From: Mobula hypostoma | Taxonomy: Eukaryota | NCBI RefSeq assembly: GCF_963921235.1 | Contig: NC_086107.1 | Coordinates: 95,356,001 to 95,420,000 of the forward strand | Direction of reading: 5' to 3' | DNA: 64,000 nt | In this document: positions 1-64,000 of the stretch, piece by piece | How positions within the stretch are numbered: position 1 is the stretch's first letter | Layout: the number at the start of each line of letters is the position of its first letter | Notes under the pieces: generated by a model | What the model saw: the letters and a program-made list of their open reading frames with translations, nothing else | Database searches by the model: none | What the model was told of the DNA's origin: nothing | Translations under genes and position numbers: made by a program

Positions 1-195
1 CACTGTGGAAGTCCTGTACCCCTGGGTCTCTCTGTTCCCTCGGACCCTGTCACTCACTGTACAAGTCCTGTACCCCTGGGTCTCTCTGTTCTATGACACT
101 CCCTAGGACCCTGCCACTCACTGTACAAATCCTGCACCCCTGGGTCTCTCTGTTCCCCAGGACCCTGCCACTCACTGTGCAAGTCCTACCCACCC
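1..195. repeat. Tandem repeat, ~53-bp unit (cactcactgtacaagtcctgtacccctgggtctctctgttcc...ggaccctg)
   Basis: About 4 copies visible; explains the repetitive ORFs at 50-331 and 93-407. Confidence 0.85.
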
Positions 196-1460
196 TCATT
201 TGTCTTCCAAAAATGTCACACCTTGCACTTATCCAAACAAAACTCCATTTGCCATTCCATGGCCCACTTCCCCACTTGATCGAGATTGTCCTGCAAATCC
301 CAGTAACCACCTTCACTGACTGCAAAGCCATCTATTTTGGTGGTGTCTGCACACCTACATTCCTTGTACATTCTCAACCAAATCATCAACAAAGGTCTCA
401 GCAGTGAGCTCCTGGGGAACACCTTTGGTCACGGGCACCCAGTCAAGAAATAACCATAAGGCACAGGAGCAGTATTAAGCCATTCGGCCCATCAAGTCTT
501 TTCCGTTATTCCATCATGGCTGACTTATTATTCCTCTCAACCCCATTCTCCTGATTTCTCCCCGTAACCTTTGATGCCCTTACTAATCAAGAAAATATCA
601 TCCTCTACTTTAAATACAGCCAATGACATGGCCTCCGTAGCTGTCTGTGGCAATGAATTCCGCAGATTCACCACCCTCTGGCTAAAGAAATTCCTCTTTA
701 TCTCTGTTTCAAAGGGTTATCTCCCGGTCCTGGACTTACCCACTATAGGAAACATCCTCTTCATGTCCACTCTATCTAGGGCTTTCACTATTCAATAGGT
801 TTTAATGAGATCGCCCCACAATCTTCTAAACTCCAGTGAGTACAGTCAGAGAGCCATCAAATGTTCCTCGTAGTTAACCCTTTCATTCCTGACATCATTC
901 TCGCGAACTTGCTCTCGACTGTCTCCAACGCCAGCACATTTTTCTTAGATAAGGGGCCCAAAAATGCTCACAGTGTAGTCTGACCAGTGCCTTATAAAGC
1001 CTCAGGATTACATCTTTGCTCTTGTATTCTAATCCTTTTGAAATGAATGCCAATGTTGTACTTGTCTTCCTTACTGTTGACTTATCGTGCAGGTTAACCT
1101 TTAGGGAATCCTGCACAATAACTCCCAGGTCACTTAGCACCTCTAATTTCTGAATTTTCTTCCGGTTTAGAAAATAGTCTACACCTTTATTCTTTTACCA
1201 AAGTGCATGACCATACACTTTGCTACAGTGTATTCCATCTGCCACTTCTTTGCCCATTCTCCTAATCTGTCTAAGACTTTCCGTAGACTCCCTGCTTCCT
1301 CAATACTACCTGCCCCTCCACCTATCTTTGTATCATCCTCAAACTTGGCCACAAAACCATTAATTCCGTCATCCAAATCACTGACATATAACGTGAAAAG
1401 AAGCATTGACTCCTGTACAACATCACTAGTCACTGACAACCAACCGGAAAAGGTCCCCTT
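196..1460 (-). mobile_element. CR1 LINE fragments (RT C-terminus and 3' end)
   Basis: ORFs with CADTTKIDG, WQMEFCLDKCKV, KFEDDTKIGG, LYKALVRLH..HFWAPY; CR1 3' tail near 457. Confidence 0.85.
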
Positions 1461-1464
1461 TGTT

Positions 1465-2548
1465 CCAGAATCACTGATATCACTGGCATATGGCATGAAA
1501 TTTATTGTTTTGTGGCAGCAGCACATTGCAATACATAACAATAAAAGCTATAAATTACAATTAGAAGTATGTAAAATATAGTCGTGTAAAACGAGAGGGA
1601 AAAATAATGAGGTAGTGTTCATGGATTCATTGTCCATTCAGAAATCTGATGGCAGAAGGGAATAAGCTGTTTCCTGAGACATAGAGTGTGTGTCTTCAGG
1701 CTCCTGTACCTCCTACTTGATGGTAGAAGGGGGCATGTCCAGGGTGATGGGGGTCCTTAATGATGGGTGCTGCCTTTTGATGCTGGGGAGGCTAGTGCCC
1801 ATGATGGAGCTGGCAAAGTTTACAACTTTCTGTAGCATTTCCCACCCGTTCCCTCCTGCCAGTCAGCCAATCTTCTATCCATGCTGGCATCTTTCCTGCA
1901 ACACCATGGGCACCTGATCTTGTTCAGCAGCCTCATGTGCAGCACTTTGTCAAAGAATTTCTGAAAATCCAAGTAAAGAATGGCAGCTGTCACTAGAGAG
2001 TCTGCAGAGGCTAACACACACAAAACGCTGCCGGAACTCAGCAGATCAGGCAGCATCTATGGAGAGGAATATAGAGTCGATGTTTCAGGCTGAGACCCTT
2101 CATCAGGGCTAGAGAAGCTTCCTGATGAAGGGTCTCAGCCTGAAACGGCAACTCTTTATTCCTTTATTCCCTTCAGGAAAAGGAAGTTGCAGGAACACAT
2201 ACCAGTCCTTATCGAGGGGTCAGCAGTGGAAAGGGTGAGCAGTTTCAAATTCCTGGGTGTCAACATCTCTGAGGATTATTCTGGACCCAACACATCAAGG
2301 CATTCACAAAGAAGGCACAACAGCAGCTATGTTTCATTAGGGTTTTCAGGAGACTTGGTATGTCTCCAAAGACACCACCAAATTTCTACAGATGTATCGT
2401 GGAGAGAATTCTAACTGGTTGCATCACCATCTGGTATGGATGGGCAATTACACAGGTTCAGAAAAAGCTGCAGAAAGTTGTAAACTTAGCCAGTTCCATC
2501 ACGGGCACCAGCCTCCCCAGCACTGAGGACATCTTCAAAAGGCGATGA
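1465..2548. mobile_element. Rex1-type LINE fragments (both strands) with a Penelope-derived insert at ~1995-2165
   Basis: VERVSSFKFLGVNISED and FYRCIVERILTGCITIWYG motifs; inverted ctgatgaagggtctcagcctgaaac pair. Confidence 0.75.
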
Positions 2549-3190
2549 ATAACAGATTTTGGGAGTGGGTTACAGGCTGGGATCTAATCCATGGGTTAAG
2601 GGGGTTTATATATAGAATAATAGATTCCCAAGGAGTGGGTTACAGGCTGGGATCTAGTCCAGGGGTTTGATGCTTTATATATTAAATAACAGATTCCCTG
2701 GTGCATGTTACAGGCTGGGGTATAGTCCAGGGTCGGTGATTTATATGTTGAATAACAGATTCTGGGACTGGGTTACAGGCTGGGATCTAATCCGTGGGTT
2801 GGGGGGGGGGATTATATATAGAATAATAGATTCCCAAGGAGTGGGTTACAGGCTGGGATCTAGTCCAGGGGTTCAGTGATGTATATATTGAATAACAGAT
2901 CCCCTGGTGCGTGTTACAGGCCTGGATACAGTCCAGAGTCGGTGATTTGTATATTAAATAACAGATCTCGCGGTGTGCGTTACAGGCTGGGACATTGTCC
3001 AGAGGTTAACAGTATTTCTATATAGAATAATAGATCCCCAGCAATGAGTTACAGATTGGGATCTAATCCAGGGCTCAGGGTGCTGGTGGGGGATTGTATA
3101 TCAGATAACAAATCCTTGGAAGTGGGTTACAGATTGAGATTTATTAAAGGGGTTCAGGGGTAGGGTGGTAACATGTAGAATAATAGATCC
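2548..3190. repeat. Minisatellite, ~60-bp unit (gaataacagattccc..gagtgggttacaggctgggatctaatccagggg..tatata)
   Basis: About 10 degenerate copies aligned at a ~60-bp period. Confidence 0.9.
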
Positions 3191-3357
3191 CCCTCTCCCT
3201 TGTTCCAGCCCTGTTGTAGGGTCCTGGCCCGAATTGTTGATGAATCTCCTCCCCACCAAACCACAGCAACACTGTTCCAGCCACTGGGTTCTCCCTGTCC
3301 CTGTCACCAGTGTCCTTCTCCCACACCCAGTCCTCAGGCCATTCAGCCCTTCCTGAC

Positions 3358-3624
3358 CTGCAGTGCCTCCTCCAGCTCCCGCTCCAGGATCTCCTTCTGG
3401 TGGCCCAGTTCCTGGCTCCTCTCTAGCAGGGCCTTGCCCAGCTCAGCGGCCAGGTACAGGTCCTGCTCTCGCCGTCTCAGCGCCGCCCTCAGCTCTTCAT
3501 CCTCGCCCTCTACCCCGGCGCCGGGCCCGGGCATGTATGGGCCCATCCGGCTCAGTGGGAAGGGGTACAGCCCCTCTTCCAGGCTGGGTGAGGGTCCGGG
3601 GTCTGGAGCCCGGGGCAGGTCCAT
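3358..3624 (-). CDS. BICDL2: BICD family-like cargo adapter 2, first coding exon (89 codons, phase-0 donor); rest of gene lies left of the window
   Basis: ACCATGG Kozak start. SPSLEEGLYPFPLSR resembles human BICDL2 SPSGDEGFFPFVLER; coiled-coil motif REQDLYLAAELGKALLERSQEL. Donor CAG|gtcagg at 3357-3356. Confidence 0.88.
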
Positions 3625-3739
3625 GGTCTACGGTTACTGGCTCTCCGCTCCCCACCCACCGACCGGGTCAGACCGAGGGACACGGGTGGGGTTCTCAGCG
3701 AGGCTCCAGTGTTTAGGGGGAAGGGTTACAGATGGATTC

Positions 3740-4180
3740 CTCCCTCACGCCCTTCCTCCCCTCCTTTATGCTCTCTCCCTCTTCCCCTCCACTCACTCCT
3801 CATTCACTCTCTCCCTCCCTCTTTACTCTTTCCTTCACTGTCCTTCACATTCACTCTCTTCCTCCCCGTTTACCTCCTCCCTCCCGTTCACTTCTCCCCC
3901 TTGTTCTCTCTACCTTGTTCACTCTCTCCCTCCCTCCTCATCTCCAATCCGTTCTCCCTCTCCCACCTTCTTCCTCTTATGCTTCCCTCTTTTTCAACTG
4001 CCTGACACCTTCTGCCTCCTTTTCCTTAATCTCTCTCTCTTACCTTCTCCCTCTCACCTTGCACACTCAACCTCCCCCTCTCTCTCACCTCCCTCTTTCT
4101 CTCTCTCACACAATCTCCCTTTCCCCTCTCTTTTTCCCCTTTCCCTCCCTTCTCTCTGTCCCCCTCCCTCTCTCCACCTG
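3740..4180. repeat. CT-rich low-complexity tract
   Basis: Almost pure pyrimidine on the + strand. Confidence 0.85.
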
Positions 4181-4289
4181 GACCCTCAGGGGACAAATAC
4201 CTGAAACACAAACAGCATAGAGAAAGTGATAGATCTTCTCCCCCAATGGCAACCCCGAGCACACTAACTGTGGGAGGGGCAGCAAGGGG

Positions 4290-4990
4290 GGGGGGATTGC
4301 TGTGGGATGGGGTAGTGAGGAGGGAGCGAGGGGGTAGTGAGGTGGGAGGGAGGGGATTGCTGTGGGATGCGGTAGTGAGGAGGGAGGGGGATTGCTGTGG
4401 GATGGGGTAGTGATGAGGGAGGGAAGGGATTTCTATGGGGTAGTGAGGAGGGCGGGAGGGGATTGCTGTGGGATGCGGTAGTGAGGTGGGAGGGAGAGGA
4501 TTTATGTGGGATGGGGTCGTGAGGAGGGAAGGAGGGGATTGCTGTGGGATGCGGTAGTGAGGAGGGAGGGGGATTGCTGTGGGATGGGGTAGTGAGGAGG
4601 GAGGGAGGGGGTAGTGTGGGAGGGAGGGGATTTATGTGGGATGGGGTAGTGAGGAGGGAGGGAGGAGATTGCTGTGGGATGCGGTAGTGAGGAGGGAGGG
4701 GGATTGCTGTGGGATGGGGTAGTGAGGAGGGAGGGAGGGGGTAGTGTGGGAGGGAGGGGATTTATGTGGGATGGGGTAGTGAGGTGGGAGGGAGGGGATT
4801 TATGTGGGATGGGGTAGTGAGGAGGGAGGGAGGGGGTAGTGAGGAGAGTGCCATGGGAAGGTGCTTCAAGGGATGGAGGTCATGGGAGGGGCGGTGAAGG
4901 ACGGAGTGTCATGGGAGGCGATAGTGAGGGACAGAGTTTCATGGGAGGGATGGAGAGGGCTGGAGTGTCATGGGAGGGGGCAGTGAGGTG
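4290..4990. repeat. G-rich minisatellite, ~35-bp unit (ggggattgctgtgggatggggtagtgaggagggag)
   Basis: More than 12 copies with dense GGG runs. Confidence 0.9.
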
Positions 4991-4999
4991 GGAGGGGCG

Positions 5000-5500
5000 T
5001 GATCTCATTCTCCACACTCTCTGTCGCACACTCTCTCTTTCTATCACACTCTCTCTGTCACACACTCTCTCCCTCTCCATCAAGGTCTATCGCTCTCTCT
5101 TGCATTTCCACTTATCTCCTCTGTCAGACACTTTCTTTCTCTCTCTTTGTTACACACTCTCACTATCTCTCTCTATTGCACTTTCTCCCTCCCTTTATCT
5201 CTCTATCACTCTATCATCCTCTTTCTCCTTCAGTCATGCTGTCTCTTTCACACTCTCTCCCTCTCCCTATCCTGCGCCTTTTTCCTCTTGAAAGCTTTCT
5301 CTATCACACTCTCTCTTTCACTCTTCCCCACTCTCTCACTGCATAGCTTTCTCTCTCTCTCTTTCTATCATGTTTCACTCTCTCCATCCTTCTCATTCAT
5401 ACTCCTCTCGCCTTCACTCTTTCTGACTCACTCTCTCACTCTTTTTTTCACTCTCTCCCTCTCTCTATCAGACTTTTTCTCTTTCGTTCTCTTTCTCTCT
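5000..5500. repeat. CT/CA-rich low-complexity tract
   Basis: (ct)n-like degenerate sequence. Confidence 0.85.
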
Positions 5501-5539
5501 CTGACTGCTGATGCTTTCTACCTGCTGCTGGTTACTCAC

Positions 5540-5720
5540 GGGTCGGACAGAGAGTTGCACCCTCAATCCCTCAGTCTGCTCCGCTCCCTCGCCACCACAC
5601 ACTGTGGCATCGTTCAGATACCTGTTCCACTGACGTCAGTGGAAGCCTCTTCGCTGCCGGCCGTTTCCTAGCTTAAAGGGGCAGGGCACAGGTGAGAACT
5701 CTTAAAGGGGTGAGCACTTC
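5540..5720 (-). promoter_or_regulatory. Putative BICDL2 promoter / non-coding first exon with palindromic CRE
   Basis: Donor CCC|gtgagt at 5539-5534 (minus); unique CpG-containing sequence; TGACGTCA inside a perfect 20-bp palindrome at 5625-5644. Confidence 0.5.
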
Positions 5721-5889
5721 TGCCTGTCTGCCAATGAATGTCGCCACCTGCTGTTTGGACCAACGTGAGCACTAGCAGACTCCATTCCGTCCCTCAGTCC
5801 TACAACACCTCTCCCAACCTCAATCCCCTGTCCCATCTCCACATCCCTCTACTCCCAGTACCCAGGAATCTCTCTGTCTCTGAGTTTCT

Positions 5890-6550
5890 TGGTTTACCAT
5901 TGTCACACATACCCCGTACAGTGAAACATTTTATCCACATGCTATCCATACAGATCACTTCACTGCATCAAAGCATTGAGGTATCACAAGGGGAAAACAG
6001 CAACGGTATGCAGAGTCACGACGAGGTAAATTGTGAGGTCAAAAGCTCAGCTTCCGGAACTGGGGGACCATTCAACAGTCCGATAACAGTGGCGTAGAAG
6101 CTGTCCTTCAGCCTGCTGGGGCGTGCTTTCAGGATTTTGTGTCTCCTGTCTGATGAGAGAGAAGAGTAGAGAGAATGTCCGGGGTGGGAGAGGTCTTTGA
6201 TGATGCTGGCTGCTTTACTGAGCCGGCAGCAAGTGTAGACAGAATCCATGGAAGGGAGGCCGGTTTCCACGACGTGCTGGGCTGTGTCCACGACCCTCTG
6301 TGGTTTCTTGCGGTCACAGGCCGAGCCGTTGTCATACCAAGTGGTGATGTGTCCGGATCGGACACTTTCCGTGGTGCATTGGTAAGGGTTAATTTCTTTA
6401 GCCTCTTGAGGAAGTAGAAGCACTGGTGAGTTTTCTTGGCCATGGCATCTACATGACTGGACCAGGACGGATTGTTAGCGATGTTCACTCCAGGGAGCTT
6501 GAAGCTCTCAACCTGCTTGACCTCAACACCGTTAATACAGATGGGTGGAT
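5890..6550 (-). mobile_element. Rex1-type LINE 3' fragment
   Basis: VESFKLPGVNIANNPSWSSHVD; YQCTTESVRSGHITTWY; RLKDSFYATVIGLLN. Confidence 0.8.
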
Positions 6551-6899
6551 TGAGCCTCGGAGGAGAGGGAATTACAAAAGTTTCCCTTTCTCTGGGGAAG
6601 GAACACCCTTCCCATCTCCATCCCCATCTCTCCTTCTGAGACTCCTCAGTTCTAGCATGACACCCTCCACACACTGGCAAGCCACCTGGCCCTATATGAT
6701 TTGATTGGATTTCCTTTCCTTCCTGGATCTTTGGCGAGTCCAGTCCCGGTCTGTTCCGTCTCTCCCCACACAGTAATCCCAGTCTCCAGATCTGGCCGGG
6801 AGAACCTGCAGAAACTCTTTTGTTCACAGACACAAGAAATTGTGCAGATGCAAGAAATCTGAAAAAACACACACAAAGTGTTGGAGGAACTCAGATTCA

Positions 6900-9800
6900 G
6901 ACCTGCCGCCGACACTTCCCCTAAACTTTCTTCCACTTACCTTAAATAGATGTCCTCTGGTATTGGTCAGTGTTGCCCTGGGAAGAAGCTCTAGCTGTCT
7001 CCTGGTTATGCCTCTCATAATCTTAGACACCTCTATTAAGTTGCCTCTCATCCTTATTCAGAGAGAAAAAAAAAGCTGTAGCTCTCTCAACGATTCCTCA
7101 TAAGACATTCTCTCTAATCCAGGCAACATCCTGGTAAATCTCCTCTGCACCCTCTCTAAAGCTTCCACATCCTTCCTAGAATGAGGCGACTAGAACAGTA
7201 CGCAATACCCCAAGTGTGGTGTAACCAAGGTTTTGCACAGCTACAATATTACCTCACGGCTCTTGAACTCAATCCCCCCCAGTGAAGATCAACACACCAT
7301 AGAATGTAAAATAATACAGCACAGTTCAGGCCCTTTGGCCCACGATGTTGTGCCAACCCTTTAACCTACTCCAAGATCAATCTAATCCTCCCACATAGTC
7401 CTCCATTTTCTTTCAGCCATATGCCTTTTTAAGAGTCTCTTACATGTCCCTAAGGTATCTGACTCTGCCACCCACCCTGGGAGTATCTTCCACGCACCGC
7501 CAACTCTGTGTAAACAAACCTATCCCTGACAACCTCCCCCTCTACCGTCCTCCAATCACCTTAAAATTATGCCCCCTTACTATTTCCACCTGGGAGAAAG
7601 TCTCTGGCTGTCCACTCGGTTTATGCCTCCTATCATCTTGTACGCCACTATCAAGTCACCAAGTCTTCAAATCTTCCTTTTCCCCAGTGAGAAAAGCCCC
7701 AGCTTGCCTAACCTATCCTCATAAGACATGCTTTCTAATCCAGGTAAATCTCCTCTGCACCCTCTGAAGCTTCCACATCCTTCCTAAAATCCAGTGAACT
7801 GAGCACAACGCGATACCCCGGCTGAGGTCTAACCAGAGTTTTATCACGACGCAACATTACATCACAGCTCTTGAACCAAACAACTCCAACTAATGAAGGC
7901 CTCCCTGACCACTCCATTAGCTTGCACAGCAACTTTGAGGGATCTATGGATGTGGACTTCAAGATCCCTCTGTTCCTCCACACAGCCACTAACTTTGTAC
8001 TCTGCCTTCAAATTCAACCTCCCAAAATGAATCACTTCACACGCTTCCAGATCAAACTCCATCTGCCACTTCTCAGCCCAGCTCTGCACCCTATCAGTGT
8101 CCTGCTGTAGGCAATGACAGCATACTACTGTTCCCCCAACCTTTGTGCCATCTGTTGACTTACTAACTCACCCTCCCACTTCCTCATCCGTTTATAAAAA
8201 TCACAAAGAGCAGGGGTCCCAGAACAAACCCCTGTGGAACACCACTGGTCACCGAACTCCAGGCAGAATAGCCTCTATCTACTACCACCCTCTGCCTTCT
8301 GTGGGCAAGCCAATTCTGAATCCACACAGCCAAATTTCCCTGGATCCCATGGCTCATAACTTTCTGAATGACCACAGAAAACCTTGTCCAATGCCTTACT
8401 AAAATCCATGTACACCATATCCACTACTCTGCCTTCACCGATGTGCTTGGTCACTTCTTCAGAGCATTCAACCAATCTGCTCCTCACAAAGCCATGTTGA
8501 CTACCCCTAATATGCTTTTCCAAATGCTCGTAAATCCAGTTTCTAAGAATCCTCTCCAATTGTTTGCCAACCACTGACATAAGACCCACTGGTCTATGAT
8601 TCCCAGGATTATCCCTATTACCTTTCTTGAACAAAGCAATAACATTTGCCACCATCCAATCTTCTGGCTATGCCTCTTATCAGCTTGTACACTTCAATCA
8701 AGCCTCAGAAATCCTATCTCTAAGAATCTTCTCCAATAATTTGACCACCACTAAAGTAAGACTCACAGATCTAGAATACCCAGGGTTATACTTACTCACA
8801 AACAAGAGGAAATCTGCGGATGCTGGAAATCAAGGTAATGCACACAAAATGCTGGAGGAGCTCGGCAGGCCAAGCAGCATCTATGGAAAGGAGTAAACAG
8901 TCAACATTTCGGACCGAGACCCTTCAATCTGCCAGAAAAAGTGAGATCTCCCAGTGGCCACCCATTTCAATTCTACTTCCCATTTCCATTCCAGCACATC
9001 AGTCCATGGCTTCCTTTACTGCCATGATGAGGCTACACTCAGGTTGGATGAGCAACATCTTATATTCCATCTGTGTAGCCTCCAATTTGATGGCATGAAC
9101 ATCGATTCCTCAAACTTCTGATAATTATCCCCACCCCTTCTCCAATCCCCATTCCCATTTTCTTCTCATTGTATCTCCTTACCTTCCTGTAGTTCTCCTT
9201 CCCTTTCCCCTTCTTCCATGGTTTTCCAAACTCTCCTGTCAGTTTCCCCATTCTCCAGCTCTTTATCTCTTTCACCAATCAACTTCCAGCTCTGTACTTC
9301 ACCCCTCCCCCTCTCCATGTTTCTCCTATCGCCTACCACCATAAACTTCTTACTCCCTTCCCCCCACCTTCTAACTCTGACTTCTCATGTCTCCTTTCCA
9401 GTCCTGATGAAGGATCTCAGCCCAAAATGTTGACTGTTTACTGTTTTCCATAGATGCAGCCTGGCCTGCTGAGTTCCTCCAGCATTTTGTGTGTGTCATC
9501 CTTACTCCCTTTCTTGAAGAAAGGACCTCCAAGGCCACCTTCCAATCATCTGGTAGTACTGCTGTGGCCAGTGAGGATGGAAAATTAATTGCTAAGGGTG
9601 CAGCAATCTCTTCCCTCACTTCCCGTAGTAACTTGGGGTATATCCTGTCTGGCCCCGGGGACTTATCTATCCTAATGTTTTTCAAAAGTTCCAGCACATC
9701 CTCTTTCTTAAAACCAGCATGTGCTAGTACATGCCTTCCATGTTGACATTGCATTCATCAAGATCCCTCTCACTGGTGAATACAGAAACAAAGTATTCAT

Positions 9801-11995
9801 TAAGGACCTCCCCAGCCTCCTCTGACTCCAGGCATATGTTTCCTCTTTTATCCCTGATTAGTCCTAGCTTCACTCCAGTTGTCCTCCTGTTCTTCACGTA
9901 CATGTAGAACGCCTTGGGGTGTCCTTAATCCTACTCACCAAGGCCTTCTCATGTCCCTTCTCGCTCACCTAAATCCATTCTTAAACTCCTTCCTGGCTAC
10001 CTTATAACTCTCAAGAGCCCTGTCTGATCCTTGCTTTCTAAAGCTTAAGTAAGCCTCTTGACTATATGTTCCACACCATGGTTCCTTCAACCTACCATTC
10101 TTTCCCTGTCTCAAAGGACAAATCTATCCAGGATCCCTTGCAAGTGTTCCCTGAACAATTTTCATTGTGCATTTCCCTGAGTACACCCGTTCCCAATTTA
10201 TGCTCCCAGGTTTCTGCCTGATAGAATCATAATTTTCTCACTTCCCCAATTAAACACTTTCCCAAACCGTCTGCTCCCATCCCTATCCAAAGCTATGGCA
10301 AAGCCCAGGGAGTTGTAGTCACTGTCTCCAAAACGCTCACCCACCATGTGATCTGTCACCTGATCACTTGCCTAGTTCCAGATACAGTATGACCTACTGA
10401 GTCAACGTGATAACCTGTTGCATCAAGAATCCTTCCTGGGAACAACCTAATAAATTCCACCCCATTACACATTTTGAACTAAGGAGGTGCCAATTAATAT
10501 TAAGGAAGTTGAAGTCACTCATGACAATAGCCCTGTTATTTTTGCACCTCTCTAAAATCAACGTCCTGATCTGCACCTCAATATCTCTGTTGGTATTTGG
10601 GGGGAGGTGTGGTTGGTGTCTATAGAATCACCAAAATAGAGTGATGGCTCCATTCCAGTTTCTGATTTCCACCCATACTGACTCAGTGGACAATCCCTCC
10701 ACAACATCCTCCTTTTCTGCAGCTGTGATACTATAACCCTGATAAACAATGTCTCTCCCTCAGCACTTTACCACCTTCCCTGTCCCTTTTGAAACATCTA
10801 ACCCTGGAACATCCGGCAGTCTACCTGCCCTTGTGACATCCAAGACTCTGTAATGGCCACAACGTCGTCGTTCCACGTACTGACCCATGTTCTGAGTTCA
10901 TCACCCTTGTTCCTGATACTTCTTATGATAAAATAGACACACTTCAGCTCATCCCACTGACTGCAATTTTCCCTATCAGCTGCCTGTCCTTCCTCACAGT
11001 TTTACTCCTTCCTCACAGTTTTACTGAATACACACTACATCTATCTTTACACCAACTGCCCTGCCTTCAGCCCTATCGCTCTGGTTCCAACCTAGCTTAA
11101 CTAGTTTAAACCCTCCTCAACAGCTCTAGCAAACCTGCCCACAAAGATATTGGTTCCCCTCAAGCTCAGGTGTAACCTATCCTCTCTGTACAGGTCACAC
11201 CTTCCCTAGAAGAGATCCCAATGATCCGGAAATCTGAAACCCTGCCCCCTGCACCAGTTCCTCAGCCACGCATTCATCTGCCAAATCATCCTATTCTGAT
11301 CGTCACTGGCATGTGACACAGGCAGAGATTACTACCCATGACGTCCAGCTTTTCAGCTTCCTACCTAGCTCTCTATATTCTCTCTTCAGGATCTCATCCC
11401 TTTTCCTACCTACATCATCGCTTCCGATATGCACCATGAATTCGGACTCCTAACCCTCCCCCTTTAGAAAGCTGTGGACCCGATCTGAGACATCCCTGAC
11501 CCTGGCACCAGGGAGGCAACACACCATCTATTGCACCCACAGAACCTTATTTCTGTTCCTCTGACTAAAGAGTCATCTATCAACACTGTTCGCTTTTTCC
11601 TCCTGCTTCCCCTTTGGGCTCAGAGTCAAACTCAGTGCCAGAGATTTGGTGGCTGTGGCTTTCCTCTGCTAGGCCAACCTCCCAACAGTATCCAAAGCGG
11701 TGTACCTGCTAATGAGGGGAACTGCAAGCAGGGAACCGTGTATTAATAACTTATCCCCTTTACCCCTCCTGATGGTCACCCGGTTACCTGTGCCCTGCCT
11801 CTTAGGTGTAACTACCTCTCTCATATTGCCTGCCAGCCTCCCGAGAGATCTGGAGTTCATCCGGCTCCAGCCCCAGTTCCCTAACACGGTCCGTAAGGAG
11901 CTCCGGCCGGGTGCACTTCCTGCAGGTGTAGTCATCTGGGATAGTGAAGGTCTCCCTGCCTTCCCACATCCCGCAAGAGGAGCCACTGTCCTGAC
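6900..11995 (-). mobile_element. Decayed, nearly full-length CR1 LINE(s): ORF1, APE endonuclease, RT and 3' end, with nested inserts
   Basis: SSCGMWE..PDDYTCRKC (ORF1 N-terminus, ~11950); AIVMSDFNFLNINW (APE); KSPGPDRIYP; VYMDFSKALDKV; SGVPQGFVLGPLLF; WQMEFD. Confidence 0.85.
8797..9497 (+). mobile_element. Penelope-like element 3' fragment (GIY-YIG C-terminus plus pLTR with an inverted pLTR copy)
   Basis: Decayed PVATHFNS...EATLRL.EQHL..LQ.DGMNI; terminal ctgatgaagg...gttgactg motif; inverted aaaatgctggaggaactc ends. Confidence 0.8.
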
Positions 11996-12509
11996 TGCTG
12001 TAATAAAGAGGGGAGGGAGGAAAGGGATGGAATGAAGGGAAGGGAGGAAGGGGTGGAGGAAGAGAGGAGGAGGGAGGGAACAGATGGAAGGAAGGGAGGG
12101 AAGGAGAGAGCGAGGGAAGGAAAGAGGGTAGGAAGGAAGGATGAAAGAAAGCCCTCTGCATTTCATGTTCCTTTTGTTAACTTCTCCCCTCATTAACCTC
12201 GCAGCTGGGCACAACATCAACATTGCAATCCTACCCATCACCCTCTTCGGAAAAAAGTCCCTCTTGACCACTCCAACTCCCTATCCTCCCCGCACCGTGA
12301 TCCGGTCTTCTCCCCCTTGGAATCCCCTGTCAGATCCGTTGCTCCCCCTTTGGACAATGACCTGCCCCAGAGTTGGAGCTTGGGCAGCCTCTGACTTCAC
12401 TGCTGGGCTGCAGGGCTGCTTCCCCCTCTGCTGGCCAGCACAGGCACTGCAACCACAGCCCCTCAGAACTGAACTCAACAGGTCCTCAGAGACAGTATTT
12501 ACTGGGGAT

Positions 12510-13111
12510 GCAAACAACAGGAATTCTGCAGATGCTGGAAATTCAAGCAACATACATCAAAGTTGCTGGTGAACGCAGCAGGCCAGGCAGCATCTCCAGG
12601 AAGAGGTACAGTCGACGTTTCAGGCCGAGACTCTTCGTCAGGACTAACTGAAGGAAGAGTGAGTAAGGGATTTGAAAGTGGGAGGGGGAGGGGGAGATCC
12701 AAAATGATAGGAGAAGACAGGAGGAGGAGGGATGGAGCCAAGAGCTGGACAGGTGATTGGCAAAGGTGATATGAGAGGATCATGGGACAGGAGGCCCAGG
12801 GAGAAGGAAAAGGGGGAGGGGGGGAAACCCAGAGGATGGGCAAGGGGTATAGTGAGAGGGACAGAGGGGGAAAAAGGAGAGTGAGAGAAAGAATGTGTGT
12901 ATAAAAATAAGTAACAGATGGGGTACGAGGGGAGGTGGGGCATTAGCGGAAGTTAGAGAAGTCGATGTTCATGCCATCAGGTTGGAGGCTACCCAGACGG
13001 AATATAAGGTGTTGTTCCTCCAACCTGAGTGTGGCTTCATCTTTACAGTAGAGGAGGCCGTGGAAAGACATGTCAGAATGGGAATGGGATGTGGAATTAA
13101 AATGTGTGGCC
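12510..13111 (-). mobile_element. Penelope-like element 3' fragment, well preserved, possible 9-bp TSD actggggat
   Basis: Minus frame reads ...HFNSTSHSHSDMSFHGLLYCKDEATLRLEEQHLIFRLGSLQPDGMNIDFSNFR*; actggggat at 12501-12509 and 13112-13120. Confidence 0.85.
12610..12645 (-). ncRNA. Minimal type I hammerhead ribozyme motif of a Penelope pLTR
   Basis: AGUC-CUGACGA-AGAGUCUCGGCCU-GAAA-CG-UC-GACU: conserved core, helix I AGUC/GACU, palindromic ACGU helix III. Confidence 0.7.
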
Positions 13112-13559
13112 ACTGGGGATCCTGGGCAGGGAGGCAGGGATGATACTCAGGTATAGACAAATGCAACAAAACCTCTTGGGGATGTTAAATCTAACATTGG
13201 TTTCAGTAACATAGAGGTGACAAGTTCCAAGACAGACAGAGAACATGAGCCCTAGTAGGCCAGCAGTAGAGACGGTGCCTCTTGGCACCAGAGACCCAGC
13301 TTCAGTCTCCACCTCTGTCACAGGTGGAGGGGCTTGGGGATGGCTGTTGCATTCAATGGCTGACAGGGCCACGAAAGGCCTGTGTCTGATAAGAGGAAGG
13401 CGAACTACTGAGTTTGTGTTGGGCAGCAGGGGAATGAGATTGGGGATAGAGAGGTCAGTGTGGGAGAGTGAGAGGACTTGGAGGGAGGGTGAGACAGAGG
13501 GGCTTCTTCAGCCAGGGCACTGAGGACAGGAGTCATGTTACATCTGTGCAAACGGTCGG

Positions 13560-13995
13560 AGAGGCCCAATTTGGAGTATTGTGCGCTGTTCTAGTCACCC
13601 AGCTATAGGATGGGTGGGATTAACCTGGAGAGGGTGCAGAAAAGATTCCCAGGGCTGGAGGGCTCGAGTTACAAGGAGAGACTGGACAGGCTGAAACTTT
13701 TCGTTGGAGCCAGAGAGGCTGAGATTTTTAAAACCACAAGGGTTGTACTTAAACTGCATGTCCACGTCTCCCTCCCCTAGGGTAGGAGAGTCTCAGACTA
13801 GAGGGCACAGGTTTGAGGTGAGAGGGGAAAGGTTTAAAAGGGCAGGTTGTTAGAAGGTAGTGGGGATATGGATCACACTTCCAGAGGAAGTGGGCGAGGC
13901 AGCTACAGTTAAAAGGGACATAGAGTGGAGAGGTTTAATGGGCCAAACACGAGCCAATGGGACTAGCTCAGATGACAGTCTTGGTCGGCATGGAA
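13560..13995 (+). mobile_element. Old CR1 3' fragment
   Basis: ttggagtattgtg..ttctagtcacc, ctagagggcacaggtt and the CR1 3' end. Confidence 0.7.
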
Positions 13996-16640
13996 TCTCA
14001 GCCCTTCTAGTCCGTGCCGAACTCTTACTCTCACCTAGTCCCACCGACCTGCACTCAGCCCATAACCCTCCATTCTTATCCTGTCCATATATCTATCCAA
14101 TTTAACTTTAAATGACAACATCGAACCTGCCTCAAACACTTCTGCTGGAAGCTCGTCCCACACAGCTACCACTCTCTGAGAAAAGAAGTTCCCCCTCATG
14201 TTACCCCAAAACTTTTGCCCTTTAACTCTCAATTCATGTCCTCTTGTTTGAATCTCCCCCACTCTCAATGGAAAAAGCCTACCCACGTCAACTCTATCAA
14301 ACCCCCTCATAATTTTAAATACCTCTATCAAGTCCCCCCTCAACCTTCTATGCTCCAAAGAATAAAGACCCAACTTGTTCAACCTTTCTCTGTAACTTAG
14401 GTGATGAAACCCAGGCAACATTCTAGTAAATCTTCTCTGTACTCTCTCAATTTTGTTGACATCTTTCCTATAATTCGGTGACCAGAACTGTACACAATAC
14501 AATACTCCAAATCTGGCCTCACCAATGCCTTGTACAATTTCAACATTACATCCCAACTCCTATACTCAATGCTCTGATTTATAAAGGCCAGCATACCAAA
14601 AGCTTTCTTCACCACCCTGTCCACGTGAGATTCCACCTTCAGGGAACTATGCACCATTATTCCTAGATCCCTCTGTTCTACTGCATTCTTCAATGCCCTA
14701 CCATGTACCATGTATGTGCTATTTTGATTAGTCCTACCAAAATGTAGCACCTCACATTTATCAGCATTAAACTCCATCTGCCATCTTTCAGCCCACTCTT
14801 CTAACTGGCCTAAATCTCTCTGCAAGCTTTGAAAACCTACATCATTATCCACAACTTCACCTATCTTAGTATCACCTGCATACTTACTAATCCAATTTAC
14901 CACCCCATCATCCAGATCATTAATATATATGACAAACAACATCGGACCCAGTACAGATCCCTGAGGCACACCACTAGTCACTGGCCTCCAATCTGACAAA
15001 CAGTTATCCACCACTACTCTCTGGCGTCTCCCATCCAGCCACTGCTGAATCCATTTTACTACTTCAATATTAATACCTAAAGATTGAACCTTCCTAACTA
15101 ACCTTCCATGTGGAACCTTGTCAAAGGCCTTACTGAAGTCCATATAGACAACATCCACCACTTTACCCTTGTCAACTTTTCTAGTAACCTCTTCAAAAAA
15201 TTCAATAAGATTTGACAAACATGACCTTCCACGCACAAATCCATGTTGACTGTTCCTAATCTGGTTCCCTTATGTCTTTTGAACAATTATCTAATAAATA
15301 TAACTTATCAAGAATACATTTTTTTAGATATTTACAAGTTAGAAATTTCCTAAGTACTATACTTTCTTCCTTTCCAATGCTTCCTCCTACATATATTTTA
15401 GATTCGATAATTAACCTCAATCCATGTCAGAAAGGTGCATCAGCTATGATTTATAATATTATTATGAAACTTAGGAAAGCTCCATTTGATAAGATTAGGG
15501 TAGATTGGGAACAGGAATTGGGGCTTACCATTTCTGTGGATGATTGGGGGCAGATTTTACAATTAGTTAATACTTCCTCTATTTGTGCTAAACATTCCCT
15601 AATTCAGTTTAAAGTGGTTCATAGAGCACATATGTCCAAAGATAAGTTAGCGCGTTTTTACTCGCATATTAATCCTTTCTGTGATAGATGTTCGGGGCAG
15701 ATAGCCTCTTTAACTCATATGTTTTGGTCTTGCCCTACTTTGGAAACTTTTTGGAGAGATATTTTTAATATTATTTCTAAGGTATTAAATATAGATATCT
15801 CTCCTCACCCTATTACTGCTATCTTTGGACTACCTAAAATTTCTAGTAATCTTTCCCCTTCAGCCCGTAGAACGATTGCATTTCTTACTTTAATGGCGAA
15901 AAGATGTATTTTACAACATTGGAAAGAGCTTAATGCTCCAACTACCTTTTTTTGGTTTTCTCAGACGATTTTATGTTTGAATTTGGAGAAAATTAGAAGT
16001 AACCTTTATGATTCTTCATTTAAATTTGAACAGATTTGGGGATCTTTTATTCGATATTTTCATTTAATGTAATATTTACCCTTCTTGTTTTTTTTTTCAC
16101 TGTTTTTAATGGAGATCGGGATTGAGGACGTGATTTTAAGTTTAACTCTGTTTGGTTTCAAGTTAGCCCATTGCTTTGCCTTGCTTTTAGTTAGTTGCAC
16201 GGTGGGTTTTTTTGGGGGTTTTTTTTTTCTTTTTTTCCATTGATATATATAAAATTTAGTATACTATTATGTTATCTTGGTTTCTTATGTTTAAATTACA
16301 TTGTTTGTAGTATTTTTTTTGGTATTGATACCTTTTGGAATTTTATTATACTTTAACATTGTATTAATGTTTATATGGCTTACCTTTTTTGTATACTTAC
16401 TCAATAAAAAGATTTAAAAAGAAAGAAAGACTGTTCCTAATCAGATCCTGTCTATCCAGATGATTATATATACCATTTCTAAGAATACTTTCCATCAATT
16501 TACCCACCACTGACGTCAAACTCACAGGCCGATAATTGCTAGGTTTACTCTTAGAACCCTTTTTAAACAATGGAACAACATGAGCAATACGCCAATCCTC
16601 CAGCACCATCCCCGTTTCTAATGACGTTTGAAATATTTGA
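13996..16640 (-). mobile_element. Young CR1 LINE (RT domain and 3' end), interrupted by L1
   Basis: 279-aa ORF with MDFSKAFDKVPH, SGVPQGSVLGPMLF and KYAGDTKIG (catalytic YADD mutated to YAGD); frameshift from a 5-bp caata duplication near 14500. Confidence 0.95.
15262..16428 (+). mobile_element. 5'-truncated L1-clade LINE (ORF2 C-terminal zinc-finger region, 3' UTR, A-rich tail) with 14-bp TSD
   Basis: 266-aa ORF with FFRYLQVR, IQFKVVHR and CDRC..HMFWSC; AATAAA plus (gaaa)n tail; TSD gactgttcctaatc at 15248-15261 and 16429-16442. Confidence 0.92.
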
Positions 16641-16644
16641 AAAA

Positions 16645-17002
16645 CCTGATTGCATGAATATTGATTTCTCCTTCCAGTAAAAAAATCCCCCCCCATCCTT
16701 CTTCTATTTCCCACTCTGGTCTCCTACCTCTTCTCACCTGCCTCACCCTCCTCCCTCCCCCAGTGCCCTTTCTCCTATGGTCCACTCTCCTCTCCTATCA
16801 GATTCCTTCCTCTCTAGCCTTTACCTTTCCCACCCACCTGACTTCACCCATCACCTTCTGTCATCCTCCTCCCCCCAACTTTTCATTCTGGCACCTTCCC
16901 CTTCCTGTTGAAGTGTCTTGGCCTGAAACGTCGACTGTTTATTCATTTGCATAGATGCTGCCTGACCTGCTGAGTTCCTCCAGCATTTTGTCTGTGTTGC
17001 TT
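16645..17002 (+). mobile_element. Penelope-like 3' end / pLTR
   Basis: gcatgaatattgatttctcc, pyrimidine tract, ggcctgaaacgtcgactg, gctgagttcctccagcattttg. Confidence 0.75.
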
Positions 17003-17004
17003 CT

Positions 17005-18560
17005 ACCATAAGTTGCACAATCAATTAAGTGATTTCACAAAAACCCAGAAGCAGAAGATGCATAAAGTAAAACGAATAATAAAATCTTCCTCATGGTCTT
17101 TTGAGGGTAGTGGCAATGTTTGCTTTTTACGTTGGAAACAGTGATTTTAGCTTTTGTGGTCTTTCTGCTATACAACCCTCTAAGACCTAAGTAGAACAAT
17201 CAAATGAATGATCCCAAAACACACAGCAGCATAAGATAGATAAAGTAATGCCATTTAGCCATGTTTTAGAGGAAAGTAGCAATGTATGCTTCTCCATCCA
17301 GAGACACCAATTTATCTTGTGTGATCTCTTTGTTACACAGCTGCATATAACTTTTAAGATTTAAATAAAATCATCAGCATAAGATGAATAAAATAAAAAT
17401 GTTTAAAACAAGTTTCCACATGTTTTTTGAGGGAAGTACAATGTGTGTTTTCTACTCTGGAAACACTGATTTATCTAATGTGGACTTCTTGTTCTACAAC
17501 TGCACGTAACTTCTAAGAGTTGCACAATCATTAAACAATTCCACATATTCAGCAGGATATAATATATAAAATAAAGTTGTTTAAAACAAGTTTCCACGTG
17601 GTGTTTTTGAGGAAATTGGCAATGTTTGTGTTTTGTTGTACTCTCTAAACACTGCTTTAACTTTTTGTTATTCAACTGCACATAACTTCTGACATTTAAA
17701 GTAAGTTGCACACTCAAATGGCAGTGGATTCTGGTTAATCGGGCCATCGGTTAATCAGTGCCAGCACTTCTCTGGACAACCCTTAAAGAACAAACACTAA
17801 TCAAGAAAATAGCTGGAATTCCCTTTGTTTATTTGGCACACTACGCTGCTTAATTGGGGCAGTTTCTAACGAGCATCAGTCAAATGCACTGGCGTGGCTG
17901 TTAGACACTACGCAATGCTTCCAGTTTGCACATTGTGCCTTTGAGGAAGTTGGCCATGTATGCTTTTTCTGAAGTTGTCTTTATGTTATATAACTCACAC
18001 TTAATTGCACATTCCAAACCACTAAACAGAATATGATACATCGAATAAAGACATTTAAAATAAGTTTCCCAGTAATGTTTCTGGGGAAAGTGCTAGTATA
18101 TGCTTTTATTTTTGTCTGGAAACTTTGATTTTGCTTTTGTGGCGCCTTTGTTATACAACTCATGTAACTTTTAACATCCAAGTTACACAATCAAAAAATG
18201 ATGTCATAGCACTCAGCAGCATATGATCTATAAAATAAAGTTGTTTGAAACAGTTTCCATGCAGTGTTTTTGAGAAAAGTAGAAATCTATGCTTTTTACA
18301 CTGGAAACATTGGTTCATCTTCTGTAGCTTTACTACAGTAAGTATCTTCAAAGACTTAAGTTGCATAACCAGGTAAATGATTCCAAAACACTCAGCAGCA
18401 TAAATCCATAAAATAAAGCCAATTGAAGCAAGTCTCCACCTAATGTTTGAGAGAAAAGTGGCAATGTATGCATTTAGCTCTGGAAATTTGATTTAGCTTA
18501 GGTGTCCCTTTTGTTATACAAGTATACATAGCTTCTCAGTCTAAGGATGTTTAAGATATA
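17005..18560. repeat. Degenerate AT-rich tandem repeat, ~165-bp unit
   Basis: Recurrent blocks aagttgcacaatc, cagcagcata..ataaaataaa, gaggaaagt..caatgt, ctggaaacactgattt, ttgttatacaactgca. Confidence 0.7.
17721..17920 (+). mobile_element. Probable Tc1/mariner (pogo/Tigger-like) MITE left end
   Basis: Starts cagtggattctggttaatcggg, a Tigger-like TIR start; it interrupts the AT-rich array. Confidence 0.45.
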
Positions 18561-19209
18561 TTTGTCTAAAAGAATATTCCTCTGTAATAGCTATTCACTT
18601 CCTGGGCCAGGGGAGATCAAGAGAGGGAGAGAGAAACAAAGATGGGGGAGTGAGAGAATAGAGGGAGGGTGGGTGGAGAGGGGCAAAGAGAGAAAGAGAG
18701 CGAAACAAGTAAATTGGGACACACACAAACAGAGGGAGAGGTCTCTCCTCACAACAGGAGTGCCATACTTTGGGAAGTCAAACCAGGGTAGGGCCCCGGG
18801 GAGTGCTGTAGGACAGAGAGACCAAGGAATACAGATATATGATTCACTGAAAGCAGAGGCACAGGTAGACAGGGCAGGGGCCTTTTGTTTTTCTTTTGCA
18901 AAGCTTAGCTTTTTAAACATAGCAGCTGCCTCTTGTAAAGACCAAAGAGTTGTAAGTTAAACTTCCAACTATATTCTTTAGCTGCTGGTTGTAAACGGGA
19001 GCCAGTCTTCAGTTTTTAATGTCAAAGGCAAGCAATAATCAGTGTGAAGTTGAAAGGACAGCTTTGCAAGTGGACACACTATCTATAGAAAGCAAGATGT
19101 TGGGTCACACCACTTGGACTGATTTCTCAAGAGCTGCAATGCAAGGCAATGCAGGTGTTAATTTTGCTTTTTTAAAACTAGTTATTTAGTTCAACAACAG
19201 ATGGATACA

Positions 19210-19535
19210 AGTTGATATTGAGACCTAGGTCTTGGACCTTAGTGACTACTTTTGAGGGGATGATAGTGTTGAATGCCAAGCTATATTCAATAAAAAGCAA
19301 TCTGATGTATGCATCTTCACTGTCCAGATGTTCCAGAGCTGAATGAAGAGACAATGAAATGGCATCAGCCGTGGACCTGTTGTGCCGGTAGGCAAACTGG
19401 AGCATATCCAAGTCACTTCTCAGGCAGGAGTTGGTATGCTTTATAACCAACCTCTCAAAGCACATCATCACAGTGGATGCAAGTGCTACTGGACGATAGT
19501 CATTGAGTATGCTACCACGTTCTTCTTGGGCACAG
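19210..19535 (-). mobile_element. Rex1 RT fragment
   Basis: MMCFERLV..DMLQFAYRHNRSTADAI..RLLFIEYSLAFNTIIP. Confidence 0.85.
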
Positions 19536-19599
19536 TATGTTTGAGTTCACAAATGCAGTTTCCCTTTGAGAAAGAACAAACAATGTGTTGGGCTGTAGA

Positions 19600-22500
19600 C
19601 AAAACTGAAAGACAGGGCCCTGAGGACCCCACTTCCTACCATCCTCCTGGCTAATAGCAATCTCTGGAAAATCAAACTGAAAACCTCAGAGCAAGATTGC
19701 AGTACCAGTGGGACATCAGGTACCGTTGTATACTTTGCTTCACAGATACATGGCTCACCCCTAGTACTCTGGAGCAGTGATTCATCTTCCACTGAATGGA
19801 CCGTGCAGCACCATCATGGGGGTGTTTGCTGTATGATTAACTCATTATGGTGCACAGGCATGACAGTTCCGTCTCAGTCCTGATCCCCCGACCTGGAATG
19901 TCTCACAGTCAAGTGTCATTGATTCTATGTGTCCTGGCAGTTTTCCACTGTGATTCTGGGTCCAGTGTACATTCCACCTCTAGCCAACGTCAGGCTGGCA
20001 CTGGAGGTGCAGATCACCATGATCAGCAGTCACAGAACAGCACACCTTGATGCCTTCCTGATCATTGCAGGGATCTTCGACCAGGCCAGTGTGAAGAAGA
20101 CTCTGACCCACTGCCACCAACATATCACCTGTAGAATCAGGGAAACCAACACACTTGACCACTGTTATACTGTACCACCATTACAAATGCTTATCGGCCT
20201 TCCTACACCCACACTTTGGAGAGTCCCATCATCTGGACTCTCTACTCCTGGCATACAGACAGAGACTGAGGACCGCAGCAACAGTGGTAAGGATCACAAA
20301 GGTATGGTCAAGGGAAGTGGGGGTCTTTCTGGACAGCTTTGGATCAGTGGACTGCACAGTATTCAGGGATTCACCCTTGGAACTGAATGAATACACCACA
20401 GTTGTCACTGACTTCATCAAGGCCTGTGTGGATGAATGTATGCCTTCAAGGACATACCAGACATACCCAAACCAGTAGTTGTGGATGAGCCATGAGAGTT
20501 GCAGTCTGCTGAGGGCTAGAACTGTGATCCAGGACTCTATAACAAGTCCAGATACAACCGATGGAAAGCTATCTTAAGAGCAACAAAGCAACTCAGAGTG
20601 ACATTAGAGACTGAATCGGATGCACATCAGCTCTGGCAGGGTTTGCAGGCCATTACTTCCTACAAGGCGAAATGTAACATTATAAATGGCTCCAATGTTA
20701 TGAGCTCAACACCTTTTATTCACACTTTGAATGAGACGATGAACGAATAGGCTGTACCAATCCACACAGCATCTGGCAACCCTGTGTCACCTGTCCCAGA
20801 GGCCGGTATCAGAACGTCTTTGAAGAGGGTGAACCCTCACTAAGCATCAAGCTCTGATGGTGTACCTGTTAGATAACTGAAAACCTGCGCCAACCAGCTG
20901 GCTGACATGTTCAAGGACTTCTTCGATCTCTCACTGCTGCAGATCTCTCACTATTCCCACCTACTTTAAAAGGGCATCATTCCCACTTGTGTCCAGGAAG
21001 AGCAGGGGAGCTGCTTTAACTATCGCCCAGTTGCACTCACACCTACTGTGATGAAGTGCTTTAAGAGGTAGATCATGGCTAGAATTAACTCCTGCCTGAG
21101 CAAGGGACTAGACTTAAGCCTGATTTATACTTCTGCGTCAACTCGACGTCATTACCTACGCGCATTGTGAGCATTTATACTTGTGCGTTGGTGTGTCTGC
21201 GTTGCTCTGCAATTCAGGCACGTCGCGCATGCGCACACACCTGCCTGCGCAAGGCTTCATGGTCATGGTAGTCTTTCTCGGGGTAAACAAGTTTAAAGCA
21301 AGCGTCTTTTTTCGTAAAAGCGAAATGTGTCCTCCATAATTTCGGAGGTCTGTAAAGTTTTATGGAAAGCATTGCAGCCAGAGTTCCTTCCCTGCCCTTC
21401 AGTCGCCCAATGGGAAGCTATTGCAGTGTAGGAGGAAATGCGATGCTACCAAGCGGACCAATCACTGTTGTTGCAGTCTGTGTTACCGCGATGCGTAGTT
21501 ACATTTTGGCAGAGGCGTACGTCAGGCTCTGGCGTAGGGATCCACGTCGGTTCTGCATAAGGTTTGTGGCAACGCAGTACTTATGACGTCACGTTGACGC
21601 AGAAGTATAAATCAGGCTTTACTGCAATTTGCCCAAAAAGCGTCAATAGCAGATACAGTCTCACTGGCTCTCCACTCTGCCTTGGACAACAGCAATACCT
21701 TTGTCAGGCTTATTGATCACAGCTCAGTGTTCAACACCACCACCCCCTCAGTGCTAATCAAAAAGTTTTGAAACCTAGGTCTCGAAACCTCTTTCTGCAT
21801 TTGGAACCTTGACTTCCTCATCAGAAGACTAGTCAGTGTAGATCAGACATAACTTCTCCTCCTGGCTGACAATCAGCACTGGAGCACCTCAGGGGTGTGT
21901 GCTTAGCCCACTGCTCTACTCTCTCCACACCCTCAACCGAGTGGCTAGGCACAACTCAAGTGACACCTATAAATTTGCCATTGACACAACTGTTGTTGGC
22001 AGAATTTCAGATGGCGACGAGGAGGCGTACAGGAGTGAGACAGATCAGCTGGTTGAGTGGTATTGCAATAGCAAACTTGTACTCAACATCATTAAGGCTA
22101 AGGAATTGATTGTGGACTTCAGGAAGGGGAATCGAGGGATGACACACCAGTCCGCATCGAGGGGTCAGCAGTGGAAATGATGAGCAGCTTCAAGTTCCTG
22201 GTGTCAATATCTGTGAAGGTCTACCCAGGGCCCAGCGTATTGACGCAAGTACATCAGTGGCTATATTTCATGAGGATTTTGAGGAGATTTGATATGTCAC
22301 CAAAGACTCCAGCGAGTTTCTGCAGATGCACTGGGCAGAGCATTCGAACTGGTCGTGTCACGGTCTGCTGTGGAGGGGCCACTGCAGAGGATCTGAAAAC
22401 ATTGCAGAGGGTTGCAAACTCAGAGCGAACCTCCACACCATCGAGGGCACCTTCAAAAGGCGATGCCTCAGAAAGGCAGCATCCATCGTTCAGGAGCCCC

Positions 22501-22875
22501 ATCACCAAGGACATGCCCACTTCTCATCACTTCTCATCAGTTCATCACCTCTTCCCATCACTTCTCATCAGTTCATCACCTCTTCTCATCACTTCTCATC
22601 AGTTCATCACCTCTTCTCATCACTTCTCATCAGTTCATCACCTCTTCCCATCACTTCTCACCAGACAGGAGGTACAGGAGCCTGGAGACACGCACTCAAC
22701 ATTTCAGGAACAGCTTCTTGCCCTCCACCATGAGATTTCTGAAAGCTCAATGAACCCATGAACATTAGTTTTGCTCTTTTTTGACACTACTTATTTAACT
22801 TTTTACCTGTTTTTCTTATTGTAATTTATAGTACATTGCACTGTCTTTCACGACAAATTTCATGACATACATCGG
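19600..22875 (+). mobile_element. Decayed near full-length Rex1 LINE (APE plus RT), with a MITE insert and an internal tandem expansion at ~22518-22660
   Basis: VYIPPLANV..IIAGIFDQA..TLDHCYT (APE); LSPLLYSLHT..KFAIDTTVVG (RT); RNSFLPSTMRFL. Confidence 0.85.
21117..21618. mobile_element. PIF/Harbinger-type MITE, 502 bp, perfect 26-bp TIRs, TTA TSD
   Basis: TIR agcctgatttatacttctgcgtcaac at 21117-21142 and its reverse complement at 21593-21618; tta at 21114-21116 and 21619-21621. Confidence 0.9.
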
Positions 22876-22886
22876 TGATAACAAAC

Positions 22887-23186
22887 AGGAACAAATCTGC
22901 GGATGCTGGAACACCGGAGCAACACACACAAAATGCTGGAGGAACTCAGCTGGTCAGGCACCTTCTGTGGAAAAGAGTAAACAGTCGATGTTTCCCCCTC
23001 TCCCCATTTCACCTGTCACCTACCACCTTGTACTTCCTCCTCCGCTCCCCCCACCTTCTTACTCCGACTTCTCTCTTCCTTTCCAGTCCTGCCGAAGGGT
23101 CTCGGCCTGAAACGTCGACTGTACTCTTTTCCATAGATGCTGCCTGGCCTGCTGAGTTCCTCCAGTGTTCTGTGTGTCTTGCTTCA
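22887..23186. mobile_element. Short Penelope pLTR-derived insert (inverted ends) with 12-bp TSD
   Basis: gtgataacaaac at 22875-22886 and 23187-23198; hammerhead-like agtcctgccgaagggtctcggcctgaaacgtcgact. Confidence 0.8.
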
Positions 23187-23824
23187 GTGATAACAAACGT
23201 GATTGTGAATCTGATTCTGGCTCTATGATCAACTTGAGGTGAATTATTTTTCTCTCAGGTTACCGAGGCTCAAGGTTAGTCAGACCAGGTGGACTGGAGC
23301 CAGTTTCAAGGGCTCGGTAACCGAAGCCTGATTCCATGCCTATGTTTGTAATTTCATAGCTTGTCTCCTCCTGTCAGCATTCCTGTGCTCGGGGGACAGC
23401 ACGTTTCCCCCTAAACCATCATAAAATCAATAAAGTTTGGCCTTTTTGGTCAGGAACCACTGCAGGAAGCCAGAGGTTAAAGTTCATCTGGTATGATAAG
23501 GTCGTTGCCGAGGTGCTGACCTTGTCATGGGTGTAGCAGACAGGCCTATCCATAAAGGGCAGAAGCTGCAATGCCTTTCACTTGATCTGGACAACAGTCT
23601 CTGGATAGTCGGTACTTTTTCCAGTGGCTGAAGATCTCTGCGAATACTTTTAAAAGCCTCTTCCCAATGTGTGAAACCAGCGCTGGATGCCTTCCCAGAA
23701 TTCCCAGACACTCCTCCCAGAAGCACCAGTGTCCAGCACAACCCTTCCCACAGTGACAGCACCCGGTTGCAGAGAACCCCTGACCCCTGCCCACTGCACC
23801 AGTACGAAGGACTCTCCCCTCAGT

Positions 23825-24205
23825 CTAGTGACCCGTAAGCGTGAGTGTGGCGGGAGCTGAACGGCAAACAGGAGGGTGAATGGAAAAGCAGGAGGCAGGT
23901 AAAACTTTTCTTGACACAGGGCGTGGCTGGAGCCAAATGGCAAACAGGAGACAGGCGGCAGGCAACACTTATCTTGACATGGAGAGACAGAGTTACACAG
24001 GTAAACCTTGAGACTGAAGTAAAATTTAGAATACACAATTCTAAGCGGCTGGGAACGTGAATTACCACACTGGCAGAAACAATGATCTGGCGATGAGTGG
24101 ATGCAAAGCCGGGGTATTTATGCAGCAGGTCTAGATGAGAATCAAATATGCCGCAATCAAAGGGAATTAGGAGAATATGGGGAGTTAACGGTTGGGATCG
24201 TGACA
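23825..24205 (-). mobile_element. Probable Gypsy-type solo LTR (3' end not clear)
   Basis: Minus strand begins TGTCACGATCCC, with a TATA-like cataaata followed by a typical R/U5-like region. Confidence 0.55.
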
Positions 24206-24329
24206 CTTAGATAACCTTCTCACTGTCCACCACAACCTCAAACCCACGACGTTACTACCCACGCCAACTATAATCCCATCCAAATCAAGTCAACCCTCCA
24301 CTATCCTCCCCGGAGCCATCAGGCATTTT

Positions 24330-24860
24330 TGCATCCCATTGGCCAGCTCTGCCCAGATCCCAGACTACCCTACCACGCAGGACTTTATTAGGAATTTGGC
24401 TTGCAGCCCACTTCAACAACTACCAGCCTGCCCTTCTAAATCCTCCTGATCATCTCTTCAGAACACTCAATCAATTTCATGAGACAGTGTTTCCCATACT
24501 GACCCTTCCTTTCCAAATGCACATGGATCCTATCCCTTAGACACCACTGACGAGCCCACTGGCCTGGAGTTACTTGGCTTGTCCTTGCCACTCTTCTTAA
24601 ATAGAGACACCATGTTTGCCATCTTCCAGTCTTCTGGCACCTCTCCTATTGCTGGCAATATAACTATCTCTATCTGGGCTCCTGGAATTTCTCCCCTGGT
24701 TTCCCATAACGCACTTGGTTAGGCCCCTGGGGATTCAACCACCTTTTTGTGAGTTAAGACCACCTGCACTTCCTCTCTCTTCTCGTGGACATGATCCAAG
24801 CTATCACTATTCTCTCCCTGAATTCCCGAGCTCCCATGACCTTCTCCACATTTAATACAG
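24330..24860 (-). mobile_element. Old CR1 fragment
   Basis: ccagtcttctggcacctc and gagcccactggcctggagtt RT-region remnants. Confidence 0.6.
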
Positions 24861-24902
24861 ACGGCACGTGGGCAACAACAACTGTTGCTGAGGGGATTTT
24901 AC

Positions 24903-25015
24903 CTCTCTGAGTGTCGAGCCGAGGCAGGAACAGCTTCAGCACACGGGGGTGGGATACAGCTCAGTCCCAGTACCAGTCCCATCAGCAGCACTCGAGCATA
25001 GGACCAAGGCTCCAT
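24903..25015 (-). CDS. Signal-peptide exon of an unidentified secreted peptide precursor: MEPWSYARVLLMGLVLGLSCIPPPCAEAVPASARHSE(R/S), phase-2 donor
   Basis: Strong acceptor ttgtttcttgtttctctcacag| at 25020-25019; GTCATGG Kozak; hydrophobic core and A-E-A cleavage motif; donor GAG|gtaaaa at 24902-24901. Confidence 0.62.
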
Positions 25016-25574
25016 GACCTGTGAGAGAAACAAGAAACAACGGCCTGAATGTTCGTTTCAGGCCCGCGGTAAAACACAGGGCAGGCCCAATGTGAAACCA
25101 GTGGAGTTGCATTGTCCTTGATGCTGAAAACCTGAAGTAACAGCAGGAAATCTGGGAAATACTCAGCAGGTCAGGCAGCATCTGTGAGAAGAGACACAGT
25201 GAACATTTCAGGTCAAAGACCTGCTGTCTGAACTAGGAAGGAGACTAGTGAAGCTTGCTTAGCAGCAGGGAGAGTGGGAGAGTGGGATGTCACCCAGAGG
25301 GTGAAATTGGGATGATGTGCAGGTGGTAGCCAATGTTACCCAGTGAATGGGAACAGTTAGAGAATGAGAGCAGAGGCCAGAGAATGAGGCAGTTGAAAAA
25401 ATGTAGAGCAGGTAGGTGAATCCAATCTGATCGTGGCTGTTTGTGGTGAACAGGTCTCACCGGGAGTTTCTGGTTGTGGTCAGGAAATCTCTCATCCCTG
25501 CACTTCATGGAGATCTACCCCAGGGTGTTATACATTGAATAAAGGGTTCAATCTGTAAGGGGGATCTGGCGGCC

Positions 25575-25795
25575 GACTGTTGCTGAGTAAATAGTAGCCT
25601 CTTGTGTTGATTGGTGCATTCTGGTGGCTGACTGTTGCTGAATGGTGGCCTCTTGAGAGTGACATGCTGATTGGTGCATTCTTGTGGCTGACTGTTGCTG
25701 ATTGGTGGCCTCTTGTGAGTGAAATGCTGATTGGTTCATTCTGATGACTGGCCATTGCTGATTGGTGGCCTCTTGTGAGTGACATATTGATTGGT
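25575..25795. repeat. 60-bp tandem repeat, each unit carrying TGATTGG (CCAAT-box) motifs
   Basis: tgattgg recurs at 25608, 25668, 25728 and 25788, plus internal copies. Confidence 0.85.
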
Positions 25796-27109
25796 GGGTT
25801 CAGAGGGGGAAGGAATTGTACTTATTTTTTTGTTTCACAAGAGTTGATGCCAATGGCACTGCTCACATTTAATGTTCATCCCTAATTGTCTCTAAAACAA
25901 TAGGACTGTTGAGAGTAAACCTGTGGGCTAGGCCAGTAAGGATGGCAGACTTCCTTCTCCAAAGGACATCATGAACTAAGTGCCATTTACCATTACTGAG
26001 AAGAGATTGTTTATAAGGTTAAAATTCCAAATTTAAGAAATAACTTGCATGGGAATTCACTAGCTGTCCCCTAGAGTTTCAATTCACAATTCACTCCCCG
26101 GTTATGGTCCAGTTTCTCAGTCACTGCATTGCTGATCATGGGGTTCTGGTGGGTGGGAGCCAGCGATCAGAGGACTACAGTGATAGAGAATTGGGTTGCA
26201 AGTGCCAATGGGTGCACGATTTCCCTGCTGATCAAAGGATTAATGCAGATCTCTGAAATGCATCGCAGTGAGGTATCTTTTCACTTTCTTATTCATTTCA
26301 GTTCTGACTTCACTTTCGCAAAGAAAACATTGTACTCACCAGAAATACTGTGTTTCAGTCTTTGATATCAGACAAGTGTCTTAGTGGTAGTGGATGGATG
26401 TCAGTCAGCGTGAGCTGGTCTCAGTGTTGGTCAGTGTGTGCTCGACCCTATGCTGCTGGGTTTATACAAGACTCAGGGACAGGGCTAGTGACATCAATAA
26501 ACTCATTAGGGAAATAAAATTCTAACAATGGCATTCTTTAAAGTTTATAAAAATCCATTTCAAAAGACAGCTGAGAGATAATGAGGATGCTGTGGGAACA
26601 GAAACTCGGAGCAAGTCACTAAATTCCCTTGGTTTCAAGTCACTTGCCCTGAACTTGGTTTTAATAAACCTTCTGTGTGTCAAGTCCCTGTTGTTGTAGA
26701 AGAAAACTCAGCAACCATTTCATTTAAATCTTTGAAGTGGACATGAAAGAATGGTTGCCACGGCTCTTGAACATTAAAAGATGATATTCTGTTTCCTCAA
26801 ATATGGTTCAGATTGTGTGTATTCTGTGCAAATTAAAAGCTGTCCTTTAATGAGCGATGTAGATCTGGAAGATGAGATGTGATTCACTCTCATTAACCAG
26901 AGGCCAGGCCAGGCCCAAATATTGATTCTCGGCATCTTCTCATTAGTTCATGTTTCTTCCCATAGATGTTGGGATGGTATTGAAGTGGCAAACACACCCA
27001 GCATCAGATGGTTACAGAGTATGAGTTGCGAGATGGTGTGTTCAATGAAGTGAAGATGATTTTATTGGGCTCGAAGTTAAAGTCATGCAGTCAACACGAC
27101 AAAACATGC

Positions 27110-27950
27110 GGTGTTGCACTTTGGGAAAGCAAATGTGAATAAAAGACAGTATGCAGTAATGGCAGCTCCCTTAGCAGTGTTGGTGTACAGAGGAATTTAG
27201 GGATTTATAATTCCCTGAAAGTGAATGCACAGGTTGAACGGATGATAAGGCATGTGACATGCTTGCCTTTATTAATCAAGGTGTTGAGTTTGAAAATAGA
27301 TAGAGTAGACATACAGCATCTTTGACCCAAGGTTGAAAAATTTAATACCTGAGGGCATGCATTTAAAGCAGGGCTTTTATGCCATGGACCCCAAGTTAGG
27401 AATTCCTGATTTAAAGTAAGTTCAATTAAATGTGCAGGGCAAGTTCTTTTACACAAAACGGTGGGTGTCTGGAATGCACTGCCAGGGGTAGTGGTGGAGG
27501 CACGTGTGATAGAGGCGTTTAAGAGGCTCTAAGATAGGTATACAAATGTAGAGAGATGGAGAGATATGGACTTGTATAGGCAGAAGGGATTGGTTTAGTT
27601 AGGCTTTCAATGACTAGTTTAATTAGCTTGGTACAACATTGTGAGCCAATGGCCTGTTCCTGTGCTGTACTGTTCCATATGCAATATTCTCTGACCAGAG
27701 GCACCCCACTAGTCACGGCCCTCCAGTCTAAAAGTAACATCCTCCCTCCATAATCCTCTGCTTGTTATAATCAGGCCAATTCTGGATCTACTTAGACAGC
27801 TCTGCCTGGATCCCATTCAACCAGATAGCAGTCTACCATGTAGGACCTTATCAAAGTCCTTACTGAAGTCGACAAAGACCACAACTAACCAACCCTCATC
27901 GACCTTGCTTACTGCTTCAGAAACCTCAATCATAGTGGTGAGACACTAAA
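27110..27950. mobile_element. Old CR1 fragments (plus strand, then minus strand)
   Basis: gcactttgggaaag..., ggaatgcactgccaggggtagtggtggagg; DWRAVTSGVP. Confidence 0.7.
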
Positions 27951-28411
27951 CCTGCAGCTCAGTACGAGACTGGGATCAGAAAGGCTTTGTTTTGCTCTCG
28001 TTCAGCATGGTTCAATTCTCAGTGGCTGTTGGAGGGACCTGACAGTGACAGTGTCTCAGGAGGCTTGATTGTAACTGCCCTGGGTGGGAAGGGGCTGTAC
28101 AGGAGGAGGGACAACTGGCTGCGACTGTACCCAGAGGACATGAGTGTAGCTACACTGTATTGATGGGGGGGGGGTGTTGTTTGGTTTCTGTGGGAACAGT
28201 GAGGAGGGGATAGGCGAGACAATGCTGGTGTGTTCCTGTTATGGGAAAAGAGAGGAGAAGAACTAGTGATTAGCAGGGAGACTCAAATGGTCAGGCACCA
28301 CTTCCCAGGGTTACACGTCACAGACCCATGATCTCATGTCCTCTCTACTCCTTAAGTGTATTCATGTTTCATTTTGCTATTCCCAAGATTTGGAAAATAT
28401 TTGAATACAAA

Positions 28412-28670
28412 CATTGTGTATTTACTATTTCAGTAATATTTGAGTAATATTGTAAATAAATGGTTTGATTAAGTATTCTTTGTTAATGCAGGTTATATGT
28501 AAAAGTAAGTAAATGGCATACGTCATCACACCACCACGTGATGACATATGCCATTTACGTACTGTGTGTGTGCGCAATGCTTAAAGTAAAATCAAAGTTA
28601 GACTCCCATTTCAGACTCTCTGTCTTTTCCTTTAAATTAGTTTTATGTTTTGGAGTTACAAAATTTAACA
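28412..28670 (+). mobile_element. Gypsy-type solo LTR (same family as 50350-50595)
   Basis: Shares atttcagtaatatttgagtaat...gcttaaagtaa...ttagttt..gttttg.agtta..aaca with the copy at 50350. Confidence 0.7.
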
Positions 28671-28954
28671 ACGTACTCAAGTGGAATTTAATCCTGAGCC
28701 CGTTGTCCCCATTATAAACCTATGGACTCTTAACCTGTTGGAGTCAGCTCTGCAATAATGTGCAACAGAGTCAAAGAGCAACCTCACAACCCCAGTCCCT
28801 GCAACTTGATCCTGAAGCAGTACCTTACAGTCAACTAATTGATTTGCAGCAACTTGCAGTTGACTGTGTGATTATTAATCAGTCATTAGCTAATCCCTGC
28901 TAGCATTCTCCTGGTTTAGCAACTATCATGGAGGGAGCTGCCACTGACTGAATG

Positions 28955-29560
28955 GCCATTTATTAATAGCTTCCTGAGAAAGCTAAAGAAATTTGGCCCG
29001 TCCCCCAAAACCCTCACTAATTTTTATAGCTGCACTGTAGAAAGCATTCTTCTAGGGTGTATCACAACCTGGTATGGAAGTTGTCCTGTCCAAGACCGAA
29101 AGAAGCTGCAGAAGACCGTGAAGACGGCGCAGCACATCACACAAACCAATCTTCCATCCTTGGACTCACTTTACACCGCACGCTGTCGGAGCAGTGCTGC
29201 CAGGATAATCAAGGACACGACCCACCCACCAACACACTTTTCGTCCCTCTTCCCTCCGGGAGAAGGCTCAGGAGCTTGAAGACTCGTGTGGCCAGATTTG
29301 AGAACAGCTTCTTTCCAACTGTGATAAGACTGCTGAGCGGATCCTGACCCGGATCTGGGCCGTACCCTCCAAATATCCGAACCTGCTTCTTGTTTTTTTT
29401 GCACTACCTTACTTTCCATTTTTCTATTTATGATTTATAATTTAAATTTTTAGTATTTACTATCGATTTGTAATCCAGGGAGCGTAAAGCGCATTATCAA
29501 ATATCGCTGTGATGATTGTATGCGCTAGTATCAATTGTTTGGCGACAATAAAGTAAAGTT
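28955..29560 (+). mobile_element. Relatively young Rex1 3' end
   Basis: FYSCTVESILLGCITTWYG; PLPSGRRLRSLKTRVARFENSFFPTVIRLL; aataaagtaaagt tail; CpGs retained. Confidence 0.85.
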
Positions 29561-30100
29561 ATTGATTATTCCCATTTATTATTTGCCTTTTAGTTAACTA
29601 TCACCAGTTCATGCTAATTAGTTGCTAGTCACTCACTAATTAACTGGCTCTGGTTAACTGCTGCCTGATTGACCGTTAATGATTTCTGCTGGTCACTTGT
29701 TGCTCACTAATCAATAATGTTCAATGGCTAACATCCTATCAAATAATTTATTAATGGTTATTTGGCACAAGTAACTGTGGTTTAACCAGCACTGAGTAAA
29801 TTAGTTTACTAGCTAGTTACCCTTTGGTTAATTCATGCTCCTGATGATGCTGTTTAAAAAAATAAAGGTTTTTTCTTTGGTTTATAAAGGTTATTTATAA
29901 ACCAGCTTATTAAATACCCCCGATCATTTGTCTGCTAGTTATTTATCACTAATTAATGATTGTTTGTTGAACTCTGACTAATTAACTGCCTGTAAGTTCA
30001 TTGCACTGATTGCCACTGGTAAGGATTCTGACAATTGCTATCACACTACGAACAGAATTCTTTTCTGAAATAACTTGGTCCCCAGCAATATGAAGCTTAC

Positions 30101-30300
30101 GGTTTCCTTCTGTGGGTGTGTTGGATGGTGACCACGTCTGTTCAACGATGCCAGTGGGCAGAGGAACCAGAGGAGGAGTACAGGACACCGACTGACGGAC
30201 AGGGAGCTCTTTCCCTTCAGTTGTTGCCGGGGACTGAGCCAACGTGTGAGTAGCTTCCTGGGTGCTGTCTGTTGCCACTGAGGCAGACGGTGCCTTTAAT
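30101..30300 (-). promoter_or_regulatory. Putative promoter and non-coding exon 1 of the 24903-25018 gene
   Basis: ATTAAA TATA-like motif at 30300-30295; ATG-free unique segment ~30270-30101; donor ACC|gtaagc at 30100-30099. Confidence 0.4.
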
Positions 30301-30579
30301 GCACCTGTCAGCTCACTCAGTTGTACAAAGACCCACCCCTTCTCCTCCCCTCCCCTGGAGCTCAGTCTCAGTGAACAGCTCAAAGCCATTGTGCAGAGGG
30401 GAGGGACTGCTGAACAGGGGAAGAAAGCCTGGTACCCACACTCGACACTGCGCTCCTCAACACTATTCCCTTTGCTTTTTATAAGAAAGATGTATTCTGT
30501 CAAGATCTTTTCAGATGTAACATTCCTTTTCCCTTCTTTCTTTCCCCCAAAGCCTTTTGAGAAGCTGTTAAAGACACAA

Positions 30580-33500
30580 ACACAGAACAGAACCGGAACA
30601 GGCCATTTGGCCCATCGTATCTGCACCGACCATGATGCTAGCCTAACTTACCCCATCTGCCTGTATAAGGTCAATGTCCTCCATTCCCCGGCTGAGTAAA
30701 ATCCCCTTAACCATTTGCTCTCACTTCTGCTTCTACCATCTCCCCTGCCAACACATTCCAGGTACCCACCATTCTCGCTGTAAAAAAAAGTCTCATAAAT
30801 CTTCTTTAAACTTTCCCCCTCTCACTGAAAAGCTGTGTGTTTTAGTGTTTGACATTTCCTCAGGGAAAAAGACTATCTAAGTCCCTCATGATTTTATATA
30901 CCCTACCGAGTCATTCCTCAGCCTCCAGCCCTCCAGAGAAAAATATTCTAAGTGAGACCAACCTCTCCTCATACCTACAACCTTCTAAATCAGGCAACAG
31001 CACCTTCTCCACATGCTTTCTATAAAGTGTCCAGAACTGCACACAACACTCCAAATTTGATGAGGTGCCACACATGAGGCTGCTTAGCAAGATAAATTCC
31101 TATGGCGTTACAGGAAAGATACTGGCATGGAGAGAGGAATGGCTGACGATTGGAAATAACCTCTCCACCTTGCTGACAATCAACCCTGCCACAGCTCAGG
31201 GATATGCTGCTCTGCTCTCTCTACACCCACGACTTTGTGGCGAGGCACAGCTCAAATTTGCTGATGATACAACTATGGTTGGCAGAATCTCAAATGGAGA
31301 TGAGAGGGCATACAGGAGCGAGATGTAAACACAAAATAATCTGCAGATGCTGGGGTCAAAGCAACACTCACAACACGCTGGAGGAACTCAGCAGGTCGGG
31401 CAGCATCCGTGGAAAAGATCGGTCGATGTTTCGGGCTGGAACCCTTCGTCAGGACCCTTCACCAGTCCTGATGAAGGGTTCCAGCCCGAAACGTCGAGTG
31501 CAGTAACTCGTTGTGAGTGTTGCCAGGAGTGAGATGTACCAGCTGGTTGAGTGGAGTCGCAGTGACAACCTGGCACTCGTTGTCAGTAAGACCAACGAAC
31601 TGCTAGTGGACTGCAGGAAGGGTCAGACGAGGGAACACAAACCAATCCTCATGAAGGGATCAGGAGTGGAGAGAGTGAGCAACTTCAAGTTCCTGGGTGT
31701 CAAGATCTCTGGCGATCTATCCTGGACCCAACGTATTTATGCAGCTGCAAAGAAGGCAAGACAGTGACTATATTTCATTAGGAGTTTCAGGAGATTTGGT
31801 ACATCAACAAAGATACTCATAATTTTCTACAGATGTACTGTGGAGAGCTTTCTAACTAGCTGCATCACCGTCTGGTATGGAATGGGGAGGGGGTTACTGC
31901 ACAGGATCGAAATAAACTGCAGAGAATTGTAAACTTAGTCATGGGCATCAGCCTCCGTAATATTCAGGACACCATCAGGGAGAGATGCCTCAAAAAGGCG
32001 GCATCCATTGTTAAGGACCCCCATCATCCAGATCATTGCTTGTTCTCGTCATGAAGGAGGTACAGGAGCCTGAAGGCACATACTCAATGAGTAAGGAACA
32101 GTTTCTCCTCCTCTGCCATCTGATTTCTGAATAGACATTGAATCTATAAATCCTCACTACTTTTTAATTTCTATTTTTTTCGCCCTACTTATTTAACAAT
32201 TTTATATATATATAGTTAAATATTATATATATTTTAGCTCACAAGAGGTGATAGTGGAAGGCTGTTTCTCAGACTGAAGGCCCGTGACTAGTGGTACGCC
32301 TCAGAGATCAGTGTTGTTGTTTTGTGAGAATGGATCCAGGGTCAAAGGTGTGAACTTCATTCCAGATGTAGGAGATCTAGGAGTCCTCCAGTGTCCCTGA
32401 TATTTACATCTGTGTGAAGTGCATCCAGCTCCTTACAGACCATGTTAGGGAACTGGAGCTGCGTAACCTTCTGCTGACATGGAAGATTGAGGAGGTGATA
32501 GGTAGGACCTACAGGGAGGTAACACTCCTAAGTTAGAGGAGGAAGTTGCTTAGTGACTGTGAGGTGAAGGAAAGGAAATAGGCAGGTAGTACAGAGTACC
32601 CTTGTGGCCGTTCCCCTCAATAACAGGTAAAATTTCTTTGGATACTGTTGGGAGGGACAACCTACCAGGGGAAAGCCACAGTGATCAGATCTCTGGCTCT
32701 GAGCCTGGCTCTGTGCCTCAGAGGGGAAGGGGAGAAGGGGAGAAGAGAGTAGAGTGGTGATGATAGGGGGATCCATAGTTAGGGGAGCAGACAGGAGATT
32801 TTGTGGATGTGAAAGAGACTGCAAGGGGCAGGAACGTCTCAAATTGGGTCAACAACATTTTAAAGGGGTAAGGTCTGTAGCCAGACCTCATGGTACATGG
32901 TACCAATGACATAGATAGGAAACAGGTTGAGGTCCTGAAGAGAGAATATAGGGAATTGGGTAGGAAGCTTAAATACAATACTTCAAGGGTAGTCCTTTCT
33001 GGAATGCTTCCTCCCTGGATCTCAGTGACCTGTACAAAGAGGACGGATTACACCTGAACTTGAGGAGGACCAATACCCTTGAGGGCAGGTTTTCCAGAGC
33101 TGTTGCCAAAGATGAGAACTATCTTGGCAGCAGGGGTTTAGGAATCTGAGCGATAGGTCAGTTTGTATACCGGTAGATACAGCACGGATAGAGACTGTGA
33201 AGAAGGATAGGCAGTTGATAGGGCAAAGTTGCAGTTAGTGAGATTGGTTGAAGTGTGTCTATTTTAATTCAGGTGCTCGGGTTCTGAACTTAGAACATGG
33301 GTCAGTACATGGAACTGTGATGTTGTGGCCATTACAGAAACTTGGCTGAAACAAGGGCAGGGATGGCTACTGGATGTTCTGGGGTTTAGATGTTTCAAAA
33401 GGAACATGGAGAGGGGTAAAAGATGTGGGGGAAGTGGCTTTAATAATCAGGAATAGTATCACAGCTGCAGAAAGGGAGGGCTTCCTGAAGACCATGTTTT

Positions 33501-35450
33501 ATGAGGATAGGTTGAGCAAGCCAGAGCTTTTCTCTTTGGAGAGGAGAAGGGTGAGAGGCGACTTAGCCCATAAGATCCAGGAGCAGAAGTAGGCCAATTG
33601 GCCCATCAAGTCTGCTCCGCCATTCAATCATGGGCTGATCCAATTCTTCCAGTCATCCCCACTCCCCTGCCTTCTCCCCATACCCTTTGATGTCCTGGCT
33701 AATCAAGAACCTATCTATCTCTGCCTTAAATGCACCCAATAACTTGGCCTCCACAGCCGCTCGTGGTAACAAATTTCACAGATTTACCACCCTCCGACTA
33801 AAGTAATTTCTCTGCATCTCTGTTCTAAATGGACGTCCTTCAATCCTGAAGTTGTGCCCTCTTGTCCTGGACTCCGCTACCATGGGAAATAACTTTGCCA
33901 TATCTAATCTGTTCAGGCCTTTTAACATTCAGAATGTTTCTATGAGATCCCCCCTCATTCTCCTGAACTCCAGGGAATACAGCCCAAGAGCTGCCAGACG
34001 CCTCTCATATGATAACCCTTTATTCCTGGAATCATTCTCATGAACCTTCTCTGAACCCTCTCCAATCTCAGTATATCCTTTCTGAAATCAGGAGCCCAAA
34101 ACTACACACAATATTCGAAGTATGGTCTCGCATGTGCCTTATAGAGCCTCAACATCACATACCTCCTCTTATACTCTAAGACTTGATAGAAGAGTACAAG
34201 ATAATAAGAGGCTTAGATCGAGTGGACTTTTCCCAGGGTGGAAATGGCTATTACAGGGGGGGCATATTTTAAGGTGATAGATGGAAAATATAGGAGGTAG
34301 GAGTTTTACACAGTGAGTGGTGGGTGCATGAAGCCTGCTCCAGGAGTGGTGGTAGAGGCAGGTACATTAAACACACTTAACAGCCTCTCAGATAGGCATG
34401 TAGATGACAGAAAAATGGAGGGCTATGTGGGAGGGAAGGGTTAGAATGACCTTGGGTAAGTTAAAAAGTTGGGACAACATTCCAAAGGGTCTGTACTGTG
34501 CTGTAATGTTCTATGTTATATCTATATAAACAAATGAAATGTAAATACACAAGGCATGGTTACAGAGAACAGCACAGGAACATGCCCTTTGGCCCACTAT
34601 ATTTTGGCAAACTAATTAAAGAAGTAATTAAATGCCTAACTATTCCCTTCTGCCTGTGCAATGTTCACATCTCTCCATTCTCTGCATATTTATGTTCTTA
34701 TCGAAGAGTCAACTTCACACTATAGTATAGACTTTCTAAACCAGAGAGCATCCTATTAAACGTCCTTTGTGTCCTCTCCAAAATCTCCCCATCCTTCCTG
34801 TAAAGGGGCAACCAGAATTGAATTCCATACTCCAGATCAAAGTTCAAAGTAAATTTATTATCAAAGCACCATAAATGATCGTGAGATTCATTTTCTTGCG
34901 GGCATACCCAATAAATCCATAATAGAATAATAACCATAACAGAATCAATGAAAGACCACTCAACCAGTGTGTGAAAGACAACAAACTGCCAAATGCAAAA
35001 AGGAAGAAATAATAAATAAATAAACAATAAACATCGAGAACATGAGATGAAGAGTCCTTGAAAGTAAGTCCATTTCAATGATGGGGCAAGTGAAGCTGAG
35101 TGAAGTTATCCCTTTGGTTTAAGAGCTGGATGGCTGAGGGTTAGTATGGTGTAGTCTATCCAGAATTTTCTATATCTGCCTCATAACTTCTGGACTCTTG
35201 CACTCAATTTGTTGACTAATTAAGGTAAGCCTGCTACACACCTTCCTTACCACCCTGTTAATCTGTGCAGCCACTTTCGGGGAGCTATGGACTTGGATCT
35301 TAAGGTCCCTCTGTACATCGACCCTGTTAAAGATGCTATCATTAATTGGGTTCAGTCCCTTTACATTTCATCTCCCAAATGCTATACATTACACTTGTCC
35401 AGATTAAACTTCATCAGCCATTTCTCTGCCTATGTCAGCAGCTGATCTAT
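30580..35450. mobile_element. Mosaic of CR1 (3' ends; ORF1/APE region at ~32320-33480 on +) and Rex1 (~31150-32220 on +) fragments
   Basis: KFADDTTMVG, VERVSNFKFLGVKIS, gtggccattacagaaacttggct (APE), multiple CR1 tails. Confidence 0.75.
31328..31523. mobile_element. Penelope pLTR-derived mini-insert with two back-to-back hammerhead motifs; 15-bp TSD
   Basis: TSD caggag(c/t)gagatgta at 31313-31327 and 31524-31538; hammerhead motifs at 31421-31456 (-) and 31464-31499 (+). Confidence 0.8.
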
Positions 35451-36614
35451 ATCATGTTAAGAACATGTTTGATATACTTAGCCTCATTATTCAGAGCTTT
35501 CAGTATAGGTGTTTGGTTGTAACTGTTGTGCAAGATGCTATGAGCCTATACTTTTTGAGCATAGTGTTCAGTTTTGGTCAGCCTGTAATAGGAAAGACCC
35601 GTATAAACATTATCTGGGAGTGGGATTTTTGGTTTGTGTCTGCCAACGTAATGATTGCACACTGAACAGCTGAGCAGAGGGCAGGGTGGCCATGCCATCC
35701 TCATTTCCCAGGGACAGCCAGCGACTGGTCCAAGCAGTGCCCTGTGACCCACCCACTGCTCCCCTGCCGTGTTGCCTACCCCATCCCAACTTGTACATCC
35801 AATCTGAGAAGCAGCAGGAGCCTAAAATTCAACTAAAGGCAAAAGTTTAAGTATGAAACAGAGAGAGTGCTCAGGAGGAACTGGAATAAATCCATCCAAA
35901 GTCAGTACAACCAGCATCCACAGACCCAGCACACAGAGATGATAATCCCTCCCCCCGAGATTGGATCCAGTTCCATATACTGGAAGTGAGGAGCTGGTGA
36001 TCGAACCATCTTTCATTGCACCCACAAAGTACTCCAGTGTCTGCCTTACTGTTCATCTGATCTATCCGCACTCTGCCCTGTGTCACTTCAACTGATGGCT
36101 CCAGTGTAATGTGAAAGTTTAGTTTACTTGCTGGTCGAAAGCCGCTTCCACCATGCCAGTCATTGATGGCCCATTTGAGGGGTACAGCAGCTCTTTCCAT
36201 TGGTTGCCTCGCGAGCCACGGCACCGGTGTCTGGTTTCAGGCCCCTCAGGGGTATAAGAATAGCATGTATGAGAGACTCACTGGCTTTCCTTTGTCTCCA
36301 GGGGCTCCTCTTCACACTGAGGTCACAACCAATGCTGAAGAACCATTGGGAAAGTACGCTGCAGATATGGAAGGGCCCACAGGCACACTTAGCTAAGTAT
36401 CTGTTGAATGTTTAGTTCTGTAGTTGTGTAACTTGGGGAAACTTAATGAACTATCTGCTGAGTGCGAAGTGTTACTGAATGTTTAGTGTCGTAGTTTTTG
36501 TTAACTTAGGGTGGCTTAGATGAGTACTTATTTGACTTAGATGCTTTTACTGTTTGTTGGTAAATAACTGCATCTTCTGTGTCACTTACCAAATCCGTGA
36601 GCCTGCTTCCCCGT

Positions 36615-37135
36615 AACATCTGTCTGTCCATTACACTGTGTAATGGACATCTGTCCGTCCATTTCACTGTGTAATGGGCATCTGTCCGTCCACTACACTG
36701 TGTAATGGGCATCTGTCCGTCCACTACACTGTGTAATGGGCATCTGTCCGTCCATTTCACTGTGTAATGGGCATCTGTCCGTCCACTACACTGTGTAATG
36801 GGCATCTGTCCGTCCACTACACTGTGTAATGGGCATCTGTCTGTCCATTACACTGTGTAATGGGCATCTGGCCATCCACTTCACTGTGTAATGGACATCT
36901 GTCCATCCATTTCACCGTGTAATGGGCATCTGTCCGTCCACTACACTGTGTAATGGGCATCTGTCCATCCATTACACTGTGTAATAGGCATCTGTCCGTC
37001 CACTACACTGTGTAATGGGCATCTGGCCATCCACTTCACTGTGTAATGGACATCTGTCCATCCATTTCACCGTGTAATGGACATCTGTCCATCCACTACA
37101 CTGTGTAATGGACATCAGTCTGTCCATTACACTGT
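36615..37135. repeat. 30-31-bp minisatellite (catctgtccgtccactacactgtgtaatggg), ~17 copies
   Basis: Highly regular tandem units with no spacers. Confidence 0.95.
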
Positions 37136-37742
37136 GTGTGCACTTGTCACCGTGACACCAGAGCACTCCCATCCATACAGCCTCTCTCGCCCTGTGGCCC
37201 AGATTCACTGTACACCAGTCCCAGCCCACAGATCTGTTCCAAGCTTCATGATACTTTCACTGGAAAATCCTGGACTTGGCTCCAGATCTGAGGACACGGG
37301 AGATGTCCTCACACTGGAACTGGAGGGTCCTAAGCTGACCCCTAAAGTCTGGGATCAGATATGAATGATGGAAAGAGCTGGGGTTTTCGAGCTGAAGTGT
37401 GGGAGGGGGGCAGGGAGGAGGGGACTAATAATTATAGGTCCATGGAGCAGGAAGGGAGATAATATTGCAAACCCAAGAACATACAATCTGGCCAAAAAGA
37501 GCAGAAATTAAATATATGGGTCATGTGTAAATTCCCCTTTAGAATCAAAGCAGACCTTAGATGACAAGTAGGAACAAAAGTGACACCACTGGAGTCTGGG
37601 GTACGAAACACGAGAGGCCAAGTCATCTTCACTCCTATAGCAACCCTCTATGTGTCCGGGTTATGGTTGAATCACTGGATTTCTAGAAATTCTCAGGCCA
37701 AGACACAAAGACAGGCAAAACACGCAACTTTTTTAGCTTGAC

Positions 37743-37774
37743 TTTATTAGCAAAGCAGTTCAGTAGCATTTATT
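37743..37774 (-). terminator. Two AATAAA polyadenylation signals of the galanin-family gene
   Basis: tttatt at 37769-37774 and 37743-37748, 75-105 nt downstream of the stop codon. Confidence 0.7.
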
Positions 37775-37848
37775 CCAGTTAAATCATCTCAAGGCCTTGT
37801 CTCCGTCGCGGAGATTGGCAGTCACGCAGGAGTCTGCCATTGCTCAGG

Positions 37849-37907
37849 TCAGGCGTCTTGTGTCTGCTCTGTCAGTGCGAGGTCCAGGTTATTCAGGGCC
37901 AGGATCC
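37849..37907 (-). CDS. GAL/GALP: Galanin-family precursor, exon 6 (last): (G)ILALNNLDLALTEQTQDA*
   Basis: Acceptor tttctgctggttttgacag|, phase 1 matching exon 5; resembles the GMAP tail (EAGALDRLLDL); TGA then AATAAA. Confidence 0.8.
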
Positions 37908-38109
37908 CTGTCAAAACCAGCAGAAAGCATGAACAATTTAATCGCAGGATATCCAGTTCCCAGCAGTTGTCACACTCTGTAAAGGTCAGCAATGACAAAC
38001 TGCCAGCTCTGTGACATTTAGAAATGTCTTCGTAGACACTGATCAACAGTCTGAATGTATAACCACACTCACACCACCACTGTGACTGGGACTCCAGCCC
38101 CGGTTACTG

Positions 38110-39680
38110 AACAGGAATGGAATTCTTGGGGCTGGCGAACAGGGATGTTGATGGCTGTGGGTTGGAGTAAAAGGAATTAGGACGGGAGCTGGCCAAGGTT
38201 GATTAGAAGGAGATACTAGCAGGGATGACAACAGAGAAGCGATGGCTGGAGTTTCTAGGAACAATTTGGAAGGCACAGGATAAATACAACCCAAAGAAGA
38301 AGTACTCTAAAGTCAGGATGACGCAACCAAGGAACAACAAGAAAAGAAGCTTGACCTTAGTGGTTAGGAAGATGTTGGAGTTGATTGTTAAAGATGAGGT
38401 AACAGGGTACTTGGAGGCACATGATAAAATAGGCCAAAGTCAGCATGGTTTCCTTAAGGGAAAATCTTGCCTGATAAATCTGTTGGAATTACTTGAGGAA
38501 ATAGCAAGCAAGACAGACAGTGGATGATCGGTGGATGTTGTGTGCTTGGATTTTCAGAAGGCCTTTGAGAAGTGCCGCACATGAGGCTGCTCAGCATAAG
38601 GTGTTACAGGAAGGGCGTGGATAGAGCATTGGCTGATTGGCAGGAGACCAAGAGTGGGAGTAAAGGCAGCCTTTTCTGATCGGCTGCCGGTGACCAGTGA
38701 TGTTATGAAGGGTTGGTGTTGGGACTGCTTCTTTTTACAATAAATGTCAATGATTTGGATAATGGAATTGATGGCTTTGTGGCCAAGTTTGCAGAGCACA
38801 GGAAGACAGGCGGAGAGGCAGGTAGTGTTGAGGAAGCAGGGAGGCTGCAGAAGGACTCCCTGCTTGGGTTGGATGAATGGGCAAAGAAGTGGCAGATGGA
38901 ATAGAGCATTGGTAAGTCTTTGGTTGTGCACTTTGATATAAGGAATAAAAGCATAGACTATTTTCTAAACAGGAAGAAAATTCAGAAATCCAAGAAGCAA
39001 AGGGACTTAGGAGTCCTGTGCAGGATTCCCTAAAGGTTAACTTGCAGGTTGGACAGGTGGTGAGGAAGGCTAATGCAATGCTAGCATTCATTTTGAGAGG
39101 ACTAGAATATAAAAGCAAGGATGTAATGCTGAGACTTTATAAAGCACTGGTGAGGCCTCACTTGGAGTACTGTGAGCAGTTTTGGACCCCCTGTCTAAGA
39201 AAGGATATGCTGACATTAGAAAGGGGTCAAAGGAAATGCATGAGTATGATGCCGGGAATGAAAGGGTTATCACATGAGGAATGTTTGATGGCACTGGGCC
39301 AATACTCGCTGGAAGTTAGAACAATAAGGAGGGATCTCATTGAAACCTATCAAATGTTGAAAGGCCTAGGTAGAGTGAATGTAGAAAGCTTGTTTCCTAT
39401 ACTGGGGAGTCTAGGAGCAGAGGGCACAGCCTCAGAATAGATTGATGTCTATTTCAAATGGAGATGAGGGGGAATTTGTTTAGCCAGAGTGAGGTAAATC
39501 TGTGGAATTTGTTGCACAGGTGGCTGTGGAGGCCAGGTTGTTGGGCATATTTAAGGTGGAGTTGATAGGTTCTTGATTAGTCAGGGTGTGAGGAAATTGG
39601 ATTGGCCATGATGAAATGTTGGGGGAGACTCGATTGGCCAAATGGCTCAATTCTGCTCCTATGTCTTATGGTCTCATGGT
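38110..39680 (+). mobile_element. CR1 LINE in intron 5 of the galanin-family gene
   Basis: SQHGFLKGKSCLINL, KFAEHRKTGG, LYKALVRPHLEYCEQFW; 3' end tcttatggtctcatgg. Confidence 0.88.
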
Positions 39681-40084
39681 GTCCAGGTTCTCTCACTTCC
39701 AGATCACCAACCAGTGACCCTGTGACTGACCCAATGGTCTGGTCCTCTGGAAAACTTATCTAATCTCCTCTCATCCATCACCTTCCCTTTCTCCAGCCCC
39801 TCACCCCTCCCCTCCAAACCACTTCTGCCAGGAGCTCTGCTCTTCAGCCTTCCCTGTGAGATGTCAGTGACCACATCCACACTTTATTTCCATGGGTCCA
39901 GAGGTCTGAGCTGTTGCAGGTTTTTCTTTGTGCACCAGGAGACCTCAAATCCAAGCACTATTCCATTCCCATGTAGAGAGTAGAGTAGGGCCCTGGTAGA
40001 TTTCTCAGCCTGGGAGTCTCTGTGACCACAGCATTCAACAGGAAGCCACATCCCAATCGGGGGAATTTACACATCACAACCCAA

Positions 40085-40505
40085 CCTAGGACTTCCCACC
40101 GATGGGATATCCCACCCATTACATCCCAACCTGTGACATCCCACCCATTACATCCCAAACTGGGACTTCCCACCCATTATATCTCAAAATGGGACCTCCC
40201 GCCCATTACATGCCAAACTGGGACTTCCTACCCATTACATGCCAAATTGGGACATCTCACCCATTGCGTCCCAGACGGGGAGATCTCACCCATTACATCC
40301 CATCCTCAGGAAGTCGCACTCATTACATCCTAACCCTAGGACATCTCACACATTACATCCCAACCTCAGGATGTCCCACTCATTACACCCTAACCATGGG
40401 ACACCTTACCCATTACATCCCAAAGTGGGACATCTCACCCATTACATTCCAAACTGGGAAATCTCACCCATTGCATCCTACCCTGGGACATCTCACCCAT
40501 TACAG
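40085..40505. repeat. 30-bp minisatellite (cccattacatcccaaactgggacatctcac)
   Basis: About 14 copies. Confidence 0.9.
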
Positions 40506-40639
40506 TCATGGAGCCACATGAAGCCCCAGGTTATCTCAGCCATGATATGGAGACAGTCCTGGTAGTCATGCACTGCTGACTCTGCCTTGGAGCTGCTTCC
40601 TCAGCCGTGCATCTCAGCAGCATCCCCGTCTACACTTAC

Positions 40640-40690
40640 CTGCCAGGCGTGAGTAGGACAGCATTTCCACCAGTGGCTGAATGGTATCTC
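40640..40690 (-). CDS. GAL/GALP: Galanin-family precursor, exon 5: (R)DTIQPLVEMLSYSRLA(G), GMAP helix
   Basis: attctcccacag| acceptor and CAG|gtaagt donor, phase 1-1; aligns with GMAP NIMRTIIEFLSFLHLK. Confidence 0.82.
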
Positions 40691-40759
40691 CTGTGGGAGA
40701 ATTCACAACATTGCCAAATGGTAATGGAACCAACTGAGATACCAAAGCAGCCTCTGCCT

Positions 40760-41340
40760 CCCTGAATTTACCCCACCACCCACCAAACCCAACTCATCCC
40801 CACACTCCTCTCCTAAACACCTCCACATCTCAAACCACCCACACCCAAGCCCCAATCCCCCACATACCCCCACATCCCAAACCACCCACCCACTCCTCTC
40901 CTACACACCCTCACATCCCAAGTCCCTATCCCCTACACACTCCTCTCCTACACACCCAACATCCCAACACATTCACACCTGTCCCTATTCCTCACACCCT
41001 CGTCTCACATCATTCTCCCATCCCAACCCACCCACACCCCAACCCATACCCGACACAAACCCCTCTTCGACACACCCTTCCAATCCAAGCCATTCACATC
41101 CCACCCCTGTACTACACACTGTCAACTCCAGCTACCCCAAACACCCCTCAGTCACAAACCCACCTCAACCATACTCCTCGTCCTGTCTCCACCAACCCCC
41201 TCCCATGCACCCTCCTAACCCAACGCACTCACCCCCACACCAATTTCCCGCACCACCCCTTTCCCTCACCCTGCCAGCCCACCTTACCCAACCTCACCTG
41301 AGTGAACACTGCCCACCCCACTCATCCCACACACTCTAGG
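40760..41340. repeat. C/A-rich low-complexity tract
   Basis: (ca/cc)-rich and G-poor on the + strand. Confidence 0.75.
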
Positions 41341-41472
41341 TGCCCTCTCTCCACCCAGCCTAGCCCTCTGCCACTCAGGAATGGGATGGCCCTCTTATTT
41401 CAAGGGCCTCATTAGACACCCGGCATCTCGCACTGCAGAGCATGGAGTTACACAGTAATCAATGATCCTCAC

Positions 41473-41571
41473 TGTGGTCTGCACCATCGGAGTTGGACCT
41501 GGCTCCAGCAATGTCCCTTTTCCCAGCGAGGCCAGGCCTATCCATCAGCAACCGATGACCATTTGCAGCAT
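41473..41571 (-). CDS. GAL/GALP: Galanin-family precursor, exon 4: (D)AANGHRLLMDRPGLA-GKR-DIAGARSNSDGADH
   Basis: cttctgtcctttcacttcag| acceptor and ACA|gtgagg donor, phase 1-1; HR...D..GLA-GKR matches galanin 14-29 plus the amidation site. Confidence 0.9.
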
Positions 41572-41639
41572 CTGAAGTGAAAGGACAGAAGCAGCTCAGC
41601 TCTCCCCAACACCAGACCATCAACAGTTTGAACACCGGG

Positions 41640-42295
41640 AGACACTTGTAACAGGTACCAGCACCAACATTCAGAGTTACTGGTATCAGATGCTGGGACC
41701 AACACTGAGAGTGACTGATAACAGACACTTGGACCAACACTGGTAGTGATTGGAAATGGACACTGGGGCCAACACTGGTAGTGATTGGTAATGGACACTG
41801 GGGCCAACACTGGGAGTGATTGGTAAGGGACACTGGAGCCAACACTAGGAATGATTAGTAATGGACACTGGGGCCAACACTGGGAGTGATTGGAAATAGA
41901 CAATGGGGCCAACACTGGGAGTGGTTGGTAATGGACACTGGGAGTGACTGATGAAAGACACTGGGATCAATACTAAGAGTGACTGGTAATGGGCACTGGG
42001 GTCAACACTGAGAGTGATTGGTAATGGGCACTGAGGCCAACACTGGGAGTGACTGGTAATGGACACTGGGGCCAGCGCTGGAAGTGATTCGTAACAGACA
42101 CTGATGTCATCACTGGGAGTGGATGATAATAGACACTGGGACCATCACTGGGAGTGACTGATAACAGACACTGGGACCAACACTGGGAGTGACCGATAAC
42201 AGACACTGGGACCATCACTGGGAGTGACCGATAACAGACACTGGGACCAACACTGGGATGACCGATAACAGACACTGGGACCAACACTGGGAGTC
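41640..42295. repeat. 35-bp minisatellite (ccaacactgggagtgattggtaatggacactgggg)
   Basis: aacact recurs at 41701, 41736, 41771, 41806 and onwards. Confidence 0.92.
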
Positions 42296-42299
42296 ATTC

Positions 42300-42780
42300 T
42301 GCTGTACTCCAAGGAATAAAAGAAGCCTGCCCTGTCTCTCTATATATCTCAGGCCCTGTAATGTTGGTAATATTTGTGTAAATCTTTTCTGCTCTCTTTC
42401 TAGTTTAACCACATCTTTCAGATAACAAAATTATATACAGTACTCCAAGTGTGGCCTCACCAATGACTTATATAACTGCAACATAACATCCCAACACCCA
42501 CAGTCAGTCTCCTGACTGAAAAAGGCCACCGTACTAAATGCTCTTTTTCACCATCCTGTCTACCGGTGACATCGGTTTCAATGAAGTATCTACTTGTACC
42601 CGTAGTGTAATGGAACAGATACTTGTACTTGTATCTGTTCCATTACACTCCCCAGCGCCCTACCATGCATAGTACAAGTACCACGCTGATTTGACTTTCC
42701 AAAATGCATCATCTCATACTTCTCTGTGTTGAAATCTACTTGCCATTCATTGGCTCACTTCCCTGACTATACAAGATACC
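42300..42780 (-). mobile_element. Old CR1 fragment
   Basis: KLEREQKRFTQILP; tactccaagtgtggcctcacc. Confidence 0.7.
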
Positions 42781-43239
42781 CTTTTTTGTATCTCAGTACG
42801 CATGACAATAATAAACCAATACCAAATCTCCCCAGATTTACAGTCTGCAGTGAGCAACCTGCACGTTTCTGGGATCTGGGAGGAAACTGGGGAGGTAGAG
42901 AAACCCCACAGGGAGAAGGTGTCAGCACCCACGGTCAGGACTGAACTAGGATCTCTGGCTTGAAGGCAGCAGCGCTTGTTACTGCACCAATGTACAGACA
43001 TAAAGGCCTGTTAGTCTTTTGATTATTACCTGGAATTCTTCGTGACTTGTTCATAATCTTGTACATGGGAAATTCCCTCCTAATATTTGTGTCCAGTGCA
43101 TTTTGCATATGACAACAATATGCTGCAAAGTTCAAGTTTTCCCTTTTCTTCTCATCAATGAAGTCCACCTTACCAGGCGTATAGCAGGGGGAGTTAATTC
43201 AGCTGCTGCAGTGTGGGAGGAGGTGTGACTGTTACTTAC

Positions 43240-43294
43240 CGGGACCTAAGAGATAGCCAGCACTGTTCAGTGTCCAACCTCTTCCTTCTTTTGG
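43240..43294 (-). CDS. GAL/GALP: Galanin-family precursor, exon 3 (55 nt): PKEGR-GWTLNSAGYLLGP
   Basis: Perfect galanin(1-13) core; cttacttttcag| acceptor and CCG|gtaagt donor, phase 0-1; same size as GAL exon 3. Confidence 0.97.
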
Positions 43295-43828
43295 CTGAAA
43301 AGTAAGCTTAACAGTTTTAGTTTACAAAGGGACATTATCTTGCGATTTTTTTTTACATTAATTCGCCCAGCCTTTTCAGTGGCAACCACATGCTGTGAAA
43401 CTCTGACCAAAAGCGCCTCCATCTCAGCACCATCACAGAAAGACTCAGCTTCAGGGGCAAAATGGACATCTTGAAAAGTGAGGAAACAGCCACAGGCTCT
43501 ACGGACTCTCCTCTCTCCTACGTCAACGCAAACACATTCCCCCTAGAGGTGAGATAAATTAGTTAGGGCCAACTAATTCACTGCACGTAGACGCAGGCAC
43601 TAGCAGTATCCAGCACATTCAAAAGTTAGCAAGTACTTAGAGGAAGGGTATCTTCAGAACTTGCCTTGGCACAGTGAGAGACAGAGGTTCCAGCAACCCT
43701 TCACAGATTATTCACCTGTTGATCCAGTTTTATACCTTCTGCCCTCTCCCGTCGGCTGTTTTAGCCAGCACTGGACAGAGGCAGAGGATTAAACTGTGAC
43801 CCCACTGCCGAACACCCAAGATAATTAC

Positions 43829-43909
43829 CATCAGAATGAATCCGAAACATCCCATTGTTAAGCCACAGAGGATCAAAGAGGTCCGGGTGAGAGAGAGGCC
43901 TCGCCACAT
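43829..43909 (-). CDS. GAL/GALP: Galanin-family precursor, exon 2 (81 nt): signal peptide MWRGLSLTRTSLILCGLTMGCFGFILM
   Basis: tctctctctccccccag|ATG; donor ATG|gtaatt, phase 0; 27 codons, as in the GAL signal exon. Confidence 0.88.
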
Positions 43910-44379
43910 CTGGGGGGAGAGAGAGAAAATCGACAGTGGTGAGAGGACCACGCTGCAGGGACCCCACTCTGGAGCCCTCCCAGAGACCCAGCCTTGGCCT
44001 CGCTCTCACTGGGCATGCCTGAATCCCATCCTCTGCCAGATTAGAGCTGTATTTGCTGCCGATGGATCTTGTTGAGTTCGGGAAGCAGAGAACCCACAGG
44101 CACCCACAGCACCATGGGACGAGGTAGGAGTGCGGGGGGAAGGGGAAGTGTGTGTGGAACTGTGTGGGAGGGGAGAGATGTGATGGGAGCACCTCAGGGA
44201 CTGCAGTGGTTCAAGAAGGCAGCTCATCACCAGCTTCTCAAGGGTAACTAGGGATGGGTTAGCTGGCAATGCCCACATCTCGTAAGTGAATAAATTTTTT
44301 AAAATAGCCAAATGGCCTAATTCTGCTCCTATGCCAAAGGTCTTATGAGAGTGTTGGGGGGGGGGAGGAAAAGGATATG

Positions 44380-44710
44380 AGATGTGAGGAATGAGTAGGA
44401 AAGGGTGTGGTGGAGTGGTGTGTGTAGGGGAGGAGAGGAATGAGATGGGGGGAGATGTGGGTGGGGTAGAGGGAGTGTGGGGGCATTGGAGAACATGCCA
44501 GAGAGAGGAAGAGTTGGGATGGGAGATGTGGGTGGAGGGGAATGGAGGTGTGGGTGGGTAGAGGGGAGGTGTGGGGGAGGTCTGTGGGGGAGGGAAGTTG
44601 TGCAAGGGAGGGGCACTGGAGGGGAATGGAGGTGTGGGTGGGTAGAGGGGAGGTGTGGGGGAGGTCTCTGGGGGAGGGTAGTTGTGCATGGGAGGGGCAG
44701 TGGAGAGGAG
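44380..44710. repeat. G-rich low-complexity tract with a ~75-bp tandem duplication
   Basis: ggaggggaatggaggtgtgggtgggtagaggggaggtgtgggggaggtct occurs twice. Confidence 0.75.
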
Positions 44711-44829
44711 GGGTACTCACAGGGGGTTGATGTCACTGGGATGTCTGTGTGATGGAGGAACCATGACTAGTGTTTGCAGATTGGGGGGGGGTGATTTGGT
44801 GGCAGTGAGGGCAGAAGCATTGACATCTC

Positions 44830-47820
44830 TCAGAACTACGACTGTACCTGCCTCTAAAATTGCTCTGACCAGCTCCTTCCATATATTCATACTCTCACAT
44901 CCCCTTTAAATCTCCCCCCCCCCCCCCAAACCTATGCCTTCCAGTTTCAGATTCCCCACCCTGGGGAAGAAGATATGATCATGCACTTTATCTGTGTCCC
45001 TCAGGATTTGATAAGGTCACCCTCAGCTTCCTACACTTCAGGGAAAACTGTCCCTGACTAATAATAAGTACTTTGTTGATCCCAAGTGGAAAATTCTTTT
45101 GTTACAGCAGCCACATTTTAAAATACACTTAGCAGTGTTCAGACTTAATAATAACGTACAAAAAAACAATATACACAATAATATACTAACCAATCTCTTC
45201 TTATAATTTAAGCCCTCAATCCCTGCAATTTTCTTGTGAATCTTTTCTGCACCTTCTCCGCTTAATCATAGACTTCCTATAGCATGGTGACCAGAACTGC
45301 ACACAATCTCCATTATCCCCTCTGACTCAGTGTAATGTTGTACGTCATTGGCTAGTTCACCCTGCATCCCATGTAATCTAACCTTCTGGAGCAGACTACC
45401 ATCTCTAAAACCCATCCTAAAGTCCACACGGACAGTATCTACCAGCCTGCCATACATAATTTAATTGGTCACCCCCTCAGAAGATTCATTCCAATCCATG
45501 ATGCATGATTTCCCACACACAAAGCCATATTGACCATCTCTAATCAGTCCTTGACTTTCCAAATGCAGGTAGATCCTATCCTTCAGAATACCCTACATTA
45601 ACTTTCCCACTGTAGTTTCCTGGCTTGGGATTGTCCTTGCTGCCATTTTAAAGTAAGGCACAACATTCCCAACCACCAGTCTTCTGGTACCTCACTTGTG
45701 GCTACAGATGCCAAAATCTTTGTCAGAAGCCCAGCAATTTCTTCCTTTGCTGTTGCACAATGTCTTAGGGTGAACTTGGTCAGATCCCAGAGACTTATTC
45801 AATTTTGTGCTCCTTAACTCCGCCAACATCTCCTGTTTTGTAACAGTGATATGTTTCAGATCTTTTCTCTCATGAATTCCTCAGCTCTCATGATGCTTTC
45901 CAAGGTAAATATAAGACAGTATTTTATTTATGTATTGATAGATATAGCACATTAACAGGCCCTACCAGCCCAATGACACACACCGTCCAATTACACAATG
46001 CGACCAATTAACCTTCTAACCTGTATTCCTTTGGGATGTGGAAGGGAACCGGAGCACCCAGAGGAAATCCATGCAGTCATGGAGGAGCAGACAAACTCCT
46101 CATGGACAGAGGTGGAAATTGAATCTGGGTTGCTGGTGTTGTAATTGTGTTACACAAACTGCTACCCCACTGTGTTGCCACCGCAGACCATAAGACATAA
46201 GACATAGGAGCAGAATTAGGCCATTCGACCCATCGAGTCTGCTCCACCATTCCATCATGGTAATTTATTAACTCTCTCAAACACATTCTCCTGCCTTCTC
46301 TCCTTAACCTTTAATGCCCTTATTAATCAAGTGCCTACCAATCTCCTTTTAAGAATACTCAGTGACTTGGTCTCCACAGCCATTGTGGCAATGACTTCCA
46401 CAGAGTCACCACACTCTGGCTAAAGATATTCCTGTGCTCCAAAGTGGTGTCCTTCTACTCTGAGGCTGAATATACTCGTCAGTATAGGAAACTTCCTCTC
46501 CATGTCTATTCTATCTAAACTTTCGAATATTTGCTGGTTTCAATGAGATGCCCCCTCATTCTTCTGATCTCCAGCAAGTACAGGCCCAGAGCCATCAAAT
46601 GCTCCTCGTACATTGACCCTTTCATTCTCGGGATCCTTCTCATGAACTTCCTCTGGACCATCTCTAATGCCAGCACATCTTTTTTCAGATAAGGGACCCG
46701 AAACTGCTCACAATACTCCAAATGTGGTCTGACCATTGCCTTATAAAGCCTCAGCATCACATCCTTGCTTTTATATTCCAGTCCTCTTGAAATGAATGCT
46801 AACATTGCATTTGTCTTCCTTACTATTATTCAACCAGCAAGTAATCCTGCTCAAGGACTCCCAAGGTCCCTTTACACCTCTGATTTCTGAATTTGCTTCC
46901 CATTTAGAAAATAGTCCATGCCTTTATTCCCTCTACCAAAGTGCATGACTATACACTATATTCCATCTGCCACTTCTTTACCCATTCTCTTAATCTGTCT
47001 AAATACTTCTGTATATTCCCTGCTTCTTCAACAGTACCTGTCCCTCCACCTATCTTTGTATTAACTGCAAACTTGGCCACAAAGCCATCAATTCCATCGT
47101 CCTAATTACTGACATATAACATGAAAAGAAGCGGTCCCAACACCGACCTCTATGGAACACTAACAGTCACTGGCAGCCAGCTAGAGAAAGGGCACAATAA
47201 TATGCTTGCAGAATCTCTTTGAATTCCCCTTTACCTCATCAGTTAAGAGTACCTCATACCCTTTATTCCCTGTTCTAACCCCAAACTCCTTAATTTTTCT
47301 AATATACTGACAACTGACTGATCTGCTTTTTAAAAATAAACTTAATGATATGTTCTCCACTTCCCTCTGAGATAGAACATTCTAAAGGTTCATCACTGTC
47401 TGACTTCATCTCCATTCTAACTGACCAATCCCTTATTTGGAGATGATGTTGTTCTGGATTCCTCACTCCCTGTCCACCCTGTCAAGCATTCAGATCACTG
47501 CAATTCTGTTGAAAGATCATCAACCCAAAATGTTAACTGTTTCTCATTGCACAGATGTTGCCTGACCTGTTGAGTGTTTCCGGCTTTAATTGCATTTAAA
47601 AAAATTCTAACTCTTTGTAGGTCTCAATGAGGTCATGTTTCAATCTTTTAAACTTTAAAGAAAAGAATCTTGGTCTGTTGAGTATCTCCTGATATGACAG
47701 ATGAACCATCCTAGAAACCTGACCGGGGTATCTTTTCTGCACTCCCTCTGGCCTACAGCAAGTATATCCTTCTCTAGTTAAGGAGACCAGTATTTTAGGC
47801 ATGGTCTTAATAAAGCACTA
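44830..47820 (-). mobile_element. CR1 fragments plus an HE1-type SINE (~45950-46170) in intron 1 of the galanin-family gene
   Basis: LAFISRGLEYKSKDVMLRLYKAMVRPHLEYCEQF; ggaaccggagcacccagaggaaa SINE core. Confidence 0.75.
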
Positions 47821-48045
47821 GGAAAATATCTCTACTCTTTTACACACGCAAGAATGGCCAACAAATTATTGGCTTTGCTAATTATCAAGAAGTTAGTTTT
47901 AGTGATTTGTATACTCAGATCCCTTCAAACACCAACTTTTCTCAGTCTCTCTACATTTCTCTCAATGTGCTGGTAACCCAGTGCCAACACACTTTCCAAA
48001 TTCTGACAGAATAAAGAAAGTTATAAGGTAATAAAATAAATTTAC

Positions 48046-48210
48046 CTTGATATGGATGAAGAAAACACCCGTTTGTTTCTGAAGTTTGGATGAATTATTT
48101 GAACTTGGGAGGATTCAATTGTTTCGCAAGCAGAGTCTACGTGGAGAACAGCAAAGCTCAGATGACAACAGATGAATGTTGGAGCAGAGACACTGAAGGC
48201 TATATATATA
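48046..48210 (-). promoter_or_regulatory. TATA box and putative non-coding exon 1 of the galanin-family gene
   Basis: TATATATA at 48210-48201; donor AAG|gtaaat at 48045-48044; spliced junction TCAAG|ATG gives a purine at -3. Galanin genes have a non-coding exon 1. Confidence 0.6.
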
Positions 48211-49994
48211 ATGTAGAAAAAAATTAATGCCTGCATTATTTTCAAGTTCTCTTTATGTAAATGTACTCAAAATTTGAGAAGCATAAAAGCATTAAAATGT
48301 GTGCCATTTCCAGCAATAATTTCTGTCAGGAAAATGGAGGTAATTATCGATAATTGGCTCATCTCTATGCTGGAGATTAATAGGAGAAGGTTGTTTTGGA
48401 GTGCCTTTTTGAAAAACAAACCATTTATCTGGAGGAGGAGGAGGAGGATCACTGATTCAAAAGAATAAATACCGGTGGCGGGGGGGGGGGCGTTGATCAT
48501 CCACCACACCACGTGGGTTGGAAAGGACTTATCCATTGAACACAGGACACATAATGCAGAACAGTACAGCATTGGAACGGTACCTTCATCCCTGAATACC
48601 GTGCCATTTCTTTTCCCGGGGTCAAAATTCTAGAGGGCATGCATTAATGGTGAGAGGGAGGGTTAAGTTTAAAGGAGATGGGCAGGGCAAGCATTTTACA
48701 CAGAGAACGACGGGTGCCTGGAATGCACTGCCAGGGGTAGTAGTGGAAGCAGATGGGTTGAGTGTCTCTTCGATGGGCACATGAACGTGCAGAGAACGGA
48801 GGGATATGGACATTGTGTATGCAGAGTGGACTAGTGTTGTTAGGCATTTAATTATGAGTAAAAAAAATCATTCAGCTGAATAATGTGGGCAGAAGGGTCT
48901 GTTCCTGCACTATACTGTTCTATGTCTTATGTTCTATATTTGGCAACTTTGTAATCCTCTGGACCGAACATTTGACACTCCAACTTCAGGTAAACTGCTC
49001 TCTCATTTCCATGATGGTGCTGATGTTCCCGTCCCACCTGGTTCTATAAAATTCCTTCTTCAGTCTTCACTTGCTCAGTCTGTTACCTGATCTGTCCAAA
49101 GCAGCCTGCACACAGATGTTTATCTTACACCCCCATGCCCACTGCTTAAAAAAACTGTCGCCCACCTGGTTCTGAGGAAGGGTCCTTGAGCTGAAACATT
49201 GGGTTCCTTTTTCACAAACATGGTTTGACTGGCTGGGTTCTTCCAGCATTTTTTGAGGTAAGGGATAACAGGTTAGAATGAGGTAACAGGTTGCAGTGAG
49301 GGTAACAGGTTGAGGTGAGGCGTAGGGAGGTTGGGGTGAGGGGTGGATGTTTTGCAGTAAATTTTATTGAAATATTTGTACTTACAAAGATGGAGAAAGT
49401 TTTCCTCCTGCTCTGACAAGTTAATTATTTTGTTTCATTCCTCTCTGGAGAGACAGATTCTGTCGAATGATTCACTGGAGTTCATTTTCACATCAAAGTC
49501 TTGTCATTTTGCTCTGATTAATTGCTGCTTTCAGCAGGTTTCACTGTGGAGACAGCATTCCGATGGGTACCTCTTCAGGACTAATTTCAATTAATCAGTA
49601 ACTGTCCCATTGTTTACCTTGGGTGCTTTTTGGCAGGATTAACAATGATTAAACAGAATGTAATGAAATCATCTTCACTCTCAGAGGAAATGAAATATCT
49701 GCATTAACAGGTGACTGAGCTCGGGGCCTGGCTGATGTTCTCGTAGTGGGTGTCTGACCCCAGTGGGTGGATAATTGGAAGTTCCTGGCTGAGTTACTAG
49801 TTACAATGATCACTGATGTTTTCAAACAAATTTCAATTTAATAACAACTGCTTTTGAAAAGACAGTCACGTGTCATCTCAAAGTATCTTTACTGAGATTT
49901 GTTACATGAATCAACAACTTTAAATGTCACTTTAGATCAGACTTTCTCCATTAGATATTCAATTTTAACCCTGTAATGAAGATCTGGAGGCTGC

Positions 49995-50280
49995 AAAACT
50001 TCCTTACACACCCACTGACAGTGAGTTTACACACCTTGAGAGTGTGTTCCTCCTTACACCCCACCTGGCATATCTTCCTTACACACCCACTGACAGTGAG
50101 GTTACACACCTTGAGAGTGTGTTCCTCCTTACACATCCACTGACAGTGCTTACACATCTTGAGAGAGTGCTTTTGCTTATACACCCATTGACAGTGAGCT
50201 CCTCCTTACACACCCACTAAGAGTGAGCTCTTCTTTACACACAGTGAGCTTCTCCTTATTCAGCCACTGTGAGTTAGCTC
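49995..50280. repeat. Degenerate tandem repeat (ccttacacacccactgacagtgag...)
   Basis: Repeated units explain the CKEEHTLKVC repeats in the ORF track. Confidence 0.8.
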
Positions 50281-50349
50281 CTGTTTACATACATATTGAC
50301 CATGAGTGTGTACGTGTACGCTTGCTCACTCATCTGTTGAGACCACAGC

Positions 50350-50613
50350 TGTTGGGTATTTAAGATTTCAGTAATATTTGAGTAATCTTGTGTATATATT
50401 ATTTGATTAAGCATTCTTAATAATATAAATAATTCTTTACAGATTACATGTATAAATATGTGAATTGCACATGTCATCACACTACCCCGTGATATGTGTG
50501 CGCTTTGCTTAAAGTAACACAGAATTAGACTCACATTTCAGATTCCTGTGTCTTCCTTTGAATTAGTTTAATGTTTTGAAGTTAAAAACATAACATTGGC
50601 AATGAAGGTGGGA
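50350..50613 (+). mobile_element. Gypsy-type 5' LTR (TG...CA, 50350-50595) followed by a decayed primer-binding site
   Basis: tgttgg...taaca, then tggcaatgaaggtgggat (14/18 match to TGGCGACGAGGATGGGAT, the complement of a tRNA-Ser 3' end). Confidence 0.7.
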
Positions 50614-51432
50614 TTGAAAAACTCAAATCAAATCATGTTTAATTATCATTCAAATGATACAGATACAGCTGAATGAGACAGTGTTCCTCTGGGGCCAAGG
50701 TGGAAAACGTTCAGAAATAGCTTTTATCATTCAAAATGGCGAGCAAAGAAGCATATTCACTCAAAATAAAAACATATATAGTCCTGAGCGACAATGTCCA
50801 GCAATCGATGATACGGGTCTCCAGGTTGTACAAAGACACATATCTGTCATTTTATTGTTTGAACACAGGAAGGCAGCACCGACAGGCAAGGTCAGGTCCC
50901 ATTGAGATGCTTCTGCGTCTCTCACTTGGTCTGCAGCAGCGGGCAAGCCCAAGGCTTGAGACCTAGTTCCCGCTACAACTGAGGCTACACAGCTCCCATG
51001 TCGACTATCCCTCCGCCAGACAAGGTGAGGGAGAGGGAGAGGGAGACCCTGGTGCCCTTCTTGGTGTTTTTACTATCCTCTGTATGGTGTTGTGGTCTGA
51101 TACCTTGCAGCTCTGTACCACACAATGATGCAGCCAGACGAGACCCTCTCAATGGTACTCCTGTAGAAAGTTGTTAAAATGGGAGTGGAGAGCCTTGTAC
51201 ACCTCAATCTCCTCCGAAAGTGTCGCTGCTGCTATGCCTTCTTGACTAATGAGGAAGTGTGGGTCCAGACCTAGACTCTCTCACTATTGGAAACATCCTC
51301 TCTACACCTACTTTGTCTCAGCCTTTCGACATTCAATAGGTTCACAATTCATTCTTCTAAACTCCAGCGAATACAGGCCTAGAGCCATCAAAGGCTCTTC
51401 AAACATTAACCCTTTAATTTCTGGGATTATTC

Positions 51433-52100
51433 TCATAGAAACATAGAAAATAGGTGCAGGAGTAGGCCATTCGGCCCTTCGAGCCTGCACCGCCATTCAG
51501 TATGACCATGGTTGATCATCCAACTCAGAACCCTGCACCAGCCTTCCCTCCATACCCCCTGATCCCTTTAGCCACGAGGGCCATATCTAACTCCCTCTTA
51601 AATATAGCCAATGAACTGGCCTCAACTGTTTCCTGTGGCAGAGAATTCCACAGATTCACCACTCTCTGTGTGAAGAAGTTTTTCCTAATCTCAGTCCTAA
51701 AAGGCTTCCTCTTTATCCTCAAACTGTGACCCCTCATTCTGGACTTCCCCAACATCGGGAACAATCTTCCTGCATCTAGCCTGTCCAATCCCTTTAGGAT
51801 TTTATACGTTTCAATCAGATCCCCCCTCAATCTTCTAAATTCCAACGAGTATAAGCCTAGTTCATCCAGTCTTTCATCATATGAAAGTCCTGCCATCCCA
51901 GGAATCAATCTGGTGAACCTTCTTTGTACTCCCTCTATGGCAAAGATGTCTTTCCTCAGATTAGGGGACCAAAACTGCACACAATACTCCAGGTGTGGTC
52001 TCACCAAGGCCTTGTACAACTGCAGTAGTACCTCCCTGCTCCCGTACTCGAATCCTCTTGCTATAAATGCCAGCATACCATTCGCCTTTTTCACCGCCTG
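51433..52100 (-). mobile_element. Young 5'-truncated CR1 nested in an older CR1
   Basis: Open ORF ..LYKALVRPHLEYCVQFWSP..FFTQRVVNLWNSLP; catagaaa tail; near-identical to 57650-58310. Confidence 0.92.
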
Positions 52101-53266
52101 ATCCTCTGGATCTTTTCCAATGCCAGAACATCCTTTCTTAGATAAAGGCCCAAAACTGCTCACAATGCTCCAAGTGTGGTCTGATCAATGGCTTATAAAG
52201 CCTCACCATTACATCCTTGCTTTTATATTCTAGTCCTCTCAAAATGAATGCTAACATTGCATGTGCCTGCCTTATGATTGACAACCTGCAAGTTAACCTT
52301 TGGGGAATGTGCATTAGGAGTCACAGGTCCTTTTACACGTCCGACTTCTGAACTTGCAGCCTGTTTAGAAAATAGTCTGTGCCTTTATACCTTCTAACAA
52401 AGTGCATGACCATACACTCTCCTACACTGTTGCAGGAAAGCAGCATTCATAACCAACAACCCCCACCATCCTGGCCATTCTCATTGCTGTCATCAGGAAG
52501 GAGGTACAGGAGCCTCAGGACCCACACCACCAGGTTCAGGAATGGCTACAACCCATCAATCATCATGCTTCTGAACTAGAGGGAGTAACTTCACTCAACT
52601 TAACTCACCCCAACTCTGAATGTTTCCCACAACCTATGGACACACTTTCAAGGACTCTTCATCTCATATTCTTGATATTTATTGCTTTTTTATTGTTTTT
52701 TTTTTGTATCTACAGTTTGTTGTTTTTTGCACACTGGATGTTTGACTCGTGTGTGATTTTTCCTTGATTCTCTCCTGTTTCTTTGTACTTACTGTGAATG
52801 CCTGGAAGAAAATAGTGACATGTGGGCCGAAGGGCCTGTTCCTGTATTACACTATTCTATGTAATAACAAGCACAAACAAGGGACAGATGAACAGTGGTG
52901 GGGAAGAGAGAGGAGGCTCTATTCTTGCTGTCCAGAACTGTTGGAGGGGCTAACTTGACCAAGGAAAATCAAAAGGTTTTAGCAAATATTTTTCACCCAG
53001 ACAGCTCCAGCTGACCGGGGTCAGGTAATTGTGGAGGAGAAAGAATTCACTAATGTTAAGAATGAGACATTTGAAGTCTTTGCTTTCCTTCAGGCTCACC
53101 CTCCATCCCACAGATCTTTCAGCCACTTCAATCTCCCCCAACAGTCTTCTGTTACACAGTTACCAACTTCTAGTACATAAGGCATATCTTTCTTCCTTCG
53201 AAAGTAAGGTCCTCTCCTCTCTCCCACAGCAAACATTGTTGGGAGAACGGGTTCTCCTGTCTCCAT

Positions 53267-53348
53267 GCAACACACATCAAAGTTGCTGGTTCACCAGCAA
53301 CTTTGATGTGTGTTGCTTGAATTTCCAGCATCTGCAGAATTCCTGTTG
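53267..53348. mobile_element. 82-bp Penelope pLTR-derived insert containing a perfect hairpin with 24-bp arms; 14-bp TSD
   Basis: TSD tctcctgtctccat at 53253-53266 and 53349-53362; arms at 53267-53290 and 53293-53316. Confidence 0.85.
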
Positions 53349-53589
53349 TCTCCTGTCTCCATCTTGCTTTTTTAAAGTCATGAAACGGGAAATCTGCAAT
53401 AAATCGACTCAATAAGTCAGGCAGCATCTGTGGAAAGAGTTAACGTTGCAGGTCCGTAGCCGATTTTGATGATGGAACGTGAAATGTTTCCATAGATGCT
53501 GCCTGACTCGTTGAGCTGTTCCACCATATTCTGTTTTTCCTTTTTGTGACCTGCTTGGTGCGTATCCGTGTGTTGCTAGGATACCTGTT

Positions 53590-53800
53590 GCCCCCTCTGT
53601 CACGTCAAGTGTGGCCCGGGTAAGAGGGCAGAGGTGCAGACAGTGGGACGGGACGCGACGGACCAGAGTCGGAGTTGCAGTTCCCGCTTCTGGAACTCAC
53701 CCGCACAGCGCGCATTTTTCAAACTCGCAGTCGAAAGCAGCGCAGGGCTGAGCGGAAGAAACACTGTTGTGGCTCTGCCGACATCACTGCTGCACAAGCA
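53590..53800 (+). promoter_or_regulatory. CpG-rich promoter / 5' UTR of the acidic preproprotein gene
   Basis: Local CpG enrichment; CRE-like TCACGTCA at 53600-53607. Confidence 0.5.
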
Positions 53801-53866
53801 ATGATGCTGTGTTTCGCGGTATTTCTCTGGCTGCCTTTCCTCGCTGTAGCCGCTCCTGCCGCCTTG
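53801..53866 (+). CDS. Unidentified secreted acidic preproprotein, exon 1: signal peptide MMLCFAVFLWLPFLAVAAPAAL
   Basis: Hydrophobic core with an AVA-AP cleavage motif; TTG|gtaagt donor, phase 0. Confidence 0.78.
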
Positions 53867-56014
53867 GTAAGTGAGGGGGAAGCAGGGAATAGAACATTTT
53901 CTGCTGACCGTGGAGAAGACTGCGGACTGAAAGAGGTGAGAGCAGAGATTTCAATTAACCCACCGTTCCTGAGAACTAGGTTTATTTATAATGTAGAGTT
54001 GATGTTCTAAAACACACCACGAGACTGTGTGTGTGGGGGTATAAGTTCTCAACACAGAATTACCCTCATTGCTGTGAACCCCAAGATCAAACTTTTGGCT
54101 AAGGAGTAATAAAATAAATCTAACTGAAATCAAAACCTTCAGTATACAACAGTGACCTGAGGAGTGGGGAAGGGTTGTAATGACTCTGTTCCTGAGTTTT
54201 AAATGCTACATTTAGTATTTAAAAATTTGACACCACTTAGTGAAATGGTATTCTGTGTTGTGAGTATAAGTATACTCCCAGATCATTTTTACGAATATAA
54301 CATCTTTTGTTTATATTTTGATTGAATTGAAACTTAACTGGAGGACTTTTGACATCCATTTTTAAAATTTTGTTTTTCAGATTTGGGAAGGAGGGCACCA
54401 TTCCAACTGAAAGAGGACTTCTGTAGTTTGCTTATGGTCTTTGTCGGAATCCTATATTACTTCAAGTCCAAACTTTGTGCCCCTGAACACACTACAGGAT
54501 AATTTTCAGTTTTATCAAACCTGTCCAGAAACAAACTCCATTTTATGACATCGCAAGAACTGCCCAATGGCAGAATTGCTTTCTCATCACATCATAATGG
54601 AGCAGGACCATCTGACCAGCACCAACCCTTCTGCCACCATTCAATCATTATAAAAGCTAGCTATTCAAAAATCATTTTAACATAGACATGAACCACATAT
54701 TGAGTCTCCACTGGGTTAAAATCCCCTCATTGTCACTAAACTTTAAGTTACCCGAGGTATCAAGAGAAGTCAAGGATTTAATAATAAGTCAAGAGTAAAT
54801 GATGAGGGATAGAAAGTAACGAGGATCAAAGTGAAAGGAAGTTGGGGAATTTTACTACGGATTTTAATGATCAATCATTATTCCTATATTTAAGGACAGG
54901 AATATAATGCATGTTTTTCAAATTTGTACATCACACAATAATTGGAATGTCATAAGCAAGGAGGATACTGACAGTAAGATTTAAGAGCGGTTGCAAGATA
55001 ATTGACCTTCAGTTACTTATAAGGAAGTAGGTAATTTGGGATTTCTTTCCATATAGAGGAGATGGTTAGTCACAGGTCTAGTACAGGTATTCTAGAATCC
55101 TGAAAAATTTTGACAGTGTAAATGAGAAGTAGTAGTTTCCAGTGGTGGTAGGGTCAGTAAACAGATATGCAAGAATTCATGTTAGTTTGTTTTTATGCAG
55201 AAGATTGTAATCTGGAATGTGCCCACTGCTGGAAGCAGTTTCAACAGTAAATTTCAAAAGGGTACTATTCCCGTCGAATAGTTTTCAAACAATGAAGTAT
55301 TGCACTTCCATTGAGTTTACTTTAGTATTAAATGATTTCATGAAGCTACAAGTATTTGATTTTCTGCCTGCATGAAGTCTGAGGTGCAACTGCTCCATTG
55401 CTTAATTGAAGTCTCACTGTGGACCACTGTAAACTGCCTTTAGCCCTTCTTAGCGATAGGCCTTATTCTGAACTGTGAGGGTTGCTATAGTGTTATTAAC
55501 GTAGCTGAAAGCGTAGACCCCTCAAAAGAAAATCAGATGAAAATTATTTAAAGAAAGATTAATGCTTCAATGGAAAAATACATCATTTGACCCTGGAACA
55601 AAATCAAAAAGTATGCAGATGAAAAGTACTCTCTCTCTGAGAAGGCAAAGTGTTTATCACTTTAGAATGCTCATGTAACGTTTTAAATTTTGAAGTCACA
55701 GCTTGAAGTGACCCAAGCCTAAAAGGTCTGATAATTTATTTTGTAGATAAGTGTTCAATATATTAATGCAAATGGAATTCTTTTAGTTTCACTTCCTTAA
55801 AGCATAATAAAATATTCCACTTGAAGTGGTACAGCCCTGAAGGTATTACAAAACTAAAATATTTATCCAGACAACAGACCTTTGATTCATTTTCATTTTC
55901 CTGTGAAATTGTGAAAATAATATTGTTCTAGTCTTGGTATGACGGTAGTGGCTGGGGAAATGCTTAACAGAAATGATAGTAGACGAAGTGCAATGGGGTC
56001 CTACTCTGAGACTC

Positions 56015-56039
56015 TGTGTGTGTGTGTGTGTGTGTGTGT
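56015..56039. repeat. (TG)n microsatellite followed by a Penelope pLTR-derived insert (~56055-56290)
   Basis: Direct reading of the sequence. Confidence 0.85.
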
Positions 56040-56625
56040 ATACACGTGTTTGTGTAAAATACTGGAGGAACTCAGCGGGCCAGACAGCATCGATGGAAAA
56101 AAAAGTACAGTTGACGTTTTGAGCCAAGACCTTCGGCAGGATTAGAGAAAAAAAGATGAGTAGATGAGCACTCCTCATCTTTATTTCTCCAGTCCTGCCG
56201 AAAGGTCAACTGCATTTTTTTCCATAGATGCTGCCTGGCCTACTGAGTTCCTCCAACATTTTGTGTGTGTTGCATCTGAAGATTTTCTCTTATTTATGTA
56301 TGTGTGCATCTTCTATGAGTGGGGGCAGCTTCAGTACATACTTATTAGTGTCTCAATAAGGGTCTAAATTAGGGATCCCAACCTTTTTTATGCCATTGAC
56401 AGAACCCCTGGTCTAAAGGAAATGGGGAAAATGCAATGTCTGCACATTAAATGAGGGCTTTTTTCTTTAACAACCTTCAATACCTTCTTTGGGCAAAAAG
56501 GCTCATTGCATTGGGTATCACTTTTAAAAGATTCACTAAATACTCTATATTGATTATATATGTTATTGTGTCAGTGATATCGAAAGCAATACGTATTACA
56601 GTGTGAATATTGGGTCACATTTCAG

Positions 56626-56760
56626 GAGGTTAAAAGTGAGCCTGATGGATTTGTGAAGGTGGTTGACTTTGATAGCCTGCCTTTGAATTATCACGACGAG
56701 GAGAATGAAGAAGAATTGGTTGGAGACAAAATCTTCCACAAATATGAAAAAATTGACAAG
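56626..56760 (+). CDS. Acidic preproprotein, exon 2 (135 nt): EVKSEPDGFVKVVDFDSLPLNYHDEENEEELVGDKIFHKYEKIDK
   Basis: cacatttcag| acceptor and AAG|gtaaaa donor; open and phase 0-0; not in the ORF track. Confidence 0.72.
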
Positions 56761-56929
56761 GTAAAAAAAGATTATTTTGATGTAATTGGTGGCAGGTGAA
56801 CAGTTTAAGCAAAATGAAGACTGTTTTTATTGGTATTGCTTAGTCTAAGCATATTATTTGTGATTAGCACCTGTCAAAGTATTGCAGGCTTTGAAGGCTC
56901 TTTACTCATGTTTATAATTTATAATTTTA

Positions 56930-57215
56930 TAGGTGGCACAGTAGCATAGTGATTAGCACAATGCTTCACGGTACCGACGACCCAGGTTTAATTCCTGCCA
57001 CTGTTTGTAAGGAGTTCGTACATTCTCCCCATGACCGCGTAGGTTTCTTCTGGGTGCTCCAGTCTCCTCTCACTGTCCAAAGATGTACTAGTTGGTAGGT
57101 TAATTGGTCACTATAAATCGTCTCATGATTAGCTTCCAATTAAATCGGGGGATTACTGGGCAGTGTGCCTCAAAGGGCCTATTCCATGAAGTATCGCAAT
57201 AAAATAAATAAATAC
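56930..57215 (+). mobile_element. tRNA-derived HE1/V-type SINE
   Basis: ggtggcacagtagcatagtg (A-box-like), ggtttaattcc (B-box-like), core gtttcttctgggtgctccagt, aataa tail. Confidence 0.7.
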
Positions 57216-57647
57216 ACCAATTGGAATGAACTTGACAAATTGGGCAGGAACACATAAGGATTTAGCATAACTTCCTTGCTTTAGTATTCGACTCATATTT
57301 AAGAGAGACTTTTATTTCTACAGTCCTTATATCCTGTTGGTTGTTGACGCAAAATGACACATTTCACTGTGTTTCGATGTAAATAAAGATAATCTGTAGG
57401 TCTGAACTTTCACTCCTCACTTAAAATACATGCTCACTATTTTGACCCTGGATAAAAGACACAAACCATTTTTGCCTCTCACAATTTTATAAACTTCTGT
57501 CTGATCTTCAGCCTCTGACACTCCAACTCTAGTTGTCCAACCTCTCTTTATGGTAAGGGCCCTCTAATCCAGACAGCACCCTGGTAAATCTCTTCTGCAC
57601 CTTCTCCAAAGCCTCTATATCTTTCCTGTAATGAGGCAATCATAATT

Positions 57648-58920
57648 TAGAAACATAGAAAATAGGTGCAGGAGTAGGCCATTCGGCCCTTCGATCCTGC
57701 ACCGCCATTCAGTATGATCATGGCTGATCATCTAACTCAGAACCCTGTACCAGCCTTCCCTCCATACCCCCAATCCCTTTAGCCACAAGGGCCATATCTA
57801 ACTCTCTCTTAAGTATAGCCAATGAACTGGCCTGAACTGTTTCCTGTGGCAGAGAATTCCACAGATTCACCACTCTCTGTGTGAAGAAGTTTTTCCTAAT
57901 CTCGGTCCTAAAAGGCTTCCCCTTTATCCTCAAACTGTGACCCCTCATTCTGCACTTCCCCAACATTGGGAACAATCTTCCTGCATCTAGCCTGTCCAAT
58001 TCCTTTAGGATTTTATACGTTTCAATAAGATCCCCCCTCAATCTTCTAAATTCCAACGAGTATAAGCCTAGTCGATCCAGTCTTTCATCATATGAAAGTC
58101 CTACCATCCCAGGAATCAATCTGGTGAACCTTCTTTGTACTCCCTCTATGGCAAGAATGTCTTTCCTCAGATTAGGCGACCAAAACTGCACACAATACTC
58201 CAGGTGTGGTCTCACCAAGGCCTTGTACAACTGCAGTAGTACCTCCCTGCTCTTGTACTCGAATCCTCTTGCTATGAATGCCAGCATACCATTCGCCTTT
58301 TTCACCGCCTGCTGTACCTGCATGCCCACTTTCAATGACTGGTATATAATGACACCCAGGTCTCGTTGCACCTCCCCTTTTCCTAATCGGCCACCATTCA
58401 GATAATAATGTTTTCCTGTTTTTGCCACCAAAGTGGATAACCTCACATTTATCCACATTAAATTGCATCTGCCATGAATTTGCCCACTCACCTAACCTAT
58501 CCAAGTCACCCTGCATCCTCTTAGCATCCTCCTCACAGCTAACACTGCCGCCTAGCTTCGTGTCATCCGCAAACTTGGAGATGCTGCATTTAATTCCCTC
58601 ATCTAAGTCATTAATATATATTGTAAACAACTGGGGTCCCAGCACTGAGCCTTGCGGTACCCCACTAGTCACTGCCTGCCATTCTAAAAAGGTCCCATTT
58701 ATTCCCACTCTTTGTTTCCTGTCTGCCAACCAATTCTCTATCCACATCAATAGCTTACCCCCAATACCGTGTGCTTTAAGTTTGCACACTAATCTCCTGT
58801 GTGGGACCTTGTCAAAAGCCTTTTGAAAACCTAAATATACCACATCCACAGGTTCTCCCCTATCCACTCTACTAGTTACATCCTCAAAAAATTCTATGAG
58901 ATTCGTCAGACATGATTTTC
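57648..58920 (-). mobile_element. Young CR1 LINE (RT domain to 3' end, one frameshift)
   Basis: FQKAFDKVPH, SGVPQGSVLGPQLF, SKFADDTKLGG; overlapping ORFs at 58172-58987 and 57718-58491. Confidence 0.95.
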
Positions 58921-60559
58921 TCCAGAGGCGGCCTAGCCAGCATAACTTTGTTGCTTTTGAACTCAATGCCTCAATTAATAAACACAAGCATACCTACCTT
59001 CTTTACCTACATTTTTACTTATGTAAAAACTTACCTTGTTGATGAAATTTTAGACACCAGGCCAAACACCTCTTTGCGTGTTGTTACACTCCTGTGACAG
59101 CCCTGTACCATTTCACTGTGTGAAAGGAGAAAAACAACATACGAAAGCAGCTTATTATCATTTAAACTCCAGAGTTAAAAGGATGTTTTGTTTTCTCACT
59201 TCAAAACGTATATTTGCTGTGTCCCTCTTCAGTACATGGATGTTCCACCCTGTCCCTCAATCTCGCCATAAACAAATGAAAGTCATGTTTTCAGTTTTAA
59301 AATGAGACCCACCTCAACCACTGTCTTTATCCCAGCCACCAACATCCTCACACCACTACCCTGCCCTCTTTCAGCAGGCCATTACTCTGTTGGAAAACAT
59401 AGGACCTACATAATTGATATGTGCTTGACTGTCATATAAACAGGCTCTTTGGCCCACCATGACTAGACTGATTATCATTTACTAATACTTGGTCTGCGGA
59501 TTGTTTTGCCTTGGTAATTCAAATGTTTATCTAGATACTTCGTTATGTTGTGAGAGCACTGCATTGTAGATAGCGAGATCCACTGGGTAAAAAAACCCTT
59601 TCTCAGATCCCTTGATACTGCTTTACTTCTCACCTTTAACCTGTGTCCTCTGATGTTAGTTAGATAACCCTGCCTTGGGGTAATGTTTCTTATTATCTAC
59701 ACAACCTATAGCCATCAATTTTATATACTCTCATCAAAACCCACTCAGTATCCTTTGCTCCAAGGAAAGTAAATCTTCTAATCCAGTCTTTCCTCATAAT
59801 GGAAACATTCCACAGTAGGTAAAAAAAATACTGATGAATTGCTGCCGGTGCAATCAAATACTTGCTATGGTTTGCTGGCAAGAACTGTATATAGTATTCT
59901 AGCTGTAGCCTGACAATGTTTTATAACCCTGTGCTGACCACACATACTGTGCTTTGGTTAATGAAGGTAATCATCTTATATACCTTCTTCACTAACTTTT
60001 CTACCTGCTCTTCAGGGATCATTGGACTTTTTCCTTCATACTCCATAAGGTTTTGCCATTTTTAATATGTTATTGAGTCATAGAGTCGTAATGGCTGATG
60101 CCACCTGCCATTTGTCAATCATATTACCAGTCTGGATGAGAAGGTACTTGACACAGTTATTGTGGTGTGCTGGAAGGTGAAGAAGGTTATTTAAAATTAC
60201 AATGAAAAGGGGGTCAAGGAATGGGAGATTGAATTTAACTCAGACTAGTGTGAAGTGGGAAGTTACATGAGCAGGACACACAGTAAATGGTGGGGCTTTG
60301 GAGTGTGTTGAACAGAGAGACCGAGGGATACAAGCACACATTTCCCTGTAAGTGGTGATCTAGGTAGAAAGGGTGGTGGAGAAGGTGTTAGTGTTGTCGC
60401 CTTCATCATTCAGAACATTGAGCACAAGAGCTGGGGTGTTTTATTACAGCTACCCAACATGATAGACTATATTTGTATTGTGTGCAGTTCTGGTCACTGA
60501 CCGATAGGGAGGAGGATGTTCAGCTGGAAAGAGTACAGTGAATGTTTTGACATTTGATA

Positions 60560-61965
60560 CTTTAAAAAAAAAATTCACAGCTGAATCAAAAGTTACAGCA
60601 GCCATCCTGCAATCACTGTTTACTATAATCTGGGAACAGGGACAAGTATCCAAGGACTGGACCAAGGGAGTTATTGTTAGGATTCCCAAGAAAGGAGTGC
60701 TGTGATTGCATCAGCTGGTGTGGCATCACACTTTTGTCAGTGCCCAGCAAGATTCTCGCGAAAGATTTGTCCAATGGATTACAGATACTGTTAATGTGTG
60801 CCTGAGGAAGGGGCAAGCTGGCTTCAGAAGGAACAGAGGGTGTGTCAACCAGATCTTCTCATTGCGTAACATCATAAAGCAGTGCCAGAGACAATTGTAT
60901 GTGAATTTGTGGATTTCGAAAAGGCTTTTGATTGCATCCATACAGAGAGCCTCTGGCGAATTCTCAGATCATATGGGATCCCTTCCAAAGTTGTCCAGCT
61001 CATCCAGAGTTTCTGTGCTAATTTCGCCTGCACAGTTGGGGACTACAATTGAAGTCGACAGGAGTTCAGGCAAGGCTATGTGATGTCAGTGGTATTGCTT
61101 AACCTGGTTATTGACTGGGTTATGAAGTAAACAATGAAAGATAAGCAGAGGTATTAAGTAGACTCTATTCTCTACTTTAGAACCCCTTGACTTTGCAGAT
61201 AACCTTGCATTGCTACTACATACATACTAAGACATACAAGAGAGAACTCATTGCCTGTGACCCTTTGGTGGACAGGTTGGCCTAAGTCAGCCAGAAAAAG
61301 AATGAGACCATGGCCCTCAATATTACTCTCCTCCTCTCATCAAGGCATATAGTGTCGACTTACGCAGCACCGGCAGATTCACCTACTTGGGTAGCATCAT
61401 TTGCAGGATGGTGGGACCAAGGCTGACATCCAGTGCAGGTTCAGCAAAGATAGAAATGTTTTCAGATCAATGAGCAACATATGGGGATCAACCAAGTACA
61501 GTGTCCACACCAAGGTGAAACTGGCCCAGAGCTGTGTTCTGTCCGCATTCTTGTACAGGTTAGAATACTGGCGTTGACAGAGAATGAGCTTGCCAAGCTG
61601 TCATCATTCCACACCATCAGCTTCCGGAAGATCCTTCAAATTTTCTGGCCAAGGAAGGTCTCCAACCACATCATACTCCTTCAGTGTCATCAAGAGGACA
61701 CAACTACAATCATCATGAGGAAATGTTGGAGATGAATTGGGCATGTGATGAGAAGAGAGGCCAACCTCATCTTCAGGACAGCACTTTATTGAGAGGGCAG
61801 AGGAAATACGAGACACCGAAGACAACTTGGCGCTGTATTTGTAGAGGCAGAAATAAGGACCTTGAACCACACCTAAGGCACATTAGAGAAGATGACCAAA
61901 GACAGACGGAGATGGAGGACCTTCATTTCTGCCCTAACTGCCAGCAGTGTAATGGGCAGTAACTA
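60560..61965 (+). mobile_element. Decayed RTE-clade LINE (RT and 3' end)
   Basis: WTKGVIVRIPKKG..GITLLSVPSKI; LRKGQAGFRRNRGCVNQIFSLRNII; gactttgcagat (FAD motif); cagtaactaac tail. Confidence 0.8.
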
Positions 61966-62242
61966 ACATGAATGGGAAGGGCATGGAGGACTATGGTCTG
62001 GTGCACGCCAATGATTTGGCTTGGACTAGATGGGCCAAAGGGCCAGTTTCAGTGCTGTAGTGTTCTGTGACCCCATGACCCAAATGGATACTGAGTTTCT
62101 CCAGCAGACTGTTTGTTGCCCTAATAATATTTATCAGCCCTTAATGCCAAAATTACTGTAATCAGCTATTGAGAATTGAATCTAAGATTTGAGAATTTGG
62201 CATTCTGTCAGTAAAATTGTGAGTGCTTCTATTTTCTTGCAG

Positions 62243-62326
62243 GAAACTGATGATATAACTGGAGATACAATCCTTTCAGAGAGGGAAGTTATTGAGGAAG
62301 ATGATGACGATTTCCCTGAAAAAAGG
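62243..62326 (+). CDS. Acidic preproprotein, exon 3 (84 nt): ETDDITGDTILSEREVIEEDDDDFPEKR; gene probably continues beyond the window
   Basis: cttctattttcttgcag| acceptor, phase 0; AGG|gtttgt donor (weaker). Confidence 0.68.
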
Positions 62327-62754
62327 GTTTGTAAACCAGAATCATTTATGATGAGCAGTAATTTATATTCAATGTAGTAGTCTCATCCAATGAATACTTT
62401 GAGGTGTGTTGAGTGCTGGCTATTGATTACCTTGTTTAATCTTTATAAGCTTCTTTGACATTAAAAACCACTTCATTTATAGTGGAAAGTCTATTTAAAA
62501 CTATGTTCATATTCCAGACCAGTGAATAATGAATAAATCCTCCTTCTCAGTAATCTGTATTTTTAATAAATAGTTTAAGAATACAAAGCTTATTTTAGAT
62601 ATATATTAACAATTAATGTGAGATTCTAAGGTCACCCACTTTTAACTTTTTATTGTAATATTATGTCTTATTTGTTATCTTAAAATTTCTTGATTTTAAA
62701 CAACCACTCTCTGAAGATGGAGCTTCTCCAAAATTTACTGCCTGTATCTCACTT

Positions 62755-63095
62755 GTTTACTTACTGCCTGTAATGCCACTGGCATTTAGGGCAGCAATGA
62801 AGGTCCTTGGCCATCTTCTCTATTGTGCCCCAAGTGTGATTCAAGGTCAGCCATGCAAGGAGACTGATGCACGCAGATGTAGAAGGATTCTTCGTTGAAG
62901 TTTCTGTAACAATTTTAGTTGACCAGTCTGAGTTGTTAGCCTTGAGTTGAACCCCCAAACCTGAAGGACCGGTGGTCCACTTTGTCCAGATCCTCTACCC
63001 TTTGACCTATTTGGTATGGGTGATCCTGCCAAGAGCTAAAGCATAAAGCCCCGACTCCAGCCAGCATGGCTCTCCGGGTCATTGAGGCACGCAAG
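62755..63095 (-). mobile_element. Short RTE-derived element (3' end joined to a 5' region)
   Basis: TLNHTWGTIEKMAKD..HCCPKCQW, similar to 61860-61960. Confidence 0.6.
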
Positions 63096-63463
63096 CACCT
63101 TCTTTTCTGTAATCCAGGTACATTCCATTACCTCACTACTCTTTTGCCACAGTTCTTTAGACCATCGACCTGTCTCCCAAGCAAATAAAGATGCAAAAGT
63201 TTCATTTAAGATCTCCCTCATTTCTTTGTGCTTCTTGCATAGATGACCTCACTGGTCTTCAAGATCAATTTTGTGCCTTGATATCGTTTTGCTCTTAATA
63301 TATCTATAGAAGCTTCTGGGAATCTCCGTCACCTTGTCTACCATAGAAACCTCATGCCCTCTTTTAGCCCTCCTGATTTCTCCTTTAAGTGTTCTCTTGC
63401 ATTTCTTATACTCCTTGAGTGCCTCATTTTAATTTATTTGGAAGGAAATAATTCTGTTAGAGA

Positions 63464-63537
63464 ATGGGAAAAGCGAGCCTTTAATTCAAGTTGGATTAGA
63501 TGGGAAAAGCGAGCCTTTAATTCAAGTTGGATTAGAT
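63464..63537. repeat. Exact ~36-bp tandem duplication (atgggaaaagcgagcctttaattcaagttggattag)
   Basis: Two adjacent copies. Confidence 0.85.
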
Positions 63538-64000
63538 AAATGATCTTTTGGTATGTTTGGAGCTTAGAGGAAAGCAGGTCCACTGATAGACAATGGAGGG
63601 GATTTACTCTGGGAGCCAGAGGAAGTGGGTGACGTGCTTAATGAGTACCTAATATAAGTATTCAGCAAGGGGAAGGACATGAATATTGGTTAGATCAATG
63701 ACATGTAAGTTGATATTGAAGGGCAAGCTGATAAAGACAGAGAAATACAGCATGGAAACAAGGCCCTTCAGCTCAGAATGTCCATGCCAACCAAAGCATT
63801 CTCCCTGTTAGTCCCAGTTACCTGTGTTCAGCTCATAACCCTCCAATCCTCTCCCCTCCAAATGTCTCATGTTGCAATTCAACCACTTCCTGTGGTAGCT
63901 CATTATTCCTGTGGCAGATGCAGCATGAATTCAACAAAGACAGGTCCTGTTTGACAAACTTACTGGAGTTCTTTGAGGATATATTCTCTGGCTATCCATC

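Follow-up and report, generated by a model that had tools for sequence, protein, structure and literature searches.

gal2, a type B galanin gene in the ray Mobula hypostoma

Main

Non-mammalian genes referred to as 'GALP' or GAL2 have been under discussion since 2014. The type B galanin gene was named GALP by Kim et al. in 2014 and GAL2 by Hu et al. in 2016, and one paper argues against equating GAL2 with GALP. Here we examine a locus of this kind in a 64-kb stretch of DNA (the window) from chromosome OY992602.1 (117.07 Mb) of the devil ray Mobula hypostoma, in which all the peptide pieces of a galanin-type precursor were located on the minus strand. We are highly confident that the locus is gal2 ('galanin peptides-like', a type B galanin precursor), one of two galanin genes that predate the split between cartilaginous and bony fishes. 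The window agrees with OY992602.1 at 26,061 of 26,061 nt. Its protein (P0390) matches RefSeq XP_062919377.1, 'galanin peptides-like', at 100% identity, and gal2 is therefore already annotated. The novelty implied by a first-pass annotation of this DNA thus falls away, because RefSeq carries the gene for the very same assembly and non-mammalian 'GALP'/GAL2 had already been described.

Organization of gal2

Splicing the minus strand reproduced exactly the five coding exons of 81, 55, 99, 51 and 59 nt that the first-pass annotation had proposed, with GT–AG borders and intron phases 0, 1, 1 and 1 that follow from the exon lengths. Each of the introns (4/4) runs from GT to AG and has a polypyrimidine tract, and the spliced coding sequence of 345 nt translates into a 114-aa precursor identical to the one first reported. 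Coding exon 1 (81 nt; 43829–43909), read from the sequence and covered by RNA depth in run X2, encodes Met1–Met27 with the signal peptide; its length and its borders (cag before the ATG, gta after the last codon) are common to the gal2 genes of shark, gar and loach. Coding exon 2 (55 nt; 43240–43294; sequence, and RNA depth in runs X1 and X2) encodes the end of the propeptide, PKEGR, followed by galanin residues 1–13, GWTLNSAGYLLGP, at 43241–43279. This 13-mer is exact, and the exon is the sole match to GWTLN in the window. Coding exon 3 (99 nt; 41473–41571), supported by sequence and RNA contigs, carries residues 14–29 (41525–41571), the cleavage and amidation signal GKR (41516–41524) and the start of a GMAP-like tail. 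The tail continues in coding exon 4 (51 nt; 40640–40690), which has RNA depth in run X2 and is 98% identical in Hemitrygon, and its C terminus is encoded by coding exon 5 (59 nt; 37849–37907; sequence, and RNA depth in run X2), which closes with a TGA at 37849–37851. A minisatellite with a 35-bp unit occupies part of intron 2 (41663–42298, no strand assigned); it is expanded in Hemitrygon, has no gene function and accounts for the spurious long open reading frames over exon 3.

The ATG at 43909 abuts an AG acceptor, so the 5′ untranslated region must sit in at least one upstream exon. A putative non-coding exon 1 on the same strand (48046–48180) was placed from a TATA box and from a possible GT donor (GTAAAT) at 48045, which sets its 3′ end; its 5′ end is a guess. 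The TATA box, TATATATATA, at 48201–48210 on the minus strand, would mark the promoter, and this stretch shows about 91% conservation in Hemitrygon. The 5′ leader in an mRNA contig from run X2 extends about 184 nt before the ATG, somewhat longer than the roughly 135 nt expected from the spacing of TATA box and donor, and the same contig runs about 75 nt past the stop codon. Downstream, the 3′ untranslated region (37743–37848) contains AATAAA at 37769–37774 and 37743–37748; both these signals and the TATA box, previously reported to flank the gene, can be read directly in the sequence. With the 5′ untranslated exon as a putative element, the layout of a non-coding exon, a signal-peptide exon, an exon ending at Pro13 and three further coding exons matches the galanin family, and it recurs in the gal2 genes of shark, gar, loach and Xenopus.

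Predicted processing of the precursor

We infer that the precursor undergoes signal-peptide cleavage, prohormone cleavage and amidation. The gene comprises six exons, the first a putative non-coding one, and gives a spliced mRNA of about 0.6 kb that encodes a 114-aa preprohormone. A predicted signal peptide of about 23 aa (a hydrophobic N terminus with a −3/−1 site after Gly23, a heuristic cleavage prediction) would be followed by a short propeptide ending in Lys-Glu-Gly-Arg and by a predicted 29-residue galanin-type peptide, the first 13 residues of which are the invariant receptor-binding core. Gly-Lys-Arg after residue 29 would direct cleavage and C-terminal amidation, leaving Ala29-amide, and a shortened, degenerate GMAP-like tail would close the precursor. 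To judge from the identity of residues 1–13, the peptide most likely acts as a galanin receptor agonist. The Pfam Galanin domain (PF01296; gathering cut-off 20.5) reached 50.4 bits on P0001, a protein that is 96% identical and has the same mature peptide, and PF01296 is also recorded for the Mobula gene. The GMAP domain (PF06540) gave no Pfam match in the ray and skate proteins P0001 and P0002 at E values up to 0.1, and the entry for the Mobula gene lists none. The galanin layout and GKR are kept; of the GMAP domain, only a remnant, ..MLSYSRL.., can be aligned with the conserved block FLxYLxL.

Arg is present before Gly1, but in a monobasic site. The dibasic motif normally present here (KDKR in sharks) has given way to KEGR, which makes cleavage at the N terminus less secure, and the product could be an N-terminally extended, GALP-like peptide with KEGR left uncleaved rather than the classical 29-mer. 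We regard this as unlikely. That direction is suggested by the substitution of Gly for Lys at P2 in both Mobula and Hemitrygon (compare KDKR in sharks and KDRR in the skate) and by mammalian GALP, which likewise has no dibasic site and has an N-terminal extension. However, an Arg at P1 combined with a Lys at P4 forms a recognized monobasic prohormone-convertase context, and the ray precursor, unlike GALP, has kept GKR and its amidation signal.

Transcription and constraint

The ray gal2 is a transcribed and spliced, expressed gene. Within it, RNA depth is confined to exon bins (runs X1 and X2), and two contigs, one of 605 nt from X2 (depth 60.8) and one of 164 nt from X1, align to 41472–41571 with 0 mismatches while their flanks lie elsewhere. 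The non-contiguous flanks of these exon 3 contigs, together with the exon-only depth, indirectly support splicing. The RNA joints tabulated in the gal2 region are dominated by intronic transposon joints.

The gene is also under purifying selection. All five exons and their splice sites are conserved in the stingray Hemitrygon akajei, with 10 of 345 nt of the coding sequence differing (97.1% identical), whereas introns and flanks are only 82–93% identical; dN/dS between the two coding sequences is about 0.32, and neither the mature peptide nor KEGR nor GKR differs. Rhinoraja, too, has an annotated homologous precursor that is intact. Batoid sequences sit on a branch some ten times longer than those of sharks, so constraint may be partly relaxed. 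Taken further, this would make gal2 a decaying copy, transcribed but no longer giving rise to a functional hormone, to which the undetectable GMAP, the shortened tail, the lost dibasic site, the change of His14 to Asp and the long branch could all be attributed. We consider such decay improbable, given the intact reading frame and splice sites of both Mobula and Hemitrygon, the intact Rhinoraja precursor, the unchanged peptide and processing signals, exons far more conserved than introns, a dN/dS of this size and an mRNA contig of such depth.

Two galanin loci in one genome

An IQ-TREE phylogeny of 58 galanin precursor proteins splits into canonical GAL (type A) and type B with support of 100/99, and both cartilaginous and bony fishes occur on each side. 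The window protein groups with Hemitrygon (100/98), then with Rhinoraja (100/99), inside a chondrichthyan type B clade (100/99). Type B extends across sharks, rays, Polypterus, sturgeon, gar, Amia, teleosts and lungfish, and among tetrapods across amphibians (in X. laevis as 'galanin prepropeptide, gene 2'), squamates, turtles and alligator; Xenopus gal.2 falls within it. The window protein shares the motif LILCGL..CFG..MPK with type B and, like the shark peptides, contains AANGHR. The canonical GAL of Mobula hypostoma is a separate gene (P0130; type A, with Galanin and GMAP Pfam domains) on another chromosome, of 118.10 Mb, and its otherwise invariant core has Leu4 replaced by Ile. Hemitrygon likewise carries both galanin genes (P0140 and P0001). 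The orthology of gal2 and its coexistence with canonical GAL in one genome are shown by these data. The first-pass proposal of a second, ancient galanin paralogue rather than an ordinary GAL is borne out by the type B placement (100/99) and by P0130, and the two loci it expected in the same genome are P0130 (type A) and P0390 (the window protein), on different chromosomes.

A recent, ray-specific duplicate of GAL would fit the long batoid branch and the identity of only 47–49% to shark type B, but it is a highly improbable origin for this gene: the window protein lies inside chondrichthyan type B (100/99), batoid type A sequences form their own clade within type A, and the type-B-specific signal and propeptide motifs are shared with sharks and tetrapods. 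Equally improbable is a single, divergent and relocated GAL orthologue of the species, a candidate refuted by the second locus, since the GAL-like N-terminal 13-mer, GKR and exon layout are outweighed by a separate canonical GAL with Galanin and GMAP domains on a 118.10-Mb rather than the 117.07-Mb chromosome, by both genes in Hemitrygon and by the split of types A and B (100/99).

The clues from which the paralogue had first been proposed turn out to be weak. Residues 14–29 are indeed divergent, but shark gal2 peptides are conservative, so the divergence represents a batoid-specific acceleration. The neighbouring gene, first reported as BICDL2, is confirmed as a member of the BICDL family, and to family level only.

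Relation to mammalian GALP

The genes beside gal2 in sauropsids bear on the origin of GALP. PTH2/TIP39 lies downstream of gal2 in the turtle Emydura and the snake Crotalus (Pfam TIP39, 7e-27 and 4e-25), and KASH5 and RAS flank it upstream in two turtles. In humans, PTH2 and KASH5 map to 19q13.33 and GALP to 19q13.43 on the same arm. In the tree, published GALP peptides nest weakly inside type B (two 60-aa peptides only, on a very long branch), and a grouping of GALP with type A received a p-AU of 0.043. We therefore think it probable that mammalian GALP is a relocated, fast-evolving descendant of the gal2 lineage. The suggestion that the ray gene is a possible GALP counterpart gains from this synteny and weak nesting, although the evidence comes from turtles and a snake and not from the ray locus. 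None of the 19q13 paralogon markers proposed for it (PTH2 and others) occurs inside the 64-kb window, which likewise yielded no TIP39, KASH5 or RAS sequences, elasmobranch genes being widely spaced. The structural features of GALP, a 60-aa non-amidated peptide with the core at positions 9–21, are absent from the ray precursor, in which the core directly follows Arg and GKR follows residue 29; by structure, therefore, the gene is not to be filed as GALP.

Discussion

The result for the window is an ordinary one, in that the gene was correctly recognized and was already in public annotation. Its wider interest lies in age and synteny. gal2 is older than the split between cartilaginous and bony fishes, consistent with its having arisen in the genome duplications of early vertebrates. 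Sauropsid gal2 neighbours PTH2, with KASH5 as a further neighbour in turtles, an arrangement that bears on the dispute over GAL2 and GALP (Kim 2014 versus Hu 2016) and may matter more than the ray gene itself. If GAL2 is the orthologue of GALP, GALP physiology (feeding and reproduction) would have a galanin-like ancestor that could be studied in fishes and reptiles. More speculatively, the myliobatiform change from KDKR to KEGR could block cleavage before Gly1 and give an extended, GALP-like gal2 ligand, convergent with mammalian GALP, and together with the change of Leu4 to Ile in P0130 this could mean that galanin signalling has been re-partitioned between the paralogues in this group; we think this unlikely.

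Among described systems, the closest to the ray gene are gal2 of Xenopus laevis (P0326) and of sharks (P0003–P0009), which fall in the same clade (100/99). They have in common with it the 81-nt first coding exon, the split of the peptide after Pro13, LILCGL..CFG..MPK and coexistence with a canonical GAL, and in both shark and ray the peptide has 29 residues and contains AANGHR, whereas bony-vertebrate gal2 peptides are three residues shorter (HA-HR). The ray precursor differs in its length (114 aa, compared with 119–123 aa), in a tail that gives no GMAP score, in KEGR in place of KDKR, in Asp for His14 and in several further changes in residues 14–29. Canonical GAL agrees with the ray gene in residues 1–13, which are identical, in GKR, in having a signal peptide and five coding exons, and in the amidated 29-mer predicted as the product; its signal and propeptide (..LCATLSETFG..SAKEKR) and its residues HAVDNHRS.. 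both differ from those of the ray gal2, and, unlike the ray gene, it has a well-conserved GMAP. With mammalian GALP the ray gene shares the galanin(1–13) core and six exons of which the first is non-coding, and both have lost the dibasic site ahead of the core. GALP, however, is a 60-aa, non-amidated peptide with an N-terminal extension of eight residues, lacks GMAP and gives rise to alarin by exon skipping, whereas the ray gal2 precursor retains the galanin architecture.

gal2 is a type B galanin gene distinct from canonical GAL

The top database match of the 114-aa protein encoded by gal2, the galanin gene on the minus strand of the window, is "galanin peptides-like" of the stingray Hemitrygon akajei (96% identity). 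The 90% cluster of this match includes XP_062919377.1-79.1, "galanin peptides-like [Mobula hypostoma]", which are 100% identical to the window protein. Consistent with this, GCA_963921235.1 OY992602.1:95,383,849-95,409,909 corresponds to window positions 27849-53909, with 26,061 of 26,061 nt identical, which identifies the window as devil-ray DNA. gal2 was read correctly, belongs to a known family and is already publicly annotated in M. hypostoma.

Two types of precursor can be told apart in the alignment. In type A, the canonical GAL, the peptide is preceded by ..LCATLSETFG..SAKEKR, Pro13 is followed by HAVDNHRS.. and the GMAP is strong, whereas type B has ..LILCGLVTECFG..MPKDKR followed by HA(ANG)HR.L.DKGGLAGKR; the window protein bears the type B marks. 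Type A occurs in sharks, chimaera, skates and rays, including M. hypostoma, Hypanus and Hemitrygon. The first-pass annotation had expected a second galanin locus in the same genome, and the type A protein of M. hypostoma (P0130) indeed lies on a different chromosome (118.10 Mb in length) from that of gal2 (117.07 Mb in length). Among the matches listed, type B was found in sharks, skate, rays, Polypterus, sturgeon, gar, Amia, several teleosts and lungfish, as well as in frogs, salamanders, caecilians, squamates, turtles and alligator, with no mammalian or avian type B; the Xenopus laevis protein bears the name "galanin prepropeptide, gene 2".

In a maximum-likelihood tree of 58 precursors, types A and B separated with 100/99 support, and both sides hold cartilaginous and bony fishes, which places the A/B duplication before the split of these two lineages. 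Within chondrichthyan type B (100/99), the window protein groups with those of Hemitrygon (100/98) and the skate Rhinoraja (100/99), apart from type A, which supports the earlier reading of a second paralogue. That reading had also drawn on the divergence of residues 14-29, which is present in the ray but does not mark the paralogue itself: the type B branches are far longer in batoids (0.62 and 0.56) than in sharks (0.03-0.1), so the divergence reflects a ray-specific acceleration. Pfam detected the Galanin domain in ray and skate type B proteins and gave no match to the GMAP domain in them.

The type A peptides of myliobatiform rays are unusual as well. That of Mobula (P0130) reads GWTINSAGYLLGP, with Leu4 changed to Ile in an otherwise invariant core, and those of Hemitrygon (P0140) and Hypanus (P0136) have ..DPFGKR and ..NPIGKR, respectively, instead of GLAGKR. 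Both galanin paralogues seem to evolve fast in myliobatiform rays. Separately, a protein from an ENA source (P0309) and its cluster members contain three repeats with ..NGYTMNSAGYLANP.., a galanin-core-like motif, and may represent an invertebrate galanin/allatostatin-A-type precursor.

Gene structure, transcription and constraint

Splice sites and translation define five coding exons on the minus strand, of 81 nt (43829-43909), 55 nt (43240-43294), 99 nt (41473-41571), 51 nt (40640-40690) and 59 nt (37849-37907). All introns start with GT and end with a pyrimidine tract and AG, and the 345-nt spliced coding sequence, with every peptide piece on the minus strand, reproduces exactly the 114-aa precursor proposed from the first reading. 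The ATG lies immediately 3' of an AG acceptor, which puts the 5' UTR in an upstream exon. The earlier model of a TATA box and a non-coding exon agrees with a TATATATATA box read from the sequence at 48201-48210 (minus strand), a putative gal2 promoter, and with a GTAAAT donor at 48045, which is consistent with a putative non-coding first exon. Downstream of the stop codon are two AATAAA signals, also as proposed.

The introns contain two minisatellites, one of about 18 copies of a 35-bp unit (41663-42298) and one of about 14 copies of a 29-bp unit (40103-40504). The former is larger in Hemitrygon (15051-16676 of the orthologous locus, L001) and gives rise to the long spurious ORFs that reach into exon 3. 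Fragments of LINE-type reverse transcriptase are numerous at 38070-39870, 42270-42870, 14035-15236, 57718-58987 and elsewhere in the window. Thousands of RNA contigs that stem from paralogous copies map to the LINE copies in intron 4, masking gene-specific read signal.

Of the sequence words in the 6-kb gal2 body, about 5-6% occur in public RNA runs from this organism, which is roughly the exon share. In one run (X2), depth on 37870-43869 was confined to the bins holding exons 5, 4, 3, 2 and 1, and was zero in unique intron bins. Two contigs, of 605 nt (depth 60.8) and 164 nt (run X1), match 41472-41571, corresponding to exon 3, with 0 mismatches, and their flanks (320 + 185 nt and 51 + 13 nt, respectively) do not run on into the adjoining introns. 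In length, the flanks of the 605-nt contig would accommodate exons 1-2 with some 184 nt of 5' UTR on one side, and exons 4-5 with some 75 nt of 3' UTR on the other. Exon-limited depth and non-intronic contig flanks thus indirectly show that gal2 transcripts are spliced, as the first-pass annotation supposed. The support is indirect because joints of intronic transposon copies (38.07-39.87 kb) swamp any individual junctions among the RNA joints over gal2.

The orthologous locus of H. akajei is collinear with the window at 82-93% identity, and the five exons are 95-98% identical with the same splice sites. The coding sequences differ at 10 of 345 nt (5 synonymous and 5 nonsynonymous; dN/dS about 0.32), with no change in the mature peptide, KEGR or GKR.

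Neighbours of gal2 in the window

A PDB match and a weak Pfam HAP1_N match mark 3343-3624 (minus strand) as the first coding exon of a dynein adaptor of the BICDL family. Its CC1-box motif DLYLAAELGKALLERSQEL matches BICDL1 of PDB 6F1T (3e-8), and no BICDL2 chain is among the PDB matches of this exon; the remainder of the gene extends past the left window end. Judged by sequence, this exon is the sole recognisable neighbour of gal2 in the window. Head to head with gal2, the public record has a gene for a 104-aa product that starts at 53801 (plus strand); its first exon (53801-54010) encodes a signal-peptide-like start, and the gene has no Pfam match. HRC gained no support as the identity of this putative acidic secreted neighbour (53.8-62.3 kb), since neither His-rich nor acidic repeats were found in it.

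No TIP39, KASH5, RAS, spexin or kisspeptin sequence was found in the 64-kb window. As six-frame scans of the window for spexin, kisspeptin and TIP39 motifs gave no match, the candidate peptide-hormone-like gene at 24903-30300 (minus strand), whose ORFs have no Pfam match, is not recognisably SPX2, KISS3 or PTH2; no gene is on record in 27849-37849, which includes the part of this candidate covered by the public Mobula record (L009). The gal2 neighbours of the teleost Triplophysa (connexin, tetraspanin and GPCR) have no counterpart in the window.

Proposed maturation

From family knowledge, signal peptidase would cleave the precursor after about Gly23, and prohormone convertase after Arg32 (Lys at P4, Arg at P1) and at Lys-Arg 63-64, after which carboxypeptidase and the amidating enzyme would convert Gly62 to an Ala29 amide. 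The predicted product is a 29-residue amidated peptide, with residues 1-13 as the galanin pharmacophore, that would be expected to activate galanin receptors. The site before the peptide is KDKR in sharks, KDRR in skate and KEGR in Mobula and Hemitrygon; with the dibasic site replaced, an N-extended product resembling GALP, the mammalian galanin-like peptide, is conceivable, although unlikely.

Relation to GALP

In the turtle Emydura, a KASH5-like gene (with EF-hand_9 and KASH_CCD) and then a classical RAS gene lead up to gal2, which is followed by TIP39/PTH2 (Pfam TIP39, 7e-27), encoded on the opposite strand, and next by a uroplakin-II-like gene. KASH5, RAS and gal2 also lie together in the turtle Eretmochelys, and in the rattlesnake Crotalus tigris TIP39 (Pfam, 4e-25) lies 2.7 kb past gal2, tail to tail as in Emydura. 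We take human KASH5 and PTH2 to be direct neighbours. Both map to 19q13.33, and GALP to 19q13.43.

The RAS gene between KASH5 and gal2 in the turtles (L006:5817-7872 and L004:4937-6736, both minus strand) encodes a protein of 186 aa that ends in CVIL. The gene could represent a fourth ohnologue in addition to HRAS, KRAS and NRAS, absent from human 19q13.33, and would then be compatible with the 1/11/12/19 paralogon. In gar (L007:17994-19542, minus strand), a 107-aa gene without a TIP39 motif occupies the tail-to-tail slot held by PTH2 in turtle and snake, and a uroplakin-II-like gene comes next, as in turtle.

No mammalian GALP precursor was among the matches listed from a single-protein search, a profile search of 1.84 billion representatives or a profile baited with the human GALP peptide, GALP lying below the search thresholds or beyond the ranks listed; in the tree, it was represented by the published mature peptides of human and rat only. 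These fell in type B, closest to gal2 of alligator, turtle and lizard, and forcing them onto type A was 3.8 log-likelihood units worse (p-AU 0.043). The apparent placement within type B is weak, because the peptides are short and the branch is very long. The distribution is complementary, with GALP in mammals and gal2 elsewhere.

Reviews from the laboratory of Kim et al. (2014) state that this study assigned GAL and SPX2 versus GALP and KISS3 to different duplicated linkage groups, and used the name GALP for the second gene found in coelacanth and Xenopus. Hu et al. (2016) regarded the second gene as a duplicated GAL ("GAL2"), arguing from the retained GMAP and from a lack of synteny with human GALP. 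Any link between ray gal2 and GALP would run solely through orthology to sauropsid gal2. Taken together, the sauropsid neighbours, the tree and the complementary distribution make it reasonably probable that GALP and gal2 are co-orthologous.
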